Shown here in pieces: positions 1-55,990 of a stretch of DNA of 55,990 bases. The DNA lies in the NCBI GenBank assembly GCA_964236185.1, contig CAXSEW010000001.1, positions 1 to 55,990 on the forward strand, written 5' to 3'. A program made the translations under genes and the position numbers. The notes beneath the pieces are model-generated. The model had not been told where the DNA came from. It was given only the letters and a program-made list of their open reading frames with translations, and did not search any database. Source of the DNA: an uncultured Nakamurella sp. (lineage in GTDB: Bacteria > Actinomycetota > Actinomycetes > Mycobacteriales > Nakamurellaceae). How positions within the stretch are numbered: position 1 is the first letter of the stretch; each line of letters starts with the position of its first letter.

Positions 1-231
1 CCCGGGGCGTCCCTGGCAGCAATCAGACGGTTTCAATCCGCCTTCGCCCGGTGAGTGCGGGTATCAGTACACCAAGGTTCAAGCAACCCCAATTACGGGC
101 ACCGAGACAATAACCTGGAACGTTAGCTGGATCGGTTCAGGCGGGTCTGGCGGCGCATTTCCTGGCCTATCATCTTCAGCCTCTTCCCAATTCATTGTCG
201 AGCAAATCGAGATCGTGACGGAGCCGCGCCG

Positions 232-939
232 ATGAAAATAGCTGATCGTAAGAACGAGCGTGGAGTTGACGTCACGGTGTCGCCGCCACGAATGAACGGC
301 GCGACGAGTATGCCGACGCCGGCGGCTCCGAAGCCTCTTCGTATGCGGCAGTCCAGGCATGGGCTGACCGCGCTGGGTGTTGTGCTGATCGTCGGCCTGG
401 GTGTGCTCGGCGGGGAGGCCTACCACTCCGCGGGCGCAAAGACGCCGGTGGTCATGGTGGTCCAGGCGGTGCCCAAAGGCCATGTGGTGACTCGCGACGA
501 TCTGGCGACGGTCGACGTTGCCGGCGCCGTGGTTGCGGTCGCCGGTGATCACATCGAGTCGGTTGTGGGGGAGACGGCGACGGTGGACCTGCTACCCGAC
601 ATGTTGTTGCAGCGGTCGATGGTCAGCGCGGGACCGGTTCTGGGTGCAGACACCGCGCAGGTCGGTGTGCTGGTCACCGGTGGACAGATCCCGGCGGACG
701 GGTTGGTCCCGGGCGACACGGTCGAGGTCTTGGCGCTGCCGGCGAAGGAAACCGTCGCGGGTGCGGCGCCGGCCACGGCCACGGTGCTGGTGGCGAAGGC
801 GACGGTGTTCTCGAGTCGGGAAGACCCGTCGTCGGTGGCGGGCACGCTGGTCACTTTGTCCGTGCCGTCGTCGACGGCTGCGGCGATCGCCAGCGCGTCG
901 GGTAACGGGCTGGTCGCGCTGGTCAAGGTGGCGCCGTGA
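232..939 (+). CDS. SAF-domain / CpaB(RcpC)-like pilus assembly protein
   Basis: N-terminal TM (GLTALGVVLIVGLGVLGG) followed by a SAF-like segment (VPKGHVVTRDDL...VVGETATVDLLPDMLL). First gene of the tad operon; stop overlaps the next start (GTGA). True start may be downstream. Confidence 0.72.
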   Translation: MKIADRKNERGVDVTVSPPRMNGATSMPTPAAPKPLRMRQSRHGLTALGVVLIVGLGVLGGEAYHSAGAKTPVVMVVQAVPKGHVVTRDDLATVDVAGAVVAVAGDHIESVVGETATVDLLPDMLLQRSMVSAGPVLGADTAQVGVLVTGGQIPADGLVPGDTVEVLALPAKETVAGAAPATATVLVAKATVFSSREDPSSVAGTLVTLSVPSSTAAAIASASGNGLVALVKVAP

Positions 940-1802
940 TCGTCGGGGTGTGCTCGGACAAGGGGTCGCCGGGCGCGACCACCTTGGCGGTGGCGTTGGG
1001 GCTGGTGTGGCCTGGCGACCGCGCTGTTGTCGAATGCGATCCGTCCGGCGGAGCCCTGACTTTTCGCATGCGGCATGGCTTGTCGGGCGAAATGCTCTAC
1101 CCGGAACCGACGATCGCGTCGATGGCCGCAGTCGTCCGGATGGGGATCTCTGGTGACGGGATCCGACGGTTCTGCCAGCCCACCTCGCTCGGCGTCCCCG
1201 TGATCCCAGGGCCGCTCACCGCGCAGAAGTGGGTGCCGGTACGTGGCCTGTGGCCGCAGATCGCTCAGGAGCTGCAGGGTTGGTCCGGCACTGCCATCGC
1301 CGATCTGGGCAGGATGCAGCCCGGTAACGCGGCCCTGCCGATCGCTCAGGCCGCGACTGCGGTGCTGCTGGTCGGCCGCGCCGACACCGAGGGGTTGTAC
1401 GGGCTGCGGGAACGTGCGGCGTCGCTGGCGCACGTCCTGGGCGATCCGAACCGCGACCGGCCCTCGGTCGCGGTCGTCGTGACCGGTCCGCCCAGCAGCC
1501 GTCATCAAGCGACGAAAGCGGTCAAGGAGATGTTGGCCTCGGCTGGGTCGCCGGTGCCGGTGGCGGGGTTCTTCGCCCACGACCCAGCCGGCGCCGCTCG
1601 ATTCTGGGCGGGCGAGGTGACCAAGAAGGTCGCCAAGTCGGAGCTGATTCAGTCGGCGCAGGCTCTGACCGAAACGGTCTTCGGATGGTGGCCGGAATTA
1701 GCGCCGGCCGAACCAGACTCGGGCGATCCGGAGCTGGACCTGCCGGTTGGGGCCGGCGTGACCGGCGCCGCGGCGACGGCGGATGAGGGGATGCACCGGT
1801 GA
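936..1802 (+). CDS. ParA/MinD-like ATPase (TadZ/CpaE-like)
   Basis: N-terminal deviant Walker A SDKGSPGATT, VVECDPSGG and IADLGR motifs; position immediately upstream of tadA. Confidence 0.72.
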   Translation: MIVGVCSDKGSPGATTLAVALGLVWPGDRAVVECDPSGGALTFRMRHGLSGEMLYPEPTIASMAAVVRMGISGDGIRRFCQPTSLGVPVIPGPLTAQKWVPVRGLWPQIAQELQGWSGTAIADLGRMQPGNAALPIAQAATAVLLVGRADTEGLYGLRERAASLAHVLGDPNRDRPSVAVVVTGPPSSRHQATKAVKEMLASAGSPVPVAGFFAHDPAGAARFWAGEVTKKVAKSELIQSAQALTETVFGWWPELAPAEPDSGDPELDLPVGAGVTGAAATADEGMHR

Positions 1803-3154
1803 GCGAGGACCTGCTCGACTATGTGCTGATCAAGACGCTGCAGATGCAGGTCGCCGATGAGATGACCGACCGCAAGCAGCGGCGTGAGGCGGCCGGCGAG
1901 CGTGAGCTGTTCCGCGCCGACGAGCGTCAGATGGCCCGCAGCCTGATCCACGCGGCCGTCTCACGCCACATGCAACGCATGATGTCCAACGGCGTCGACC
2001 TGCCCGACGCGTCCTACGACGAACGCCTGATCCAGGCCATCTACGAGGCGATGTACGAGGCGGGCCCGATCTCCGGCCTGTTGAACAACGACCTCATCGA
2101 GAACATCAACATCAACGGCTGCGACGAGGTGTGGGTCACATACGCCGATGAACGTCGCAAGGTGCGGGTCAGCCCAGTCACCGCGAATGACGAGGATCTG
2201 ATCGCTCTGGTGCAGACGTTGGCCTCCTACGGCGGTCTGAACGCGCGGCCGTTTTCTCGAGCGCACCCGCAACTGGACATCCGGCTGCCGGATGGCTCCC
2301 GTCTGTCAGCGGTGATGAACGCCAGCGAACGGCCGGCGGTGTCGATCCGCCGTAACCGCTACCCGCAGATGACGTTGCCCGAGCTGGTGCGCCTGGGCAC
2401 CGTCGACGAGCAGCTGGCCGCGTTCCTGAAGGCCGCGGTGCTGGCCCGGTGCAACATCGTGGTCGCCGGCGCCACCGACGCCGGAAAAACGACCGGACTC
2501 CGAGCTTTGATCAACTGTGTGCCCGCCGGCGAAAGGATCTTGACGGTCGAGCGGGCCCTGGAGTTGGGCCTGCGTCGCTTTCCGGAGCTGCACCCGGACG
2601 TGGTCGAGTTCGAGGAGATCCTCCCGGACTCCGACGGCCGCGGCGGCATCTCGATGCGCGAGCTGGTCATCCGAACCCGACGCATGGACCCCAGCCGCGT
2701 CATCTTCGGCGAGGTCCTGGGCCCGGAGTCGATGGAGATGCTCAACGCGATGAGCCAGGGCAACAACGGGTGTCTGTCGACCATTCACGCCCGGTCGGCG
2801 GTGGATGTGTTCTCCCGGCTGGCGACCTACAACGCCCAGTACGAAGGGCTGCCGTTCGAGGTCACCCACGCCCTGATCTCGAGCGCGATCGACTTCGTGG
2901 TGTTTATCGAGAAGAACCGCAAGTTCGGCGGCCGCCGCTGCGTCACCACGGTGTACGAGGTGTCGGGATTTGCCGAGGGGCGAGTCTCGGGTGGTTCGAT
3001 CTTCGCTTCCTCGTCGGTGGACGGCCGGGCGGTGCGCACCAAGACGAGCATCACCGAGGCGCGACGGCTGGAACTGGAGGACGTCGGCTATAACGACTCC
3101 GCTGCGGCCTGGGCCCTCCTCGACGACGACGCCGCCTGGAACCTCAAGGGCTGA
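1799..3154 (+). CDS. tadA: CpaF/TadA pilus assembly ATPase (VirB11-like)
   Basis: Walker A GATDAGKTT, ILTVERALEL (Asp box), RMDPSRVIFGEV, LSTIHARS (His box), RLPDGSRL. Confidence 0.93.
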   Translation: MSEDLLDYVLIKTLQMQVADEMTDRKQRREAAGERELFRADERQMARSLIHAAVSRHMQRMMSNGVDLPDASYDERLIQAIYEAMYEAGPISGLLNNDLIENININGCDEVWVTYADERRKVRVSPVTANDEDLIALVQTLASYGGLNARPFSRAHPQLDIRLPDGSRLSAVMNASERPAVSIRRNRYPQMTLPELVRLGTVDEQLAAFLKAAVLARCNIVVAGATDAGKTTGLRALINCVPAGERILTVERALELGLRRFPELHPDVVEFEEILPDSDGRGGISMRELVIRTRRMDPSRVIFGEVLGPESMEMLNAMSQGNNGCLSTIHARSAVDVFSRLATYNAQYEGLPFEVTHALISSAIDFVVFIEKNRKFGGRRCVTTVYEVSGFAEGRVSGGSIFASSSVDGRAVRTKTSITEARRLELEDVGYNDSAAAWALLDDDAAWNLKG

Positions 3155-3163
3155 GAGGAGACA

Positions 3164-4153
3164 TTGATGGTGCTACCCGATCTGAATTTCCTGCTGGCCG
3201 TGCTGTGGGCGGGTCTGCTGGGCGGCGCCGTGGTGATGGTCGTCGTGGGCATCCGCGGCGTCACTGTCATCCCGGGAAAACCGCCGACCCGGCTGCAACT
3301 GTGGGCTCGGTCCCTCCGCCAGCCGCTCGTCAGTATTCGTGTGGCCGTCGCGGTCGGGGTGTTCGCCGCGATGCTGTTGTTCACCCGCTGGCCGGTCGCC
3401 GCGGCGGCGCTGGCCGGTCTGGTGTTGTTCTGGCCGGCGCTGTTCGGCGGGGCCCGGGCGGAGCAGATGCAGACGGCTCGCCTGGAAGCGCTCGTTGTTT
3501 GGACAGAAGCGTTACGCGACACCATGGCCGCGCACGCCAGCCTGGAACAGGCGATCCCAGCAACCGTGGCGAACTCATCTCCGCTGCTGCGGCCCGCCCT
3601 GCTGCAACTGCAGGGACAGCTCTCGGCTCGGGTGCCGATGGAAACCGCGCTGCTCCGGCTGGCAGCAACTCTGTCCGACAACTCGGCCGACCGGATTATC
3701 GGTCCGTTGATCTTGAACAGCCAACGTCGCGGCGACAAACTCGGTGACGCCCTGAACATGCTGTCGGTGACGGCCCGCGAAGAACTCGACCTGCGCCGCA
3801 AGGTCACCGCCGGCCGCGCCGAGATCCGCCGGGGTTTCCGAATTCTGGTCATCATCACGCTGGGCTTCGGGGGGTACTTCGCGCTGTTCGGCGGCGACTA
3901 CATGAAGCCCTACAACACCGCTGGCGGCCAGGTGGCCTTGGCAGTGGTGTGCGCGCTGTTCGTGGTCGGGTTCGCTTGGATGCGCAAGCTGGCCGGCGGG
4001 ACTCCTCGAGAACCCTTGTTGGCCCGCCCCGGGGCGGCATTGGATGCCGAAGAGCTGCGGCTGGTGGCGATGCTGACCGACACCGCCCGCGCCCAGCCGG
4101 TGCGGATGGTCAACCCACCGATCACGACCACAAACGGTGGGGGTCGGCGATGA
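3164..4153 (+). CDS. tadB: TadB-like inner membrane platform protein (T2SS F domain)
   Basis: Several TM helices, WTEALRDTMAAHASLEQAI motif, YMKPYNTAGGQVAL; directly follows tadA. Confidence 0.82.
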   Translation: MMVLPDLNFLLAVLWAGLLGGAVVMVVVGIRGVTVIPGKPPTRLQLWARSLRQPLVSIRVAVAVGVFAAMLLFTRWPVAAAALAGLVLFWPALFGGARAEQMQTARLEALVVWTEALRDTMAAHASLEQAIPATVANSSPLLRPALLQLQGQLSARVPMETALLRLAATLSDNSADRIIGPLILNSQRRGDKLGDALNMLSVTAREELDLRRKVTAGRAEIRRGFRILVIITLGFGGYFALFGGDYMKPYNTAGGQVALAVVCALFVVGFAWMRKLAGGTPREPLLARPGAALDAEELRLVAMLTDTARAQPVRMVNPPITTTNGGGRR

Positions 4154-5076
4154 TCGAGCTGGCCTTGATCGGCGCCGGCATCGGCGCGGTGGTGTTCTGG
4201 ATGGTGCTGCGCCTGGTTCCGCGTAGGGACTCCCCGCTGGTGCAACTGGCAAAGCTGGACGCGATGTTTGCCAGCGGCGACTCTTGGATGCGCATCCAGC
4301 CGCAACGAACCGCCGAGCACGTCGGCGGCCGGGAAGGCGCAGAGACCAAGCTCGGCGGCTGGGTGACCGTCCTGATGACCAAACGCGGCTACTCCTACAC
4401 CAGCCTGCGCCAGGACCTGGCCCTGACCGGCAAGACGTTCGAGGCCACGATGGGCCGCAAGGTCGTCGGGTTCGCCGTCGGGTTCATCCTGTCGTTGGTC
4501 GCCGTCGTGGCGGTGACCGTGTTCGGTGGGGTGCACCTGCCCCCCGGTGCCCCGGTGATCGCCGCGTTCGGAGCCGGTATCGGCTTCTTCTTCCTCCCCG
4601 ACCTCGATGCCCGCTCAACGGCCGCGAAACGCCGCGCAGACTTCGAGGACGCCTTCGGCGCCTACCAATCGTGGGTGGCGCTGGACATGGCCGGCTCGGC
4701 CGCTCCGGAAGAGGCGCTGCCCTCGGCGGCTCAAGTCGGCAGCGGATGGCCGATGGCGCTGCTCCGCGACACCCTGTACCGGGCCCGGCTGGCCAAGCGC
4801 AGCGAATGGGATGCCTTCGCCGAACTCGGCATCCGAATCGGTGTCGACGACCTCCGGGATCTCGGTCAACTGGTCAAGCTCGTGGCTCAGGACGGGGCCA
4901 AGGTGCGCGAGACACTGACCGCCCGGTCGACCACGATGCGCCGCCGGCAGTTGGCGGTCGAGCAGGGTGTCGCGGGGGAGCGGGACCAGTCGATGCGGCT
5001 GGCTCAGATCGTGGTCGGGATGGGCTTCATTGTCTTCTTGGGCTACCCGGCCGTCGCGGCCATCGCAGGGCTTTGA
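4150..5076 (+). CDS. tadC: TadC-like inner membrane platform protein (T2SS F domain)
   Basis: ATG at 4150 overlaps the tadB stop (ATGA). TM segments, FFLPDLD, APEEAL, DGAKVRETLTARS and C-terminal FLGYPA. Confidence 0.82.
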   Translation: MIELALIGAGIGAVVFWMVLRLVPRRDSPLVQLAKLDAMFASGDSWMRIQPQRTAEHVGGREGAETKLGGWVTVLMTKRGYSYTSLRQDLALTGKTFEATMGRKVVGFAVGFILSLVAVVAVTVFGGVHLPPGAPVIAAFGAGIGFFFLPDLDARSTAAKRRADFEDAFGAYQSWVALDMAGSAAPEEALPSAAQVGSGWPMALLRDTLYRARLAKRSEWDAFAELGIRIGVDDLRDLGQLVKLVAQDGAKVRETLTARSTTMRRRQLAVEQGVAGERDQSMRLAQIVVGMGFIVFLGYPAVAAIAGL

Positions 5077-5209
5077 GAGGAGGTGAGATCACCGGCCACA
5101 TCCCATTGACCAACAGCGGATGCTCGAACGCCAAGGGGCGAGCGGGTGGATCAGTCGTCACCGGAAGCAACCGTTGCTCCGGCGCAAAGCAGCAGGGAAA
5201 GGAACTCTC

Positions 5210-5410
5210 ATGACCAAGCTCCCCACCGAGGTCCAGTTCCTCTGGGCCTGGTACCAGGTGCAGGCACGCAAGATCCGCGAGGACAACGACCGCGGCGAGA
5301 TGATCAACACGGCCATCGTCGTGGGGATCCTCGCGGTCATCGGGATCACCGTCGGGGTCATCCTGATGACCAAGGCCAAGAGCGCGGCCAACAACATCAA
5401 GACCCAGTAA
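5210..5410 (+). CDS. Flp-type major pilin candidate (66 aa)
   Basis: RBS GAAAGGAA; charged leader ending DRG, then a hydrophobic helix (EMINTAIVVGILAVIGITVGVILM); located between tadC and the tadE-like genes. Confidence 0.7.
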   Translation: MTKLPTEVQFLWAWYQVQARKIREDNDRGEMINTAIVVGILAVIGITVGVILMTKAKSAANNIKTQ

Positions 5411-5421
5411 TCAGGGTCGAG

Positions 5422-5850
5422 ATGGTGAAAGCCATGGGTAGGTGGCGGGCGAGTGCGGTGCGCCGGTGGCGCACCGTCTCGTCCGCCGCCGACCGCGGTT
5501 ACAACGTCATCGAAGCGGTCATCGTCGTGCCGCTCCTGATCGTGTTCACCCTGCTCGTGGTGCAGCTGGCGTTGCTCTGGCACGGCCGGCACGTCGCCGA
5601 GGCCGCCGCGCAGGCAGCGGCAAGATCGGCCGCCGGTTATCGCTCCACCGCCGAAGTCGGGCGCACCGACGGCGCCAATTACCTAGCCCAGGTCGCCCCT
5701 AACCTCCTGCAGTCGCCGAGCGTGCAGGTCGACCGTTCCGCCCGCACCGTGACCGTCACGGTCAAAGCCCGGGTCATAACTGTGGTCCCGTTCGCCGACT
5801 TCACCGTCAGCGAGGTGGCCGCCGCACCGGTCGAGGTGTTCACCAACTGA
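5422..5850 (+). CDS. tadE: TadE family pseudopilin
   Basis: DRG|YNVIEAVIVVPLL prepilin motif (Glu at +5) and AAAQAAARSAA. Start 5422 or 5434. Confidence 0.8.
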   Translation: MVKAMGRWRASAVRRWRTVSSAADRGYNVIEAVIVVPLLIVFTLLVVQLALLWHGRHVAEAAAQAAARSAAGYRSTAEVGRTDGANYLAQVAPNLLQSPSVQVDRSARTVTVTVKARVITVVPFADFTVSEVAAAPVEVFTN

Positions 5851-6359
5851 TGAGGAAGAAGGGGCAGACCGATATGACGAGACCGTTCGTCGATGCGCTG
5901 CGCCGCGTGCCCCCGGCTGTGCGCCGCGTGGCCACGCGCCGGCCACGCGGCGATCGCGGGTCATCGATCGTCGAGCTGGCCATCGTCATGCCAGTCGTCA
6001 TCGTGCTGATGTTCGTCATGGTCGCGTTGGGCCGGTACAGCCACAGCAAGATCGTGGTCGAGCAGGCCGCCTCGGCCGCTGCCCGCGCGGCGTCACTGAC
6101 CAACAGCCCCGGAGCTGCCAGCCGCGCCGCGCAGGACGCCGTAGCGGCCACACTTTCCGGCGCCGGGCTGGCCTGCGCCCACGTCAGCGCCCCGGTCGAC
6201 ACGTCCACGTTCCGACCCGGCGGGGAGGTCTCGGTGACGGTCACCTGCACGGCGGACCTGTCTGAGCTGGCCCTGGCCGGCGTACCCGGTTCGTCGTCAC
6301 TCACGTTCACCGCGGTAGCGCCACTCGAGCAGTTCCGAGCATTCGCCACCAGCCGATGA
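5850..6359 (+). CDS. tadE: TadE family pseudopilin
   Basis: DRG|SSIVELAIVMP motif, QAASAAARAASL and a Cys pair (LAC...VTC). Alternative start 5874. Confidence 0.8.
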   Translation: MRKKGQTDMTRPFVDALRRVPPAVRRVATRRPRGDRGSSIVELAIVMPVVIVLMFVMVALGRYSHSKIVVEQAASAAARAASLTNSPGAASRAAQDAVAATLSGAGLACAHVSAPVDTSTFRPGGEVSVTVTCTADLSELALAGVPGSSSLTFTAVAPLEQFRAFATSR

Positions 6360-6832
6360 CCATCCACCACCCACTCCGCTGGGTTCGATCCCGCATCCAG
6401 CGGATCCGCGCCTCCAGCGCCGACCGTGGATCAGCGGCCCTATGGCTGGCCTTCACCATGGTCGGGCTACTGGCGTTCGCCGGGCTGGTCCTCGACGGCG
6501 GCGTCGCCCTCGCGGCCCGCGGCCAGGCCGCCGACGTCGCACAACAGGCGGCCCGGGCCGGCGCGGACGCGTTATCCCCGACCGCGGTGTTCAGCGGCGG
6601 CGGAGCCGGCAACCTGGCCGCCCAGGAAGCGGCGGCCAACACCGCGGCGCATCGGGTGCTCGCGGCCGCCGGCGTCACCGGCGAAGTCGACGTCACCGCA
6701 AAGTTGGTGACGGTGACCGCGCATGCGTCCAAACCGACCGAAATTTTGTCGGCGATAGGTATCAACACCGTGTCTGGAACCGCGTCGGCGACAGCCGTCC
6801 CGCTGTTGGGCACGACTACGGCTGGAGGATGA
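6356..6832 (+). CDS. TadG/TadE-like pseudopilin
   Basis: DRG|SAALWLAF, GLVLDGG and AQQAARAGA motifs typical of Tad_N proteins; coupled by ATGA overlaps. Confidence 0.75.
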   Translation: MTIHHPLRWVRSRIQRIRASSADRGSAALWLAFTMVGLLAFAGLVLDGGVALAARGQAADVAQQAARAGADALSPTAVFSGGGAGNLAAQEAAANTAAHRVLAAAGVTGEVDVTAKLVTVTAHASKPTEILSAIGINTVSGTASATAVPLLGTTTAGG

Positions 6833-9800
6833 CGATGCGGTGGCTTCGGGCTCTGTTCGCGTTCCTAGTGTCGATCGCGCTTCTGGTCGGCATCCCAATA
6901 CTTCTGCTCAAGGTCGTCGGCAACCCTTGGTCTGGCGTCCACGAAATGTTCACGGCCGGAAACATGACCGATCAGGGCGTCCTAGACGTCCTGGCTGTCA
7001 TCGCGCTCGGCGCCGCCGCGGTTGTCTGGCTTCAGTTCACCGCAGCGTTCATCGCCGAATTCGCCTCCGTGCGCCGAGCGGTGAAGTACGGCCGACGCCC
7101 CGCCCGCCCTCGGCATCTGCCGCTGGTCTTGACCAGTCAAAGCCGGCTGGCGCATTCGCTGGTCACAGCGCTGCTCCTGATCGGGCCGGCGCTGTTCTCC
7201 GCTGTCGGACCGGGCGTGACCGCCGCGTTCGCGGCAGCGCCGGCGCCGGCCGCGACATCCTCGGCCACCGCCGGAGTTACTTCGCACGCCGCCGTTGACC
7301 ACGGACACCCCGCGACCAGTACCCCCGTTGCAACCGCCGAGAAGACCCCGGCCAAGGCATCGACGACCCCGGTCACCGTGACCAGCAGCGGACCTCGAAC
7401 CTGGTGGGACCTCGCCGAGCACTACCTGGGGGCCGGCGATCGCTGGCAGCAACTGTGGAACCTCAATCAAGGCCAGACCCAGCCCGACGGAACCGTGATG
7501 AGCAGCCCCAACGCCACGCTCCGGCCCGGCTGGACCGTTAGCGTGCCGGCAGCAGCTGCCGCCGCCCACGCGGCCGACCCCCCCGCCGCGCATGCGGCCC
7601 CACCGGCCGACCCCCCCGCCGCGCATGCGGCCCCACCGGCCCGCGTCGTCGTCCGCGCCGGCGACACCCTGTCCGAGATCGCCCAAGACGAACTCGGCGA
7701 CGCCGATCTCTATCCGCAACTCGCTCAGGCCAACCACATCGCTGACCCCGACGATCTGGAGGTCGGGCAGACCCTCACCATTCCTGGCACGCTGATCGAC
7801 CAGGCCGCCGACAGCCCCGGCAGCACCACAGCCGCCGGTGTGCGCGCGGTGCATGTCCAGCCCGGCGACACCCTGTCTGAGATCGCTCAGCGGGAAATGG
7901 GCAGCGCCGACCTCTACCACCAGCTCGCGGCCGCCAACCACATCACGGACCCGGATGACATCGACGCCGGGGCGGTCCTTGTCATCCCGACCCCGGCAAC
8001 ATCCACGGCAACCCCGACAGCGCACACGACGACCCCAACAACACACCCGGCCACCCCAACCGGGTACACCACTCCGCCGCGCACCATGAACCACAACCCC
8101 CCGCACCTCACACCAGCGCCCGGGCACTCGGCCACGCCCACCCACTCCTCCAGCACATCGAGCGCTGCCACCCCGACCAACGCAGCCGCCCCGCCCGGTG
8201 CGATTGGACAGAACACCAGGCAGCCACCGGCGCCCACCCGGCCGACCTCAGCGCCGCAGCACCCGACGACCGCTACCGCACAGCCCGCGGCAGCAGCCTC
8301 GGATTCCGCGTTCGCGGAGATCGTCGGCGGAATAGGCGGTGGACTAGGCGCGGTTCTTCTCGCCGGTATCGCGGTGGCCCGGCGTCGCAAGGGCCGCAAA
8401 CGACCCACCGGCGAGGTTCCCCGCCCGGTGAGCCTGCCCGCGACCCGAGTTGAGCGGCACCTGCGTGAGCGTGCCGGCGGCGCCGACGTGGCTTGGATGG
8501 ATACAGCCCTGCGGTCTGCAGCTGCCCTGTGTGCGGACCGCCCCGCCGACCAGTTGCCCGATGTCACCGCCGTCTGGCTGTCCAAGCAAGAACTGCAACT
8601 CCAGCTGGCCACAGCCGTCCCTGCGCCGGAACCGTTCATCGCCGAGGGCACCGATTGGGTACTCCCGACCGGTACTGAACTCTCGGATCGGACAGAAACG
8701 GCGTCCCCGTTCCCGGCGCTGGTAAGCCTCGGCGAGTCCGACGGCGAAACGTTCCTCGTCGACCTGGAACGGATCGGTGCCCTGACCGTCACCGGCGACA
8801 AGCAGCACACTGCTGACCTGTTGCGCCACATCGCCGTCGAATATGGTCATTCGCTGTGGTCGGACCACTTGCAGGTCTACCTGGTGGGCTGGGGTCAGTC
8901 GGTGGTCGCGCTGCGACCGGATCGCCTGTCCTACGCACCATCGATCAGCGACATCGTGACGATGCTGAAGGGCCGGCTGCGCGAAGTCCATGAAGTCCAG
9001 GCCGAAGGTGCCATCACAGTCCTGCAGTCACGCATCAGCGACCAGCACACCGTCGAAGATCCATGGACCCCGACGATCCTGCTGATCGACGCGCACGCCG
9101 CCGAGGACTTGGAGCCACTCGCAGAGGTCCTGCGCGGCCTGAGCGGCGCCGGGAGGTCGGCTGTGGCCGTCGTGACGCGAACAGAACAGGTCGTCGCCGG
9201 CAGTGCCACCGCCCACATCGAACCCGACGGCCAGCTGCAGCTGCCCGCAGTTCTGTCCAACCAGCTGCGTGTGCAAGCGGCCGGCCTGACCCAGGCCGCG
9301 CTCGACGAGCTGCTCGAGCTGTTCGCGGCAGCCGGCCAATTCTCCAAGCCGGGCCCGGTGTCTGACACCACCGAGACGTGGTCGTCGGACATGTCCGTCA
9401 TGGGATCCCTACTCGCCCCATCCACGACAGCAGCCGTTGCCGACCCCGGCCATGTGGCCGAGCCACCGCCCGCGACAGCCGTGGCCGACGAGGACAGCAC
9501 CGACAAGCAAACCGATGCCGACCGTGACGACGAGACAGCTGAGGTCGACCACGCCGGCCAGGTGGTGCCACTTCGTCCGGCGCTGGCCGAGGAGCAGCAG
9601 GTACTAGCCAAGGTTCTGTCCGATGACAGCGACCTCGACGCTGATGTCGACGAGTGGTGGATCAACGCCCCCGACGACGTCGACCCCGACGCCGACAAGA
9701 CCTGGGTCCGCCGCCCCCGCATCGGCGTCCTGGGTACGCCCCTGGTCCTGACCCGCGGCAAGAAACCGGCCGACCGCATCAACCGGTTCACTGAAATGGC

Positions 9801-10488
9801 CGTGTACCTCGCCATCCACCGGGAGGTCGACGCGGACCAGTTCGCCGGCGATCTGTGGCCGACCGGGGACACACCTACCGGTGACAACCGCCGCTCCTAC
9901 GTCTCGCGGGTCCGTTCCTGGATGGGCACCGATCCGCAGGACGGCCGCAACTACCTGCCAACGGCCCGACTCAAGCCGTACCGCCTGGAGCGGCTACTGG
10001 ACATCGAGCTGTTCCGGCGCCTGCGCAAACGGGCCGACGCGTACCTCAACGCCGACAACCGCAACCGGGCCATGACCGACCTGTGCAGCGCGCTGGATCT
10101 GGTCCGCGGCCCGGTTCTGGAAAATCACCCACGCACCGGCTACGCCTGGTCGACGACCAACGACGAAGCCGACCTCAAAGACGCCAACCTGATGATGCTG
10201 GAAACGGCGCACCTGCTGGTCGACCTCGCGCTGGCCGACGGCGACATCGACTTGGCCCGCCAGGCCGCCGACGTCGGGTACCGCGTGGACCACAAGGCAG
10301 ACATCCCGCTGGTCGACCACATGCGCATCGCACACCAGGTCGGCGACGACCAGAAGGCTCGCGGCTGGCTGGCGGCGCTGTTACAGGCCAACGAGATCGA
10401 ACTGGCCGAGGACCTGCCCAACTACAAAACCTTCGAGGCGGTCAACGAGGTATTCCCCAACGGACTACCGACCGCCGCCAACAACTGA
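6829..10488 (+). CDS. Large membrane protein with LysM domains and a C-terminal BTAD/SARP-like region
   Basis: ATG at 6829 overlaps the previous stop. N-terminal TMs; LysM motifs (TWWDLAEHYLGAGDRWQQLWNLN, VRAGDTLSEIA, VQPGDTLSEIA); Pro/Thr linker; internal TM; C-terminal RIGVLG...SRVRSWMG...ALDLVRGP. Confidence 0.8.
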   Translation: MTMRWLRALFAFLVSIALLVGIPILLLKVVGNPWSGVHEMFTAGNMTDQGVLDVLAVIALGAAAVVWLQFTAAFIAEFASVRRAVKYGRRPARPRHLPLVLTSQSRLAHSLVTALLLIGPALFSAVGPGVTAAFAAAPAPAATSSATAGVTSHAAVDHGHPATSTPVATAEKTPAKASTTPVTVTSSGPRTWWDLAEHYLGAGDRWQQLWNLNQGQTQPDGTVMSSPNATLRPGWTVSVPAAAAAAHAADPPAAHAAPPADPPAAHAAPPARVVVRAGDTLSEIAQDELGDADLYPQLAQANHIADPDDLEVGQTLTIPGTLIDQAADSPGSTTAAGVRAVHVQPGDTLSEIAQREMGSADLYHQLAAANHITDPDDIDAGAVLVIPTPATSTATPTAHTTTPTTHPATPTGYTTPPRTMNHNPPHLTPAPGHSATPTHSSSTSSAATPTNAAAPPGAIGQNTRQPPAPTRPTSAPQHPTTATAQPAAAASDSAFAEIVGGIGGGLGAVLLAGIAVARRRKGRKRPTGEVPRPVSLPATRVERHLRERAGGADVAWMDTALRSAAALCADRPADQLPDVTAVWLSKQELQLQLATAVPAPEPFIAEGTDWVLPTGTELSDRTETASPFPALVSLGESDGETFLVDLERIGALTVTGDKQHTADLLRHIAVEYGHSLWSDHLQVYLVGWGQSVVALRPDRLSYAPSISDIVTMLKGRLREVHEVQAEGAITVLQSRISDQHTVEDPWTPTILLIDAHAAEDLEPLAEVLRGLSGAGRSAVAVVTRTEQVVAGSATAHIEPDGQLQLPAVLSNQLRVQAAGLTQAALDELLELFAAAGQFSKPGPVSDTTETWSSDMSVMGSLLAPSTTAAVADPGHVAEPPPATAVADEDSTDKQTDADRDDETAEVDHAGQVVPLRPALAEEQQVLAKVLSDDSDLDADVDEWWINAPDDVDPDADKTWVRRPRIGVLGTPLVLTRGKKPADRINRFTEMAVYLAIHREVDADQFAGDLWPTGDTPTGDNRRSYVSRVRSWMGTDPQDGRNYLPTARLKPYRLERLLDIELFRRLRKRADAYLNADNRNRAMTDLCSALDLVRGPVLENHPRTGYAWSTTNDEADLKDANLMMLETAHLLVDLALADGDIDLARQAADVGYRVDHKADIPLVDHMRIAHQVGDDQKARGWLAALLQANEIELAEDLPNYKTFEAVNEVFPNGLPTAANN
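7571..7641 (+). repeat. 33-bp tandem duplication inside the LysM gene linker
   Basis: CGGCCGACCCCCCCGCCGCGCATGCGGCCCCAC at 7571-7603 and 7604-7636; in-frame (ADPPAAHAAPP x2). Confidence 0.9.
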
Positions 10489-10691
10489 CCCGAAGGCACT
10501 GGCCGGTCCGGTTCAGATTGGACAGAAACCGCGCGCGCCGGCGCTGCAAGGCAAAGACCCCGCGCGCCGAAATGACGACGTCTAGCACCCGACCAGCGAA
10601 ATACCGTATTGCCATATTCACCCAGGAGGTGGAGACCGGAAACGATGCAGGTAGCCACGCGTCTCCCCTCTTCAGCGAAAGTCGGTCCTCG

Positions 10692-11078
10692 ATGCACCCA
10701 GTCACCGCCCACTCGGCCGCTACCGGCGTCGTCAGCGAGATCGCAGCAGTACGACACCAACTGCTGGGGCCGGACGGCGGCGACCCGGCGCTCTCGCCGC
10801 CACTTGGCCCGGAGGACGACACCCTGGAGATGTGCGCCGCGGCGTACACGCTGCCAGACGGATTCCGAGAGAAGAACAACGCAGGGATCCCTCTGGCCTG
10901 GGCATGGCCCTCGTCGACCTTCGACATGACGCTGACCCGCCGCGAAGAGCTCCTCCAGGCCGCCGCGATGATCGCCGCCGCCATCGAACGGCTGGACCGG
11001 CAGGCCGCCGCCCGCGACAACACTGCCCGACGGCCACCGCTGCAAGTCGTCCCCGACCGAATTGGACAGAAACGGTGA
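10692..11078 (+). CDS. Phage-like hypothetical protein
   Basis: Pattern LEMCAAAYTL...AWAWP...RREELLQAAAMIAAAIERLDR recalls a widespread small phage protein family. Start uncertain (10572 or 10692). Confidence 0.55.
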   Translation: MHPVTAHSAATGVVSEIAAVRHQLLGPDGGDPALSPPLGPEDDTLEMCAAAYTLPDGFREKNNAGIPLAWAWPSSTFDMTLTRREELLQAAAMIAAAIERLDRQAAARDNTARRPPLQVVPDRIGQKR

Positions 11079-11497
11079 CCACTCGGTGCACGCTGCAGGT
11101 GCTCATCCCGGAGCCGATGTCGGGTCGGGTTCTCATCGCCTGGCACCGCCCGACCCGCAGCTGGACCTTGCCCGCCGGCGAACTGCTCGAGGGCGAGGAC
11201 ATGACGTCCGCGGCCCATCGGATCGTCACCGATGCCGTCTCTCTCGGCGTCCAGATCGGCTGGGTCGCCGATATTGCGGTTGATCCGGCCGGCGTGCGCG
11301 TCCTCATCCCAGGCCGCCACGTGACCGGCCGCCCAGCGGCTCGAGGTTCGTACACCAGGTGCGCCTGGGCCGACCGCGATCAACTACCGCAGCTGCTGCC
11401 GCCCTCTCAGATGCGTCAGATCCTCACGGCAACTCGACGGCCGTGGAGCTTCCAAGCCGACCATCATCAGGGATCGGAAACCGGCAATGCTTCTTAA
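11075..11497 (+). CDS. NUDIX-fold protein with a degenerate Nudix box
   Basis: GRVLI...WTLPAGELLEGEDMTSAAHRIVTDAVSL; GTG start overlaps the previous stop. Confidence 0.6.
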   Translation: MTTRCTLQVLIPEPMSGRVLIAWHRPTRSWTLPAGELLEGEDMTSAAHRIVTDAVSLGVQIGWVADIAVDPAGVRVLIPGRHVTGRPAARGSYTRCAWADRDQLPQLLPPSQMRQILTATRRPWSFQADHHQGSETGNAS

Positions 11498-11990
11498 GCA
11501 ACCCATTCCAGCCCAATCCCCGTGGCGGCGTCTCGGCTGGGCGCTGATTCCCCTCGCTATCGCCGCCACAGTCACCTTCGGGCTCCTGTCCAAGTCGGTA
11601 GATCACCACACTCCTGCTGACACCCACATCACCGGAGTGGTGATCGCCAACGACGTCGACGTCTCATGTCCAATCGTCGACGGCATGGGTGCGGTGTTAT
11701 CCGACGAAGGCGCCTGCGCGGCCGCGGTCGTCGAGGTCACCAGCTCCTCGGATCCGGTTCGTATCGCCGTCGGCTCCAACCGGACTGTCACCGACGGCAG
11801 CCCATGGGTCGATGGCGCCGCTTACACCGGCCGAGTGCCGTATCCCAACAGCTCGGCGTACTTCCAGTTCGGCGCAGGCCTGTGCTTCTGCGTGGCTCTG
11901 CTTCTGTTCGTCATCTTGATCACCAGTTCGTCCCGGCGCGGGTCCGGGCCATCGTCGCCGGCTCCTCGCCCGCTTGAGGAGCGGCCGTGA
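11487..11990 (+). CDS. Membrane protein (two TM segments, Cys pair in the loop)
   Basis: Hydrophobic segments at both ends; overlaps its neighbours in an operon-like manner. Confidence 0.6.
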   Translation: MLLKQPIPAQSPWRRLGWALIPLAIAATVTFGLLSKSVDHHTPADTHITGVVIANDVDVSCPIVDGMGAVLSDEGACAAAVVEVTSSSDPVRIAVGSNRTVTDGSPWVDGAAYTGRVPYPNSSAYFQFGAGLCFCVALLLFVILITSSSRRGSGPSSPAPRPLEERP

Positions 11991-12211
11991 GTAGACGGAC
12001 TCCACTCCAACGACTGAGCCGCGCCGGCCATGACTGCGACATGTCCAGGTGGATAGGGCAACCGAGCAACACCATGGTGGTCTGCGCCTCGCTGCGCTGC
12101 CGTCAACGGTGGGTACAGCGGCCAGCTGGATGGGTGCCGCTGCGCTGGTACCACCTCGCCGCACGCTGGCGCTACGGGCTGACACTGAGCAGTGCGGGCC
12201 CAATCCGCTAG
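11987..12211 (+). CDS. Small Cys/Trp-rich hypothetical protein
   Basis: RBS GAGGAG and GTGA overlap with the upstream gene; HDC...VVC...RC...W pattern. Confidence 0.45.
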   Translation: MSRRTPLQRLSRAGHDCDMSRWIGQPSNTMVVCASLRCRQRWVQRPAGWVPLRWYHLAARWRYGLTLSSAGPIR

Positions 12212-12220
12212 CGCACCCAG

Positions 12221-12460
12221 TCAGGTCCGGCGTATCGCCCGGTGTACGTCATGACTGGCCAGCCACAGGTACTGCGGGTCCAGTCCGTCCCGTTCCTGCA
12301 GCTTGATCATCACGTGTGTCGAGGTCCAGCGGACGGCCCGTGCTGGTCGGAGCTCCTCGGTCCCGTCGAGCAATACCAGTCGCGCGATGACGGAGTAGGA
12401 CGGTCCAGGCAGCTTCACCGGGATGTCCTTCGGGAGGTTTTCATTCATGAACCGATCCAT
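12221..12460 (-). CDS. Small hypothetical protein
   Basis: C-terminal 79 aa of a long shadow ORF looks globular (RPARAVRWTSTHV...YLWLASHDV). Start uncertain. Confidence 0.5.
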   Translation of the reverse strand: MDRFMNENLPKDIPVKLPGPSYSVIARLVLLDGTEELRPARAVRWTSTHVMIKLQERDGLDPQYLWLASHDVHRAIRRT

Positions 12461-12649
12461 GCGTTGCAGCCTATCGAACGCGTGTTCGAGCGCGCCGAGA
12501 CTCAGAGATCGGCGAGCTCTGACATCAGGTCGTGAGGACCTGAGCCTTACTGCAAAGGTCGAGGGCGTGAGCAGCTGGGTCAGTGAAGGCGCCGGCGTCG
12601 CCTCAGAACCGTCAGCCGTTGATCCGCGTCCGGCATACGGTGCGCTCAT

Positions 12650-13540
12650 GTGGCCGGACGTAGCTTCTCCCTGGTGAGCGGGGACAAAGACAGCGGCGGA
12701 GAACCTGACAACACGCCGCAGCACGCTGATGTGGATGATCATGCAGCTGAAGTGGGCAGGTGGCGGCAGCGGTCGATCCAGCGGAATCAGAAAGCCAAGC
12801 GACCGTTCTGGGTCGAGTTGCCCATCCTGGTGGTCGTAGCGTTCGCATTGACCTTCGTCATCCAGACCTTCGTGGCCAAGGTGTATTACGTGCCGTCCGG
12901 CTCGATGGAGAAGACCATCCATGGGGTTCCACGCGGGGGTGACCGCATCCTTGCCAGCAAGATCGTCTACGACTTCCGCGACCCGCGACAGGGAGATGTG
13001 GTGGTCTTCAAGGGGCCGGATACCTGGGCTGCTGAGGCGGATGTGCCGGGACCTAGCACCTGGTTCGGCAAGGCGTTGTCGGCTGTCGGTTCGGTCGTCG
13101 GGATTGCCCCGCCGAATGAGAAGGACTTCGTCAAACGCGTCATTGCCGTCGGCGGACAGACCGTCGCCTGCTGCGACGCCAAGGGCAACGTCACCGTCGA
13201 TGGAAGACCATTGAACGAGCCGTACATCTACGAGCCGCTGCCGTTCGATCCGGGCGTGGCCGACTGTCAGGTCGGCGGGACCGACCCGGATCACTATGGA
13301 TCCAGGCGCTGCTTCGCGCCCGTCAAAGTCCCTGCAGATCAACTGTGGGTGATGGGTGATCACCGAAGCGATTCCGATGACTCTTCCTTCAACTGCCTGC
13401 AGCTGAAACCGACGGCGGCACCGACCGCTTGCGGACGACCGATCCCCGTCTCCGACGTCATCGGCAAAGCGATCTTCATCGTGGCGCCAATCTCGCGGTG
13501 GCACACCATCGGCAACCCTGACATCGAACCGCAGGGGTGA
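12650..13540 (+). CDS. lepB: Signal peptidase I
   Basis: TM followed by YYVPSGSMEKT (catalytic Ser), GDVVVF, FVKRVIAVGG (catalytic Lys) and VMGDHRSDSDDS. Start may be the GTG at 12674. Confidence 0.93.
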   Translation: MAGRSFSLVSGDKDSGGEPDNTPQHADVDDHAAEVGRWRQRSIQRNQKAKRPFWVELPILVVVAFALTFVIQTFVAKVYYVPSGSMEKTIHGVPRGGDRILASKIVYDFRDPRQGDVVVFKGPDTWAAEADVPGPSTWFGKALSAVGSVVGIAPPNEKDFVKRVIAVGGQTVACCDAKGNVTVDGRPLNEPYIYEPLPFDPGVADCQVGGTDPDHYGSRRCFAPVKVPADQLWVMGDHRSDSDDSSFNCLQLKPTAAPTACGRPIPVSDVIGKAIFIVAPISRWHTIGNPDIEPQG

Positions 13541-13729
13541 CCCCGCCACTCGCCCCGAAGTAGGTGAGGGATGCCCGCACCTCACGTCCGCAGACCTCGA
13601 CGGTTCGGCGGCGATTCCATCCGGCTGTGTCGACACGTTTGGACGCGGACTGAAGACGGGGACACGCGTTACGGACGCTCGCATCACTAACCAGCGTTTG
13701 CTTGCGTGTTGCTTTAGTCGACACGAGCG

Positions 13730-14764
13730 CTATGCGGGCGTGCTGAGGTCAAAGCCCGGCGCCGCGGCGGCGGCGGCCAACTGGTCGAGGGTGAGGACCG
13801 GGTCGCCGGTGTTCTGTAGTTGGTCGACTTGGATGCGGCTGCCGTCCGGGCGGTATACGAGCACGGTAAATGCGGCGAGGCCGGCCTGGCCTCCAGCCGT
13901 CGACGCGACCATGTCGGCGTTGCTTGTGAACACGCCCTGACCGCGGTCGATGATGGTCCCGCCCGCCTGAATGGTCCGCGTCCCGGAACGCCCGTCGCCG
14001 GTATCGAAACAGTCCCGCACGGCGGTCGGCGAGCGCATCACGCTGACCTGTAGAGAGCTCTGACCGTGAGCCGAGGTCAGTTCGGCGTCAGCTTGGGCGA
14101 CCTTCACGACCAGGGTCGAACCCGGTACTACCTGACCACCCCCTCTGAACTGCAGGTCGTGTCCGGCGGCGGTATTCGGTGTGTTGTTGTCGATCGAGAC
14201 ACCCTGCGGTAGAGCGCCCCGGAAAACCGCGGCGAGCTGCCGTCCCTTCGCGGCGGAGTACCAGTTTGGGGTGGAACCGTCGGCCGACGTGCTGGACGTC
14301 GCTGATCTGGAAGCCGGCGGGTCGACTGCCGGTGAGTACGGCGGGCGAGCGGTGGGGGCTGCAGCCGCGCTAGATACGGCGGTTGACGTGGCGGCTCGGT
14401 CTAATCCGGTTGTCGGGCTCCCGGACGCCCCTGAAATCGGCGGCTGCAGTCGTGCCCGAGACGCGGTACCGGCCGACGTAGGTGTGGCGGGGCAAGCTGG
14501 TAGTGGAACAGATTCGACGATCTGCGCCGTTTGCGGCTGTGGCGAGCGGTGACCGACTGTGGCCGTCACGGCGATGACGGCGACCGCGGCTGCCGCGGCC
14601 ACCAACGGCACCACTCGCCGGAGCGAACGCTGTGTTGGGCGCAGGTTTGTGGCCAACATCCGCTGACGGTGCGTCGCCCAGGCCGCTGGATCGGTTGCCG
14701 TCTCGTCAGCCTTGCTGTGCAGGGCTGCTGCAACTCGACTCTCGAGTTCATCCACGAAGATCAT
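13730..14764 (-). CDS. Single-pass membrane protein, probable anti-sigma factor
   Basis: Overlaps the ECF sigma stop. DELESRVAAALH N-terminus, TM, Ser/Thr linker, C-terminal YRPDG...LTLDQLAAAA. Confidence 0.7.
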   Translation of the reverse strand: MIFVDELESRVAAALHSKADETATDPAAWATHRQRMLATNLRPTQRSLRRVVPLVAAAAAVAVIAVTATVGHRSPQPQTAQIVESVPLPACPATPTSAGTASRARLQPPISGASGSPTTGLDRAATSTAVSSAAAAPTARPPYSPAVDPPASRSATSSTSADGSTPNWYSAAKGRQLAAVFRGALPQGVSIDNNTPNTAAGHDLQFRGGGQVVPGSTLVVKVAQADAELTSAHGQSSLQVSVMRSPTAVRDCFDTGDGRSGTRTIQAGGTIIDRGQGVFTSNADMVASTAGGQAGLAAFTVLVYRPDGSRIQVDQLQNTGDPVLTLDQLAAAAAAPGFDLSTPA

Positions 14765-15278
14765 CTGCGCTTTCCAGGTCGCCCAGGGCGGTGCGGAGGG
14801 CCGCCAACCCACGGGAGAGGGTTGATTTGACGGTGCCGACCGAGGTGCTCATTGCGACGGCCATTTCAGCCTCGGAGAGGTCCAGCCAGTAGCGGAGTAT
14901 TAGTGCCTCGCGGCGCCGGGACGGAAGGGCGGCGATCGCGGTCAGGACGAGGGCATGTTCGGCGCGTTCGGCCGCGGTCTCCTCGGCGCTCGCAGCCGGT
15001 GGCAGGTGGTGGGTTTGATGCCGCCGCACCACCTTCAGGTGACGATGCCGCGACCGCACCAGATTGACCACGATGGTCCGGAGGTAGCCGGCCGGGGACT
15101 CGCCGTCACGGATCCGGTGCCAATGGTCGTGGAGCCGAGCAAACGCCTCCTGTACAACACTTTCCGGGTCATCGTCGCCGAGCAGAGCGGCCAGTCGGGT
15201 CATCGGCGCGACCTCGGTGCGGAACAACTGCTCATAGGCAGGGTCGTCGATAAGTCGGGCCACCCTGGCGCTCCTCAC
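14748..15278 (-). CDS. ECF sigma factor (SigE-like)
   Basis: Region 2 (ESVVQEAFARL, YLRTIVVNL) and region 4 (LPSRRREALILRYWLDLSEAEMA...GTVKSTLSRGL). Confidence 0.92.
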   Translation of the reverse strand: MRSARVARLIDDPAYEQLFRTEVAPMTRLAALLGDDDPESVVQEAFARLHDHWHRIRDGESPAGYLRTIVVNLVRSRHRHLKVVRRHQTHHLPPAASAEETAAERAEHALVLTAIAALPSRRREALILRYWLDLSEAEMAVAMSTSVGTVKSTLSRGLAALRTALGDLESADDLRG

Positions 15279-15490
15279 CTCGTACTGTCGTCATCACGCA
15301 CCCCAATGCGCGGCTGCCCCTCAAGGTTGCTTGCCCGAGGAGATGACTTGCGCTCCTGGGCCCGCCGGCTGATGCCCAACAACAACTGTTTGATCAGGAG
15401 CGGCGTCATCGTCCGTTAGAGATCCTTCGACAGCGCCGCCGGATCGCAGCATTCGAACTGGTCGACCAAACGAAGAGTGGGCGGGCTATT

Positions 15491-16339
15491 TCACGAAGCC
15501 CTAGCTCGGTCCTGGGCGCTGAATCCTCGCCACACCGCGTGCGCCAGGTGATGGTCGCCGGGTCGGGCGGTAGGCACAAACCGGCGCTTAGCAACCATGT
15601 CGACGTGGTCCTCAGCGGGCCGCAGCTGAATCACCGTGCCTTCGGGCACCATGTACGGCTCGCTCATGTCGAGCCCATGCTCGAGTCCGATCCGGCGTAG
15701 CCAGCCTGGGTTCGACGCCCACCACAGCCCGCCTTCGATGTCATGAGCAATCGCCAGTGGAGACAGCGCCGCTCGAGCAAGAAACAGGTCGTCGGCTCGC
15801 CCCATGTGGATCCAGGCCAGCGCCGCGCGACCGCGGACGCCAGTGAGGACGGCGGCGGCCGCGGCCACCGTGCCCGCTCGACCGAGCTGGTCGAACAGCC
15901 ATGCACTGTCAGTCGTCCTGGTCCCCAGATCAAAACCTCGGGGCACGGTGACGTCGCCGTTGTGGGTACCCAGGAGCTGCCCAACGAGCATGGGAGAGCA
16001 GTTGGACAGATCCACTTCGCCCTGGGTTGCCCAGCGCGTGTGACCCAGCACCAGGCTCGCCGACTGAAGGGATGCGCCGACTCGCCGCGCGGCCGGGATG
16101 CCGGTGGAGAACGGGCCCATTGCTGTGATGATCCGAGCACGGACAACCGTCCGGTCAACGAGGTGATCAGTGGATCGGGTCTGTCTGGCCGGGACCCGGT
16201 CGTGCACCGTGGCGACACCGGCGGAGTCGCTGCCACGCTCCTCGGCGATCGTTCCCAGGTTCATCAGGGCGGCCGCGGCCGCCCGCCGGCCGCCGGCCGA
16301 GTAGGCCTTCGGCCGCAGGTTTCCGAAGATGCCGCACAT
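15491..16339 (-). CDS. Class II glutamine amidotransferase (Ntn hydrolase), stand-alone
   Basis: MCGIFG N-terminal nucleophile Cys, RGSDSAG, GHTRWATQG, THNG and TDS; strong RBS. Confidence 0.88.
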   Translation of the reverse strand: MCGIFGNLRPKAYSAGGRRAAAAALMNLGTIAEERGSDSAGVATVHDRVPARQTRSTDHLVDRTVVRARIITAMGPFSTGIPAARRVGASLQSASLVLGHTRWATQGEVDLSNCSPMLVGQLLGTHNGDVTVPRGFDLGTRTTDSAWLFDQLGRAGTVAAAAAVLTGVRGRAALAWIHMGRADDLFLARAALSPLAIAHDIEGGLWWASNPGWLRRIGLEHGLDMSEPYMVPEGTVIQLRPAEDHVDMVAKRRFVPTARPGDHHLAHAVWRGFSAQDRARAS

Positions 16340-16358
16340 CGTTTTGCTTCCTTCCTCG

Positions 16359-16772
16359 TCAGCTGTTGGCCCACCGGCCGGAGAAAATCGGCTGGAGGGT
16401 GGGGATGTCGATGCGGGGACCGGCTAGGTAGATCCAGGCCTGCTGCTGTGCCAGCCGATCGGAGTCGGCGAACTGGACAGTTCGCAAGGTGCGTACGTAA
16501 TGCGAGTCGGCTACTGCCGCAGGCTGGTAGCCCTCGAGCTGATCCAGCACGCGAATGGTGGCCAGGTAAGAGTCGCCTCGCAGTTCGATGAGGAAGCCGT
16601 ACGTCCGCCGTCCGTCCGTGGGAGCGGCATAGGGCAGCGAGCTGCTGCGGTACAGCCCGACGCCGTCGGCCACTGCAGGTGTGTGACCGGCGATGCGGCC
16701 GCCGAGGCAGCTCGTGTGATTGGGGTGTCCGGGCATGAGCGTGCCGTAGACAAAGACAGGTCGATGGCTCAT
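16359..16772 (-). CDS. Gamma-glutamylcyclotransferase (AIG2-like)
   Basis: VFVYGTLMPG, LDQLEGY, YVR and AWIY motifs. Confidence 0.88.
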   Translation of the reverse strand: MSHRPVFVYGTLMPGHPNHTSCLGGRIAGHTPAVADGVGLYRSSSLPYAAPTDGRRTYGFLIELRGDSYLATIRVLDQLEGYQPAAVADSHYVRTLRTVQFADSDRLAQQQAWIYLAGPRIDIPTLQPIFSGRWANS

Positions 16773-16779
16773 CGCATCC

Positions 16780-16840
16780 TCCTCACAAGTGTATTACCAG
16801 TATACCAGTAAACAGGATATATGGGTAACTGGTTATGCTC
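16780..16840. promoter_or_regulatory. AT-rich divergent promoter region with TACCAGTA direct repeats
   Basis: TATTACCAGTATACCAGTAAAC...GGTAACTGGTTA between divergent genes. Confidence 0.4.
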
Positions 16841-16962
16841 ACCCGACGGAGGGGGTCCACGATGAGCTGGCTCACGCGGTCGTCCTCCTTCCTCAAACAG
16901 GGATGAAGGGGTCCCGGCCGACGGGCCAAGACATCAACACCACCAGGAACGGACAGGCCGGT

Positions 16963-17901
16963 ATGGGCGACATCGGCAACCGCACCAGTTCTACCGTTCA
17001 AGCCAGCGCTGTCCCCGGATTTGGGGCCATCGGAACCGGACGGGCAGTCGTCTTGCTCGAATCGGTCTCTCGCATGGACGTGCCGGTACTGATCGCCGAA
17101 GGACCGGCTCTTCCAGGAACGGGCCTCGCCGGCGCGACCGTCGACTACCGCCTGCAGATGGCCCAGATAGCCGGCATGGCCTCAACCCTTGATCTACGCG
17201 GCGGCCCTGTCTTGGCCGGCTGGTCGGCTCGGCGCCGGGCCGCGCAGCGTGTGGAGATCAGCGCAGGATCGGAAGTTTTCATCACCACCAAGGGATACCT
17301 GCCGCCTCGGTGGATCGAACTGGCCGCCGAGCTTGGTGAGATCGTCGTGGTCTACGGCGTCGGCGTACTCACCTCCGGCCAAGCGCCGGACCGGTCGGCG
17401 TTCACCGCCGGCCGCGCGGTCGCTGCCCGCCTTCAGTGGACCGGCGAGGTTGGCCAGAAGCCGGGCTACCACCTCCTCGATCTTCGCCCAGCAGGACTGA
17501 CCCTGCCCGTCTTCTCCTTTCCAGCTGACGAGCTACGGGCTCGGGGCCAGCTTGAGAACTGGGGATTCGAGCATCTGGGCCGCCGCGATCCGGCCCAGCC
17601 GTTGCCAATGTCTCACCGGCTCGTCGTCGGATTGCACGCCGGCCCCGGCGACGTCGACGTCTTCGACGTAGGCGAAGCCGGAGTAGACCAGTTCCGGACC
17701 GAACTCGTCCCTGTCGTCGGCTTGAAAGGAACTACCCGGCCAGAATGGACCGACACGCTCGCGGCCCAGTACGGCCGATACCTGCTACTGGCGACCACCA
17801 TGAGCGCCTCCACCACGCAGCCCGGCGACCTGCTACTAAGCAGCTGGTGCGTCACCGCCCGCGTCCTCGCCGCCCCAACGCCTCCAGCTCGTTGGACATA
17901 A
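16963..17901 (+). CDS. Hypothetical protein
   Basis: Long ORF with GC-rich third positions; no motif recognised. Start uncertain. Confidence 0.6.
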   Translation: MGDIGNRTSSTVQASAVPGFGAIGTGRAVVLLESVSRMDVPVLIAEGPALPGTGLAGATVDYRLQMAQIAGMASTLDLRGGPVLAGWSARRRAAQRVEISAGSEVFITTKGYLPPRWIELAAELGEIVVVYGVGVLTSGQAPDRSAFTAGRAVAARLQWTGEVGQKPGYHLLDLRPAGLTLPVFSFPADELRARGQLENWGFEHLGRRDPAQPLPMSHRLVVGLHAGPGDVDVFDVGEAGVDQFRTELVPVVGLKGTTRPEWTDTLAAQYGRYLLLATTMSASTTQPGDLLLSSWCVTARVLAAPTPPARWT

Positions 17902-18165
17902 GCGCACGGAGGTCGTCGTGACCCCACGCAGCCAACTCTCGGGTGCCGTCGCCCGGCCCGTAAGCCGGCGGTAGCCAAGGCGCAGGAAGTCAATTCGCTA
18001 GCCCGCGGCGGTGGGCCGAATCGGTCCACTTGACACCCGATCGACACGTCCGTTGATCTCCTAGCCGTCAGTGCGGCCAAGTTGGACAGAACTCGGGTTC
18101 CAACCGGACATCATTGACCCCGGCCGATCGCCACCGCGGCGATCGACAGACTCAGGTCGGCCTGA

Positions 18166-20673
18166 ATGGGGAGCGTGAGCGCGGCAATGCCAGGACGTCG
18201 ACGGCCAACCAAGGTAGACCGGGAAGTCCCCGTCGAAGACTACGAGCACCCTGCGGCTCACCGGACCAACAATCCGCCGGCCGGCCTCGCCCACTTGGAT
18301 CGGGAGGCAACTCCGATCAGGACCCTGACCTTCGACCCTCACGTCGACCCTCAGCTCATCTGGGCTGGCCGCGCCGAACGTGACCAGGTCGAGGTCCCAG
18401 CGCCGTCGATTCACATCCATGAGCAGCTCTCCGCCGACAAGATCATCCGATCGATCCGCCATCGTCGAATTCAGCAACCGCTGTTCGACTTAACTGAGAC
18501 CGACCCTGCTAAAGCCGTTGAGTTTTACCAACACGACATGGCTTGGGAGAATCGGATGATTCTCGGCGATTCATTGGTAGTTATGACTAGCTTGTTGGAC
18601 CGGGAACGGCTAGCTGGCAAAGTGCAAACGATTTTTATCGATCCGCCATACGGCATCCGCTATCGGAGCAACTTTCAACCAAACATAGGCAATCTCGACG
18701 TTAAAGACGCGGACGACGCATCGATTACGCGCGAACCTGAGATGATTCAAGCGTACCGCGACACATGGGAACTCGGAGTGCATTCCTACCTCACCTACTT
18801 ACGAGATCGCATCCACCTCAGCCGCGAACTGCTGACCGACTCAGGGTCAGTTTTCGTTCAAATCGGCGAAGAGAACGTCCACCGCGTCCGTCTACTACTT
18901 GATGAAGCGTTCGGAGCTGATAACTTTGTCAGCCAGATTACATTTCAGACTACGAGTGGTGCGGGCAGTCCCGGCGACCTCAAAAATATCCCCGCCACTT
19001 GCAATTACCTAATTTGGTACAGCAAGCAGCGCAACGAAATGAAGTACCGGCAGCTATACCTGTCCAAGCAGAGTGGGCGATCCGTCAGAGAAGCTTACTC
19101 GCTCGTCGAACTTGCAGACGGCACTAGAAGATCGATGACATCGACTGAAAGAGCTGATCCTGACAGCATTCCCCCCGGCGGCCGCATCTATCGGTTGGAT
19201 AACTTAACCTCTCAGAGCGGTGTGGACACTACTAGGTATCCTATCGAGATCAATGGCGTAACCTTCACTCCAAACAAGGGCGTCTGGAAGACCGGACGCG
19301 ACGGGATGGATCGTCTTATCGGCGCTCGACGTGTTCAAGTGACCGGCGGAACACCGAAGTATGTTCGGTATCTCAGCGACTTTGACGGCAGGCCTCTAGT
19401 CAACGTCTGGGATGATACAATCACGGCCGGGTTTGCAGCGGATAAGCGGTATGTCGTACAAACGAATCCTACTGTAATTGAGCGCTGTATTCTAATGACC
19501 AGCGATCCTGGCGATCTAATTCTAGATCCGACGTGTGGGTCGGGTACGACCGCGTTCGTCGCCGAGCAGTTCGGCCGCCGGTGGATCACCATTGACACAA
19601 GCCGCGTCGCGCTTGCAATCGCTCGGGAACGCCTGCTCACCGCCAGGTACGACTTCTACGAACTAACCGACGCGGCACGAGGCGTCGACGCCGGTTTGAA
19701 GTACCGGACTTTGGACCGCGTCCAACTGCGGACCATTGCGAGGGGGGAAGAACCTGACAAGATCGCTCTCTACGACCAGCCGCTGATTCGTAAGGGGTAT
19801 GTGCGGATCTCCGGCCCGTTCACTGTCGAGGCACTGTCCCGTTACGCGGTGAACCCCGCCGACGATGCGCCATCGACGCCCGACCCGGGCGCCGATTTGA
19901 CGAGCCACATCGAGGTGCTGCTGAACGCCCTGCAGGTGCAGGGAATCCCCCGCCCTGGTGGGGCGCCGTACCCCATTGAGTCGATCAGCCCGCTGGCGGC
20001 CGCCGGCGCGATCCAGGCCAGCGGCATTGCTGACCTCGGCGGGCGGCCCGCGCGGTTCGCGGTGTCCCTCGGCCCGAAATTCGGCGCAGTCACGATGGGC
20101 CAGGTCGGAGATGCGCTGCGCGCCTCAATCGGCTTCGACCTGATCGTGTTCAGCGGCTTTGCCGTGTCGGCCGACGCTCAGGAACGGCTGGCCACCGGCA
20201 AGATCGGCGGTGTCGACGTAGCCCTGTTGCTGGCCAATCCGGACCTGCTGGTCGGCGATCTCCTCAAGAACACCAAGTCCTCGCAGACGTTCCGGCTCTA
20301 CGCCGCGCCAGATGTCCAGATCGAACCCGACGATTCTGAATTCCGAGTCACCGTGCAAGGTGTGGACTCGTTCGACGCCGCCACCGGTGATGTCACTTCG
20401 TACGGCCGCGCCGGGATTCAAGCCTGGTTCCTGGACGACGACTACGACGGCCTGGTCTTCCGGGTCACCCAAGCATATTTCCCGGTCAGCAACGCGTGGG
20501 ATCGACTGAAGAAGGCCCTGCACGACACCGTCGACGAGGAGCTTGTCGAAGAGCTGCACGGCTGGCGTTCCCTGTCCTTCCCTGCGGGAGAACACCGGCG
20601 CGTCGCGGTCCGGGTCATCACTCAGGACGGCAACGCCGCCGAGGCCATCCTGTCCCTGCCCGGGGCCCGCTGA
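18166..20673 (+). CDS. mod: Type III-like R-M DNA methyltransferase (Mod, N6-adenine/N4-cytosine family)
   Basis: NRMILGDSL, IFIDPPYG (motif IV), ILDPTCGSGTT (motif I), WITIDTSRVAL. Start may be 18187. Confidence 0.92.
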   Translation: MGSVSAAMPGRRRPTKVDREVPVEDYEHPAAHRTNNPPAGLAHLDREATPIRTLTFDPHVDPQLIWAGRAERDQVEVPAPSIHIHEQLSADKIIRSIRHRRIQQPLFDLTETDPAKAVEFYQHDMAWENRMILGDSLVVMTSLLDRERLAGKVQTIFIDPPYGIRYRSNFQPNIGNLDVKDADDASITREPEMIQAYRDTWELGVHSYLTYLRDRIHLSRELLTDSGSVFVQIGEENVHRVRLLLDEAFGADNFVSQITFQTTSGAGSPGDLKNIPATCNYLIWYSKQRNEMKYRQLYLSKQSGRSVREAYSLVELADGTRRSMTSTERADPDSIPPGGRIYRLDNLTSQSGVDTTRYPIEINGVTFTPNKGVWKTGRDGMDRLIGARRVQVTGGTPKYVRYLSDFDGRPLVNVWDDTITAGFAADKRYVVQTNPTVIERCILMTSDPGDLILDPTCGSGTTAFVAEQFGRRWITIDTSRVALAIARERLLTARYDFYELTDAARGVDAGLKYRTLDRVQLRTIARGEEPDKIALYDQPLIRKGYVRISGPFTVEALSRYAVNPADDAPSTPDPGADLTSHIEVLLNALQVQGIPRPGGAPYPIESISPLAAAGAIQASGIADLGGRPARFAVSLGPKFGAVTMGQVGDALRASIGFDLIVFSGFAVSADAQERLATGKIGGVDVALLLANPDLLVGDLLKNTKSSQTFRLYAAPDVQIEPDDSEFRVTVQGVDSFDAATGDVTSYGRAGIQAWFLDDDYDGLVFRVTQAYFPVSNAWDRLKKALHDTVDEELVEELHGWRSLSFPAGEHRRVAVRVITQDGNAAEAILSLPGAR

Positions 20674-23453
20674 TGCCCGCGACGGACGTCGGCGGGACTG
20701 TCGTGGACGCGAACCCGATCATCAACGACCCCTTCTCCGAGCCGGGTCGCTACTGGCACTTCGGCCAAGTCGCGCCGACCCTTCGCACTGGTCGGCGGAC
20801 CGCCGGCTACCTAGCTCCTTCCCCCGATGGCCAGCTCCGCATCACCGACGAAATCATTCCGCTGGAGGTGGTGAACGACCTGCGCGACCGGGTCCGCAGC
20901 TGGCGGGAACAGGACTACCCGGGCCTGACGACGCTGACCCGCGACCTGTTCCGACACTGGTTCGACCCGGACCGGCAGCTGACCAACGTCCGGCCGTTCT
21001 ACGCCCAGCAGGAGGCGGTCGAAACCGTCGTGTTCCTCGTCGAAGCCGCCGACGACCGCAAGGTGGGGATATCCATCCCGTCCGCCGGCGAGAGCTACAG
21101 CCGGTGGGCGACAAAGATGGCCACCGGCACCGGCAAGACTCTGATCATGGCTCTGCTGATCACTTGGTGCGGCCTGAACAAGGTGACCACCCGCACCGAC
21201 ACCCGCTTCACCGACCAAATGCTGGTCGTCTGCCCCAACCTCACGGTGCTCGACCGACTCACCGGCGCCGGCGGCTTGGACCCCAAACATCCCGAATCGC
21301 TCTACGTCAGCTTCGACCTGATCCCGCCTCAGTACTCCGGGCTCCTCGGGCAGATCCGCGTTCAGGTCATGAACTGGCACCAACTCGCCGAGAAGGAAGA
21401 CCCCCGGCGGTCCGTCGTCCGCCGCGGACGCGAGTCCGACGCCGCGTTCTGCCGCCGCGTCCTGACAGACCTGCCCGGAACCGGCCGGATCCTGGTCCTC
21501 AACGACGAAGCTCACCACGCCTACCGCTTCCCGCCGGACCTTCATGTCACCGGTGAAGCCGCCGACGAAGCCCGCGAAGCCACCGTATGGATCAGCGGCC
21601 TGGAACGGATCGACCGGCACCGCGGAATCCTGCGCACCATCGACGCCTCAGCCACCCCGATGTACCCGGGGTCCATGAAGGGAAAGGCTTGGACCCCGTT
21701 CGAGTGGATCATCTCCGACTTCGCCCTGGTCGACGCGATCGAATCCGGTTTGGTCAAGATTCCTCGAACCCCGACGGACGACAACACCGGCGAAGCGGTT
21801 CCGAAATACCGCAACCTGTGGTCGCACATCAAGCAGGCGCTGCCAAAACGAAGCGACGTAGACAGCGACTCGCATCCGTTGACCGACTATCTCGCCGAGG
21901 CGGACGGGCCGCTCAAGCAGCTCGCCGGTGAATGGCTAGACACCTTCAACGCCTGGCAGAAGGTCGACCGAGACGTGCCGCCGGCCATGGTGGTCATCTG
22001 TCACGACACCTACGTTGCGCGACTCCTCGAGCGGCACATCGCAGAACTGGGCGAGGCCACTCCCGAGCTGGTCAACCCCAAGACCGGGCCGGCGGTGACC
22101 GTCCGCATCGACACCGACGCCCTGGCAAAAGCGGAGGCCGGGGCAGGGAACGCCGACGCCCAGATGACCCGGCAGATCGTTGCCACCGTCGGCAAACCCG
22201 GAAAACCCGGCGCGAACGTCCGATGCCTGATCTCCGTAGCCATGCTCTCCGAAGGCTGGGACGCCCGGAACGTGACCCAGATTCTGGGCCTGCGCGCGTT
22301 CAACTCCCAACTGCTGTGCGAACAGGTCGTCGGCCGCGGACTGCGCCGCTCCGACTACTCCGATCTCTCCCAGCCGGAATACGTCGACGTCTACGGCGTG
22401 CCGTTCCAACTCCTGCCGATGGCCCGCGGCGGTGGCGGCGCTCCGTCGAAGCCGCCCAACTACACCACCGTGCACACCATCGCTGAGCGGCATGAGCTGC
22501 GTATCGAGTTTCCCCGCCTGATCCAGGTCGTGCCCGACATCGAAGACACCCTCGACGTCGATGCGGACGCTATCGAGCCGATCCGGGTCAACCCGCGGTT
22601 CGACCCGACCGACACCTACGTCGAGTTCGACCTCGGCGCCGCCCGGGGCGGCATGGGCGGCGTCGTACAGGACCGGGACCGCGCCTACGAGAACTTCCGG
22701 ATCCAACGACTGCTCTTTCGAGTGGCCGCCGGCCTGATCGAGCCGTACAGCAAACCGTGGCTGTTCCCGCAGGCCATGCGCATCGCGCACGACATTATCC
22801 GGCCCGTCGCCGAAGGAGGCCGCATCGACTACGCACCCGGTGTCGACCACCGCGAGATCTGCAACATGCGCTACCTCACGCTCATCCGGGAACGGATCGG
22901 TGCAGCGCTCCGTCCCGGCGAGGGCCCCGAACGATTCCTACCCGCGCTCGACGAGTACCAGCGCACCGGCAGCACCGACGGCCTCAACTTCACCGCCCCG
23001 ACCGACCGGTGCGTGCCCACCGTCCGCAGCCACCTCAGCCACGCAGTGTGCGACTCCAACCTGGAGCGGCAGATCTGCGCTGTGCTCGATTCCCACGAAC
23101 TGGTGCACTCCTGGGTCAAGAACCACAAGCTCTTCCTTGAAATCCCCTACCTGTACCTCGGTACCTCCTACCGCTATCGGCCCGACTTCGTCGTCCGCCT
23201 CACTGACGACCGCATTCTTCTTCTGGAGGGGAAGGGCGTCGCAGACGAAAAGGACGACGCCAAGGCGACCGCCGCCCGCCGGTGGGTGGAAGCGGTCAAC
23301 AGCTGGGGAGGGCTCGGCACATGGCAACACGCGATCAGCTACGACGCGGCCTTACTGAACCACCAGATCAATGCACTGGCGTCGTCGCCGGGTCAATTAG
23401 ACCGCGTCCTCGGCGCGAACCCCGACCTCTCCGGCCGACCCGACCACATTTGA
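20673..23453 (+). CDS. res: Type III-like restriction endonuclease (Res; SF2 helicase plus PD-(D/E)xK)
   Basis: TGATG overlap with mod; KMATGTGKT, NDEAHH, SATP, EQVVGRGLRR, and C-terminal YRPDF...LLEGKG. Confidence 0.92.
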   Translation: MPATDVGGTVVDANPIINDPFSEPGRYWHFGQVAPTLRTGRRTAGYLAPSPDGQLRITDEIIPLEVVNDLRDRVRSWREQDYPGLTTLTRDLFRHWFDPDRQLTNVRPFYAQQEAVETVVFLVEAADDRKVGISIPSAGESYSRWATKMATGTGKTLIMALLITWCGLNKVTTRTDTRFTDQMLVVCPNLTVLDRLTGAGGLDPKHPESLYVSFDLIPPQYSGLLGQIRVQVMNWHQLAEKEDPRRSVVRRGRESDAAFCRRVLTDLPGTGRILVLNDEAHHAYRFPPDLHVTGEAADEAREATVWISGLERIDRHRGILRTIDASATPMYPGSMKGKAWTPFEWIISDFALVDAIESGLVKIPRTPTDDNTGEAVPKYRNLWSHIKQALPKRSDVDSDSHPLTDYLAEADGPLKQLAGEWLDTFNAWQKVDRDVPPAMVVICHDTYVARLLERHIAELGEATPELVNPKTGPAVTVRIDTDALAKAEAGAGNADAQMTRQIVATVGKPGKPGANVRCLISVAMLSEGWDARNVTQILGLRAFNSQLLCEQVVGRGLRRSDYSDLSQPEYVDVYGVPFQLLPMARGGGGAPSKPPNYTTVHTIAERHELRIEFPRLIQVVPDIEDTLDVDADAIEPIRVNPRFDPTDTYVEFDLGAARGGMGGVVQDRDRAYENFRIQRLLFRVAAGLIEPYSKPWLFPQAMRIAHDIIRPVAEGGRIDYAPGVDHREICNMRYLTLIRERIGAALRPGEGPERFLPALDEYQRTGSTDGLNFTAPTDRCVPTVRSHLSHAVCDSNLERQICAVLDSHELVHSWVKNHKLFLEIPYLYLGTSYRYRPDFVVRLTDDRILLLEGKGVADEKDDAKATAARRWVEAVNSWGGLGTWQHAISYDAALLNHQINALASSPGQLDRVLGANPDLSGRPDHI

Positions 23454-23501
23454 AGCAGACGGGCGGCCGGTATGCCGCTGCTTGCAGCAAAAGGATAAGG
23501 A

Positions 23502-24491
23502 CTAGCGCGGGAAGTCTCGCCGCTGTATCAAGAATTCTGCCCCGTCGCCCTCATCCTCGAACGTAAACCCCATCTGAAGCAGTAACGACCGAGCGACCTT
23601 GATCATGCCTACCGCAATACCTTGTAAAAGCTCAGGTGGACAGTCTTGCCGCGCATCCGGGATCAAGGCGAAGACGTTGGCGAGTTGTGGCCAGATCGGC
23701 CCTATGTACCTAACCCAAAGACGACTCTTACCAAGAGCCGGCGGCAGCGTCCCGACCGTCTTATCCGGCTTTCGCAGCGAAGCCGCGAAGTAGGCGAGCC
23801 CGACCCATAACGGCTGACAAGCATTGAGCACGCGCGCCATCAAGCCGTAGACGTCACCGTTCTCGTCGTAGATGTCCAGCGCCTTGTTGATGTCGGTGGC
23901 CGCAGCAGCCGCCGCGACTCCGAAGCCAAACTTCTCGCGTGGTCCCGTCCGTAGGGGATAGGCAGCAGCTTCGGCGCGGTACTCATCGGCAATCCGTAGA
24001 CCAGCGTAAGCCAGGCGGCCGGAGGCGTACCCAGTTACCTCAGACAAGTCCATATCATCGATGACGGTCCCGCGTTGATGCATGATCACGTGCTGAGCTT
24101 CGTGCGTAAGGGTGTTGCCCGTGAGCTGGAATCCTTGTTCGTTCACGACACCACCTCCGTCAGCGTCGCCAGTGAGCAGAAAGCACCCATTGAGCACTAC
24201 CTCGATGTGATCTCCAACCTGTGCCGTCCTACCGCCCACTAGACCGGAGCCGCGTACGTCGCCGTAGGCCTCTTGCTTTGGGTAGCGGGCTCTGATCGTG
24301 TCGACGAACGCTCCGCTGATGATCAAGAGGACGCCGTCGGGTGTGTCGATGAGCGAGTCCAGACGTTTCCGCAGGTCCACGACCTCACGGCGGAACGCGA
24401 TGGCCATGGGCAGGTCCGTCCGCACCACCTCGGGCCGGTCATAAACCCACCGATCCATGAGGATGCCGGGTGCCAGCTCGAAGGTGAACAT
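23502..24491 (-). CDS. Hypothetical protein with an HExxH zinc-metalloprotease-like motif
   Basis: TLTHEAQH followed by DEYRAE; lower GC than the flanks. ATG at 24491 chosen to avoid overlap with the divergent gene. Confidence 0.62.
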   Translation of the reverse strand: MFTFELAPGILMDRWVYDRPEVVRTDLPMAIAFRREVVDLRKRLDSLIDTPDGVLLIISGAFVDTIRARYPKQEAYGDVRGSGLVGGRTAQVGDHIEVVLNGCFLLTGDADGGGVVNEQGFQLTGNTLTHEAQHVIMHQRGTVIDDMDLSEVTGYASGRLAYAGLRIADEYRAEAAAYPLRTGPREKFGFGVAAAAAATDINKALDIYDENGDVYGLMARVLNACQPLWVGLAYFAASLRKPDKTVGTLPPALGKSRLWVRYIGPIWPQLANVFALIPDARQDCPPELLQGIAVGMIKVARSLLLQMGFTFEDEGDGAEFLIQRRDFPR

Positions 24492-24550
24492 GTCGGGAGT
24501 GTATGAAGCGGGTCCGACAGTTAAAGTGCCTTCATCTACAAGGAGGCGCG

Positions 24551-24832
24551 GTGACTGGAGAAACGTCTGACCGGGCAGAACCGGATGCCGCGGCCGCGAC
24601 TGAAGCTGCACCAGAACTGAAGCCGCTTCGGACCATGCAGAGCTTGCAAGAGGATCTCAGTTCGGCAAGTCAAGACTGGGTCACTGAACCTGGTTGGCGG
24701 CGGAAGGTGCTGACTCAGAACCTTCTTGACGGGGCTCTTGAAGCGGAGCGGCTTGGCACCGCCGAGGGCGACAAGATGGCCGAAAGCATGCGTAAGAAAG
24801 CCAAGACGATTGAGGCAAGTGCTAGGGGTTGA
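24551..24832 (+). CDS. Small hypothetical protein
   Basis: AGGAGG RBS at 24541 before a GTG; helical, charged sequence. Confidence 0.5.
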   Translation: MTGETSDRAEPDAAAATEAAPELKPLRTMQSLQEDLSSASQDWVTEPGWRRKVLTQNLLDGALEAERLGTAEGDKMAESMRKKAKTIEASARG

Positions 24833-24917
24833 TCAGCTATCAACCCGCAGGGCGAGACCGATCTAGAAGCGGACGCGCACCGTGCTCCGCAGCTGGATGC
24901 AAAGCCGCTGGCCGGTA

Positions 24918-26675
24918 TTACTTTGGCCTCGACAGGTTCAGGGAGTTGTCGCTCAACCCAGGTCCCTGCGCGAGACGAGGTGGGCGCGGCCAGTGGCCGC
25001 GTCCAGGAACGGTGACGCCGGCGGCGGCGAGCCAACGCAGCACCGAGGTGGAAGTGCAGCCGTAGAGGTCGGCGACCTTGGCGGTGGATCCGCTTTCTCG
25101 GTACTGCGCGGCGACTTGGGCGAGGAAGGCGTCGCGGACGGTGGTACGGATCCGGCGTAGCGCCGGCGATGGGCGGTCCGGGCGGAGCGGGATGCCGAGG
25201 TGGCGCATGAGGTCGCGGACGACGATTTGGGGCTGGCCGGTGAGTAGTTCGATCTGGGTGCTGGAGCAGCCGGCGTCGGTGTACAGCTCGCGGAGCAAGG
25301 CCTCGGTGAGCGGGACGGGGTCGGGGAAGCGGGCGGCGATGTCCCCGCCAGCCGCGCGCCGGGGCACCGCGTGCCGGTCCAAGGCAGCGCTGATTTGTCG
25401 ATCGCGGTACAGCTCGTCGACCAGCACGACGGCGGTCGGCCGAATTACTCCGTTGCCGCCTTGCCGGATCGGGATTCCGTGGGCGTGGCCGGTGCGATAG
25501 ACCACTGCGGGGGTGGAATTCAGTCGGGCAGCGACGTCCAGTGCGGGCAGTTCGGAGTCGACGTAGAGCTTGCGCAGCTCGCCGGCGGAGACTTGTGTGC
25601 GGCCGGAGCGGCTGTTCGGCCCGATGAGCGGTCGGCTACGTCCGGGCACGCCGTGGTTGGTTAGCACGGCGCGGACCTTGCCGGTGGTTACGCCTAGTTG
25701 CTCGGCGACTTGCCGGTAGGAGTGACCGGCCCGGTAGGCCGCGATCACCTGGCGGGTCTGTCGGGCCGGGAGCGGCGGCCGGGTTTGTCTGCGTTCGTTG
25801 TAGGCCCGGACGGCGGCGGCCTGGCGGGCCGGATCGACGTCGACACTTTCGCGGCGTAGAGCGCCGAGGACCCGATAGTCGGAGACGCCGAGGCGCCGGG
25901 CAATCTCGGCCGCCGGGAGCGGCCCGGCCCGATACAGCGCAGCGATGGTGGCGTCAGAAATCGCGGGGCCGGGCGGGGGCAGGCGCGAAGGCAAGCCGGC
26001 GTCGGCCAGCCACTTTGACACAGTCTGGGGGTGCACCCCATACCGGGCGGCCAGCTGCACCCGGCCCAGCCGGTCCCGTTCCCGAAGCCGTCGCAGCTCG
26101 CTGGCCGGCGGCGCCGGTTTTCTGGTTCGGCCGGTGTGGGCTTGCCCGGGCCGGCCGCCGGCCGACCGGATTGGGATCTGATCCTCCAGCAGCCAGGTCC
26201 GCACCAGGTGCGAGGTGGCGCCGAAGTGCGTGGCCACGGCCTCGACCGACAGGCCGTCCCGGAAGTAGAACTGGAGCAGCTCGCCGCGGGTCGGGCGGCG
26301 CACCTCCGCGGCTGCTCCCCACGGCCGGTTCTTCCGCGACGCCGGCAGCGGCGGCAGATCGTTCTCGGCGAACCATCGGCGCACCGTCCCCGGGCTGACG
26401 CCCAGCTGTGCGGCGATCTGGGGCGCCGCCCGCCCGCCGGCGCCCAGCGACTGCAGCGTCGCTCTCGGTGGACAGACGAGTCGGCGGCGGTAGCCACCGG
26501 CGCCGGGCCGTCGCACCTCGATCCCGGCGTCCACGAGCCAGCGCCGCATCGTCGGCGAGCCAACCCCGTACCGCGCCATCAGCTCCGACATCGGCCGGTC
26601 CTGGACCACGTAGAGCCGATGTAGGACCGCATCGGACGGTCTCGGCCGACGCGTGGCCGTCGTGCTGCGGCTCAT
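24918..26675 (-). CDS. Protein made of nine tandem helix-turn-helix repeats
   Basis: Repeated L..LY...... IA..(Y/L)GV...TV..WL...G(I/L/V) units separated by Pro/Arg linkers. Confidence 0.8.
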   Translation of the reverse strand: MSRSTTATRRPRPSDAVLHRLYVVQDRPMSELMARYGVGSPTMRRWLVDAGIEVRRPGAGGYRRRLVCPPRATLQSLGAGGRAAPQIAAQLGVSPGTVRRWFAENDLPPLPASRKNRPWGAAAEVRRPTRGELLQFYFRDGLSVEAVATHFGATSHLVRTWLLEDQIPIRSAGGRPGQAHTGRTRKPAPPASELRRLRERDRLGRVQLAARYGVHPQTVSKWLADAGLPSRLPPPGPAISDATIAALYRAGPLPAAEIARRLGVSDYRVLGALRRESVDVDPARQAAAVRAYNERRQTRPPLPARQTRQVIAAYRAGHSYRQVAEQLGVTTGKVRAVLTNHGVPGRSRPLIGPNSRSGRTQVSAGELRKLYVDSELPALDVAARLNSTPAVVYRTGHAHGIPIRQGGNGVIRPTAVVLVDELYRDRQISAALDRHAVPRRAAGGDIAARFPDPVPLTEALLRELYTDAGCSSTQIELLTGQPQIVVRDLMRHLGIPLRPDRPSPALRRIRTTVRDAFLAQVAAQYRESGSTAKVADLYGCTSTSVLRWLAAAGVTVPGRGHWPRPPRLAQGPGLSDNSLNLSRPK

Positions 26676-26751
26676 GTTGCGCCCGTTCCTGGTCGACGTG
26701 CCCGACGTGGACTGCAAACTGCGTCTCCTGGCTACCCGGTACGTGCGTGGG

Positions 26752-27912
26752 TCAGGTTGATTGGGCGGTGACGAACTGGTCAAAACCCGTCATGGTGAAC
26801 GAGAGCCGCCCGCGGTAAGGCGAGGTGATCAGTCCCTTGTCCAGGAGTCGACTGCGGAGGTAGCTGATCTGATTTTGAGGCTTGCCCAGTGCGGTCGCGA
26901 TGTCGGCGATCGCGGTGGTCCCGTCGGCCGCAGTGGCAGCCGCCATGGCGGTCATGAAGTCGCGTTCGGCGGGGGTGGCGCGGTTCCAGCGGCCTCGGAA
27001 CAGGCCGGTGTGCAGTTCGTGGCGGGCGCTGATGAGGCCAGCCTGTGCGTGGGGGTAGGTGATACGTCCGCCGGCTGATGGGTTGGCGTGCCGCCATGCT
27101 GCGTCGCCGTACATCTGGACGAGGTAGGGGGAGCCTTGCGATTGGTTCAGGACCAGGTCAGCAGCGGGCTGGTCCCAGAACACACCGGCGTGTTGGGCCG
27201 GGACCAGTAGCGCGGCGGCAGCTTCGGGTGGGGTGAGTGGGTCGAGCTGCTGGTATTGGAACCGTTCGGCGAACGATCCGGCGGCCATCAGACGTTCAGG
27301 GGTTTGGGGAAGCCCAGCACCGATGAGGACCAGCGGTGCGTCGACGAGCTGTTGCACCGCTGTGGTCAATTGCGCGAGGTCGGCTTCTGCGGCGTCCTGG
27401 ATCTCGTCGATGGTCAGGCATAGGCCAGGGTGTTCGTGTTCACGGACCAAGGCCGCGCTGTCGGCCAGGACACCAACGAGCAAATCGCGGCCATCGGTGA
27501 GCATGTTGGGCGGCATGGTGCGGCCGAGTTTGACCACTCCGGCGACGGTGACTTCGATGTTCATCTTGGCGAGCCGCTCGGTCCAGCGGTGCCACCGGCG
27601 GTTGCCCCGCATCCCTTTGGTCGCTGCGATCTGTTCGGCGATGGTGGAGGCGATCTGGTCGATCAGGGTGGTATGGCGGGTGGCGGTGACGGCGGCAACG
27701 ACGAACTTGCGTCGACGTGCTTCGTCGGCGACCGCCCGTAGGGTGACCGTCTTGCCGACGCCGCGGACTCCGGTGAGGATCAGCGGTGAACGGCCCGGGG
27801 TATGGAACTGTTCGGTGCGAAGCAGAAGTTCCAGGGAGCGGGCCTGCACGGTCTCGCGGCCGGCGAGGAGAGGCGGCATGAGGCCGGCGCCGGGCGCGTA
27901 CGGACTGTCCAT
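26752..27912 (-). CDS. AAA+/STAND-like ATPase with a C-terminal winged helix
   Basis: SPYAPGAG.MPPLLAGR, Walker A GVRGVGKT, Walker B LTIDEIQ, GSPYLVQ, and LRSRLLDKGLI. Confidence 0.88.
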   Translation of the reverse strand: MDSPYAPGAGLMPPLLAGRETVQARSLELLLRTEQFHTPGRSPLILTGVRGVGKTVTLRAVADEARRRKFVVAAVTATRHTTLIDQIASTIAEQIAATKGMRGNRRWHRWTERLAKMNIEVTVAGVVKLGRTMPPNMLTDGRDLLVGVLADSAALVREHEHPGLCLTIDEIQDAAEADLAQLTTAVQQLVDAPLVLIGAGLPQTPERLMAAGSFAERFQYQQLDPLTPPEAAAALLVPAQHAGVFWDQPAADLVLNQSQGSPYLVQMYGDAAWRHANPSAGGRITYPHAQAGLISARHELHTGLFRGRWNRATPAERDFMTAMAAATAADGTTAIADIATALGKPQNQISYLRSRLLDKGLITSPYRGRLSFTMTGFDQFVTAQST

Positions 27913-27922
27913 CTGCTCATTA

Positions 27923-27949
27923 TGCTAGAAAGCGAGCTGTTTTCTAGCA
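27923..27949. promoter_or_regulatory. Palindromic operator-like site upstream of the ATPase
   Basis: TGCTAGAAA-N9-TTTCTAGCA, 9-bp perfect arms, 10 bp from the ATPase start and in the divergent region shared with ligD. Confidence 0.6.
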
Positions 27950-28045
27950 GACTGCGCGAGGGTGAATCGGGCGAACTTCTCGGGTTAGCCGAGCCGACCA
28001 GTTCCGCGACTGGGCAAACTGAGGTTGTGACCGTGGCGAGGACAG

Positions 28046-30128
28046 ATGGCCGGTGAGACCACGACGGTCAGCATCGACGGCCTGCAGCTCAAGCTGACCA
28101 ACCTCGACAAGGTGCTCTACCCGGCGGCCGGCACCACCAAGGCCGACGTCATCAGCTACTACGTTGACGCCGATCGCCGATGCGGCGCTGCCGCATCTGA
28201 ACGGCCGGCCGGCCACCCGCATCCGCTGGCCCAACGGCACCGGCGCGTTGTCCTTTTTCGAGAAGGACCTCGGACCCGGCACACCGGAATGGATCGGCCG
28301 GGTCTCGGTGCGGCACAGCTCGGACGTGAAGGCCTACCCGCTGATCGAATCCGCGGCCGCGCTGGCCTGGCTCGGCCAGAACGGCGCCCTGGAACTGCAC
28401 GTCCCGCAATGGCGCATCGACCCCGACAATCCACGGTGGGTGCCCGCCGTCCGCTACCCAGACCGCGTCGTGTTCGACCTTGACCCCGGGCCCGGCGCCG
28501 GCCTGACCGAGTGCGCCGAGGTCGCGCTGCTCATCCGGGAACGCCTGGGCCTGCTGGGCGAGCGCCTGGTCGCCGTCAGCAGCGGCAGCAAGGGTCTGCA
28601 CCTGTACGCGCCGATGGACCAGCCGATCACCTCCAACGACGCCTCCGCATGGGCCAAGACCGTTGCAGAGCAGATCGTCCTGGCTATGCCAGGTCTCGCG
28701 GTGTCGCAGATGTCGAAAGCGCTGCGGGCAGGCAAGGTCTTCATCGACCACTCCCAGAACAACGGCAAGAAGACGACGATCTCGCCGTACTCCATGCGCG
28801 GCCGGGAGCAACCGTGGGTCGCGGCGCCCCGCACCTGGGCGGAGCTTGCGGAACCGGGCCTGCGCCACCTGCACTACCGAGAGGTGCTGGAGCGGCTGGA
28901 CGACGGTCTGGACCCGATGGCGGCCCTGCACCTGCAACCAGGAAAACAGCCGCTGCCGGCGATTCCCAGCGAACGGGCAGAGCGGCTGAATCGCGTCCGG
29001 GAACGACTGGCCGTCGGCAAGGCCGCCAAGGTGTCACCACCGGCGGTACCGGCACCACCAGCAGCAGTTCCAGCCCGAGTACCTCAGACCGACACCGAGC
29101 CGGCCATTCCGTCGTCCCGCACACGCTGGGCCAAGGTCGAACCGGTCGAGCCCGCCGGCGACGCTGTCTTACCGATGCTCGCTTCGCCGGGTAGCCCTGC
29201 CAGCCTGACGCCGGGGCGAGAGTGGCGTTTCGAGGGCAAGTACGACGGGATGCGGGCCATCGCCACCATCGCCCCCGACGGGTACGGGCTCACCAGCCGC
29301 AACGGCCGTGACGTGACCGCCACGTTCCCCGAGCTCGCCGAACTGCCGGCGCTGCTGCGTGGCCACCGCGCGGTGCTCGACGGGGAGATCGTTTGCCTGG
29401 ACCGCGACGGCCGGAGCAACTTCAGCCTGCTGCAGCAACGGATGCACATCACCAAACCGGCCGCCGTGGCCTTCGCCCGGACCAAAGCACCCGTCGTTTA
29501 CCTGATCTTCGACGTCATCTCCGTCGACGACGTCTCGCTGCTCCGCAAGCCCTACGACTCCCGCCGGCTGATCCTCGCCGCCCTGGAGATCGCAGGGAAG
29601 CGGTGCATCGTGCCGGACCAGCTCGACGGCACGCTGGAGGAGGTACTCGAGCTCACCCGCGACGCCCGCTGGGAAGGCATCATCGCGAAGCGGTCCGACT
29701 CGCTCTACCTGCCCGGTGCGCGCAGCTCCTCCTGGATAAAGATCAAGCACCTGCAGGAGATGGAGGCGGTGATCGTTGGGTGGCAGGGCGGCAACGGCGG
29801 CCGCAGCCAGTCCATCGGCGCTCTGCTGCTGGCCCAACCCAACGAGGCCGGATGGCATTACGTCGGCCAGGTGGGAACTGGATTCAGCCTGGCCGCGCGC
29901 AAGGACCTGAAGGAGCGGTTGGCACCACTGGCCGCCGCCCGCCCGCCTCACGGGCTCCGCATCGCGGCCAGCGAGGCCCGCGGCATCCACTGGGTCCGGC
30001 CGGAGCTGGTCGGCGAAGTCGCATATTCGGAGCTGACCGGGCCTGGCCATCTACGGCATCCATCGTGGCGTGGCCTGCGGCTGGACAAGGTTCGAAGCGC
30101 TCCTCGTCACGACGCGGCCGGCAGCTAG
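28046..30128 (+). pseudogene. ligD: LigD (primase-polymerase plus ATP-dependent ligase), frameshifted near 28163
   Basis: LTNLDKVLYP...TKADVISYY in one frame continues as IADAALPHLNGRP...FFEK...VFDLDPG...SGSKGLH in another; ligase motifs EGKYDGMR, EGIIAKR and LRHPSWRGLRLDK. Confidence 0.85.
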
Positions 30129-30192
30129 CCACGATGCCGCAGCGCAACCCCGCGGTCGGCGCCATCGGTTCCCTGCTCTGCGCCGTCTGTTG

Positions 30193-30600
30193 TCAGGCCT
30201 TTCGTCCTGTGGGTAGCCGACCTATCGGCGGGGTGAATGGTCGACCGTCGTTCTGCGTCCGTTGGATCTCGTCCAGGAGGGGGCTGAGGGCTTGCTCGAA
30301 CAGCCCGCCCAGCGTCTTTGACACTCCGGTGATTCGGCCCTCGTTGGCTGCGGCGACGACACCTCGCGCTCGGTTCCAGATGTCGTTATCCAGGTAGACG
30401 GATCGCAATCGTGGGACCGAGGGATCTTCCGATGCTTGGGTTGGCGGCGGCTGGTCCGGGTCGGGCGCCGTCAGGTATTCGGAGGTGTCGATGGGTGCGA
30501 TGTCGGGTGGTGGTGGCCCTGCAGGTCGTCGACGTCGACCGCCGCCGGTTTGGGCCCGGGCGTCAGGGGCGTTGGTTGTGGGTCGGGCGCGGGGCGGCAT
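30193..30600 (-). CDS. Ribbon-helix-helix / actinobacterial plasmid ParB-like small DNA-binding protein
   Basis: Disordered N-terminus, then RSVYLDNDIWNRARGVV...TLGGLFEQAL...EIQRTQNDGRPF; RBS GAAGGAG. Confidence 0.55.
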   Translation of the reverse strand: MPPRARPTTNAPDARAQTGGGRRRRPAGPPPPDIAPIDTSEYLTAPDPDQPPPTQASEDPSVPRLRSVYLDNDIWNRARGVVAAANEGRITGVSKTLGGLFEQALSPLLDEIQRTQNDGRPFTPPIGRLPTGRKA

Positions 30601-30639
30601 GGAACGGCTCCTTCGGTGTTGGACAGAAATAGCCGGTGT

Positions 30640-31281
30640 TCAGGTCAGCTCGAGCGCGACGGCCCGGGCGAGTTCGTCGGGGTCGACCGGGACGAGGTAG
30701 CCCAGACCGGTGAGGGGGAGCTCAGTTTCCTTTTCCTCCCAGTGCACTTGAGTTGCTGCCCATGACGGGTTTTCCTCCTCGAGCCGCCTGCGGTCGCCGG
30801 CGGTGACCCGCCGCAAGATAGGCCCCGCAACAGTTTTCGTGGCGTATCGCGCTTTCACCCGGCCGACGAGGGCGTCGTGGTCGGCGCGGGTGCTGGAGAA
30901 GTCGACGAGCACCACCGGTACGCGGGCCCGGGCGAGGTGCCAGGCTTGGGTTCGGTCCCGGACCGTGGTCCAACCTCTGGAGTGCATGGCCGCGGCGATT
31001 GCGTCGAAGAGGGCTTCGCCGGCGCCGGCGCCGCGGAGGAACACTGCGGGTCGGGGTCCGGGATCTGGACCGGCGACGGGTTGGGCCGTCAGTAGGGCGT
31101 AGATCTGCTTGCGGTTGGTGACGCCCAGCGCCGCGGCTATTTCGGTTTTCGGCATCCCCTCGGCGACCAGGTCCCGGACCGCCTGTCGGTGTGCCTCTTC
31201 GGCGGCCGCGATCGCGGATCGGGTGGCGCCCAGTCGCTGCTGGGCGAGCTGCATGATCGTCGGTTCGGGATCGGTGGTCAT
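30640..31281 (-). CDS. HTH-containing hypothetical protein
   Basis: AVRDLVAEGMPKTEIAAALGVTNRKQIYALL; RBS AGGAG upstream of the ATG at 31281. Confidence 0.65.
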   Translation of the reverse strand: MTTDPEPTIMQLAQQRLGATRSAIAAAEEAHRQAVRDLVAEGMPKTEIAAALGVTNRKQIYALLTAQPVAGPDPGPRPAVFLRGAGAGEALFDAIAAAMHSRGWTTVRDRTQAWHLARARVPVVLVDFSSTRADHDALVGRVKARYATKTVAGPILRRVTAGDRRRLEEENPSWAATQVHWEEKETELPLTGLGYLVPVDPDELARAVALELT

Positions 31282-31477
31282 GTTGTGCTCCTGAAGTTGG
31301 ACGAAAGCGTGGCCAGAGCGGGGCTGCCGGCCGGCGCAGTGGGCCCGGTCGGCGCGCGGCCCGTAGCCGGACCGGGGGATCCGCGCGGGCTCGGCGGCGA
31401 CGGGTGCAGGTTCGCCTCGATGCATCCCGTGGGTGAAGGTGGTGCGCTGGCTGACGGCGATGGCGCTGGTTGGCCGT

Positions 31478-32809
31478 TCATTGCGCGGGAGTCGGGGTCA
31501 GCTTGGCCCTGGTGATCACCGTCTGGTCGACGTCGTCGAAAACCTCGTGGGCTTTGACCCGGCCGGCGACTGTGTAGGTCTCGCCGAGGTTTACGTCTCT
31601 GCTGCCGGTGGCGAACCATTTGATCGCGTGACCGTCAACCGTTTGGAAGATGATCAGCGTCTTCGGTCCGTAGTGGCCCTCGACTACTTTCACCGTCGTC
31701 ACGGTGGCGACGACGCCGACGATCTTGTCCTCCGCGGGTGCCAGGAAACCCGGTGCCCAGGATGCCTTCTGCGCGCGGCGGGTCAGTTCGTTGTAGTGGA
31801 TCTTCACCAGGGAGGCGATGAGCGCCACGTGGCGCAGGTCGCAGAACTCGAGGTCGACCAGAGCGCGGACGTTGCGGGCGTAGTCGCTTTCCCCTGCCAG
31901 CGCCCGGCCGGTGGCCAATACCGCGTCCAGCTCGGCCTGCTCCTCGACGATCGCCGCGGCGAGCTGCTGCATCTCTGCTCGCCACGCGGCCTCCGAGCCG
32001 GTGCCTTTCTGGTCGAACAGGACGCTCATCACGTCGTCAGCTGTGGCGCGGCCACCGAACTGGACCGCGCTGCGGGTGGTGAAGGATCGGCCGTGATCGG
32101 ATACTGCCAATGCGTGGGCGAGGATGTCCCGGACCGGCACCCGGAGGTCGCCGGCCGCGGCGGCCAAGTTCTCGGCGCCGCTGATTGTCGGTTCGAGATC
32201 GAACTGCAACGCCCACAGTCCCGCAGGCCGAACGCCCAGAAACGCTGCGATGCAGTTGGACCCGACCTGCTTGAGCTGGCCGTCGGCGCCCCGGCGGATG
32301 ACGTAGGTGTCCTTCCGGGACCGCTGGGTGTGGCAGTGGTCGCACAGACGATCGGTCCGCACTACGGCACCGTCCAGGCTCCTACCGGGCACGGTGCGGA
32401 TGATCACGGCGTCGTCCTCGTGGACGAGGGTAGCGACGAACTGCCAGCCGGCGACGGAGATCAGGGCGCGGTTGAGGGTCAGTGTCGTCATGGAGCGGTA
32501 CACGGTGCGCTGTGCGCCGCTGTCCAGCGTCACGAGCTTCGGCTCGACCGTCTCGGTGGTGCTGTAGGTGAAGCGCTCGGCGACACCGGCCCGGGCCAGC
32601 TTCCGGTTGGCGGTCTCGATGGCTTTGACTGCGGCTGGGGTGCGGTAGGTCTCGAAGTGGAACGAGGTGGTGCAGGCCGTCGAGTGGTGCTGGACGGGTT
32701 CGACCGACCGTTGCTCGAGCAGCCCGGTGTCGCCTGCGGCGGCTTCCATGATCTCGACCATGCCGCCTCCTTCCGTAATGATCTCCACTCGATCCTCCAA
32801 CCGTACCAT
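31478..32809 (-). CDS. Phage-like protein with a Zn-binding CDHC...C motif and a C-terminal OB-fold-like domain
   Basis: CDHCHTQRSRKDTYV...QVGSNCIAAFLG; C-terminal YGPKTLIIF...IKWFAT...VAGRVKAHEVF..QTVITR. Start may be downstream. Confidence 0.7.
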   Translation of the reverse strand: MVRLEDRVEIITEGGGMVEIMEAAAGDTGLLEQRSVEPVQHHSTACTTSFHFETYRTPAAVKAIETANRKLARAGVAERFTYSTTETVEPKLVTLDSGAQRTVYRSMTTLTLNRALISVAGWQFVATLVHEDDAVIIRTVPGRSLDGAVVRTDRLCDHCHTQRSRKDTYVIRRGADGQLKQVGSNCIAAFLGVRPAGLWALQFDLEPTISGAENLAAAAGDLRVPVRDILAHALAVSDHGRSFTTRSAVQFGGRATADDVMSVLFDQKGTGSEAAWRAEMQQLAAAIVEEQAELDAVLATGRALAGESDYARNVRALVDLEFCDLRHVALIASLVKIHYNELTRRAQKASWAPGFLAPAEDKIVGVVATVTTVKVVEGHYGPKTLIIFQTVDGHAIKWFATGSRDVNLGETYTVAGRVKAHEVFDDVDQTVITRAKLTPTPAQ

Positions 32810-32950
32810 GCTGCTACATGTAATAAACTCAAGAGGTGGTCATGTTCTGGGTGGCGGTCGACCGGTTCTGCGGGACCGGAGCGAGGACGGCGCCCGGGCG
32901 AGACCTGGAAGTTGGCGATCGCGGCTTCGCCGAGGCATTGCCCTGGCGCG

Positions 32951-33235
32951 TCAGCGGGTAACGATGTCGCTGCGGTCCTGGTCTGTGCGGTCGGCGCGCA
33001 GTTCCTGGGACAAGTTGGCGGCGACCTGCTGCACTGTCTGGGCGATGAATACGTTGTCCCGCATGCCATGTAGGTCGACGTGGCCGCCGTGCGTGGTACC
33101 CGCCGGCGTCTGGATCCACCACTTGATCGGCTCGTCTGTTGCCATGTCGTGAAGGTGCTGCCCGAGCGCTGCGGCCACGGCTTCGGGGGTCGATGCGGCC
33201 GTGTTAAGGCCTGCGGTGGTCCGAACGGTGAACAT
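32951..33235 (-). CDS. Small hypothetical protein
   Basis: RBS-like GAAGGGA upstream; part of the same-strand gene run. Confidence 0.55.
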   Translation of the reverse strand: MFTVRTTAGLNTAASTPEAVAAALGQHLHDMATDEPIKWWIQTPAGTTHGGHVDLHGMRDNVFIAQTVQQVAANLSQELRADRTDQDRSDIVTR

Positions 33236-33379
33236 GGTCAGGATCCCTTCTGTGCGTTGTTGCTCGTGAAGTGATGGTCGACCGCCGGGCCTGGATCGGC
33301 CAGTGTCAACGCAGAAATGTGGACAACTCCGGCGAGTGGGGGGCGCCGGCGGCCGTCGTCAAGGCGGCCCGGCGGCGTC

Positions 33380-34060
33380 TCACGGCATGCTGTGCCGGCC
33401 GGCGGTGGCCGCCTGCGCTGCGATCGCCTGGTACTGCCGCAGAAGCGTTCCGTGCGCCTCTGCCGGCGGTAGGTCGGTGAACCGGCCAGCGAAGGCCTCG
33501 AGCTGCTCCCGCATGGATGCGCAGGCGGCTACTAGGTGGTCGTCGGTGATGCCGGCGAGAAGCCACGCGGCCGGAGCGGCCACGGCGGCTGGAGCGGTCA
33601 GCAGGGCCGTCCGGATCCGGTCGGATGCGGTCCATTCCGAATCGAGCTTGTCGGTGTCGTCCGGGCTGCCGCCGGACTGTGCGTTGCTTTGCCGGTCGCT
33701 GGTCACCATGTCGTGGTGAACTGCCCAGACCGCGACGGCGGGCGAGGTGGCGAATGCCGTGTCGCCGTAGACGGTGGCTTCGCCGTCCTCGAAGCACGAG
33801 TCGTAGCTGCTGACGGCGGCCTGGCCGTCGATCAGGTCGCCGGCGTGGTCGACGGACAAGATGAGCAGATCGCTGGTGCTGCGCAGCCCGGTGATCGCGT
33901 AGCACCGGAGGTCCACCGGTACTCCGGCGATGTCGCTGACGGCGATCACCCTGGCGTTCGCGTTCTGGTCGGCCACGGTCGAGATGGCTTCTTGAAGGGT
34001 CTCGGCCCGCACGCTGATCGTCTGCATGGTCAGTACCTGTGCGGTGTAACTGGTTTCCAT
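33380..34060 (-). CDS. Hypothetical protein
   Basis: ATG at 34060 with a GGAAGG RBS; typical codon pattern. Confidence 0.6.
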   Translation of the reverse strand: METSYTAQVLTMQTISVRAETLQEAISTVADQNANARVIAVSDIAGVPVDLRCYAITGLRSTSDLLILSVDHAGDLIDGQAAVSSYDSCFEDGEATVYGDTAFATSPAVAVWAVHHDMVTSDRQSNAQSGGSPDDTDKLDSEWTASDRIRTALLTAPAAVAAPAAWLLAGITDDHLVAACASMREQLEAFAGRFTDLPPAEAHGTLLRQYQAIAAQAATAGRHSMP

Positions 34061-34101
34061 CGAACTGCCTTCCGGTTTGCTGGGGACATTCGGGCGCGGT
34101 G

Positions 34102-34139
34102 CCCGGTGGGCGGCCAGTTCGCCTGGCCGACCACCAGGG
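34102..34139 (-). terminator. Stem-loop between the 34144 and 33380 genes
   Basis: CCCGGTGGGCGGCCAG-TTCGC-CTGGCCGACCACCAGGG immediately after the 34144 stop; no U-tract. Confidence 0.5.
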
Positions 34140-34143
34140 GTTT

Positions 34144-34629
34144 TCACGCGGGCCGATGCCGAGGTGCCTGGTCGAATTTCGGTAGGACCATCGGCGCCAT
34201 CCGCAGCACTGACCGCCAGGCGTCGGTTAGGGAGGCGTGGCTTTCCCTGTCCGCCACGATCCAGGTCAGATAGCCGATGCGGAGCACCAGTTCCCGGCGG
34301 TGGGGATCGAAGATGGACCTGACCTTGTCCTGGCCGTAGGCGCGGATGGCGATGCCGGGCTGCCCGGGGGACAGCACTTCCACGTCGGCGTCCCGTCTGA
34401 TCGGAAGCTGCAACGCCCACTCTCCGGACCAGACCCACGCCTGGGCGTAGGTCTTGGCCGCCTTTCGGTCGTGCACGGTGATCATCACGTTCGGTGTGGT
34501 GATCACAATGTGCGATCCGGCCCCGCCTGTCCCGTGGGTGTCGATGTGCACCGTCTGTGGTCCGCTGACGATGAGCGTCGCCGCCAGCGTCTGGAAAGCG
34601 TTGTCGGAGTTGTTGAGTCCCATGAGCAT
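34144..34629 (-). CDS. Hypothetical protein
   Basis: First gene of the minus-strand run; AT-rich promoter-like sequence at about 34670-34690. Confidence 0.6.
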   Translation of the reverse strand: MLMGLNNSDNAFQTLAATLIVSGPQTVHIDTHGTGGAGSHIVITTPNVMITVHDRKAAKTYAQAWVWSGEWALQLPIRRDADVEVLSPGQPGIAIRAYGQDKVRSIFDPHRRELVLRIGYLTWIVADRESHASLTDAWRSVLRMAPMVLPKFDQAPRHRPA

Positions 34630-35008
34630 TTCCGTTCTCGATCCGAGGGACCATCTCCCTCTTGGTGTACCCCAATACTACATTTAAATCTGGTCGCGGT
34701 CAAGGTCGTTGGACGACTTTCTTGACCGCATCACCAAGTGCCACCAGGGGAGTGGTGTTACGGTCACGGGCTGGTCGTTAGCTCCAGTTCAGCCGAGCCG
34801 GTGACTGCCAGACCGTGCTGCAGGTCCGGCACAGGACATACTCTGGCCCCGTCATGTCGCCGAGGTCGCTCCAGCCGTTGGTCGAGGCGGTCAGGCTGTC
34901 CTGATTCATTCAGCCGGCCGCCGACCTACGTCCAACACACCGGCTGGTGGGCGTCTCCGATGACCGTGGACCGACACCGGCCTTCACGGCTGTCTGGCCA
35001 ACTTCGGC

Positions 35009-35240
35009 ATGACCGACACATTGCAGTTCAAAGGGGGCGGCACCACCACAACGCTCACAGTCCACGACGGCGGCTGCACCGGAACTTCATTCGTCACCAA
35101 GTCTCGGTCCTTCCCCGACCTCGAGGACACCGTGCTGCATGCCGAACTCGTCAAACTGCTCGAACTACCGGATTCGTACACCCAATATGGTAAACCAGCC
35201 GTCATGTGGTCTGTGACCGTGACGATGGTTCACGATGCTA
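35009..35240 (+). pseudogene. Short ORF running into the IS630 end
   Basis: The ORF reads across the CTAG junction and stops inside the IS. Confidence 0.4.
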
Positions 35241-36302
35241 GTGGTCTGTGATTGAAGTCGTTTTGCGGTTGGCTTTCTTCAGGATTTGGTCGGCGGTTTT
35301 GGTCCAGACGAACGGGTGGGACCGGTCGTTCCAGCCGTTGATGAAGCCGCGGATCTTGCCCACCAGCTCGCTGACGGAGGTGAAGGTGCCGCGGTGTATC
35401 GCCTGCCGTTCGATGATGCCGAACCAGACTTCGACGAGGTTCATCCAGGAAGCGGAGGTCGGGGTGAAGTGAACCTGGATCCGCGGGTTGTCCGCCAGCC
35501 ACGTCTTGACCTCGACCCGCTTATGGGCGGCGTAGTTGTCCATCACCAGGTGCAGCTCCTGGGTCGGGTAGGCCTTCGCGACCTGTTTGAGGAACCGCAG
35601 GAACTCCTGGTGCCGGTGCCGCGGCTGGCACAACCCGGTGACCTGACCGGTCGCGATGTCCAACGCGGCGAACAGGGTGGTGGTGCCGTGCCGGACGTAG
35701 TCGTGGGTTCGTTTCTCCGGCACGAACGGTTGCATCGGCAGCATCGGAGCTGTCCGGTCCAAAGCTTGGATCTGCGACTTCTCGTCCACGCACAGCACTA
35801 TCGCGTTCTCCGGCGGCGCCAGATACAGCCCGACGATGTCGGTGATCTTCGCGACCAGCTCCGGGTCGGTGGAAAACTTGAACGTCTCCGACCGCCACGG
35901 CTGCACCCCAGCCTCCCGCCACGCCTTGGCGACGGTGGAGTTGCTGGTCTTAAGGTGATCGGCCAGCAACCTCGACGACCAGTGAGTGATCCCCAGCTTC
36001 TTCGGCGGCGGTGTCAGGGTGACCGCGATGATCTTCAACCGGTCCACCTCCCGCGGCCGGCCAGACCGCGGTTCATCGACCAACCCGTTGATCCCGTCGG
36101 CGTCATACCGCGCCCGCCACGACGTCACCGTCGGCCGCGACACCCCGACCAACGCGGCGATCGCGGTGTTGCTCACCCCGTCAGCGGCCAACAAAACGAT
36201 CCTTGCCCGCTGCGCCAGACCTGCCCTGATCGAGGAGGACCGAGTCCACTCCGTCAACCGCCGCCGGTCCCCGGACCGCAATGAAAGCGCCGCTACTCGC
36301 AT
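35238..36302 (-). CDS. IS630 transposase
   Basis: RARIVLLAADG HTH, CVDEKSQIQALDR, LVMDNYAAHK and SASWMNLVEVWF (DDE); the stop codon uses the terminal TAG. Confidence 0.95.
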   Translation of the reverse strand: MRVAALSLRSGDRRRLTEWTRSSSIRAGLAQRARIVLLAADGVSNTAIAALVGVSRPTVTSWRARYDADGINGLVDEPRSGRPREVDRLKIIAVTLTPPPKKLGITHWSSRLLADHLKTSNSTVAKAWREAGVQPWRSETFKFSTDPELVAKITDIVGLYLAPPENAIVLCVDEKSQIQALDRTAPMLPMQPFVPEKRTHDYVRHGTTTLFAALDIATGQVTGLCQPRHRHQEFLRFLKQVAKAYPTQELHLVMDNYAAHKRVEVKTWLADNPRIQVHFTPTSASWMNLVEVWFGIIERQAIHRGTFTSVSELVGKIRGFINGWNDRSHPFVWTKTADQILKKANRKTTSITDH

Positions 36303-36354
36303 GCATCATTGTCCCAAACACAACCGCCAAGCTATTTACGACACACCCTACTAG
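35238..36354 (-). mobile_element. IS630-family insertion sequence
   Basis: CTAG at both ends (35238-41 and 36351-54), weak terminal IRs (TAGTGGTCTGTG vs TAGGGTGTGTCG), transposase inside. Confidence 0.85.
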
Positions 36355-36490
36355 TGTCCGTAAACTCGTATCCGCATGCTCGGCGAGGTTATGAGACGTT
36401 GTAATACACGAGTCACGTGACACTTTCACCACCGCAACAACAGTCACTTTGCGCCCAACTGGTGCGACACCTGGATCGGTTACAACGCCG
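36355..36490. other. res-like site remnant 1
   Basis: TGTCCGTAAACTCGTAT, GTTATGAGAC and TGTAATACACGAG share motifs with 39175-39340 and 53268-53450. Confidence 0.5.
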
Positions 36491-36727
36491 ACGGCCTGTC
36501 GATTCCGGGTGAATCCTGACCCGGGTGTTCCTCGAACCCGCCCGGAACCAGTGGGTCCAGATTCAACCGGAGTTGACATGGCCGATGCCGCCGGCGCTCC
36601 TGGTGGAGCCGAATGGCTACTCAACGCTTGCCCGTAAACCGATCCGCGACTGGGCAGCCGTCCCCCCGGGTCGCGATGCATCGTTGATGGGTCCCTTGCT
36701 GTACGGCAAGCGCCGAAGGCAATCGAG

Positions 36728-36949
36728 CTACTTGCTGCGGTGCTGCCGTCGGGAGTACGAGATCCAGGTGATGACACCGCTGATGACGAACACCACGCCC
36801 ACGACCCAGCGGATGGCTTGCACACCTGACGAGCCTGATGTGAAAGGAATCGTGGCGAGCCAAGCGATGCCGACTACGAGGAAGATCGGACCGGTCCATC
36901 GGGCCCACCACTGCTGGAAAGCGGAAGGCCGGACTGGGCTTGAGGTCAC
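36728..36949 (-). CDS. Small two-TM membrane protein
   Basis: Two hydrophobic helices and a basic C-terminus. Confidence 0.55.
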   Translation of the reverse strand: MTSSPVRPSAFQQWWARWTGPIFLVVGIAWLATIPFTSGSSGVQAIRWVVGVVFVISGVITWISYSRRQHRSK

Positions 36950-36973
36950 CGGTGCAGTCTGGACGAGACTTTG

Positions 36974-37429
36974 ATGTACGGCAAGCGCCCGTCGACCACC
37001 CGCAGTTGGCCCCTGGCCTTCGGCTACGTCCGCGTCTCCACCGTCGACCAGGTCGAGAACGGCGCGAGCCTCGACGCACAGCGGATCGCCCTCATCGCCG
37101 AGGTCGACCGCCGCGGCTGGGAGCTCGAGCTTGTCGCCGACGAGGCCTGTCCATCAAGAACATGAACCGGCCCGCATTGCTCGCCGCGCTCACCCGGCTC
37201 GACCGCGGCGACGCCGACGCCCTGATCGCGATCCGGCTCGACCGGATCTCCCGGTCCGTCGCCGACTTCGCTGGCCGGCTCGACCGTGCCGGTCGCAAGG
37301 GTTGGGACTAGTCCTACTGTCGCCCGCGCTGGACCTCGCCGATCCAGCAGGCAGGTTCACCGCCAACGTCCTCGCCTCGGCCGCGCAGTACGAGCGCGAG
37401 CTGATCAGCGCCCACACTCGCGAGGGGAT
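36974..37429 (+). pseudogene. Serine recombinase (resolvase family), frameshifted and 3'-truncated
   Basis: GYVRVSTVDQ (catalytic Ser), SLDAQR, then other frames give NRPAL...IRLDRISRS and AGRFTANVLASAAQYERELISAHTREG; two frameshifts; homology ends at about 37428. Confidence 0.88.
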
Positions 37430-37707
37430 CGTCGATCGGTTCGGGGTTCGCTCGGTGGGACATCCACGCCTGGCAGGCTGGAGGAATTCTAAACACCGGT
37501 CGGAAGGCCGAATACGTCAACAACTCTGATCGGCTGCCCTTCGGTGGAGTAGGCGTACACGACGAGGAAGCCGGTTTGCTGCCCGGCGGCGCGACGGTCC
37601 GCTCGACCCTTGCGAGGGGCATGAGCGTGAAGCAAATACCGGTCGGCGGCTGTTGGGGTGGAACCTGCAGGTGGGCGGGCCACGTATGTAGGGGCGAAGG
37701 GGTGGTC

Positions 37708-38217
37708 ATGGCTGATCGAGATGGTTTCACCGCAGTGGTGCAGGACCGGCTGGTGCCGTGGCGGCGGATGGCATTTCTGATGTGCGGGGACTGGGCTCGG
37801 GCCGAGGACCTGGTGCAGACGGCGCTTCTGCGGATGTACGGCAAGTGGCACCGGATCGACCTGGCCGGTGTCGATGCCTACGCCCGGCGGGTGATCACTC
37901 GGCTGGCCATCGATGAATCCCGCCGCGCCTACCGCCGGTCGGAGGTGTCCGCTGCGGATCTGCCTGACCGCCCGGCCCTCGGCGACGAGGCGACCGCCGG
38001 GCTGGACGTCCGCGCGGCGTTGCAACGACTGTCTGCCTCGCACCGGGCCGTGCTGGTGTTGCGGTTCTACCTGGACCTTTCGATCGCCGACACCGCGGCA
38101 GCGCTGGGTGTCGGCCAGGGGACCGTCAAGTCCCAGACCTCACGTGGCTTGACCGCACTACGTGCCGCGATCGCACTCGACTCGCTTGCCTATCTCTCGA
38201 AGGAGCTCCCGCGATGA
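37708..38217 (+). CDS. ECF sigma factor (SigE-like)
   Basis: GDWARAEDLVQTALLRMY and HRAVLVLRFYLDLSIADTA..LGVGQGTVKSQTSRGL. Confidence 0.92.
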   Translation: MADRDGFTAVVQDRLVPWRRMAFLMCGDWARAEDLVQTALLRMYGKWHRIDLAGVDAYARRVITRLAIDESRRAYRRSEVSAADLPDRPALGDEATAGLDVRAALQRLSASHRAVLVLRFYLDLSIADTAAALGVGQGTVKSQTSRGLTALRAAIALDSLAYLSKELPR

Positions 38218-39128
38218 CCACCAATGAGGACGGCGGTGCCGGAATCGGCGAAGCGCTGCAACAGGCTTTCGGCGATGAACCGCCCTTGATGTTGAACGCC
38301 GGCGCCATCGCCCGGCAGGGCGCCCACGCGCTTCGCCGGCGTCGTGGGATGACCATCGGCGGGGCGGTCCTGGCAGTCGGCGTGCTGACCGCAGGGATCG
38401 CGGTAGGTGTACCTCGCATAGCTGGCACCGTCGGTACTGCCAGCGCGCACTCGGTACCCGGTTGCGGCGCCGTGGTCAGTACCGACGACCCGGCTGTCAC
38501 CGCCTGGCAGAACGGGACCTCCGCGTCTCCGACCGGACCGACGTCGTCGTTCGGCACCGAGGCGACGTCGTCGTCCTCCGACGCCGCAGCGACCGAAGCC
38601 AGCACGACATCTGCTGCAGTGGCAACCGGTCCGACCGACGTCTACGGGCAACCGGTACCGGCCTGGTTGACCAAGTCGAAGGCGACCAACATGGCGACCG
38701 CGTTCGCCGCGTCGATACCGACTGGCGTTCACTTGTCTGCGCCCGCCGCCTCCGCTCGGGTGCCGTTGCCCTTCGCTGCGGGCTCCCACTTGGCAGGTGG
38801 CGGCGTCGTCGTCTCGGCTGGCTCTGCCCGCGCATTCCTCAGCATCGACGTCCAGATGTGGGACAAGGGCGCTCCGCCGTGCACCGCCAACCTGGCTCAC
38901 CGGTACACCAGCGCGGACGGCAGCATCACCGACGTCATCGACGAACCGGGAACCAGTGAAACCGGGCACTACATGCTCGCCGAGTCCTACCGACCCGACG
39001 GAACATTGGTCAACGTCGGTCTCAACAACAGCGGCGGCATCGTGCCTCCGACCGCCAACCTGCCGCTCACCGTTCAGCAGCTCGCAGCAATCGCCGCCGC
39101 ACCCGCACTGGCCATCACCGCCGAGTAA
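38214..39128 (+). CDS. Single-pass membrane protein, probable anti-sigma factor
   Basis: ATGA-coupled to the sigma gene; RRRR then a TM; C-terminal YRPDG...LTVQQLAAIA, similar to 13730-14764. Confidence 0.72.
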   Translation: MTTNEDGGAGIGEALQQAFGDEPPLMLNAGAIARQGAHALRRRRGMTIGGAVLAVGVLTAGIAVGVPRIAGTVGTASAHSVPGCGAVVSTDDPAVTAWQNGTSASPTGPTSSFGTEATSSSSDAAATEASTTSAAVATGPTDVYGQPVPAWLTKSKATNMATAFAASIPTGVHLSAPAASARVPLPFAAGSHLAGGGVVVSAGSARAFLSIDVQMWDKGAPPCTANLAHRYTSADGSITDVIDEPGTSETGHYMLAESYRPDGTLVNVGLNNSGGIVPPTANLPLTVQQLAAIAAAPALAITAE

Positions 39129-39174
39129 GACTGCACTGGTGACGGCCGGAGTCGCCGCCGTTGTGTCTGATTGC

Positions 39175-39340
39175 TCGCGTTCATAGCTACATCCGTAAAG
39201 CAGCCGCACACGGATCATAAAATAGGACAAGCAAACGATGGAGTACGTGTCATTCCCGTTGCCTTGTAACGTAACTCGTGCACGAATGACTGACTACGTT
39301 GCGTTATAAAGTAACGCGTACACGAGTTGCGTTACACCGT
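39175..39340. other. res-like site 2 (AT-rich, nested inverted repeats)
   Basis: IR TGTAACGTAACTCGTGCACG (39265-84) / CGTACACGAGTTGCGTTACA (39317-36), 18/20; inner GCGTTA-TAAAG-TAACGC; CAAGCAAA shared with the 53.3 kb site. Confidence 0.6.
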
Positions 39341-39449
39341 GAAAGCCCCGTGACGCCAGCGGCATGACGCACAGCCGTCCGATAGAAGATCCGGGACCGC
39401 ACACCGCGAAGACTCCATTCAAGTCGACCCGGCCGCGCCCGCGGCTAGC

Positions 39450-39749
39450 TCAGCGGGAGGGGTCCACTCGCGCGTTATGGAGCCGGACTGGGATCACGAA
39501 GGCCACGAACAGCGGGACGATCGCCAGGGGAATCGCCCAGAGACCGACGGAACGCTGCTGAAGGCCGGCGCCTCCGAACACAGCGAGTACGAGCTCTGAG
39601 AAATAGGGCACCGCGATCCGCCAGTCCATGCGAGGCGAGTCGGCCCTTCGGAACGCGACTATTCGGCGATCCACGTTCAGACGATCAGACAGCAAGCCCG
39701 CGACGGCGGCCAGCAGCCAACCGCAGACCATCACCACCCAATCGACCAT
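39450..39749 (-). CDS. Small membrane protein
   Basis: Three hydrophobic segments; lies between the 39379 and 39786 sites. Confidence 0.55.
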   Translation of the reverse strand: MVDWVVMVCGWLLAAVAGLLSDRLNVDRRIVAFRRADSPRMDWRIAVPYFSELVLAVFGGAGLQQRSVGLWAIPLAIVPLFVAFVIPVRLHNARVDPSR

Positions 39750-39839
39750 CAGGCAAAGGCTAGCTCTGCCCGCACAGAACCGTCATCGGTCAGCGATCGC
39801 GTCTGTCGAGTCCCGTGGAGGTGTAGCTGCGCACAGCCA

Positions 39840-40067
39840 CTATGGGCGGCCGCCCTGCTCGCCGACGCGAGGCGTGAGAAGCGTCGTGAGCAATCCAGCC
39901 ATGAGGCAAACCAGGAATGCAACGGACCACCATGTGCCTCGCACCGTGATGGATAGAACGAAGAAGATAACGGTGAGCACCAGGAGGGCAAGAACGAACC
40001 TGCGTCGTGATTGAGACGACCGATCCCAGGCACTGCCAGGCCTAGGCCAACGTCGCGTCTTCCCCAT
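39840..40067 (-). CDS. Small two-TM membrane protein
   Basis: RRRFVLALLVLTVIFFVL...WWSVAFLVCLMAGLL. Confidence 0.5.
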   Translation of the reverse strand: MGKTRRWPRPGSAWDRSSQSRRRFVLALLVLTVIFFVLSITVRGTWWSVAFLVCLMAGLLTTLLTPRVGEQGGRP

Positions 40068-40303
40068 CGCGCGATCCTAAGCCGTGAGACCGCCGCCTCT
40101 TGGCGAAGGCCCTAGGTTCTTGTGTCGGAATCTGCCATGAAGCGGTCGGATGCCCACGCGGCGATGTTCGAAGGCGGAACGGTGACCGGACGGGATCCGT
40201 GACCGGTCTCGAGCGTTTAGGCGCGGATACCGTGCTCCGCGCGCGGACCGGGCCCGTACGCGAAATCGGCACTCGACTAGACCAAACGTGGGATGATACG
40301 AAC

Positions 40304-40657
40304 ATGCGCTTAACCGGCCCCCGACCGCCCCGCCAGCCGATTGATTGGTCGGCGACGCGTGCCGGCGACTGGTGGCCCCGCGTCGCACTAGTGGTCGTCG
40401 CGCTGGGGTTGACAGAACTTCCCAACACCTGGTGGTCATGGGGCCCGGTGATAGCTTGGGCCGCCGCCTGCAGCTTCGTGCCGGCACTCCCTAGAAAGTC
40501 GCTCGCCCCATCACCTGTGCCAGCTGGCCGCGATGAAGGCAACGTCGACGACAGCGTTCACTTAGCAGCGGATGCGACCGATCAGGAGCCGCCACTTTCC
40601 GCTGCGGAGTTCGAAGTCGTTTGGCAGCAAGCCAAGGAGTCTGGCGCACGAATTTAG
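40304..40657 (+). CDS. Small membrane protein
   Basis: Two TMs and an acidic tail; ATG downstream of the 40185 site. Confidence 0.5.
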   Translation: MRLTGPRPPRQPIDWSATRAGDWWPRVALVVVALGLTELPNTWWSWGPVIAWAAACSFVPALPRKSLAPSPVPAGRDEGNVDDSVHLAADATDQEPPLSAAEFEVVWQQAKESGARI

Positions 40658-40754
40658 GTGCGTTTAGGTCAGAAAGGCCTTCGAAGTCTCGCTGCCGTCT
40701 GCGTCGTATCGACCCGGTGCCACTGATCTAAGGGGTCGGTGGTGCCGGGCATGC

Positions 40755-41000
40755 GTGGAACTCGCGGAGGACCAGTACTGGATCACACCTCGGCCACTAG
40801 CCCCCGCAGGACCACTACGGATGGTCCTGCGGTGGCCCGAGCTGGGCATCGAGGAGACCGTCACCGAACTCGACGGCACTACGATCGCCGCCGCCGGCCG
40901 GGTCGCCGACGTTCTCTGGGCGCCAGAACCAGCCCTAGCACCACCTCGCTCACTGGCCCCACCGACCATCGGATGGTTCGCACAAGCCCTCCACCGCTGA
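40755..41000 (+). pseudogene. Probable C-terminal fragment of an actinobacterial hypothetical protein
   Basis: YWITPRPLAPAGPL...WPELGIEETVTELDG...LW resembles the C-terminus of longer proteins; the stop is followed by the 41011 site. Confidence 0.45.
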
Positions 41001-41205
41001 CCCATGATCACCGTTCAAGGATCGGTGTCAGGTTACGGACGGAGGGCCACTGAAGGGCAAGATCGCCGGGGCAAGGCCACCCATGATCACGGACTCGAGC
41101 GCGCCATATGGTCTGGCGAAGAACTCGGCGCTAGCGCCGTCGGGACGGCTGACGGCACCATGACACGAGACGGGAACCGAGCTGGCCTGTGCGCGTCCTC
41201 GGAAG

Positions 41206-41499
41206 GTGATCAACAAGCGCCGGCAGCGGCTGATGTGGCTGACCGGCGCGGCCCTTTCGGCCGGGTCCGGGGTGGTGATCATTGTGTTGGTTATCGTTCA
41301 CGCCCTTCAGGCCGAGTACGCCGAAGGGTTACGCGCCGATGCCACGGGAACCGCCGGTGGCGTCGGTACTGGTGGCGTGCCCTCGAATACTGGGCTGCTC
41401 ATTGGAGCCGCGCTGATCGCCGCAGTGCTCCTGGTTGTCCTGATGGCGCGCGCTTCCGGCTCAGCACGGGGCCGTCGATCAACGGGCCCCGCCAGCTGA
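41206..41499 (+). CDS. Small two-TM membrane protein
   Basis: Two hydrophobic helices with a Gly-rich loop; lies between the 41011 and 41532 sites. Confidence 0.55.
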   Translation: MINKRRQRLMWLTGAALSAGSGVVIIVLVIVHALQAEYAEGLRADATGTAGGVGTGGVPSNTGLLIGAALIAAVLLVVLMARASGSARGRRSTGPAS

Positions 41500-41541
41500 T
41501 CACCCGAGCCTGCAGAAGTACCCAGAACCTCCCGGTTGGCG

Positions 41542-41857
41542 ATCGCCCATCGGCGACCCCGCGGTGGCGCGCAAACCGAGATCGCATACCTATCACGGTG
41601 CTGCATGATTGCCAGCATGCCCGATGACACCCGAGAGCCGGCCAGTCTCCGCGACATGGGATTACGGATGAGGCCTGGGGATCGGTGGCCATTCGAGCCG
41701 CCTGCGCCCGAGCTGGGACCCGATGGCGGCGTAGACGCTCCGCTCGGGCCGAATCCGCCGCCAAGCCTCGCGAAAACGGCAGAACCACCTGACTCTTCGC
41801 CTGACCGGTAGTAGGGGCGGGAAGCCGGTGACCATGCGCGGATTACCGAGTGCCGAT
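41542..41857 (+). repeat. Module copy A (~316 bp) with a small Pro-rich ORF (41617-41811)
   Basis: Inverted homolog of 45716-46030; encodes MPDDTREPASLRDMGLRMRPGDRWPFEPPAPE... Confidence 0.9.
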
Positions 41858-42270
41858 CCCCGACCGGTGGTCGATGGGTATGGAGGAGCGCTGCAGTCAG
41901 GCCCTCGTCCGGGCCGATTGCGTGCTGTCATCGCCTGTCGGTCAAACCCGGTGGGCAACAATTGATCGATCCGCCGATCGTTGATCCGTCGGTTTGCGAC
42001 GATGATAGTCATTGGTGCAAAACGAGCGTCGACTGACGCATCTCGGAGGCCGATCGAACTGCACGGGGACGAGGCTCCACGGCCGCAGGCAGAACGGCTC
42101 GGAGATGCAACCTTTTTATCGAGGTGCCCGTCTGTCGATAGAAGGGAGAATCTTATGATTCGAACAGGTGTTGGTCCGGTCGCTCGATTAACGCCGGGAC
42201 TGATCAGCGCTGCCCTAGCCGGTGGCGTCGCTACGCCGGCCGCCGCCTGATGGTGCGGAAGGGTGCGGTG

Positions 42271-43131
42271 ATGCGTCGCTGGGTGCGGGGTGTGACGGCA
42301 TTCGTCGCCATTTGCGCCTCGGGCTGCGCGTCCCCCGTTGCGGTGTCTACACCGCCGGCGGCGACGGCGTCAGCCTCGGCAAGTGCGCCGGGCGAAGGCT
42401 CCTACGTGGGGGTGCACTGGATAGCGACCCAGGTGTCGATCAACAGTGTCACTCACTCGATCCCGACCGGTATGGCAGTCACCGTCGACTTCTTGCAGTC
42501 CAGGTCCGTTGTCTTCAGCGACGGCGTCAACGCGATCGACGCTCATTGGGCACCGCTGCCCGATGATGCCGTTCGCGTGGAGGACGCCCGCTCCAGCGCT
42601 GTCGGATATGTGGGCCGTGATGCCCAACAGCTCGCCGCTATCCTGGCAATCCAGCAGATCACCGCTCCCTCCCTTGCCGGCGAGTCAGCCGCTGAGATCA
42701 CAGTCACCCGCACTGGCGGCGTTCTCACGCTGGCGGGAAACACGGTGCAGATCTCCTACCGGAACGCCGGACCCACAGCACCTGAAATGACGCGATCCGC
42801 CCCCGCGACCACCAATCCAGCCGGCCCGTCGCCAGACCATGGACCCCTAGCGGCCTCGTCGGCGGCTGGTGACGTAGGAGCCGCGAAGCCCTATGACCTC
42901 CTCACCCACTGTGGAGTGAGGGAAGCTTTGATCAAGAACACCTACTACTTGGCCTCCCCGGTGCTCGACGACGGCAACGGGAACCCGCCACCGGGCTGGG
43001 GCAATCCGTACGACAGCGGCACGATCACCATCAACGCCGATAAGACGGCCGACTTTCGCGACAGCGCAGGGCACCAAGCCCACTTCGTCGTGCGGCCCGG
43101 CGCGAGAACCTGGCTCCGCGCCTGCGCATGA
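42271..43131 (+). CDS. Lipoprotein with a META-like domain
   Basis: Signal peptide with a lipobox-like ASGC; GVHW...DGVNAI; C-terminal LLTHCG...WGNP domain. Confidence 0.65.
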   Translation: MRRWVRGVTAFVAICASGCASPVAVSTPPAATASASASAPGEGSYVGVHWIATQVSINSVTHSIPTGMAVTVDFLQSRSVVFSDGVNAIDAHWAPLPDDAVRVEDARSSAVGYVGRDAQQLAAILAIQQITAPSLAGESAAEITVTRTGGVLTLAGNTVQISYRNAGPTAPEMTRSAPATTNPAGPSPDHGPLAASSAAGDVGAAKPYDLLTHCGVREALIKNTYYLASPVLDDGNGNPPPGWGNPYDSGTITINADKTADFRDSAGHQAHFVVRPGARTWLRACA

Positions 43132-43318
43132 CGGCCTGACTCCGCCCTATGCCTCAACCTTCGTGGCCAGGCCGAGGGGCGCGCCTGTAGTCGTTATCCA
43201 GTCGGTCGGGAGTGAGCTGCGCTGCGCTCGGATCCGTGCTGAACGGCGCAATTCGCTTTGCTTCGTCAGCCCGGAAGCGGATCGCTCTGTGGGCAGGACG
43301 CGACCATAGACTTCCGCG

Positions 43319-43578
43319 GTGGCCACGTTCCTCACTTACAAGCGGTGGCGTCTGCGCGACGGTGTGAATATGCAAACAGTGATCAATATGGTCCGCGATC
43401 GGATCGCCCCTCACTACGAGGTGCTAGATCCGACCGTTCGGCTGGGTCTCGAGCAGATCGACGGCGCTCAGGCGGTGTTGGCCACTCAGCGCTGGCTCAG
43501 TCGCGAACGTCGAGACCGGACGGTAGGGGAGCTACCTTCCAGGCATGGCTTGATGCATACCGTCCGCTCCTTGAATGA
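43319..43578 (+). pseudogene. Small hypothetical gene, probably frameshifted near 43530
   Basis: TFLTYKRWRL...ATQRWLSRERRD continues plausibly as ATFQAWLDAYRPLLE in another frame. Confidence 0.45.
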
Positions 43579-43866
43579 ATCGCCCCGGCTCGAGAAGCAT
43601 CGGCCAACGTCCAGCTACCTCACTACTAAGCAGATCGCGAACCCTATTGGCCCGTATCGATCACAACGGGCGCATCCCACGGGTGCCTGCCGGCTGGTCT
43701 ACGGAGTGTTAAGCCCTCGACAAGCGGCTACTAAAGCTGACTTGGCCAGAGACCGGATCTGCAGTCGATGTGGTCCGTCACGAACCGTATCTACTGCGGC
43801 GTCGGTGGTTCCGGGCGCGAACGTTTAAGAGACAGCTGACCGTCCGAACCACCCGGCTGGGCGTGA

Positions 43867-44217
43867 TCAGTTTGTTGGTCCCCAGGGCTGCGTCCGGAGT
43901 CGACGTTGGCTGCTGCCTTCTGCAAGAACCCAACCGTGGGCACTTAGCGGTAGCTCTTGGTACGTCCATCGGCCAGGGTCGTCCTGACGGAGACGGCGAT
44001 AACGGAACATGTCGTGCGCCAACGTGCGATGCGGCGTCTTTCCCTGCCTCACGTATAGCTTCACCTCAACGCGTTCGCCGTCGGAGGTGAGAACGGGAGC
44101 CCCGAGCCGATCGAGCAGCTGGGCAATTTGAGGCTCCCGCGCATCGGCGTCGGCCAGCAACGTTCGAACCACGGGTCTCACTCCTTTGCTGTAAGAAACC
44201 ACCGAACTCCTCATCAC
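43867..44217 (-). CDS. Hypothetical protein
   Basis: ORF with a plausible composition; no motif recognised. Confidence 0.35.
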   Translation of the reverse strand: MMRSSVVSYSKGVRPVVRTLLADADAREPQIAQLLDRLGAPVLTSDGERVEVKLYVRQGKTPHRTLAHDMFRYRRLRQDDPGRWTYQELPLSAHGWVLAEGSSQRRLRTQPWGPTN

Positions 44218-44333
44218 TCTAAAGGTGGTGCGGCTGCCCGACCAGCGTTGCGTTCCGCCATTTGCGCGACCCAGGCCTACGTCGCGGTGTTCTAGGACGC
44301 CACTGACACCCCTACGGTTCTCGAAGAGCGGAT

Positions 44334-44681
44334 CTATCCGGCCTGCGCGCTTCGAATGCGTCCGTCGTCGCCGTACTCGACGCGCACTCGTGTGGGCGCG
44401 CCGTCCAGAGTTCCCAGGTTCGGCCGTACGGTGCGACCCTGCTCAGCAGCTAACGCCTCCGCCTCCGTGCAAGTCAGTCCGATGTACGGCTCAACCGGCA
44501 ACTGTCGGATGGCCTCGAAGCGGGCGCGTCTGGTCTGCGGGGCTTCTCTTGATGCGATCGACTTGACAGCCGGCATGGGTGAGACGGAGCGACGACCCGC
44601 GTCCCCGACCTTCTCTTGCTCCACCATGGCACCAAGTATGGGAGGTACCCGATAACTGGCATCTTCGGGTAGCCGACTCAA
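44334..44681 (-). CDS. Small protein with a peptidase inhibitor I78-like C-terminus
   Basis: YIGLTCTEAEALA...RTVR...TLDGAPTRVRVEYGDDGRIRSAQAG. Start uncertain. Confidence 0.5.
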   Translation of the reverse strand: MSRLPEDASYRVPPILGAMVEQEKVGDAGRRSVSPMPAVKSIASREAPQTRRARFEAIRQLPVEPYIGLTCTEAEALAAEQGRTVRPNLGTLDGAPTRVRVEYGDDGRIRSAQAG

Positions 44682-45091
44682 ACTGGCGGAGACGCCGTCC
44701 AGAAGCTGACAGCCGACCGGTCAGCGATCGGTAACCGGAACGGATCCGTGTCCGGCGGCGTTGTAGCCCGACCGGGTTGCCAATCCGTGCATCTATCTAA
44801 GGTGACTGTTACTCCCTCCGGCTTGCGCCCGACTGCGTGATAGGTCTTGATCGCTTCTTCGCTGCACTGTTCGGTAACCAGTCAGCCGGCTTAAGGTTGT
44901 TCGAGGCCACGCGCATCGTCGCTGCATCCTCGTAGCGCCCGGATACCGGGTGACCGCCGTTCGCCGGGGCGTTCACGTTCTCATCCGGAGGCTGGACGGC
45001 GCCGGGGTCAAGAAGCTGCAACCGATTCCTCTGCTGCTACGTCCTGGTACGTCACGGCCGGTGAGAGCGGTTCCAAAGATTAGGAGGTCCG

Positions 45092-45511
45092 ATGCGTGGC
45101 CGACCGGTGCAGATCATCAGCGGGCTGGTGTGCCTCTTGATCGTGCCCGGTTGCGGGCGCCAGGTCGCGCCGCCCTCCCCATCGGTCACCAGCCAATCAG
45201 TTGCGAGCCGACCACTTGCCGGCACGCAGTGGCTGCTCGATGCATCAAAGGCCACCCTGTCGATTACTGGCACCCAACTCAGTGCGACCAACGGGTGCCA
45301 AGAACTGGACGCCACGGTGGCCGTGCAGGGCAGCTCGCTGGAGCTCACCGACGTCCGGTTATCGGCCGGCCCGTACTGCCCGCAGGTTGACGTGCCCGGC
45401 CAGACCGTCTTCCAGGTGCTGACCACCGACTCAGTGTCGTGGAACGTGCAGGTCAACCGTTTGACGGTGACCAACGCTCGCGGACTCGCGCTGCACTATC
45501 GGGCCGGCTGA
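45092..45511 (+). CDS. META-domain lipoprotein
   Basis: Lipobox-like VPGC; LAGTQWLL, NGCQ, and a second Cys (YCP). Confidence 0.68.
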   Translation: MRGRPVQIISGLVCLLIVPGCGRQVAPPSPSVTSQSVASRPLAGTQWLLDASKATLSITGTQLSATNGCQELDATVAVQGSSLELTDVRLSAGPYCPQVDVPGQTVFQVLTTDSVSWNVQVNRLTVTNARGLALHYRAG

Positions 45512-45715
45512 TCGACTCGTTCAGCAACGGGCCCGCAAGTTTCCGACGCCAGGTCGCCACCCGCTGCCCGGCCGCTGCAAGATCGGCCCAGCCAGTCTGT
45601 CGTCCCCCGGGGTGAACGCTTCGGGGTCAACGCCGCGGCCGGCAAGCAAGGCGGTGAACTACCGCACACCGCCCTCATACGCGCGGGCGGTGTGCGGGCT
45701 CATGGTGCCCTCACC

Positions 45716-46030
45716 ATCGGCGCTCGGTTATCCGCGAATGGTCACCGGCTTACCCGGCACCAACTACCGGTCAGGCGATCAGTCAGGTGGTTCTGCCGAT
45801 TCCGCAAGGCTTGGCGGCGGGTTCGGTCCGACCGGAGCGTCCACGCCGCCATCGGGTCCCATCTCGGGTGCAGGCGGCTCGAATGGCCACCGATCCCCAG
45901 GTCTCATCCTTAATCCCATGTCGCGGAGACTGGCTGGCTCTGGGGTGTCATCGGACATGCTGGCAATGATGCAGCACCATGACAGGTCACGCGATCCGGG
46001 TTGCGCGCCAGCGGGTCGCCGGTGGGCGAT
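45716..46030 (-). repeat. Module copy B (~315 bp) with a small Pro-rich ORF (ending 45779)
   Basis: Inverted homolog of 41542-41857; encodes MSDDTPEPASLRDMGLRMRPGDRWPFEPPAPE... Confidence 0.9.
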
Positions 46031-46163
46031 CCATGACCGGTGACGCCCGAGGGGTGCAACTTGCCGCCCCATCTTGCTGTTCCGACCGCTGGGCGATGAG
46101 GCTCCAATCGCCGCCTCTCGAAGGACAGTTGTCGGGCCGCCCACTGGGCCTGCACACTGGCCA

Positions 46164-46371
46164 CATGGGAAGAACGCACGAGGTCTCTGGCATAGAGGGC
46201 CTGCCGATCTATCTGGTCTCGGCTGAACAGCCGTGGATCATCAGCGAAGACGACTTCATCGATGGTGTCCCGCTTGGCGACCTCATGAAGCGGCTCACCC
46301 CCGGCGAGCACCTCTACCTCGTCGACTACGCCAGTGACCCCGCCCGCACCAAGCTCACCTGCCTGATCTGA
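46164..46371 (+). CDS. Small hypothetical protein
   Basis: Globular-looking C-terminal part of ORF 45979-46371; lies between the 46019 and 46432 sites. Start uncertain. Confidence 0.45.
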
Positions 46372-46606
46372 GCGGCCGACAACAGCCGGCCGACCCCTGA
46401 GCACGCAGCGACGCTGCTGCTAACGGAACGCCCGAAAGCCGATCGTCTGCCGGTCAGCGTTCCCCATCAGACACACCAGCGCCAGGTCTGACTGAGTCCG
46501 TGGTCGCCCGCCGGCACAAGTTAGACCGGGTCAGGATTCACCCGGAATCGACACGGGTCGTTTCAGATGCGCAGTTCGTACCCCGACTGACATCGGTCAT
46601 GGGTCG

Positions 46607-46873
46607 GTGGCCGAGCTTGACATCCGGTTTCCAAACAGCATGGTGTGGTTTGATCCAGGCGTGATAGGCGATGCATCGGCGCAAGCCACTCCCGAGCCTC
46701 AGCCGCCGGCTCCACTTCCGTGGTGGCGACTGGCTCTGGGTGTTCTTGGAGGAGTGGCCGTTTTCCTGCTCGCGTCGCTTGTGCGAGGCAACTTCAGCTG
46801 GATTAGCCTCGTCGGAGCCATCATTGCGACAGCTGCCGGTATCGCCTATATGGCATGGCGACGTAGGCACTGA
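46607..46873 (+). CDS. Small two-TM membrane protein
   Basis: WWRLALGVLGGVAVFLL...ISLVGAIIATAAGIAYMAWRRRH. Confidence 0.55.
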   Translation: MAELDIRFPNSMVWFDPGVIGDASAQATPEPQPPAPLPWWRLALGVLGGVAVFLLASLVRGNFSWISLVGAIIATAAGIAYMAWRRRH

Positions 46874-47085
46874 GTTCCAGCTCCGTAACCGCGACCCAAG
46901 GAGCGGGGCAGCCCGCAAGGCGAACGCTGATCGGTCGGGTCCGTCAGAGCACTGATGGTGGCGAACAATCCGCTGCTGGTGAACGCTGTGGGATCGGAAC
47001 CGAGCCGTCAGGCCTGACTTGCTGAAACCGGCTTCCGAAGTCGGCGTCAAGCTGGTGAGGGTGGTCGACCATGCTGCGCGACGGC

Positions 47086-47400
47086 TCAGTGGTCGGGTGA
47101 CCGCTTCGGCACTGAAACGACATCCGCGGTAATCCGGACCCGGTCGCCAGCACGGCAACGATGAATCAACGAGGTCGTGGACGATGAGAGAAGCCACAGT
47201 GCGACCGCTAGGGATACCCAGAACAGCCAATCCAGGTGCTCATGGTTGACGAGGTTGACGACGAGAAAAAAGAGCACGAGCACAATGACACCGGCGCTTT
47301 GCGCTGCCGGGGTGAGCTTGAGGTCGCGTCTACGCCCGTTCAACCAGATCTTCATGAGCAGATGATGCGTCATCCGGGGCCTCAGGGGTGCTCGTTTCAT
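47086..47400 (-). CDS. Small two-TM membrane protein
   Basis: Two hydrophobic helices. Confidence 0.45.
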   Translation of the reverse strand: MKRAPLRPRMTHHLLMKIWLNGRRRDLKLTPAAQSAGVIVLVLFFLVVNLVNHEHLDWLFWVSLAVALWLLSSSTTSLIHRCRAGDRVRITADVVSVPKRSPDH

Positions 47401-47543
47401 GGCAGCGGTGCTTCAGCAACGTAGTGAACGTGGCCGTGCCGTCTCGGTGAAGGCCCACATCGCCACCGTCACCGATTGACGATCGGTGACCGGGACCGCA
47501 ACAACTGGGCAGGCCCGCCCTCGCGACAGGTGCTCAGGCGCGC

Positions 47544-47780
47544 TCAGAATGGACTGGCCGCGCCGCCATCGGCGAGACCGCGGCGTACGGATGCCACCCA
47601 ATCTTCCCAACGTGCTGGGTCGGAATGAAGGTACTGCAGGAAGAGATTGAGCGGCTCCGACGGGGTCTGCTCAAGGGACGCGTAGAGGTCCACCATGTAG
47701 AAGGCGGCCCGGAACGCCTCATCGAGCGTCAGTGAATCGGGCAGGTCGTCCGCCACTGTCGGCCTGGGGAGATCGGTCAT
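47544..47780 (-). CDS. Small acidic protein, toxin-immunity-like
   Basis: LTLDEAFRAAFYMVDLY...SDPARWEDWVASV; bracketed by the 47472 and 47841 sites. Confidence 0.6.
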   Translation of the reverse strand: MTDLPRPTVADDLPDSLTLDEAFRAAFYMVDLYASLEQTPSEPLNLFLQYLHSDPARWEDWVASVRRGLADGGAASPF

Positions 47781-47908
47781 GACCTCAGATTGCCACCGCT
47801 AACCGTTCCGCGGGTGATCAAGTTCAACCCGGGCGATGACCCGGTCGGCGATCGGCAACCGGTCGGCAATCGGCTCGCGCCGTGTGGGGCCCGTTGGGTT
47901 GCTGCGCC

Positions 47909-48922
47909 TCAGACGATGTGGTCAGCATCGCGGGTGGGGAAGCGAGCGTTCGCTCCTGCTGTGATGGCCCGGGTTGCGATGAACACGACGAGCGGCGTGA
48001 CTACAAGCAGGGTCCACTTCGACAAGTCGAGATCACCTCGAGGGCCTGACTGCCCCGTGAGGTTGTTACCCAGGTCGCCGGCCAGTCCGTAGGACAGGTA
48101 CTTCGCGGCCACCATGAATGCCGCCAGACCCGCGCCGATCGGCAATACCGCCCGTCCCACAGCGCTTCTGAGTGCCGCAACTCCGGCGGCGAGCGCGAGC
48201 AGCGCAACTACCAGCGACAGCCAGGAGAGGTAACCGGTCGTTCCGGTTGATAGCTGGAGGTGATTGGAAACTGAGACCGCCAGGCCAGCGCAAACTGCGG
48301 TCACCCCGATCGCCGCGGCCCACCACCGCCTCACCTGGGATCGCCCGCGGACGACCCAGGCCGGTGAGGCCAACGCGATTGCTGCGATCACCTGCACGCC
48401 GAACCAGCCCAACGCGTTGGTCACGGTCTGGAAGTTGTGATCGGCGTACTCGACGACCTGAGCGGCCAGGTATGCGGCCACGCCGAGCGCCGCGGGCCAC
48501 CGCGCCCACGACGGACGCCCGAACAGGCACAGCAGGGCCGTCACGCACCACAGCAGCCATGCTGGGATGTCAGCTCCGAACGGCAAGTTTTCCATCCCGA
48601 ACCCGCCGACCTGCGCGTCGATGTACAGGGCGGTGGCAGCGGGGAAAAGCAGCAGCATAGGCAGCACGACGGCGAGTAGTCCCATCGCGTCCCGCGCCGC
48701 CGCAGGCGCCGGGGACATCATCCGCCACGCCCACGTGCGGACGCTGAACCGCAGCAGCGCAACAGATTCTGCCGGCGATGGGCGACGCTGTCCCGGATCG
48801 GCCCGTTCCATTAGTACGTCCACCAGCTCCCGCCCCCGGGACCGCCGGTAGCTCGGCGGGAACAGCCACAACAACCGGCTGTAGGACCGCTCCAACCGCG
48901 CGTGTGGATCGACGGTGCTCAT
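47909..48922 (-). CDS. Multi-TM membrane protein (PadR partner)
   Basis: LERSYSRLLWLFPPSYRRSRGRELVDVL N-terminus typical of PadR-linked membrane proteins; many TMs. Confidence 0.8.
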   Translation of the reverse strand: MSTVDPHARLERSYSRLLWLFPPSYRRSRGRELVDVLMERADPGQRRPSPAESVALLRFSVRTWAWRMMSPAPAAARDAMGLLAVVLPMLLLFPAATALYIDAQVGGFGMENLPFGADIPAWLLWCVTALLCLFGRPSWARWPAALGVAAYLAAQVVEYADHNFQTVTNALGWFGVQVIAAIALASPAWVVRGRSQVRRWWAAAIGVTAVCAGLAVSVSNHLQLSTGTTGYLSWLSLVVALLALAAGVAALRSAVGRAVLPIGAGLAAFMVAAKYLSYGLAGDLGNNLTGQSGPRGDLDLSKWTLLVVTPLVVFIATRAITAGANARFPTRDADHIV

Positions 48923-49254
48923 GCCAGCAGTCCCTTCCCCGTAGCCAGCCGCGACAGTGCCAGCTCGGCCTGCCGGGCGGAACGCTGTGCTTCCTGGGCC
49001 AGCCGGGACGCGCCGGCACTGGAGAGTCGGTAGTACCGACGCAGCCGCGAATCCACCACTTCTTCGTGGTCGAACTCGATCAGGCCCTCCCCGGCCAACC
49101 GGTCCAACGCCCCGTACAGCGTCCCCACCCGCAGCACCACCGCCCCATCGGACTGGGCCAGCACATCCTTGATGATCCCGTACCCGTGCCGCGGTTCACC
49201 GGCCAGCGCACTCAAGATCAGAAACGACGCCTCGCGCAACCTAACCTCTGCCAT
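48919..49254 (-). CDS. PadR-family transcriptional regulator
   Basis: FLILSAL..EPRHGYGII, GTLYGALDRL, RRYYRLS. Confidence 0.92.
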   Translation of the reverse strand: MAEVRLREASFLILSALAGEPRHGYGIIKDVLAQSDGAVVLRVGTLYGALDRLAGEGLIEFDHEEVVDSRLRRYYRLSSAGASRLAQEAQRSARQAELALSRLATGKGLLA

Positions 49255-49490
49255 CGCAGCACCATATATCGAGTAGCGGAGTATGCCAAGAGGTGGCACT
49301 GCGGCTGCTCGACGAATCGACGACCGGTCAACGGTCGGCAACCGGTCGGCATTACTTGCGCTGCGGTGTTGCCGGCCGGAGACCGGTTGAGGTGTGGAGA
49401 TGCTGTCGTGGAACCACGATGGCGCCGGTCAGTGCTGCGACCTTCCAGGGTGTTGAGGCCCTCTAGCCCGCCGTGGGTTAACGTCCGGCG

Positions 49491-50438
49491 GTGATGCATC
49501 GACAACGGGTGGGCCTGATTGTCATCTGCTCGGCTGTGCTGCTGGTTGCGGTGATTACGGGTTTGCGCCCGGACCGCGTGGCCGGTGTCGCTCAGGCCAC
49601 TGCGGTCGCGGGGCCCCCGGCAGTGGGTGAGTGCGTGGTGGACCCCCTGCCGAAGCCGCAGTTGGGTGTTACTGCTCCAGTCCTGGCTAACTCAGGTGGC
49701 ACCGTCCCGGTGTATCCGGCGCAGCAGATCCAGCCGTGCACCGGAGCCCGCTACGGCGAGATCACCGCTGTCATCGCCGCACCAAAGCCCACCGTGGTCA
49801 CGGGCGACGACACCGACGGCCGATTCTTAGACGACCCCAACGAAGGCAGCTGCTCCGAACCCGCGCAGCGGTATCTGGGTACGACAACGGAGCCGACCCA
49901 AAGTTTTTGGCAGGGCCGGATACTGCAGTTCAGCGTTGCGTTGTCCAGACCCTCGACACGTCAGGAGGCGGCCGGACAGCGGTGGGCGGCGTGCATCGTG
50001 ACCCTGCCGGCTTCCGACCAGGCGTCCGCTCCTCCGCGGTATGGCAGTTCTTTGCGCGATGCAGTGCACACCGGCCGGTACCGCGACCAACTCGGCGACT
50101 GCATATCAAACTTTGACTGGGACGGCGGACTGATCAGCTGCACCCAGCTCCACCTACTCGAAGTGATGGGCTGGGGTGACAGCGGCGATCATCCGGTCAC
50201 CGGCGCGCAGTTGGAGTCGAGCTGCCAGCAGCTGGTCCGCCAACTGACCGCCATGCCCGATCCGACCGCCGGCGGCGCGCTGTCCATCCAGATCGGAGTC
50301 AAGGAAGGGAACCGCATCGCTATCCGCCCCTCGCAGGTGCCGGCCCACTCGGCTGTTTCGTGCGGCGTCACTACCGCCAACCGCGAACTTCGCGGCAGCC
50401 TGCTGGGACTGGGCCGACAGCCCATCCCCTGGGCGTAG
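49491..50438 (+). CDS. Secreted Cys-rich septum-formation-family-like protein
   Basis: Signal/TM, PAVGEC, PCTGARYGEI, AGQRWAAC, SCTQLHLLEV; lies between the 49324 and 50488 sites. Confidence 0.7.
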   Translation: MMHRQRVGLIVICSAVLLVAVITGLRPDRVAGVAQATAVAGPPAVGECVVDPLPKPQLGVTAPVLANSGGTVPVYPAQQIQPCTGARYGEITAVIAAPKPTVVTGDDTDGRFLDDPNEGSCSEPAQRYLGTTTEPTQSFWQGRILQFSVALSRPSTRQEAAGQRWAACIVTLPASDQASAPPRYGSSLRDAVHTGRYRDQLGDCISNFDWDGGLISCTQLHLLEVMGWGDSGDHPVTGAQLESSCQQLVRQLTAMPDPTAGGALSIQIGVKEGNRIAIRPSQVPAHSAVSCGVTTANRELRGSLLGLGRQPIPWA

Positions 50439-50713
50439 GCGTCGCATATCGCTGCCGTGGGTGTCGGTGTCGTCCAGATGCTGCATGCCGAAAGCCGATC
50501 GCCGACCGGTCAGCGTCCGCTGATCCATCGGTGACCGGCTGCTGATCCCAGAACTAGAGTTCTGGACTGCCGAACTCCGGTCGCCCTCGCCACCGGCTCA
50601 GCGACGACCACGAGGCGGGAGGTGGCTTGCGACGGGACTCGACCTTACCTAGCCGCGGCCGGCGAGAAATCTGGAAGGCGACATCGCAGCTGCGCCAGGA
50701 GGCACGTGAACGT

Positions 50714-50947
50714 TCAGCTCTTCCGATGCCTGTACTCGATGGAGACGAGCATCAAGGCGCCTGCAACAACGGCCGCCAATCCGCAGACGACCTGCACGGG
50801 TGGGTGGCTGGCGTTGGAAGCGGTGAACGTCAGTATCACCCCAAGGAAAACGATCATCAGGCACGGCACCAGCCATGGTCGACCGCGAAGGAAAGTCATC
50901 CCACACCAGAGCTGTTGGACGGTCGCATGGTGACAGGCTAGCTGCAC
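50714..50947 (-). CDS. Small two-TM membrane protein
   Basis: Two hydrophobic helices; the start is probably MTFLRGRPW. Confidence 0.5.
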   Translation of the reverse strand: MQLACHHATVQQLWCGMTFLRGRPWLVPCLMIVFLGVILTFTASNASHPPVQVVCGLAAVVAGALMLVSIEYRHRKS

Positions 50948-51258
50948 TTATTGACGCATCGCGAGACGGCCTGAGTTCCAGGCCACTCTGGCACACCTAA
51001 ACTTTCTGCTCTGCGGTGGCGCCCTGTAGACGTCGTCCGCATGCGGGGCTGCCCGTCTCAACTCCGGTTGAATCTGGACCCACTGGTTCCGGAAAACCCG
51101 GGTCAGCCTTCACCCGGAATCGACAGCCCGCGAGAGAAACGGGGTCTTAGCCTGGAGCCGATAGACCAACGACAGCCGGTAACGCCGGGACCCGCCAGGG
51201 TCGCAACTTGCACGCGCGTCCCACAGCACCCGTCCGGTGACGCATCCCGCAGAGGTAC

Positions 51259-53123
51259 GGCGAATTTTAACGGTCGACGCAACAATAATAGCTTGGATTG
51301 TTCGGCGTGAATGTAGTGCACGTTCGCTCGCGGTGTCTATCTTTGCTGCTCAGGCGGTTCTCGACGCCGCGCGGAAACGGGTGGCAGGGGTCTGGTAGTC
51401 GAGGGTCTTTCGTGGTCTGTCGTTGAGTAAGCATGTAATGGCGGTGACGTGCTCGTGGCTGTGTTGGGAAAGGTCGGTGTTCTTTGGGAAGAATTGTCGA
51501 GCAAGGCCGTTGAAGTTCTCGTTTGCGCCCCGCTGCCAGGGGCTGCTGCGCTCGGCGAAGTAGATCTTCAGGCCGGTGGCTGCGGCGAGCTCCTTGTGGC
51601 GGGCCATCTCGGTGCCCTGGTCCCAGGTGAGCGTGCGCGCCAGGTGCGGTGGGAGCTGGGCGAACGCCTGCTGCACCGCGGCGTTCACGGTCAGCGCGGT
51701 GTGATCGCGAGGCAGGTTGACGATGATCCCGTAGTGGGTGACTCGTTCCCGCAGGGTGATCATCGCCGACGTCGAACCGGCCCCGATGATGAGGTCTCCC
51801 TCCCAGTGCCCGGCTTCGATGCGGTCCTGGACCTTCGCCGGCCGGTCGCTGATCATGGTCATGTTTCGGACAGCCCCGTCCTTGCGGGAGCGGGTGTTCG
51901 CGTGTGAGCGGCGCAGCTTGCGGCCAGTGCGGAGCTTGGCGGTATAGCGGCTGTGCAGGCACCGAGTGCCCGGGACGATCAACGCCCGGTAGATCGTCTC
52001 GGCGCAGACGGTGCGGGCCAGCTCGTCGGGATGCTGCGCGCGTAGCCACCCGGCGATCTGCTGGGGCGACCAGTACCTGTTGAGCTTGCGCTGGACGACG
52101 TCGCGTAGCCGGGCGTCGGTGAGCAGCTTGAGCTCGCGGGGTCGCCGGCGTTGCTGCTTGGCTGCCTGCTCTGCCTGGTGGGGCTGGTAGCGGCTCTGTT
52201 CGTCGCTGTGCCGGTGCAGCTCGCGGCTGATCGTGGAGGGGGAACGGCCGAGCTGCGTGGCGATCGCCCGCAAACTCAGCCCGTGCCCGCGCAGGTCCGC
52301 GATCTGCAATCGCTCCAGCAGCGTGAGATACCGGCCGACTCCAATCGGCTGTTCAGCACGCTTAGCGGGGTCGCCGCGGCGCCGGATGTTCCGGCCGGTT
52401 CTGGGGTGCAAGTTCATGATCTTGCAAGCCTCGGTGTTGCTGTGGCCCTGGCCGATCAACTGCCAGTAGCGGGCGTGTCGGGCCTGCCTGGCTGTGCTGC
52501 CGCGCGGCTGCAACAGCTCCTGCGCGTGCCGCGCCGCGCTGACGACGGCGTCGTGATGGGCTGCGCGGGCGGCGCGCTGAGCTCCTGCCAGTGCCCGGTG
52601 TCGTTCGGCCTCCCACCGCTGCGCCCGGTCGGCGTCCAAGCGCAGCCCTCGGGCTGCCAAACGCACCGGCACCCGGTCCTGGCGCAGCTGCACGAACCTG
52701 CGCTGCAGCCAACGGTAGCCGGTGGACCGACCGACCCCGGCCACGCCGGCGGCGGCCAGCAGCGACTCGCCGCGCTCATAGGCGCACCAGAACACCGCCT
52801 CCACCCCCGTCGGACGCCGCAAGTGATGCCGACCCTCGCCCGCGCACCGGGCGTTGTCCCAAGCCGGCATCAACGACGATACGAAGCCGAGGGAATCCTG
52901 CGCCTCGAGCATCGTCGAGCCGGCGGCACGCAATTCGTTGAATGCCTCACGAACCCAGCGCCGAGCCGTTTCCTTACCGACTCCGGCCGCGCGGGCGGAC
53001 TTTGTGAGACTCCGCCCCTGGCTCAAAGAGGAGAGCAGACGAACTCCTGCAGGCGAATCCCTCTGTAAATGCACCGACACCACACCTTAAGTTCGGGTGT
53101 TGCGTCGGTCACTAGAACTCGCG
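51259..53123 (-). mobile_element. IS30-family insertion sequence
   Basis: 26-bp imperfect IRs (GGCGAATTTTAACGGTCGACGCAACA / TGTTGCGTCGGTCACTAGAACTCGCG, 19/26), flanked by GTAC at 51255-58 and 53124-27. Confidence 0.88.
51350..53083 (-). CDS. IS30 transposase with an extended multi-HTH N-terminus
   Basis: LGRSPSTISREL, WSPQQIA, GHWEGDLIIG, TLTWDQGTEM and PWQRGANENFNG. Confidence 0.93.
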   Translation of the reverse strand: MVSVHLQRDSPAGVRLLSSLSQGRSLTKSARAAGVGKETARRWVREAFNELRAAGSTMLEAQDSLGFVSSLMPAWDNARCAGEGRHHLRRPTGVEAVFWCAYERGESLLAAAGVAGVGRSTGYRWLQRRFVQLRQDRVPVRLAARGLRLDADRAQRWEAERHRALAGAQRAARAAHHDAVVSAARHAQELLQPRGSTARQARHARYWQLIGQGHSNTEACKIMNLHPRTGRNIRRRGDPAKRAEQPIGVGRYLTLLERLQIADLRGHGLSLRAIATQLGRSPSTISRELHRHSDEQSRYQPHQAEQAAKQQRRRPRELKLLTDARLRDVVQRKLNRYWSPQQIAGWLRAQHPDELARTVCAETIYRALIVPGTRCLHSRYTAKLRTGRKLRRSHANTRSRKDGAVRNMTMISDRPAKVQDRIEAGHWEGDLIIGAGSTSAMITLRERVTHYGIIVNLPRDHTALTVNAAVQQAFAQLPPHLARTLTWDQGTEMARHKELAAATGLKIYFAERSSPWQRGANENFNGLARQFFPKNTDLSQHSHEHVTAITCLLNDRPRKTLDYQTPATRFRAASRTA

Positions 53124-53267
53124 GTACCACCTACGGGACGACTGCGCTCGACCTTCACGTGGTGCAGGCACTACCCGGTGCCTGGAGCCCATCCCTCGGG
53201 CTGCGCCGGCTTCCGTAGTCCTCAAGAGGACCGGCGCGCTCTTGAGCGACTCTGTCTACGGTCCGAT

Positions 53268-53450
53268 TGTGTCTCATAACTCGTGTCCATAACTGCCTCT
53301 GTGGACCATACGTACACGACTTATGAGACATGGCAAGCAAAGGATCGTTTATGAGACGCTTCACTGCTAAGACCATCGCCGCAGGTCGCGGTTGTAACGT
53401 AACCTGTGTACGCAACTACGTCACGAGCACCCGCGTTTGCGATACATTCA
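53268..53450. other. res-like site 3 upstream of the resolvase pseudogene
   Basis: IR TGTCTCATAACTCGTGT (53270-86) / ACACGACTTATGAGACA (53314-30), 16/17; further TTATGAGAC and TGTAACGTAAC motifs resemble the Tn3/gamma-delta half-site TGTCYNNTA. Confidence 0.65.
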
Positions 53451-53547
53451 AGCGGTCAGGACAGGTTACGGACGGGTCTCGACCCGCGACCAACACCCGG
53501 AAGCAGACGATGACGCCCAGACCGCCGCTGACCGTGAGCGGGTGTTA

Positions 53548-54010
53548 ATCGAAGGCCCACGCCGCCCGCAGTGAGACAACGCCGCCCTGCACGCGGCGAG
53601 GGCCGGCGGCCAATTGGTCATCACCGAGCTCGACTGGCTTGGCTGGTCCCCGGAGCACCTGATCGAGCTGTTCGGACAGCGGCAGCTCGACGGGATCGAC
53701 CTCGTCGTCCTGGACCAGGGCATCGACACCTCCGCAGCCGTTGGCAGATGATCTTCCACACCCTTGGAACGATCGCCGAGTCGAACACGCCCTCATGTCC
53801 GAGCGCACTTGCGACGGCCTAGCCGCCGCCCGGGCCCGCGGCCGCGTCGGCGGCCGCGTCGGCGGGCCAAAGCCAAACTTCGGCCACGACAGGCCGAGCT
53901 GGCCCGGGCCATGTACGACCAGGTCGACGACGACAAGAGCAATTGGACCGTTGCTCGAATCGCCGCCGAATTTGGGGTCACCCGCCCCACCATCTATCGC
54001 TACCTCGAGC
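53548..54010 (+). pseudogene. Resolvase/invertase (serine recombinase with C-terminal HTH), 5'-truncated and frameshifted
   Basis: Across frames: LVITELDWLGWS, LVVLDQGIDTS, MIFHTLGTIAE, EHALMSERTCDGLAAARARGRVGGR, IAAEFGVTRPTIYRYL; no YxRVS motif. Confidence 0.88.
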
Positions 54011-54298
54011 AGGAAGCCTTCGTAGCCCCGGCGGCTGGCAAGCGACGACCGCGGTGGCTACATGTATATGAATGTTTGTCGACTGGACCGACCTTGCACA
54101 CGGCTTTGAGAGCTTCGCGCCCTTTGAGCAGGCACGTCGATGACTGTCTCAGCCCCGCGGCTGCCTGGTGGGGTCCCTGCACCGCCTACGAAGGCACTGC
54201 TCGGCCCGCAAAGGATCACAAGTGGGTAACGACCCTTCCCATCCGGATTACTTAGGCGTTAGCTCACCGCTAAGCGAAGTGACGAACGAAGGAGTTCA

Positions 54299-55516
54299 GT
54301 GGTCACTGTCCGATCGATCGACCGGGGCCGGTTGGTGCCGTCGGCGATCCTGGCGTTGCTGGGGACCCGGGGTCCAACGTCACGCGCGGACCTGGCGCGG
54401 ACGCTGGAGCTGAGCTCGGCGGGGATCACGCAGCTGACGAAGACGTTGATCGCCCGCGGTCTGGTGGAGGAGTTGGACACCTCGCCGTCGCAGGGCGGCC
54501 GTCCCGGCCGGCTGCTGGGGTTGGTGCGGTCGGCGGGTTCGGCGGTGGGGGTGAAGATCACCGCGGATCACGTTGGCGTTACGCAGGTCTCGTTGGACGG
54601 GTCATCCGCCTCCACCCGTCGGCATGGTTTCGACCCGTCCCGGCCGGACGCTCTGGATCATCTCGCGCATCTGTTGAAGGCCGACATCGAGCGGATGGAA
54701 GGCCACCTTTTGGGGGTCGGGGTGGGAGTGCCCGGCTCGGTGGATGCGCAGCACTCCGGTGTGGTGTCCGCGCCGACGTTGGGCTGGTCGGATGCGCAAG
54801 TCGGGCCGATGCTGCGGGCCCGGCTGGGACTGCCGGTGCTGGTGGAAAACGATGTGAACACCCTCGCAGTGGCGGACCGGCTCTACGGCGCCGGACAGCA
54901 ACATTCGACATACCTGGTGGTGACGATCGGTCGGGGCATCGGCTGCGGTGTCGTCGTGGATGGCTCGGTGTATCGGGGGGCGTTCGGCGGGGCGGGGGAG
55001 ATCGGGCACCTGCCGGTGGTGTATTCCGACGGTGCGGAGTGTGGCTGCGGTTCGCTCGGCTGCCTGGAGGCCTACGTCGGCGACGACGCGCTGGTCCGCA
55101 CCGCCGTCGCAGCAGGTGTTCTCGAGCCGGGGCAGGAGATCGGTGACCTGTTGACGGCCGCACGGTCCGGCGTGGCCGGCGCGGCAGAGGTGTACCGGGA
55201 CGCGGCCCGGACGTTCGGCGCCGCACTGTCGGGTGTGGTGCACACCCTGGACCCGGAGGTGGTCATCCTCTCCGGTGAGGGCATCGACGCCTGGCCGTTC
55301 TGGGAGTCCGGGTTCGAGGAGACCTTCCGCCGGCATCTGATGCCGCGGTGGCGCAGCACCCCGTTCCTGGTACAGGCGTGGGATGAAAGCAAATGGCTGC
55401 TGGGCGCCGCCTGCCTGGTCCTGGCCACCCCGTTCGACACCGTCGGGATCGGCGGCGACCAGGGCCGCCTCGTGCGGGACCGACTGCACGACAACGGGTC
55501 CCGGGTGCCGGCATGA
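54299..55516 (+). CDS. ROK-family transcriptional regulator
   Basis: N-terminal HTH SRADLARTLELSSAGIT, GGRP, VLVENDVN, GAGEIGH, CGCGSLGCLEAY. Confidence 0.93.
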   Translation: MVTVRSIDRGRLVPSAILALLGTRGPTSRADLARTLELSSAGITQLTKTLIARGLVEELDTSPSQGGRPGRLLGLVRSAGSAVGVKITADHVGVTQVSLDGSSASTRRHGFDPSRPDALDHLAHLLKADIERMEGHLLGVGVGVPGSVDAQHSGVVSAPTLGWSDAQVGPMLRARLGLPVLVENDVNTLAVADRLYGAGQQHSTYLVVTIGRGIGCGVVVDGSVYRGAFGGAGEIGHLPVVYSDGAECGCGSLGCLEAYVGDDALVRTAVAAGVLEPGQEIGDLLTAARSGVAGAAEVYRDAARTFGAALSGVVHTLDPEVVILSGEGIDAWPFWESGFEETFRRHLMPRWRSTPFLVQAWDESKWLLGAACLVLATPFDTVGIGGDQGRLVRDRLHDNGSRVPA

Positions 55517-55990
55517 CCATGCTCAAGACCCGCAGCAACGCCGCGACGCCGGTGAAGGTCCCGCCGCACCCTTCCCGCCGCCGCCGCACGGGCGGATGGC
55601 GCAACGCCGGCTGGGCGTTGTTCTTCCTGCTGCCCAGCGCTGTCCCGCTGATCATCTTCACCTTCGTGCCGATGGTCGCCTCGTTCTGGGTCAGTCTGCA
55701 CAAGTGGAACCTGATCTCCCCGATGAAATGGGTCGGCTTCGCCAACTACACCAAGCTGCTGAAGGACCCACAGACCACCAAGATCTTCCTGCACACCCTT
55801 GCCTACATCGTCGGCTACCTCCCGCTGGTGTATATCGGCGGCCTGGCCCTAGCCATGGCGCTGAACAAGAAGATGGCCGGCCGGTCGTTCTTCCGGGCGG
55901 CGATCTTCCTACCCGTGGTGACCAGCTGGGTTGTCGTGGCGTTGGTGTGGCAGTGGCTGCTCAACCCCGCCAACGGCCTGGTCAACCACG
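55513..55990 (+). CDS. Carbohydrate ABC transporter permease (runs off the window)
   Basis: ATGA overlap with the ROK gene; GWALFFLLPS, WVGFANY, FFRAAIFLPVV, WQWLLNPANGLVN. Confidence 0.88.
   Translation, partial: MTMLKTRSNAATPVKVPPHPSRRRRTGGWRNAGWALFFLLPSAVPLIIFTFVPMVASFWVSLHKWNLISPMKWVGFANYTKLLKDPQTTKIFLHTLAYIVGYLPLVYIGGLALAMALNKKMAGRSFFRAAIFLPVVTSWVVVALVWQWLLNPANGLVNH

Follow-up and report, generated by a model that had tools for sequence, protein, structure and literature searches.

Integrons carry arrays of one- and two-gene modules that are bounded by attC sites and share a common orientation, a promoter and a fixed attI insertion point, and small serine invertases (Gin/Hin/Cin, Min and Mpi) act on several short sites and flip fixed segments in place. 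On Acinetobacter plasmids, small accessory modules lie between short pdif sites, at which XerCD acts on distinct XerC and XerD arms separated by a shared 6-bp spacer; inversions, deletions and single-module exchange via cointegrates between matching centres are described for these modules, an empty module is also mentioned, and the enzyme is not bound to one platform (PMC13141974). The res site of the Tn3/gamma-delta resolvases, which consist of Resolvase and HTH_7 domains, is described as a single 114-bp unit of three dimer sites, with the wild-type enzyme needing the accessory ones (PMC2602789, PMC9943657).

The stretch of DNA analyzed here (the window; 55,990 nucleotides from an uncultured Nakamurella sp.) contains about 20 short open reading frames in mixed orientation, 14 of which are called by a codon model (36.7-50.5 kb), interspersed with copies of a 22-bp palindrome of consensus form CCGGT-N3-CG-AT-CG-N3-ACCGG, with two 10-bp arms and a 2-bp centre (Table 1). 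The initial annotation had described these genes and listed twelve 22-mers, all of which were found in place; it had set the array at 37418..50538, of which the right end holds, whereas the left-most site lies outside that range. At up to three mismatches, the window holds 13 consensus matches against 1.14 expected from shuffled sequences (0 of 100 shuffles reach 13), and ten of the 13 fall in the array. A second matrix, rebuilt from 90 sites in other genomes and only partly independent because these were picked with the window's first matrix, identified 13 sites at 12 bits or more in 36.3-51.3 kb and none in 1-35.2 kb, in keeping with the earlier remark that the left 35 kb lacks full sites; at 10 bits, the corresponding counts are 16 and 1. 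Two full sites (36632, 46913) and two weaker ones (40168, 43271) were added to the earlier list, and half sites were located at 37418, 39786, 40185, 41864, 44734 and 49306. Outside the 22 bp, no conserved flank was detected at array sites (identity 0.25-0.32 in random pairs).

Table 1. Sites and genes of the array region (positions in the window; scores in bits).
Feature	Position	Strand	Remarks
22-bp site, AT centre, res-site-I-type left arm	36632..36653		Left-most site; 18.0 bits
73-aa membrane protein, cargo	36728..36949	-	ORF list, codon model
Broken serine recombinase gene of another family, three frames, cut at AT	36974..37429	+	Resolvase matches
Hybrid site: recombinase coding sequence, AT, consensus right arm	37418..37439		Right half 15.9 bits, left -3.2
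SigE-family sigma factor and 304-aa partner (likely anti-sigma), two-gene module	37702..39128	+	TIGR02983 above cut-off; in different order in run X2
Weak site, AT, between convergent gene ends	39379..39400		10.1 bits
99-aa membrane protein, cargo	39450..39749	-	Homologue in G011
Half site, left arm and AT	39786..39807		13.4 bits
75-aa membrane protein, cargo	39840..40067	-	
Weak AA site (40168) overlapping half site (40185)	40168..40206		
81-aa ORF	40755..41000	+	C498 homologue stops at same site
Site, AT	41011..41032		20.5 bits; breakpoint versus C498
97-aa membrane protein, cargo	41206..41499	+	
Site, AT, left end of duplicated module	41532..41553		
316-bp module, AT at both ends	41542..41857	+	89% identity to inverted copy 45716-46031
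Site, AT, with overlapping half site (41864) 18 bp further	41846..41885		
293-aa lipoprotein-like ORF, cargo	42250..43131	+	No family
Site, AT, weak right arm	43271..43292		Start point of homologues in G052, X2, X3
ORF	43319..43828	+	5' part (to ~43575) common to other genomes
116-aa ORF	43867..44217	-	Homologue in G011
115-aa ORF	44334..44681	-	No family
Strongest site, AT, with adjacent half site (44734)	44717..44755		31.3 bits; joint in X2
META-domain lipoprotein	45092..45511	+	PF03724; module 99.9% identical in run X2, there inverted and relocated
Inverted copy of 41542-41857 module	45716..46031	-	Outer arm at 45706 non-consensus
Site, AT	46019..46040		Breakpoint on either side
68-aa ORF	46165..46371	+	Its module, 46034-46444, runs site to site within an X2 contig
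18-bp double site, AT then TT	46432..46471		
88-aa membrane ORF, cargo	46607..46873	+	
AA-centred hybrid: res-site-I-type left arm, cassette-type right arm	46913..46934		14.4 bits; res-type consensus
104-aa membrane ORF, cargo	47086..47400	-	
Site, AT	47472..47493		28.7 bits
78-aa ORF	47544..47780	-	Homologue in G013
Site, AT, with degenerate second site 18 bp further	47841..47880		Left end of PadR module
PadR regulator and 337-aa membrane protein	47909..49253	-	PF03551; three homologous copies in G066, in different contexts
Site, GT centre	49324..49345		Homologous C475 site has AT
Septum_form-domain protein	49491..50438	+	PF13845; family common among modules
Two sites (50488, 50517), both AT, right end of array	50488..50538		X3 piece stops at 50500

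None of the 22 window cargo proteins had a PADLOC defence match, scans for promoters and terminators did not exceed chance (two promoter-like matches against 2.2 expected), and no tRNA gene was found. The inverted repeats at 36.5 and 51.1 kb were considered as ends of one composite element and rejected, as each resembles a separate IS21-derived miniature element.

Comparison with homologous regions demonstrates that the 22-bp palindromes mark the exact borders of modules that occur in varied orders and orientations. Where homologous modules could be compared across genomes, they end at the central dinucleotide, as the initial annotation had proposed: at variable positions, copies of the same module in different contexts are 0.79 identical in the inner half of the site and 0.44 in the outer half (random, 0.43), and of 33 site pairs whose inner flanks are homologous, a set that includes one tandem self-match and one duplicate locus, 32 have unrelated outer flanks. 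Alignments end within 15 bp of a centre in 48 of 240 cases, against 1.6% expected, with the other 80% ending away from sites. On the Rhodococcus opacus plasmid pROB01, a 973-bp module is duplicated without a mismatch from position -2 of one centre to +3 of the next, and in the independent metagenome run X2 the modules of the window appear in a different order and on different strands. Neighbouring genes lie on the same strand in 33 instances and on opposite strands in 31. At two junctions in the window (37418, 45706), one arm departs from the consensus, and the 45716 junction is read through in X2. No circular intermediate was found among the contig sequences, and a 2.1-kb piece of the G092 array had no plasmid match.

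The central AT noted initially is the majority class (315 sites) but is not universal, as a second class is centred on AA/TT (131 sites; 46913 in the window), and some modules end in unlike centres, with AT on one side and AA/TT on the other. Among 36 pairs, the centre is shared in 31 (26 AT/AT and five AA or TT pairs) and no mixed pair was found; at positions -3 and -2 partners agree at random level, and only the central 2 bp match. For phiC31 integrase, overlaps are reported to have to match, and symmetric ones to join both ways (PMC3936721). Judged from sequence, the matching centres fit the 2-bp overlap of a serine recombinase target, the pattern put forward in the initial annotation. Crossover at the CCGG of double sites was ruled out, positions -2 to -7 being at random level.

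The serine-recombinase relics at both ends of the array, to which the reaction had initially been attributed, are not supported as its enzyme. Intact homologues of the left relic (36974-37429), at loci L070 and L071, have no site in 40 kb, and the relic was instead a target, since its homology to L071 stops at the AT of the half site (37429); the right relic adjoins a res-like site that is AT-rich and of another sequence type, and is 36% like the candidate described below over 42 aa. A better candidate, and the likely cognate enzyme on sequence grounds, is a 195-aa Tn3-type resolvase family. Its members combine a Resolvase domain, including the catalytic serine, with a C-terminal HTH_7, the architecture of Tn3/gamma-delta resolvase, and fall into two groups that both keep the YARCS motif; the closest solved structures are Gin, ranking first, and gamma-delta resolvase. 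The family comprises at least 5769 proteins at E <= 1e-60, is carried on plasmids and in one phage record, and is annotated as 'recombinase family protein', the 22-bp sites being unannotated.

The family's own res sites and promoter-proximal sites have the same arms as the array sites. In one group (res group), an AA-centred site lies upstream in 15 of 22 genes, and the layout, a crossover-type site upstream with further sites over the promoter, is similar to that of Tn3/gamma-delta res; in the other (leader group), a TT-centred site lies downstream in 47 of 62 genes. The array-associated group lacks this upstream res layout. Homology continues through the res-group promoter-proximal site in all 19 pairs alike on both sides, and this, together with the shared arms, leads us to propose that the enzyme binds this site without crossing over at it. 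For 79 family genes selected purely on their protein, the surrounding 1.11 Mb contains 67 sites, against two in the reversed control. Twelve plasmid loci selected in the same way included two dense arrays, with 16 and 7 sites and both from Rhodococcus, and four loci without a further site. A Tn3 transposase adjoins the family member on pAG1 and is also present near H3, with none in the annotation of the pROB01 array. In the genome that carries the window there is a single Tn3 transposase, broken and located on a different contig; the three family copies there are either truncated or broken or run into a contig edge, and the assembly, 80% complete, yielded no intact one. The conserved leader of one enzyme group was evaluated as a structured RNA and set aside as weak (four RNAalifold pairs, median z -0.87, 2 of 57 below -2). 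A short hairpin is seen in 36 of the 57 leaders, with some compensatory variants.

Together, these results suggest that a family of small Tn3-type serine resolvases probably uses the sites singly as crossover points and would thereby move gene modules. Several observations weigh against the family as the enzyme. Wild-type Tn3 resolvase is described as not recombining on site I alone (PMC2602789), and the array site, at 22 bp, is shorter than the 28-bp Tn3 site I. Within 8 kb, no further site accompanies 35 of the 62 leader-group loci or 14 of the 22 res-group loci. Co-occurrence is not significant in the genus (9 of 17 genomes with at least two strict sites versus 20 of 60, p=0.16) and modest in the class (5 of 16 versus 24 of 284, p=0.012, with kin not independent). 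Three site-rich genomes, G022 (12 strict sites, 99% complete), G060 (13) and G071 (4), lack a family member above 45% identity. Such genomes are what one would see if another serine recombinase acted on the sites and the 195-aa gene were a passenger module, and this gene is indeed a site-bounded module inside many arrays; distant resolvases (36-38% identity) also have weak look-alike sites upstream (L104, L101). We nonetheless consider this explanation unlikely, given that the arms are common to the family's own upstream and promoter-proximal sites, that three non-family resolvase loci, a small sample, have no site in 33 kb, that the single Resolvase-domain match of G022 lies in a 554-aa frame, and that all-versus-all clustering revealed no other recombinase family recurring beside arrays.

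The same enzyme might instead have left the arrays as debris of off-target events at res-like sites, with no selected system behind them. The arrays sit among IS elements and broken genes, one join interrupts a gene (37428), no gene is called in 41 of 117 modules, and neither promoter nor orientation is shared. Sites, on the other hand, respect gene borders: none of 15 in the window lies inside a called gene, 10 of 171 in a wider set do (55% expected inside), and only 2 of 30 fall in NCBI-annotated genes (72% expected). One to three genes are carried by 76 of the 117 modules, with operon pairs kept whole. Identical or near-identical modules recur in new contexts, and a single arm consensus holds from Nakamurella to Rhodococcus, making mere debris a decidedly improbable account.

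A REP/MITE-like repeat or a transcription-factor operator, with joins made by microhomology, would explain a GC-rich palindrome that also occurs as lone strict matches in 29 of 300 class genomes and as 16 single matches in viral stretches, where no array was found. The motif, however, is clustered and intergenic rather than evenly spread or fixed ahead of gene starts, which settles a check called for by the initial annotation: across the genome's other 98 contigs with a length of 10 kb or more (1.44 Mb), nine matches reach 14 bits, the remaining multi-match contigs (C475, C498, C305, C221, C213) are all small, and intergenic clusters of the same site occur in other genomes of the genus and on Rhodococcus plasmids. 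Sites also lie between convergent 3' ends, at 39379 and 46913 in the window and at 2378, 8306 and 11458 in locus L239, and against Rfam 15 family loci gave nothing at gathering level and the window a single chance-level match. Above all, the halves reassort at one fixed position, which largely refutes this explanation and leaves it very improbable. The least probable reading of all is recombination of the sites by a tyrosine recombinase (Xer, IntI) or by an IS110 bridge recombinase: many tyrosine recombinases are present in all five genomes tested, IS110 in three of them, and AT-to-AA modules resemble pdif module exchange, but partners match at the central 2 bp only, which speaks against a shared 6-bp spacer of the pdif type (PMC13141974), an integron integrase above cut-off (TIGR02249) was found in none of the five genomes, and IS110 (PF01548) was not found in G066 or G092 (87% complete), which hold the largest arrays.

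Under the preferred reading, with the resolvase family acting on lone sites, a resolvase dimer would bind both 10-bp arms and cleave on each side of the central dinucleotide, half sites would be exchanged, and recombination would take place between sites whose centres match. Symmetric AT sites could join either way, yielding deletion, integration or inversion, which would account for the mixed module orientation; AA/TT sites would join their own class only, in one direction. Modules with one AT and one AA/TT end would move by two crossovers, through a cointegrate and its resolution, and the 18-bp double sites may be adapters between centre classes. The enzyme would have to work without accessory sites, the least certain step, and the window array would be an orphan on which it acted in trans.

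If correct, this reading reveals a gene-shuffling system of Actinomycetota that annotation has overlooked, with integron-like shuffling reached by another route, through a transposon-type enzyme. Module arrays, and with them a mostly unknown cargo, can be located with the 22-bp matrix. If a small serine recombinase acts naturally on lone short sites, it would also offer a test of how accessory sites gate resolvase activity, so far studied via engineered mutants (PMC2602789), and might provide a compact tool for DNA rearrangement. No description of such a system was found among the open-access article texts searched.

The arrays are neither integrons, pdif arrays nor res sites, and behave most like pdif modules. 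With integrons they share arrays of one- and two-gene modules, a similar cargo, here of GNAT, methyltransferase, glyoxalase, toxin-antitoxin and unknown types, and persistence in genomes without the enzyme, so that the label 'integron-like' of the initial annotation is apt in spirit only: it had correctly excluded a classical integron (IntI in none of five genomes), and no common orientation, promoter or fixed attI insertion point was found. Short palindromic sites seem to stand in place of attC; module ends map to the 22-bp site, and a scan with the Rfam families gave none in 33-56 kb. The candidate recombinase gene is one of the modules, and the two end centres of some modules differ. Unlike the segments of multi-site invertases, the modules here are unrelated; they are acquired, deleted and duplicated, and they are traded between genomes and genera. 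The Mpi model scores 49 bits against a cut-off of 272. In contrast to res, the 22-bp sites stand alone, tens of them delimiting cargo genes, and are not followed by accessory sites II and III. As with pdif, comparative evidence indicates that modules are exchanged between replicons at matching sites. A pdif array was also rightly dismissed at the outset: the arms are mutually palindromic, breakpoints fall at a 2-bp overlap, the centres fall into two classes, and the candidate enzyme belongs to the serine resolvases. We see about an even chance that these arrays represent a third natural cassette system besides integrons and pdif, in which a resolvase lineage without res-site control would use lone 22-bp sites, orthogonal AT and AA/TT classes and 18-bp adapters across the Actinomycetota, carrying its own gene as a module.

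All 12 sites listed in the initial annotation were recovered at their positions, and the window contains 13 consensus matches, versus 1.14 expected. Retraining on 90 sites of other genomes gave a matrix that is only partly independent, because these sites were picked with the window's matrix. It has the consensus CCG(G/A)TC(A/G)N(C/G)G-AT-C(G/C)N(T/C)GA(C/T)CGG and, with the threshold set at 12 bits, detects 13 sites between 36.3 and 51.3 kb against none between 1 and 35.2 kb, in agreement with the reported lack of full sites in the left part. In the matrix scan of the rest of the assembly, matches are concentrated on a few small contigs, with 9 in 1.44 Mb of larger contigs, a clustered distribution and not the even spread that was to count against the initial interpretation. 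The left part of the window carries a Tad-like cluster, a type III restriction-modification pair and LigD.

Comparison of modules, the DNA between two sites, indicates that the sites are almost certainly crossover points. Of 33 site pairs whose inner flanks are homologous, 32 have unrelated outer flanks, which bears out the proposal that modules end at the central dinucleotide. At variable positions of these pairs (identical arms from overlapping fetches dropped, two pairs redundant), identity falls from 0.79 for inner arms to 0.44 for outer arms (0.43 at random), and a larger set of 36 pairs places the same step between positions -2 and +3. Alignment ends lie at most 15 bp from a centre in 48 of 240 cases, versus 1.6% of random points, the other 80% falling elsewhere than at site centres. 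Module 41542-41857 and its inverted copy, 45716-46031, match from AT to AT, and one relative, G066, contains three homologues of the PadR module (47841-49345) with different neighbours. None of the 16 sites of plasmid pROB01 (R. opacus) falls in a gene annotated by NCBI; this plasmid also has two mismatch-free copies of a 973-bp module, the identity running from position -2 at one centre to +3 at the following one. Among metagenome runs, X2 is probably not the one from which the window derives; one of its contigs joins 44716-45707, reversed (1 difference), to 37656-39124 and then 41080-41451, a second holds 46034-46444 internally, and pieces from X3 and X4 have an end at 50500 and a start at 47850. 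As caveats, the 44716 break coincides with the outer edge of its site, and X2 reads through the 45716 junction. Modules also break at a repeated hairpin-like element (see table).

With the centre left unscored, two classes stand out, AT (315) and AA/TT (131). Paired module ends share the same centre in 31 of 36 cases (26 AT/AT, 5 AA or TT), with no AT paired to AA/TT; among the remaining five, four pair AT with GT/AC (two sites involved) and one is an accessory site. The 2-bp overlaps of phiC31 integrase must match, and symmetric overlaps join in either orientation (PMC3936721); by analogy, we infer that this rule may carry over to the 22-bp sites. Some modules with one AT and one AA/TT end nevertheless occur in two contexts (loci L082/L084 and L136/L143, and the pROB01 duplicate), which simple circle excision does not account for. 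Two crossovers via a cointegrate, a route modelled for dif modules (PMC13141974), would account for their movement; alternatively, each neighbour may have changed independently. There are 96 overlapping double sites, spaced by 18 bp with CCGG in common, whose centres include AT+AT (31), AA-then-AT (26) and AT-then-AA (1); such double sites could act as adapters between centre classes.

Of 77 genus genomes, 33 contain the strict pattern, the six richest with 22, 13, 12, 9, 7 and 6 copies, against 0 in the reversed control. Of 300 other genomes of the class, 29 contain it, almost always once. These tallies count G054, G117 and G297 as single rows, on which no conclusion rests. In a set of 12 arrays, called genes contain 10 of 171 sites, versus 55% expected, and the 117 modules below 3 kb (median 797 bp) hold one called gene in 46 cases, two in 23, three in 7 and none in 41. 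Gene orientation is mixed, as initially described, with 33 same-strand and 31 opposite neighbours. Cargo in other arrays includes GNAT, methyltransferase, glyoxalase, MFS, PIN, PemK, serpin and sigma factors.

Features of the window and of related sequences
Feature	Sequence	Position or extent	Remarks
Tad/Flp-like cluster	window	343-10488	SAF, ATPase, T2SSF, three TadE/G, then 1219-aa LysM protein
Lower-GC stretch	window	19495-30128	DNA methylase, type III restriction subunit, 563-aa multi-HTH protein, AAA ATPase, LigD
IS630 and IS30 transposases	window	35238-36302; 51350-53083	flank the array
AT-rich res-like sequences	window	36350-36473; 39159-39336; 53268-53450	different type
Elements built from both IS21-type ends	window	36497-36578; ~51055-51125	short; flank the array in opposite orientation
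Lone IS21-type end	window	46526-46553	
Hairpin-like repeat	window	45638-45710	also C526 (same assembly), L061, runs X2, X4, X5
Dense array	G092	40 kb	30 sites
Dense array	G076	40 kb	21 sites
Dense array	G066, L061	14.5 kb	16 sites
Dense array	G052, L072	20 kb	14 sites
Array around recombinase	Rhodococcus plasmid pROB01, L239	988-14105	16 sites; unannotated
Array around recombinase	Rhodococcus plasmid pRHL1, L240	4215-14330	7 sites; unannotated
Element from TT-centred site	C182, C341 (window's genome); L072 (G052)	7605; 4986; 16128	96-97% identical
Shared site	L021 (G022); L112 (G060)	1282	both contigs 18,314 bp; possibly common element

The enzyme acting on the sites is very probably a serine recombinase. 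The broken serine recombinase genes at both array ends, initially proposed for this role, were rejected: intact homologues of the left one lack sites nearby and its homology stops at the AT of a half-site, and the right one adjoins an AT-rich res-like sequence. Sequences of that type recur on many contigs and in relatives. In locus L075, istA/istB-like ORFs are surrounded by ends matching the IS21-type ends of the window, and X3 and X4 contigs skip the IS30.

The actor is probably a 195-aa resolvase family (Resolvase and HTH_7 domains; closest solved structures, Gin and gamma-delta resolvase) that emerged from clustering 4444 ORFs of site-bearing loci. Its closest named records are from Nakamurella (L121; P0001), which is therefore most likely the genus surveyed above. 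A member on pAG1 adjoins a Tn3 transposase, and in a plasmid collection (478 records in all) it reaches Proteobacteria genera too. Its genes have two upstream types. Counted with a lenient score, 15 of the 22 res-group genes show an AA-centred site near -142, and this group has a second site that overlies the promoter. Of the 62 leader-group genes, 47 are followed by a TT-centred site (~105-125 bp downstream in most) and 19 are preceded by an AT site. The leader group forms one branch of a quick tree (support 94), with one res-type row inside. Across L122-L196 a conserved GC-rich leader (75 bases) precedes the start of the recombinase gene. A short hairpin occurs in it in 36 of 57 genes; the loci scanned gave no Rfam match, and the folding signal is weak. 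Because promoter-proximal sites match the array arms yet homology continues through them (all 19 pairs alike on both sides are such sites), the arms are tied to this family and binding is set apart from crossover. Window site 46913 combines one arm of res type with one of cassette type. The surroundings of 79 family genes, chosen only by their protein, contain 67 sites in 1.11 Mb, versus 2 in reversed sequence, although this control is lenient when the motif is a palindrome; density per 100 kb is 8.9 for the leader group, 3.8 for the res group, 1.0 for others and 0 at non-family loci, and 12 plasmid loci so chosen hold 16, 7, 4, 3, 3, 2, 1, 1, 0, 0, 0 and 0 sites. The pROB01 and pRHL1 arrays offer ready test systems.

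Against this assignment, no family member was found in G022, G060 and G071, which have many sites, and each of the three copies in the window's genome is truncated, is broken or lies where a contig ends. Co-occurrence of sites and family is not significant in the genus (9/17 genomes with at least 2 strict sites versus 20/60, p=0.16) and modest in the class (5/16 versus 24/284, p=0.012, with kin not independent); the association is sharper for copies at least 85% identical (4/5 versus 5/72 genomes), a comparison biased by a query taken from an array. Activity on lone sites is the weakest step, because wild-type Tn3 resolvase depends on its accessory sites, and recombination at an isolated site I is restricted to mutants (PMC2602789).

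No description of such a system was found in the literature searched, which covered freely accessible journals, and the chances are about even that these arrays form a dedicated cassette system free of accessory sites. As initially stated, they are not classical integrons (no IntI scored over cut-off in the five genomes searched, and there is no common orientation) or pdif arrays; pdif modules are the closest in working, but the 22-bp sites do not fit the pdif site definition. Compared with res systems, lone sites take the place of res.

What the first reader, a model, noticed from the sequence alone, without database searches (positions are those of the whole stretch)
41532..46040. Inverted duplicate module whose homology ends at the AT core of the sites on both sides
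Seen: 41542-41857 and the reverse complement of 45716-46030 are diverged copies of one ~315-bp unit (small Pro-rich ORF plus flanks). Left end: A ccggttggc|GATCGCCCA vs B ccggtcatg|GATCGCCCA. Right end: A CCGAGTGCCGAT|ccccgaccgg vs B CCGAGCGCCGAT|ggtgagggca. The only overlap common to both breakpoints is (G)AT. Inference: the unit moved as a cassette by site-specific crossover at AT, and copy B's right junction is with a non-canonical partner (half-site). This is the strongest internal evidence for the cassette system.
Basis: partly seen in the sequence, partly recalled or inferred. Interest (0 to 1): 0.85.

Follow-up and report, generated by a model that had tools for sequence, protein, structure and literature searches.

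The report
Resolvase-shuffled gene modules in actinobacteria
The two copies are gene modules cut out exactly at short palindromic DNA sites that recur in arrays across many actinobacteria, and the modules are likely shuffled and traded by a small serine recombinase, which would be a gene-swapping system distinct from integrons and dif modules.

Summary
Confirmed. 41542-41857 and the reverse complement of 45716-46030 are 89% identical, and homology stops at GAT on both sides. Three of the four ends are centres of a 22-bp palindromic site, CCGGT-YRSC-GATC-GSYR-ACCGG. B's right end has a random-looking outer half. Fourteen such sites punctuate 36-51 kb and none lie elsewhere in the window. Related sites form arrays in other members of the genus and in many Actinomycetota, where the same site-bounded modules have different neighbours. 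Homology breaks just outside the central two bases, and AT-core and TT-core sites almost never mix: the signature of a serine recombinase. A 195-aa resolvase/invertase-family gene lies inside its own AT-to-TT module; 11 copies of one such module have 11 different flanks. It has Leu at the E124 position in 80 of 80 copies. The enzyme link is untested, some arrays lack the gene, and no intact copy is shown in this 80%-complete assembly. The system works like Acinetobacter dif modules but fails that family's tests. Ten literature searches found no description.

The parts
41542..41857 (+). Copy A: module bounded by two canonical AT-core sites
41617..41811 (+). 64-aa Pro-rich ORF of copy A; no Pfam, Atlas or family hit; one 77% homologue P0001
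41532..41553 (.). Left site of A, CCGGT TGGC GATC GCCC ATCGG, central AT at 41542-41543
41846..41867 (.). Right site of A, CCGAG TGCC GATC CCCG ACCGG, central AT at 41856-41857
45716..46030 (-). Copy B, 89% identical to A, inverted
45779..45958 (-). ORF of copy B, 59 aa, TGA at codon 60
46019..46040 (.). Left site of B, CCGGT GGGC GATC CATG ACCGG, central AT at 46029-46030
45706..45727 (.). B right junction: inner half weak (1.2), outer half non-canonical (-10.4), central AT at 45716-45717
45662..45697 (.). 13-bp-stem hairpin between the convergent META gene and B ORF (terminator-like; inference)
44727..46030 (.). Fused module (META-domain gene + copy B) found as one near-identical unit with other neighbours in run X2
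   Evidence: table 8 records 9 and 11
45092..45511 (+). META-domain gene (PF03724)
44717..44738 (.). Perfect AT-core site CCGGT CAGC GATC GGTA ACCGG
36632..50540 (.). Whole array: AT-core sites with A at 36642, 37428, 41021, 41542, 41856, 43281, 44727, 46029, 46442, 47482, 47851, 50498; AA/TT-core sites at 40178, 46460, 46923, 47806; a GGTC-core site at 49334
46432..46471 (.). 18-bp tandem pair, GATC core then GTTC core (minimal AT-to-TT module)
46029..46443 (+). Site-to-site module also found on a separate contig in run X2 (15 differences) and partly on own contig C221
47851..49335 (-). PadR + membrane-protein module, 87% identical to a stretch of the array in L034
36983..37439 (+). Broken resolvase of an unrelated, E124-bearing type, cut at the AT site 37428; its intact relative L038 has a cryptic site (3.8+5.8) at the same place

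Best explanation
A and B are two members of one gene-module family in an array of modules separated by 22-28-bp palindromic sites, and a small serine recombinase of the resolvase/invertase family likely cuts and rejoins these sites at their central two bases. Shown: the sites, their clustering, modules ending at site centres, the same modules with different neighbours in other genomes, a 2-bp conserved overlap, two site classes (AT, and TT/AA) that almost never mix, and a 195-aa resolvase gene enclosed in its own AT-to-TT module. Inferred: AT reads the same on both strands, so an AT-to-AT module such as A can be excised as a circle, inverted, or inserted either way round at any AT site, which explains the opposite orientations of A and B. 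A B-type circle once recombined with a poor, secondary AT site beside the terminator of the META module. That junction is hard to reuse, so B became fused to that module and now travels with it. AT-to-TT modules, the enzyme's own included, cannot excise alone and would move by two matched crossovers (cointegration at one core class, resolution at the other). The enzyme lacks E124 and has no accessory res motif upstream, and is predicted to act on isolated crossover sites. The array in this window is probably orphaned or served in trans.
For: Sites: 14 sites at score >=7 in 36-51 kb, 0 in the other 41 kb; 19 of 60 other genus genomes, control 0. Shuffling: run X2 holds window modules in another order; 20 end-to-end module families among 504 inter-site segments; 18 of 20 keep the same core pair; 14 of 20 differ in both flanks. 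2-bp overlap: 103 AT-anchored pairs, not independent: identity 0.85-0.98 from -16 to +1, 0.76 at +2, 0.47 at +3, 0.29-0.45 at +4 to +8, as expected for unrelated half-sites; of 227 junction members kept, 10 deviate in the central 2 nt and 31 at +/-2; 0 of 42 TT-family members deviate centrally. Geometry: Tn3 site I is 28 bp with a central AT (PMC4499144, passages), and the consensus half agrees with it at positions 1, 7, 9, 11 and partly 13 from the centre (my comparison). Enzyme: PF00239+HTH_7; best PDB hits Gin and gamma-delta resolvase; catalytic R,S,D,R,R in 79 of 80 and Leu at the E124 position in 80 of 80; 318 AT sites against 24 expected in the 78 loci around it; untrained TT and AA cores enriched 98 vs 9 and 60 vs 9 (in a set of those loci plus genus arrays); TT site downstream in 55 of 80 copies, AT in 3; G011, with no hit in the pattern scan, had 7 sites beside its copy; in a second genus 9 of 51 genomes with the gene averaged 2.7 strict sites against 1.1 in 42 without (p=0.003, kin not independent).
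Against: No experiment. The resolvase gene is itself cargo, so nearness to sites is expected of any passenger. G022 (99% complete) has arrays of 8-9 sites (L044, L045) but no hit to this protein at E<=1e-30 and only one, long resolvase-domain frame. L153 and L157 hold 5 and 7 sites with no resolvase within 20 kb. The own genome shows only sister-clade copies: C330 and C311 broken, C416 cut by its contig end. No empty-site or clean replacement pair was found among 1872 site flanks. 31 of 258 junction members were dropped before the count because their core differed by more than one base, and several families are 18- or 28/29-bp tandem repeats, so the counts are not independent events. Mismatched cores do occur (GATC/GGTC in L034/L024; GATC/GAAC in L109). 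The AT profile was trained on the same 78 loci it scores. Wild-type Tn3 resolvase needs accessory sites, and E124Q alone does not activate it (PMC2602789, Table 1 passage). All E124-less sister-clade proteins share that loss, yet their loci hold fewer sites (1.1 vs 3.4 per 10 kb).
Confidence: 0.7

Rival explanations
1. The modules and the 2-bp crossover are real, but another enzyme acts in trans (the sister-clade resolvases, a large serine recombinase, or an IS110/IS607-type recombinase), and the 195-aa resolvase is only a successful passenger.
For: Arrays without the gene (G022, L153, L157). Sister-clade genes also have a GAAC-core site about 120-133 nt upstream in 5 loci, and the own genome has three of them. 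G022 and G034 each have one long resolvase-domain frame.
Against: No other recombinase family recurred in 3 or more site-anchored loci. Tyrosine-recombinase probes hit 5 loci in the L013-L149 set and 3 of 27 in the second set. An orphan array can hold a truncated remnant of the gene (L156). Site size and symmetry fit a small-recombinase dimer.
Confidence: 0.17
2. A tyrosine recombinase (XerCD-like as in dif modules, or IntI-like on folded single strands) does the exchange.
For: Same module logic and toxin-antitoxin cargo as dif modules (PMC13141974, passages). GTT/AAC triplets occur in the TT-class cores, as at integron crossovers (recalled).
Against: dif-module partners share a 6-bp spacer, whereas here positions +2 and +3 vary with the half-site. 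The commonest core is GATC. No integrase gene sits beside the array (no PF00589 hit on C1). No Rfam match in 36-54 kb; no long attC-like palindromes among the longest inverted repeats listed.
Confidence: 0.04
3. No dedicated system: short palindromes (repressor operators or HIP1-like repeats) seed homologous or illegitimate recombination, and the GAT ends are microhomology.
For: Cores often read GCGATCGG or CCGATCGC. Genome-wide the crude 4/4-spaced pattern is only 27 against 2-26 for other spacings.
Against: Breaks fall at one position of the site in dozens of junction families, partners are unrelated beyond the consensus, cores are matched, and 11 copies of one module have 11 different left and right flanks.
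Confidence: 0.05
4. The 315-bp unit is a MITE or other non-autonomous transposon that prefers these sites.
For: Small size, two dispersed copies, ORF of no known family with weak purifying signal (8 syn, 7 non-syn).
Against: No terminal inverted repeats beyond the half-sites and no target duplication beyond the shared core. Only 2 copies in the genome and none in 76 other family genomes. Many unrelated genes are bounded in the same way.
Confidence: 0.04

Closest known systems
Acinetobacter dif (pdif) modules, XerCD
   Same: Arrays of one- or two-gene modules between crossover sites; exchange needs matching overlap sequence; toxin-antitoxin and resistance cargo; fusion modules; proposed movement by cointegration and resolution (PMC13141974, passages).
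   Different: Overlap is 2 bp, not 6; the site is a symmetric palindrome for one protein, not XerC/XerD halves; the likely enzyme is a serine recombinase carried in a module, not host XerCD; Actinomycetota, mostly seen on large contigs.
Integrons (IntI, attI, attC)
   Same: Arrays of small, promoter-poor cargo genes of mixed origin, including toxin-antitoxin pairs, AbiV and an arr gene; secondary-site insertions. Integron features are recalled.
   Different: No IntI, no attC hairpins, modules in both orientations, no fixed platform: sites lie on both sides of the recombinase gene.
Tn3/gamma-delta resolvase res site I, and Tn3 TA-resolvase modules
   Same: Protein family, catalytic residues, 28-bp geometry with central AT; TA pairs next to a resolvase (PMC7157771, abstract and section list only).
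   Different: Many isolated crossover sites instead of one 114-bp three-site res per element; no accessory motif upstream of the cassette clade (0 of 80 for the motifs tested); no Tn3 transposase among the 28 commonest neighbouring families; Leu at E124.
Hin/Gin/Cin invertases and the p15B Min multiple-inversion system
   Same: Best structural relative is Gin; 26-bp sites with a central dinucleotide that governs partner choice (PMC4134206, table passage).
   Different: Those systems invert fixed segments of one locus (Min's six sites are recalled); here whole genes move between arrays and genomes.

Membership tests
dif (pdif) modules | 28-bp site of XerC and XerD arms around a 6-bp spacer that must match between partners | tested here: not met
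   Only the central 2 nt are shared between partners; +2 and +3 vary; consensus is a symmetric palindrome
dif (pdif) modules | Modules bounded by sites recur with different neighbours | tested here: met
dif (pdif) modules | Catalysis by host XerCD | not testable with these tools
   No assay; overlap length argues against
Integron | IntI tyrosine recombinase beside the array | tested here: not met
   No PF00589 hit on C1; no tyrosine recombinase family recurrent in arrays
Integron | attC sites with long folded palindromes and uniform cassette orientation | tested here: not met
   Sites are 22-28 bp; genes lie on both strands; no dedicated attC model was run
Tn3-family res system | Small serine recombinase with catalytic R,S,D,R,R and C-terminal HTH | tested here: met
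   (in relatives; no intact copy shown in this assembly)
Tn3-family res system | Site I with 2-bp central overlap | tested here: met
   (by sequence comparison only)
Tn3-family res system | Single res with accessory sites II and III, inside a Tn3 transposon | tested here: not met
   Many dispersed sites; tested accessory motifs in 0 of 80; no Tn3 transposase among common neighbours. 18- and 28/29-bp tandem sites could be accessory in a way not tested
Hin/Gin/Min invertase systems | Sites inside one locus, inversion only | tested here: not met
   Same modules found in different loci and genomes
Hin/Gin/Min invertase systems | Need for an enhancer and Fis-like cofactor | not testable with these tools
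   No assay
MITE / IS | Terminal inverted repeats, target duplication, many copies | tested here: not met

The most novel reading that the evidence does not exclude
A third class of bacterial gene-cassette system beside integrons and dif modules: a naturally accessory-independent small serine recombinase, travelling as one of its own modules, builds and trades arrays across Actinomycetota, using two orthogonal 2-bp address classes (AT and TT) so that single genes can be swapped by natural recombinase-mediated cassette exchange.
Probability: 0.55. Interest if true: 0.92.

Novelty: categorically new. Interest (0 to 1): 0.83.

Why it matters
If true, Actinomycetota have an overlooked route for collecting and exchanging single genes. 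Cargo seen includes toxin-antitoxin pairs, an AbiV defence gene, sigma factors, transporters and a rifampin ADP-ribosyltransferase gene. The site profile gives a way to mine such cargo, as attC sites do for integrons. It would also be a natural small serine recombinase that works on bare crossover sites and between molecules, something known from engineered resolvase mutants (PMC2602789). That makes the long-standing question of what keeps resolvases switched off directly testable, and offers a compact 195-aa, two-address recombinase for high-GC hosts.

Tried and rejected
Third copy of the ORF: not found in 60 relatives by DNA (two 22-24-nt hits were chance), nor in 76 family genomes by protein. 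The metagenome scan gave 8 weak hits (18-47 residues matched), taken as unrelated. Run X2 holds only a B-type copy with B's own right junction. P0001's contig could not be fetched with the tools open. ORF function: no Pfam, no Atlas hit; left unexplained. Rfam: 0 matches in 36-54 kb. No RNA holder listed. Empty-site or replacement search: none among 1872 site flanks. The crude pattern is weakly enriched genome-wide (27 vs 2-26) and was replaced by profiles. A strict pattern found 2 sites in 5 genomes and was too tight. The 'E124-type' control loci include two fetched because of a site hit, so that control is not clean. The tree is the quick version only: the cassette clade of 84 rows has 98% SH-aLRT; hits with stops or under about 185 aa were left out (96 rows built). 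I considered a top-strand-only model in which AT-to-TT modules insert at single AT sites with a mismatch, and set it aside because GAAC-anchored families keep GAAC in 4 of 5; numbers are small. The broken resolvases at 37.0 and 53.5 kb of the window are of other types and were rejected as the enzyme. Earlier-findings look-ups gave nothing relevant. No structure or complex prediction was run. Literature: 10 searches of open-licence PMC and bioRxiv; subscription journals are not covered and no supplements were opened, so a prior description cannot be excluded.
Full report
Observation. The alignment with 200-nt flanks shows one block of homology between 41542-41857 and the reverse complement of 45716-46030: 283 identities in 319 columns, falling to 32% and 22% outside. 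The unit holds a 64-aa Pro-rich ORF (41617-41811); copy B stops at codon 60. It has no Pfam or Atlas match and one homologue, P0001, 77% identical. The unit occurs twice in the genome and was not found in 76 other genomes of the family.

The sites. Three of the four ends are centres of a palindrome, CCGGT-YRSC-GATC-GSYR-ACCGG. The window has 8 matches at up to 3 mismatches, all between 41.5 and 50.5 kb, against 0.01 expected; I derived the pattern partly from these sites. Independently, 19 of 60 other genomes of the genus match it and the reversed control never does. The broader half-site profile finds 14 sites in 36-51 kb and none in the rest of the window. B's right junction has an inner half of 1.2 and an outer half of -10.4, which is ordinary for a random AT. 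With A and B only 11% apart, use of a secondary site is more likely than decay of a good site (inference). A second such case sits at the array's left edge: an unrelated resolvase gene is cut at the AT site 37428, its intact relative L038 has a cryptic site at that very place, and the missing C-terminal part was not found in the assembly. The genus is most likely Nakamurella: one search names it for the record identical to a same-genus locus.

Modules move. Segments shared between arrays of different genomes end at site centres. Among 504 inter-site segments, 20 families match end to end; 18 keep the same pair of cores and 14 differ in both flanks. Of 379 distinct ends of shared segments of any kind, 104 lie within 25 nt of a site against 9 of 379 random positions; the rest include IS elements and ordinary genes. 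In run X2, from another study, 44716-45707 and 45680-46041 lie on two overlapping contigs with 1 and 3 differences, and other sequence follows beyond both sites; 46034-46444 is on a third contig. So B now travels fused to the META-domain gene, and its right junction is older than its present left neighbour (inference). These are contigs, not reads. No clean empty-site or replacement pair was found.

Where the break falls. Anchoring only on the shared flank, identity stays at 0.85-0.98 up to position +1, is 0.76 at +2 and 0.47 at +3, then follows the level expected of unrelated half-sites (103 AT-anchored pairs, not independent). In 76 junction families (258 members; 31 dropped because the core differed by more than one base), 10 of 227 deviate in the central two bases and 31 at +/-2, and the +/-2 base travels with its half-site. 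Several families are short tandem repeats. A second core class exists: GTTC and GAAC are enriched 98 vs 9 and 60 vs 9 although the profile was not trained on them. TT families kept TT in 42 of 42 members and AA families AA in 9 of 10; AT families held one GTTC and one GAAC among 162. A 2-bp overlap that must match is how serine recombinases work (established knowledge). Tn3 site I is 28 bp with a central AT (PMC4499144, passages read), and our half-site agrees with it at positions 1, 7, 9, 11 and partly 13. A 6-bp Xer-type spacer is excluded.

The likely enzyme. A 195-aa PF00239+HTH_7 protein recurs in the arrays of G026, G029, G031 and G069. G011, which the pattern scan had missed, showed 7 sites beside its copy. 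The 78 best loci of its relatives (of 383 confirmed) come from many actinobacterial families and hold 318 AT sites against 24 expected (trained on the same loci). Density peaks in the first kilobase upstream but is raised on both sides. The gene follows an AT site at 100-133 nt, or follows a site plus a small gene pair; one such pair has a Phd antitoxin, and the other toxin-antitoxin labels are recalled. It ends at a TT site in 55 of 80 copies, at AT in 3, with none scored in 22. One 1.4-kb version has 11 copies with 11 different left and 11 different right flanks. Catalytic residues are intact in 79 of 80, and the E124 position is Leu in 80 of 80. E124Q helps Tn3 resolvase work without accessory sites only in combination with other changes (PMC2602789, passages and Table 1), so this is a hint. 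In a second genus, 9 of 51 genomes carry the gene and average 2.7 strict sites against 1.1.

Against. The gene is cargo, so proximity is expected of any passenger. G022 (99% complete) has arrays but no such gene, and L153 and L157 have none within 20 kb, although L156 has a remnant. This 80%-complete assembly shows only sister-clade copies, two broken and one cut off. The sister clade also lacks E124 and often has a GAAC site upstream, but has fewer sites nearby (1.1 vs 3.4 per 10 kb; genome background 0.33). Nothing was assayed.

Mechanism (inferred). A dimer binds each palindrome, and two sites with the same central pair exchange. AT is symmetric, so AT-to-AT modules such as A can be lost, inverted or inserted either way round. 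AT-to-TT modules cannot excise alone and would move by cointegration at one class and resolution at the other, the route proposed for single dif modules (PMC13141974, passages). The 18-bp tandems (39 seen) and 28/29-bp tandems (30 seen; 11 in a row in L158) look like empty modules; an accessory role is not excluded. Cargo named in 66 of 201 module proteins scanned includes YefM/YoeB, Phd, AbiV, ECF sigma factors, an MFS transporter and an arr gene between TT and AT sites in L044; most had no match at E<=1e-12.

Comparison and verdict. It works like dif modules and resembles integrons in cargo, but fails the defining tests of both. It uses what looks like resolvase site I without the rest of res or a transposon. 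I read passages of PMC4499144, PMC2602789, PMC13141974 and PMC4134206, and the abstract and section list of PMC7157771; other papers were seen as search listings only; integron and Min details are recalled. Ten searches of open-licence literature found no description; subscription papers and supplements were not seen. The module system itself I hold at about 0.9, the resolvase as its enzyme at 0.7. I rate it categorically new as an element class, while its logic is that of dif modules. Interest 0.83.

Noticed in passing
window 36497-36578, 51048-51125, half at 46526-46553: About 80-bp element with TGTC...GACA inverted ends, in two opposite copies plus a half; looks like an IS21-type miniature element (label recalled).
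   Followed up: no
window 36354-36450, 39180-39340, 53263-53470: AT-rich res-like tracts with TGTCYNTAA-type half-sites beside broken resolvases at 36983-37439 and 53464-54000; related tracts on C484 and C221 and in runs X2, X3, X5.
   Followed up: partly
window 35238-36302 (-) and 51350-53083 (-): Transposases bracket the array: DDE_3 type (IS630-like) and HTH_38+rve type (IS30-like); family names recalled, Pfam.
   Followed up: no
window 1799-30128: Left of the array lie a T2SSE ATPase, LysM/BTAD protein, N6-N4 methylase with ResIII helicase, AAA ATPase with multi-HTH protein and LigD: a likely integrated element. No module sites there.
   Followed up: no
L158:11039-11329: Eleven perfect 29-bp tandem copies of an AT site directly upstream of a toxin-antitoxin plus resolvase module; similar stacks in L165, L147, L148. 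Could be mistaken for a CRISPR-like or VNTR array.
   Followed up: partly
L044:7516-7971: Rifampin ADP-ribosyltransferase (arr) gene between a TT site (7319) and an AT site (8146) in a same-genus genome.
   Followed up: partly
L072-L149, about 100 nt upstream of the resolvase start: Conserved GC-rich leader with a hairpin and no evident promoter before the resolvase gene; possible RNA-level control.
   Followed up: no
G000 C330, C311, C416; L055, L058, L059, L062, L069: Sister-clade resolvases with a TAAGACC-type motif and often a GAAC-core site 120-133 nt upstream; may be the res-bearing ancestor of the module enzyme.
   Followed up: partly
G000 C305, C475, C498: Further pieces of array in the same genome (4-5 sites each), sharing module ends with the window.
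   Followed up: partly
L152 (NC_008697.1) 9874-10701: The resolvase module with AT and TT sites occurs on a conjugative Nocardioides plasmid, where the table lists no gene over it.
   Followed up: partly
L079: The same resolvase module on a contig labelled Alphaproteobacteria; may be misbinning.
   Followed up: no
window 37656-39124: ECF sigma factor plus partner gene; found at 94% in run X2 next to the META+B module, starting at a GAAC.
   Followed up: partly
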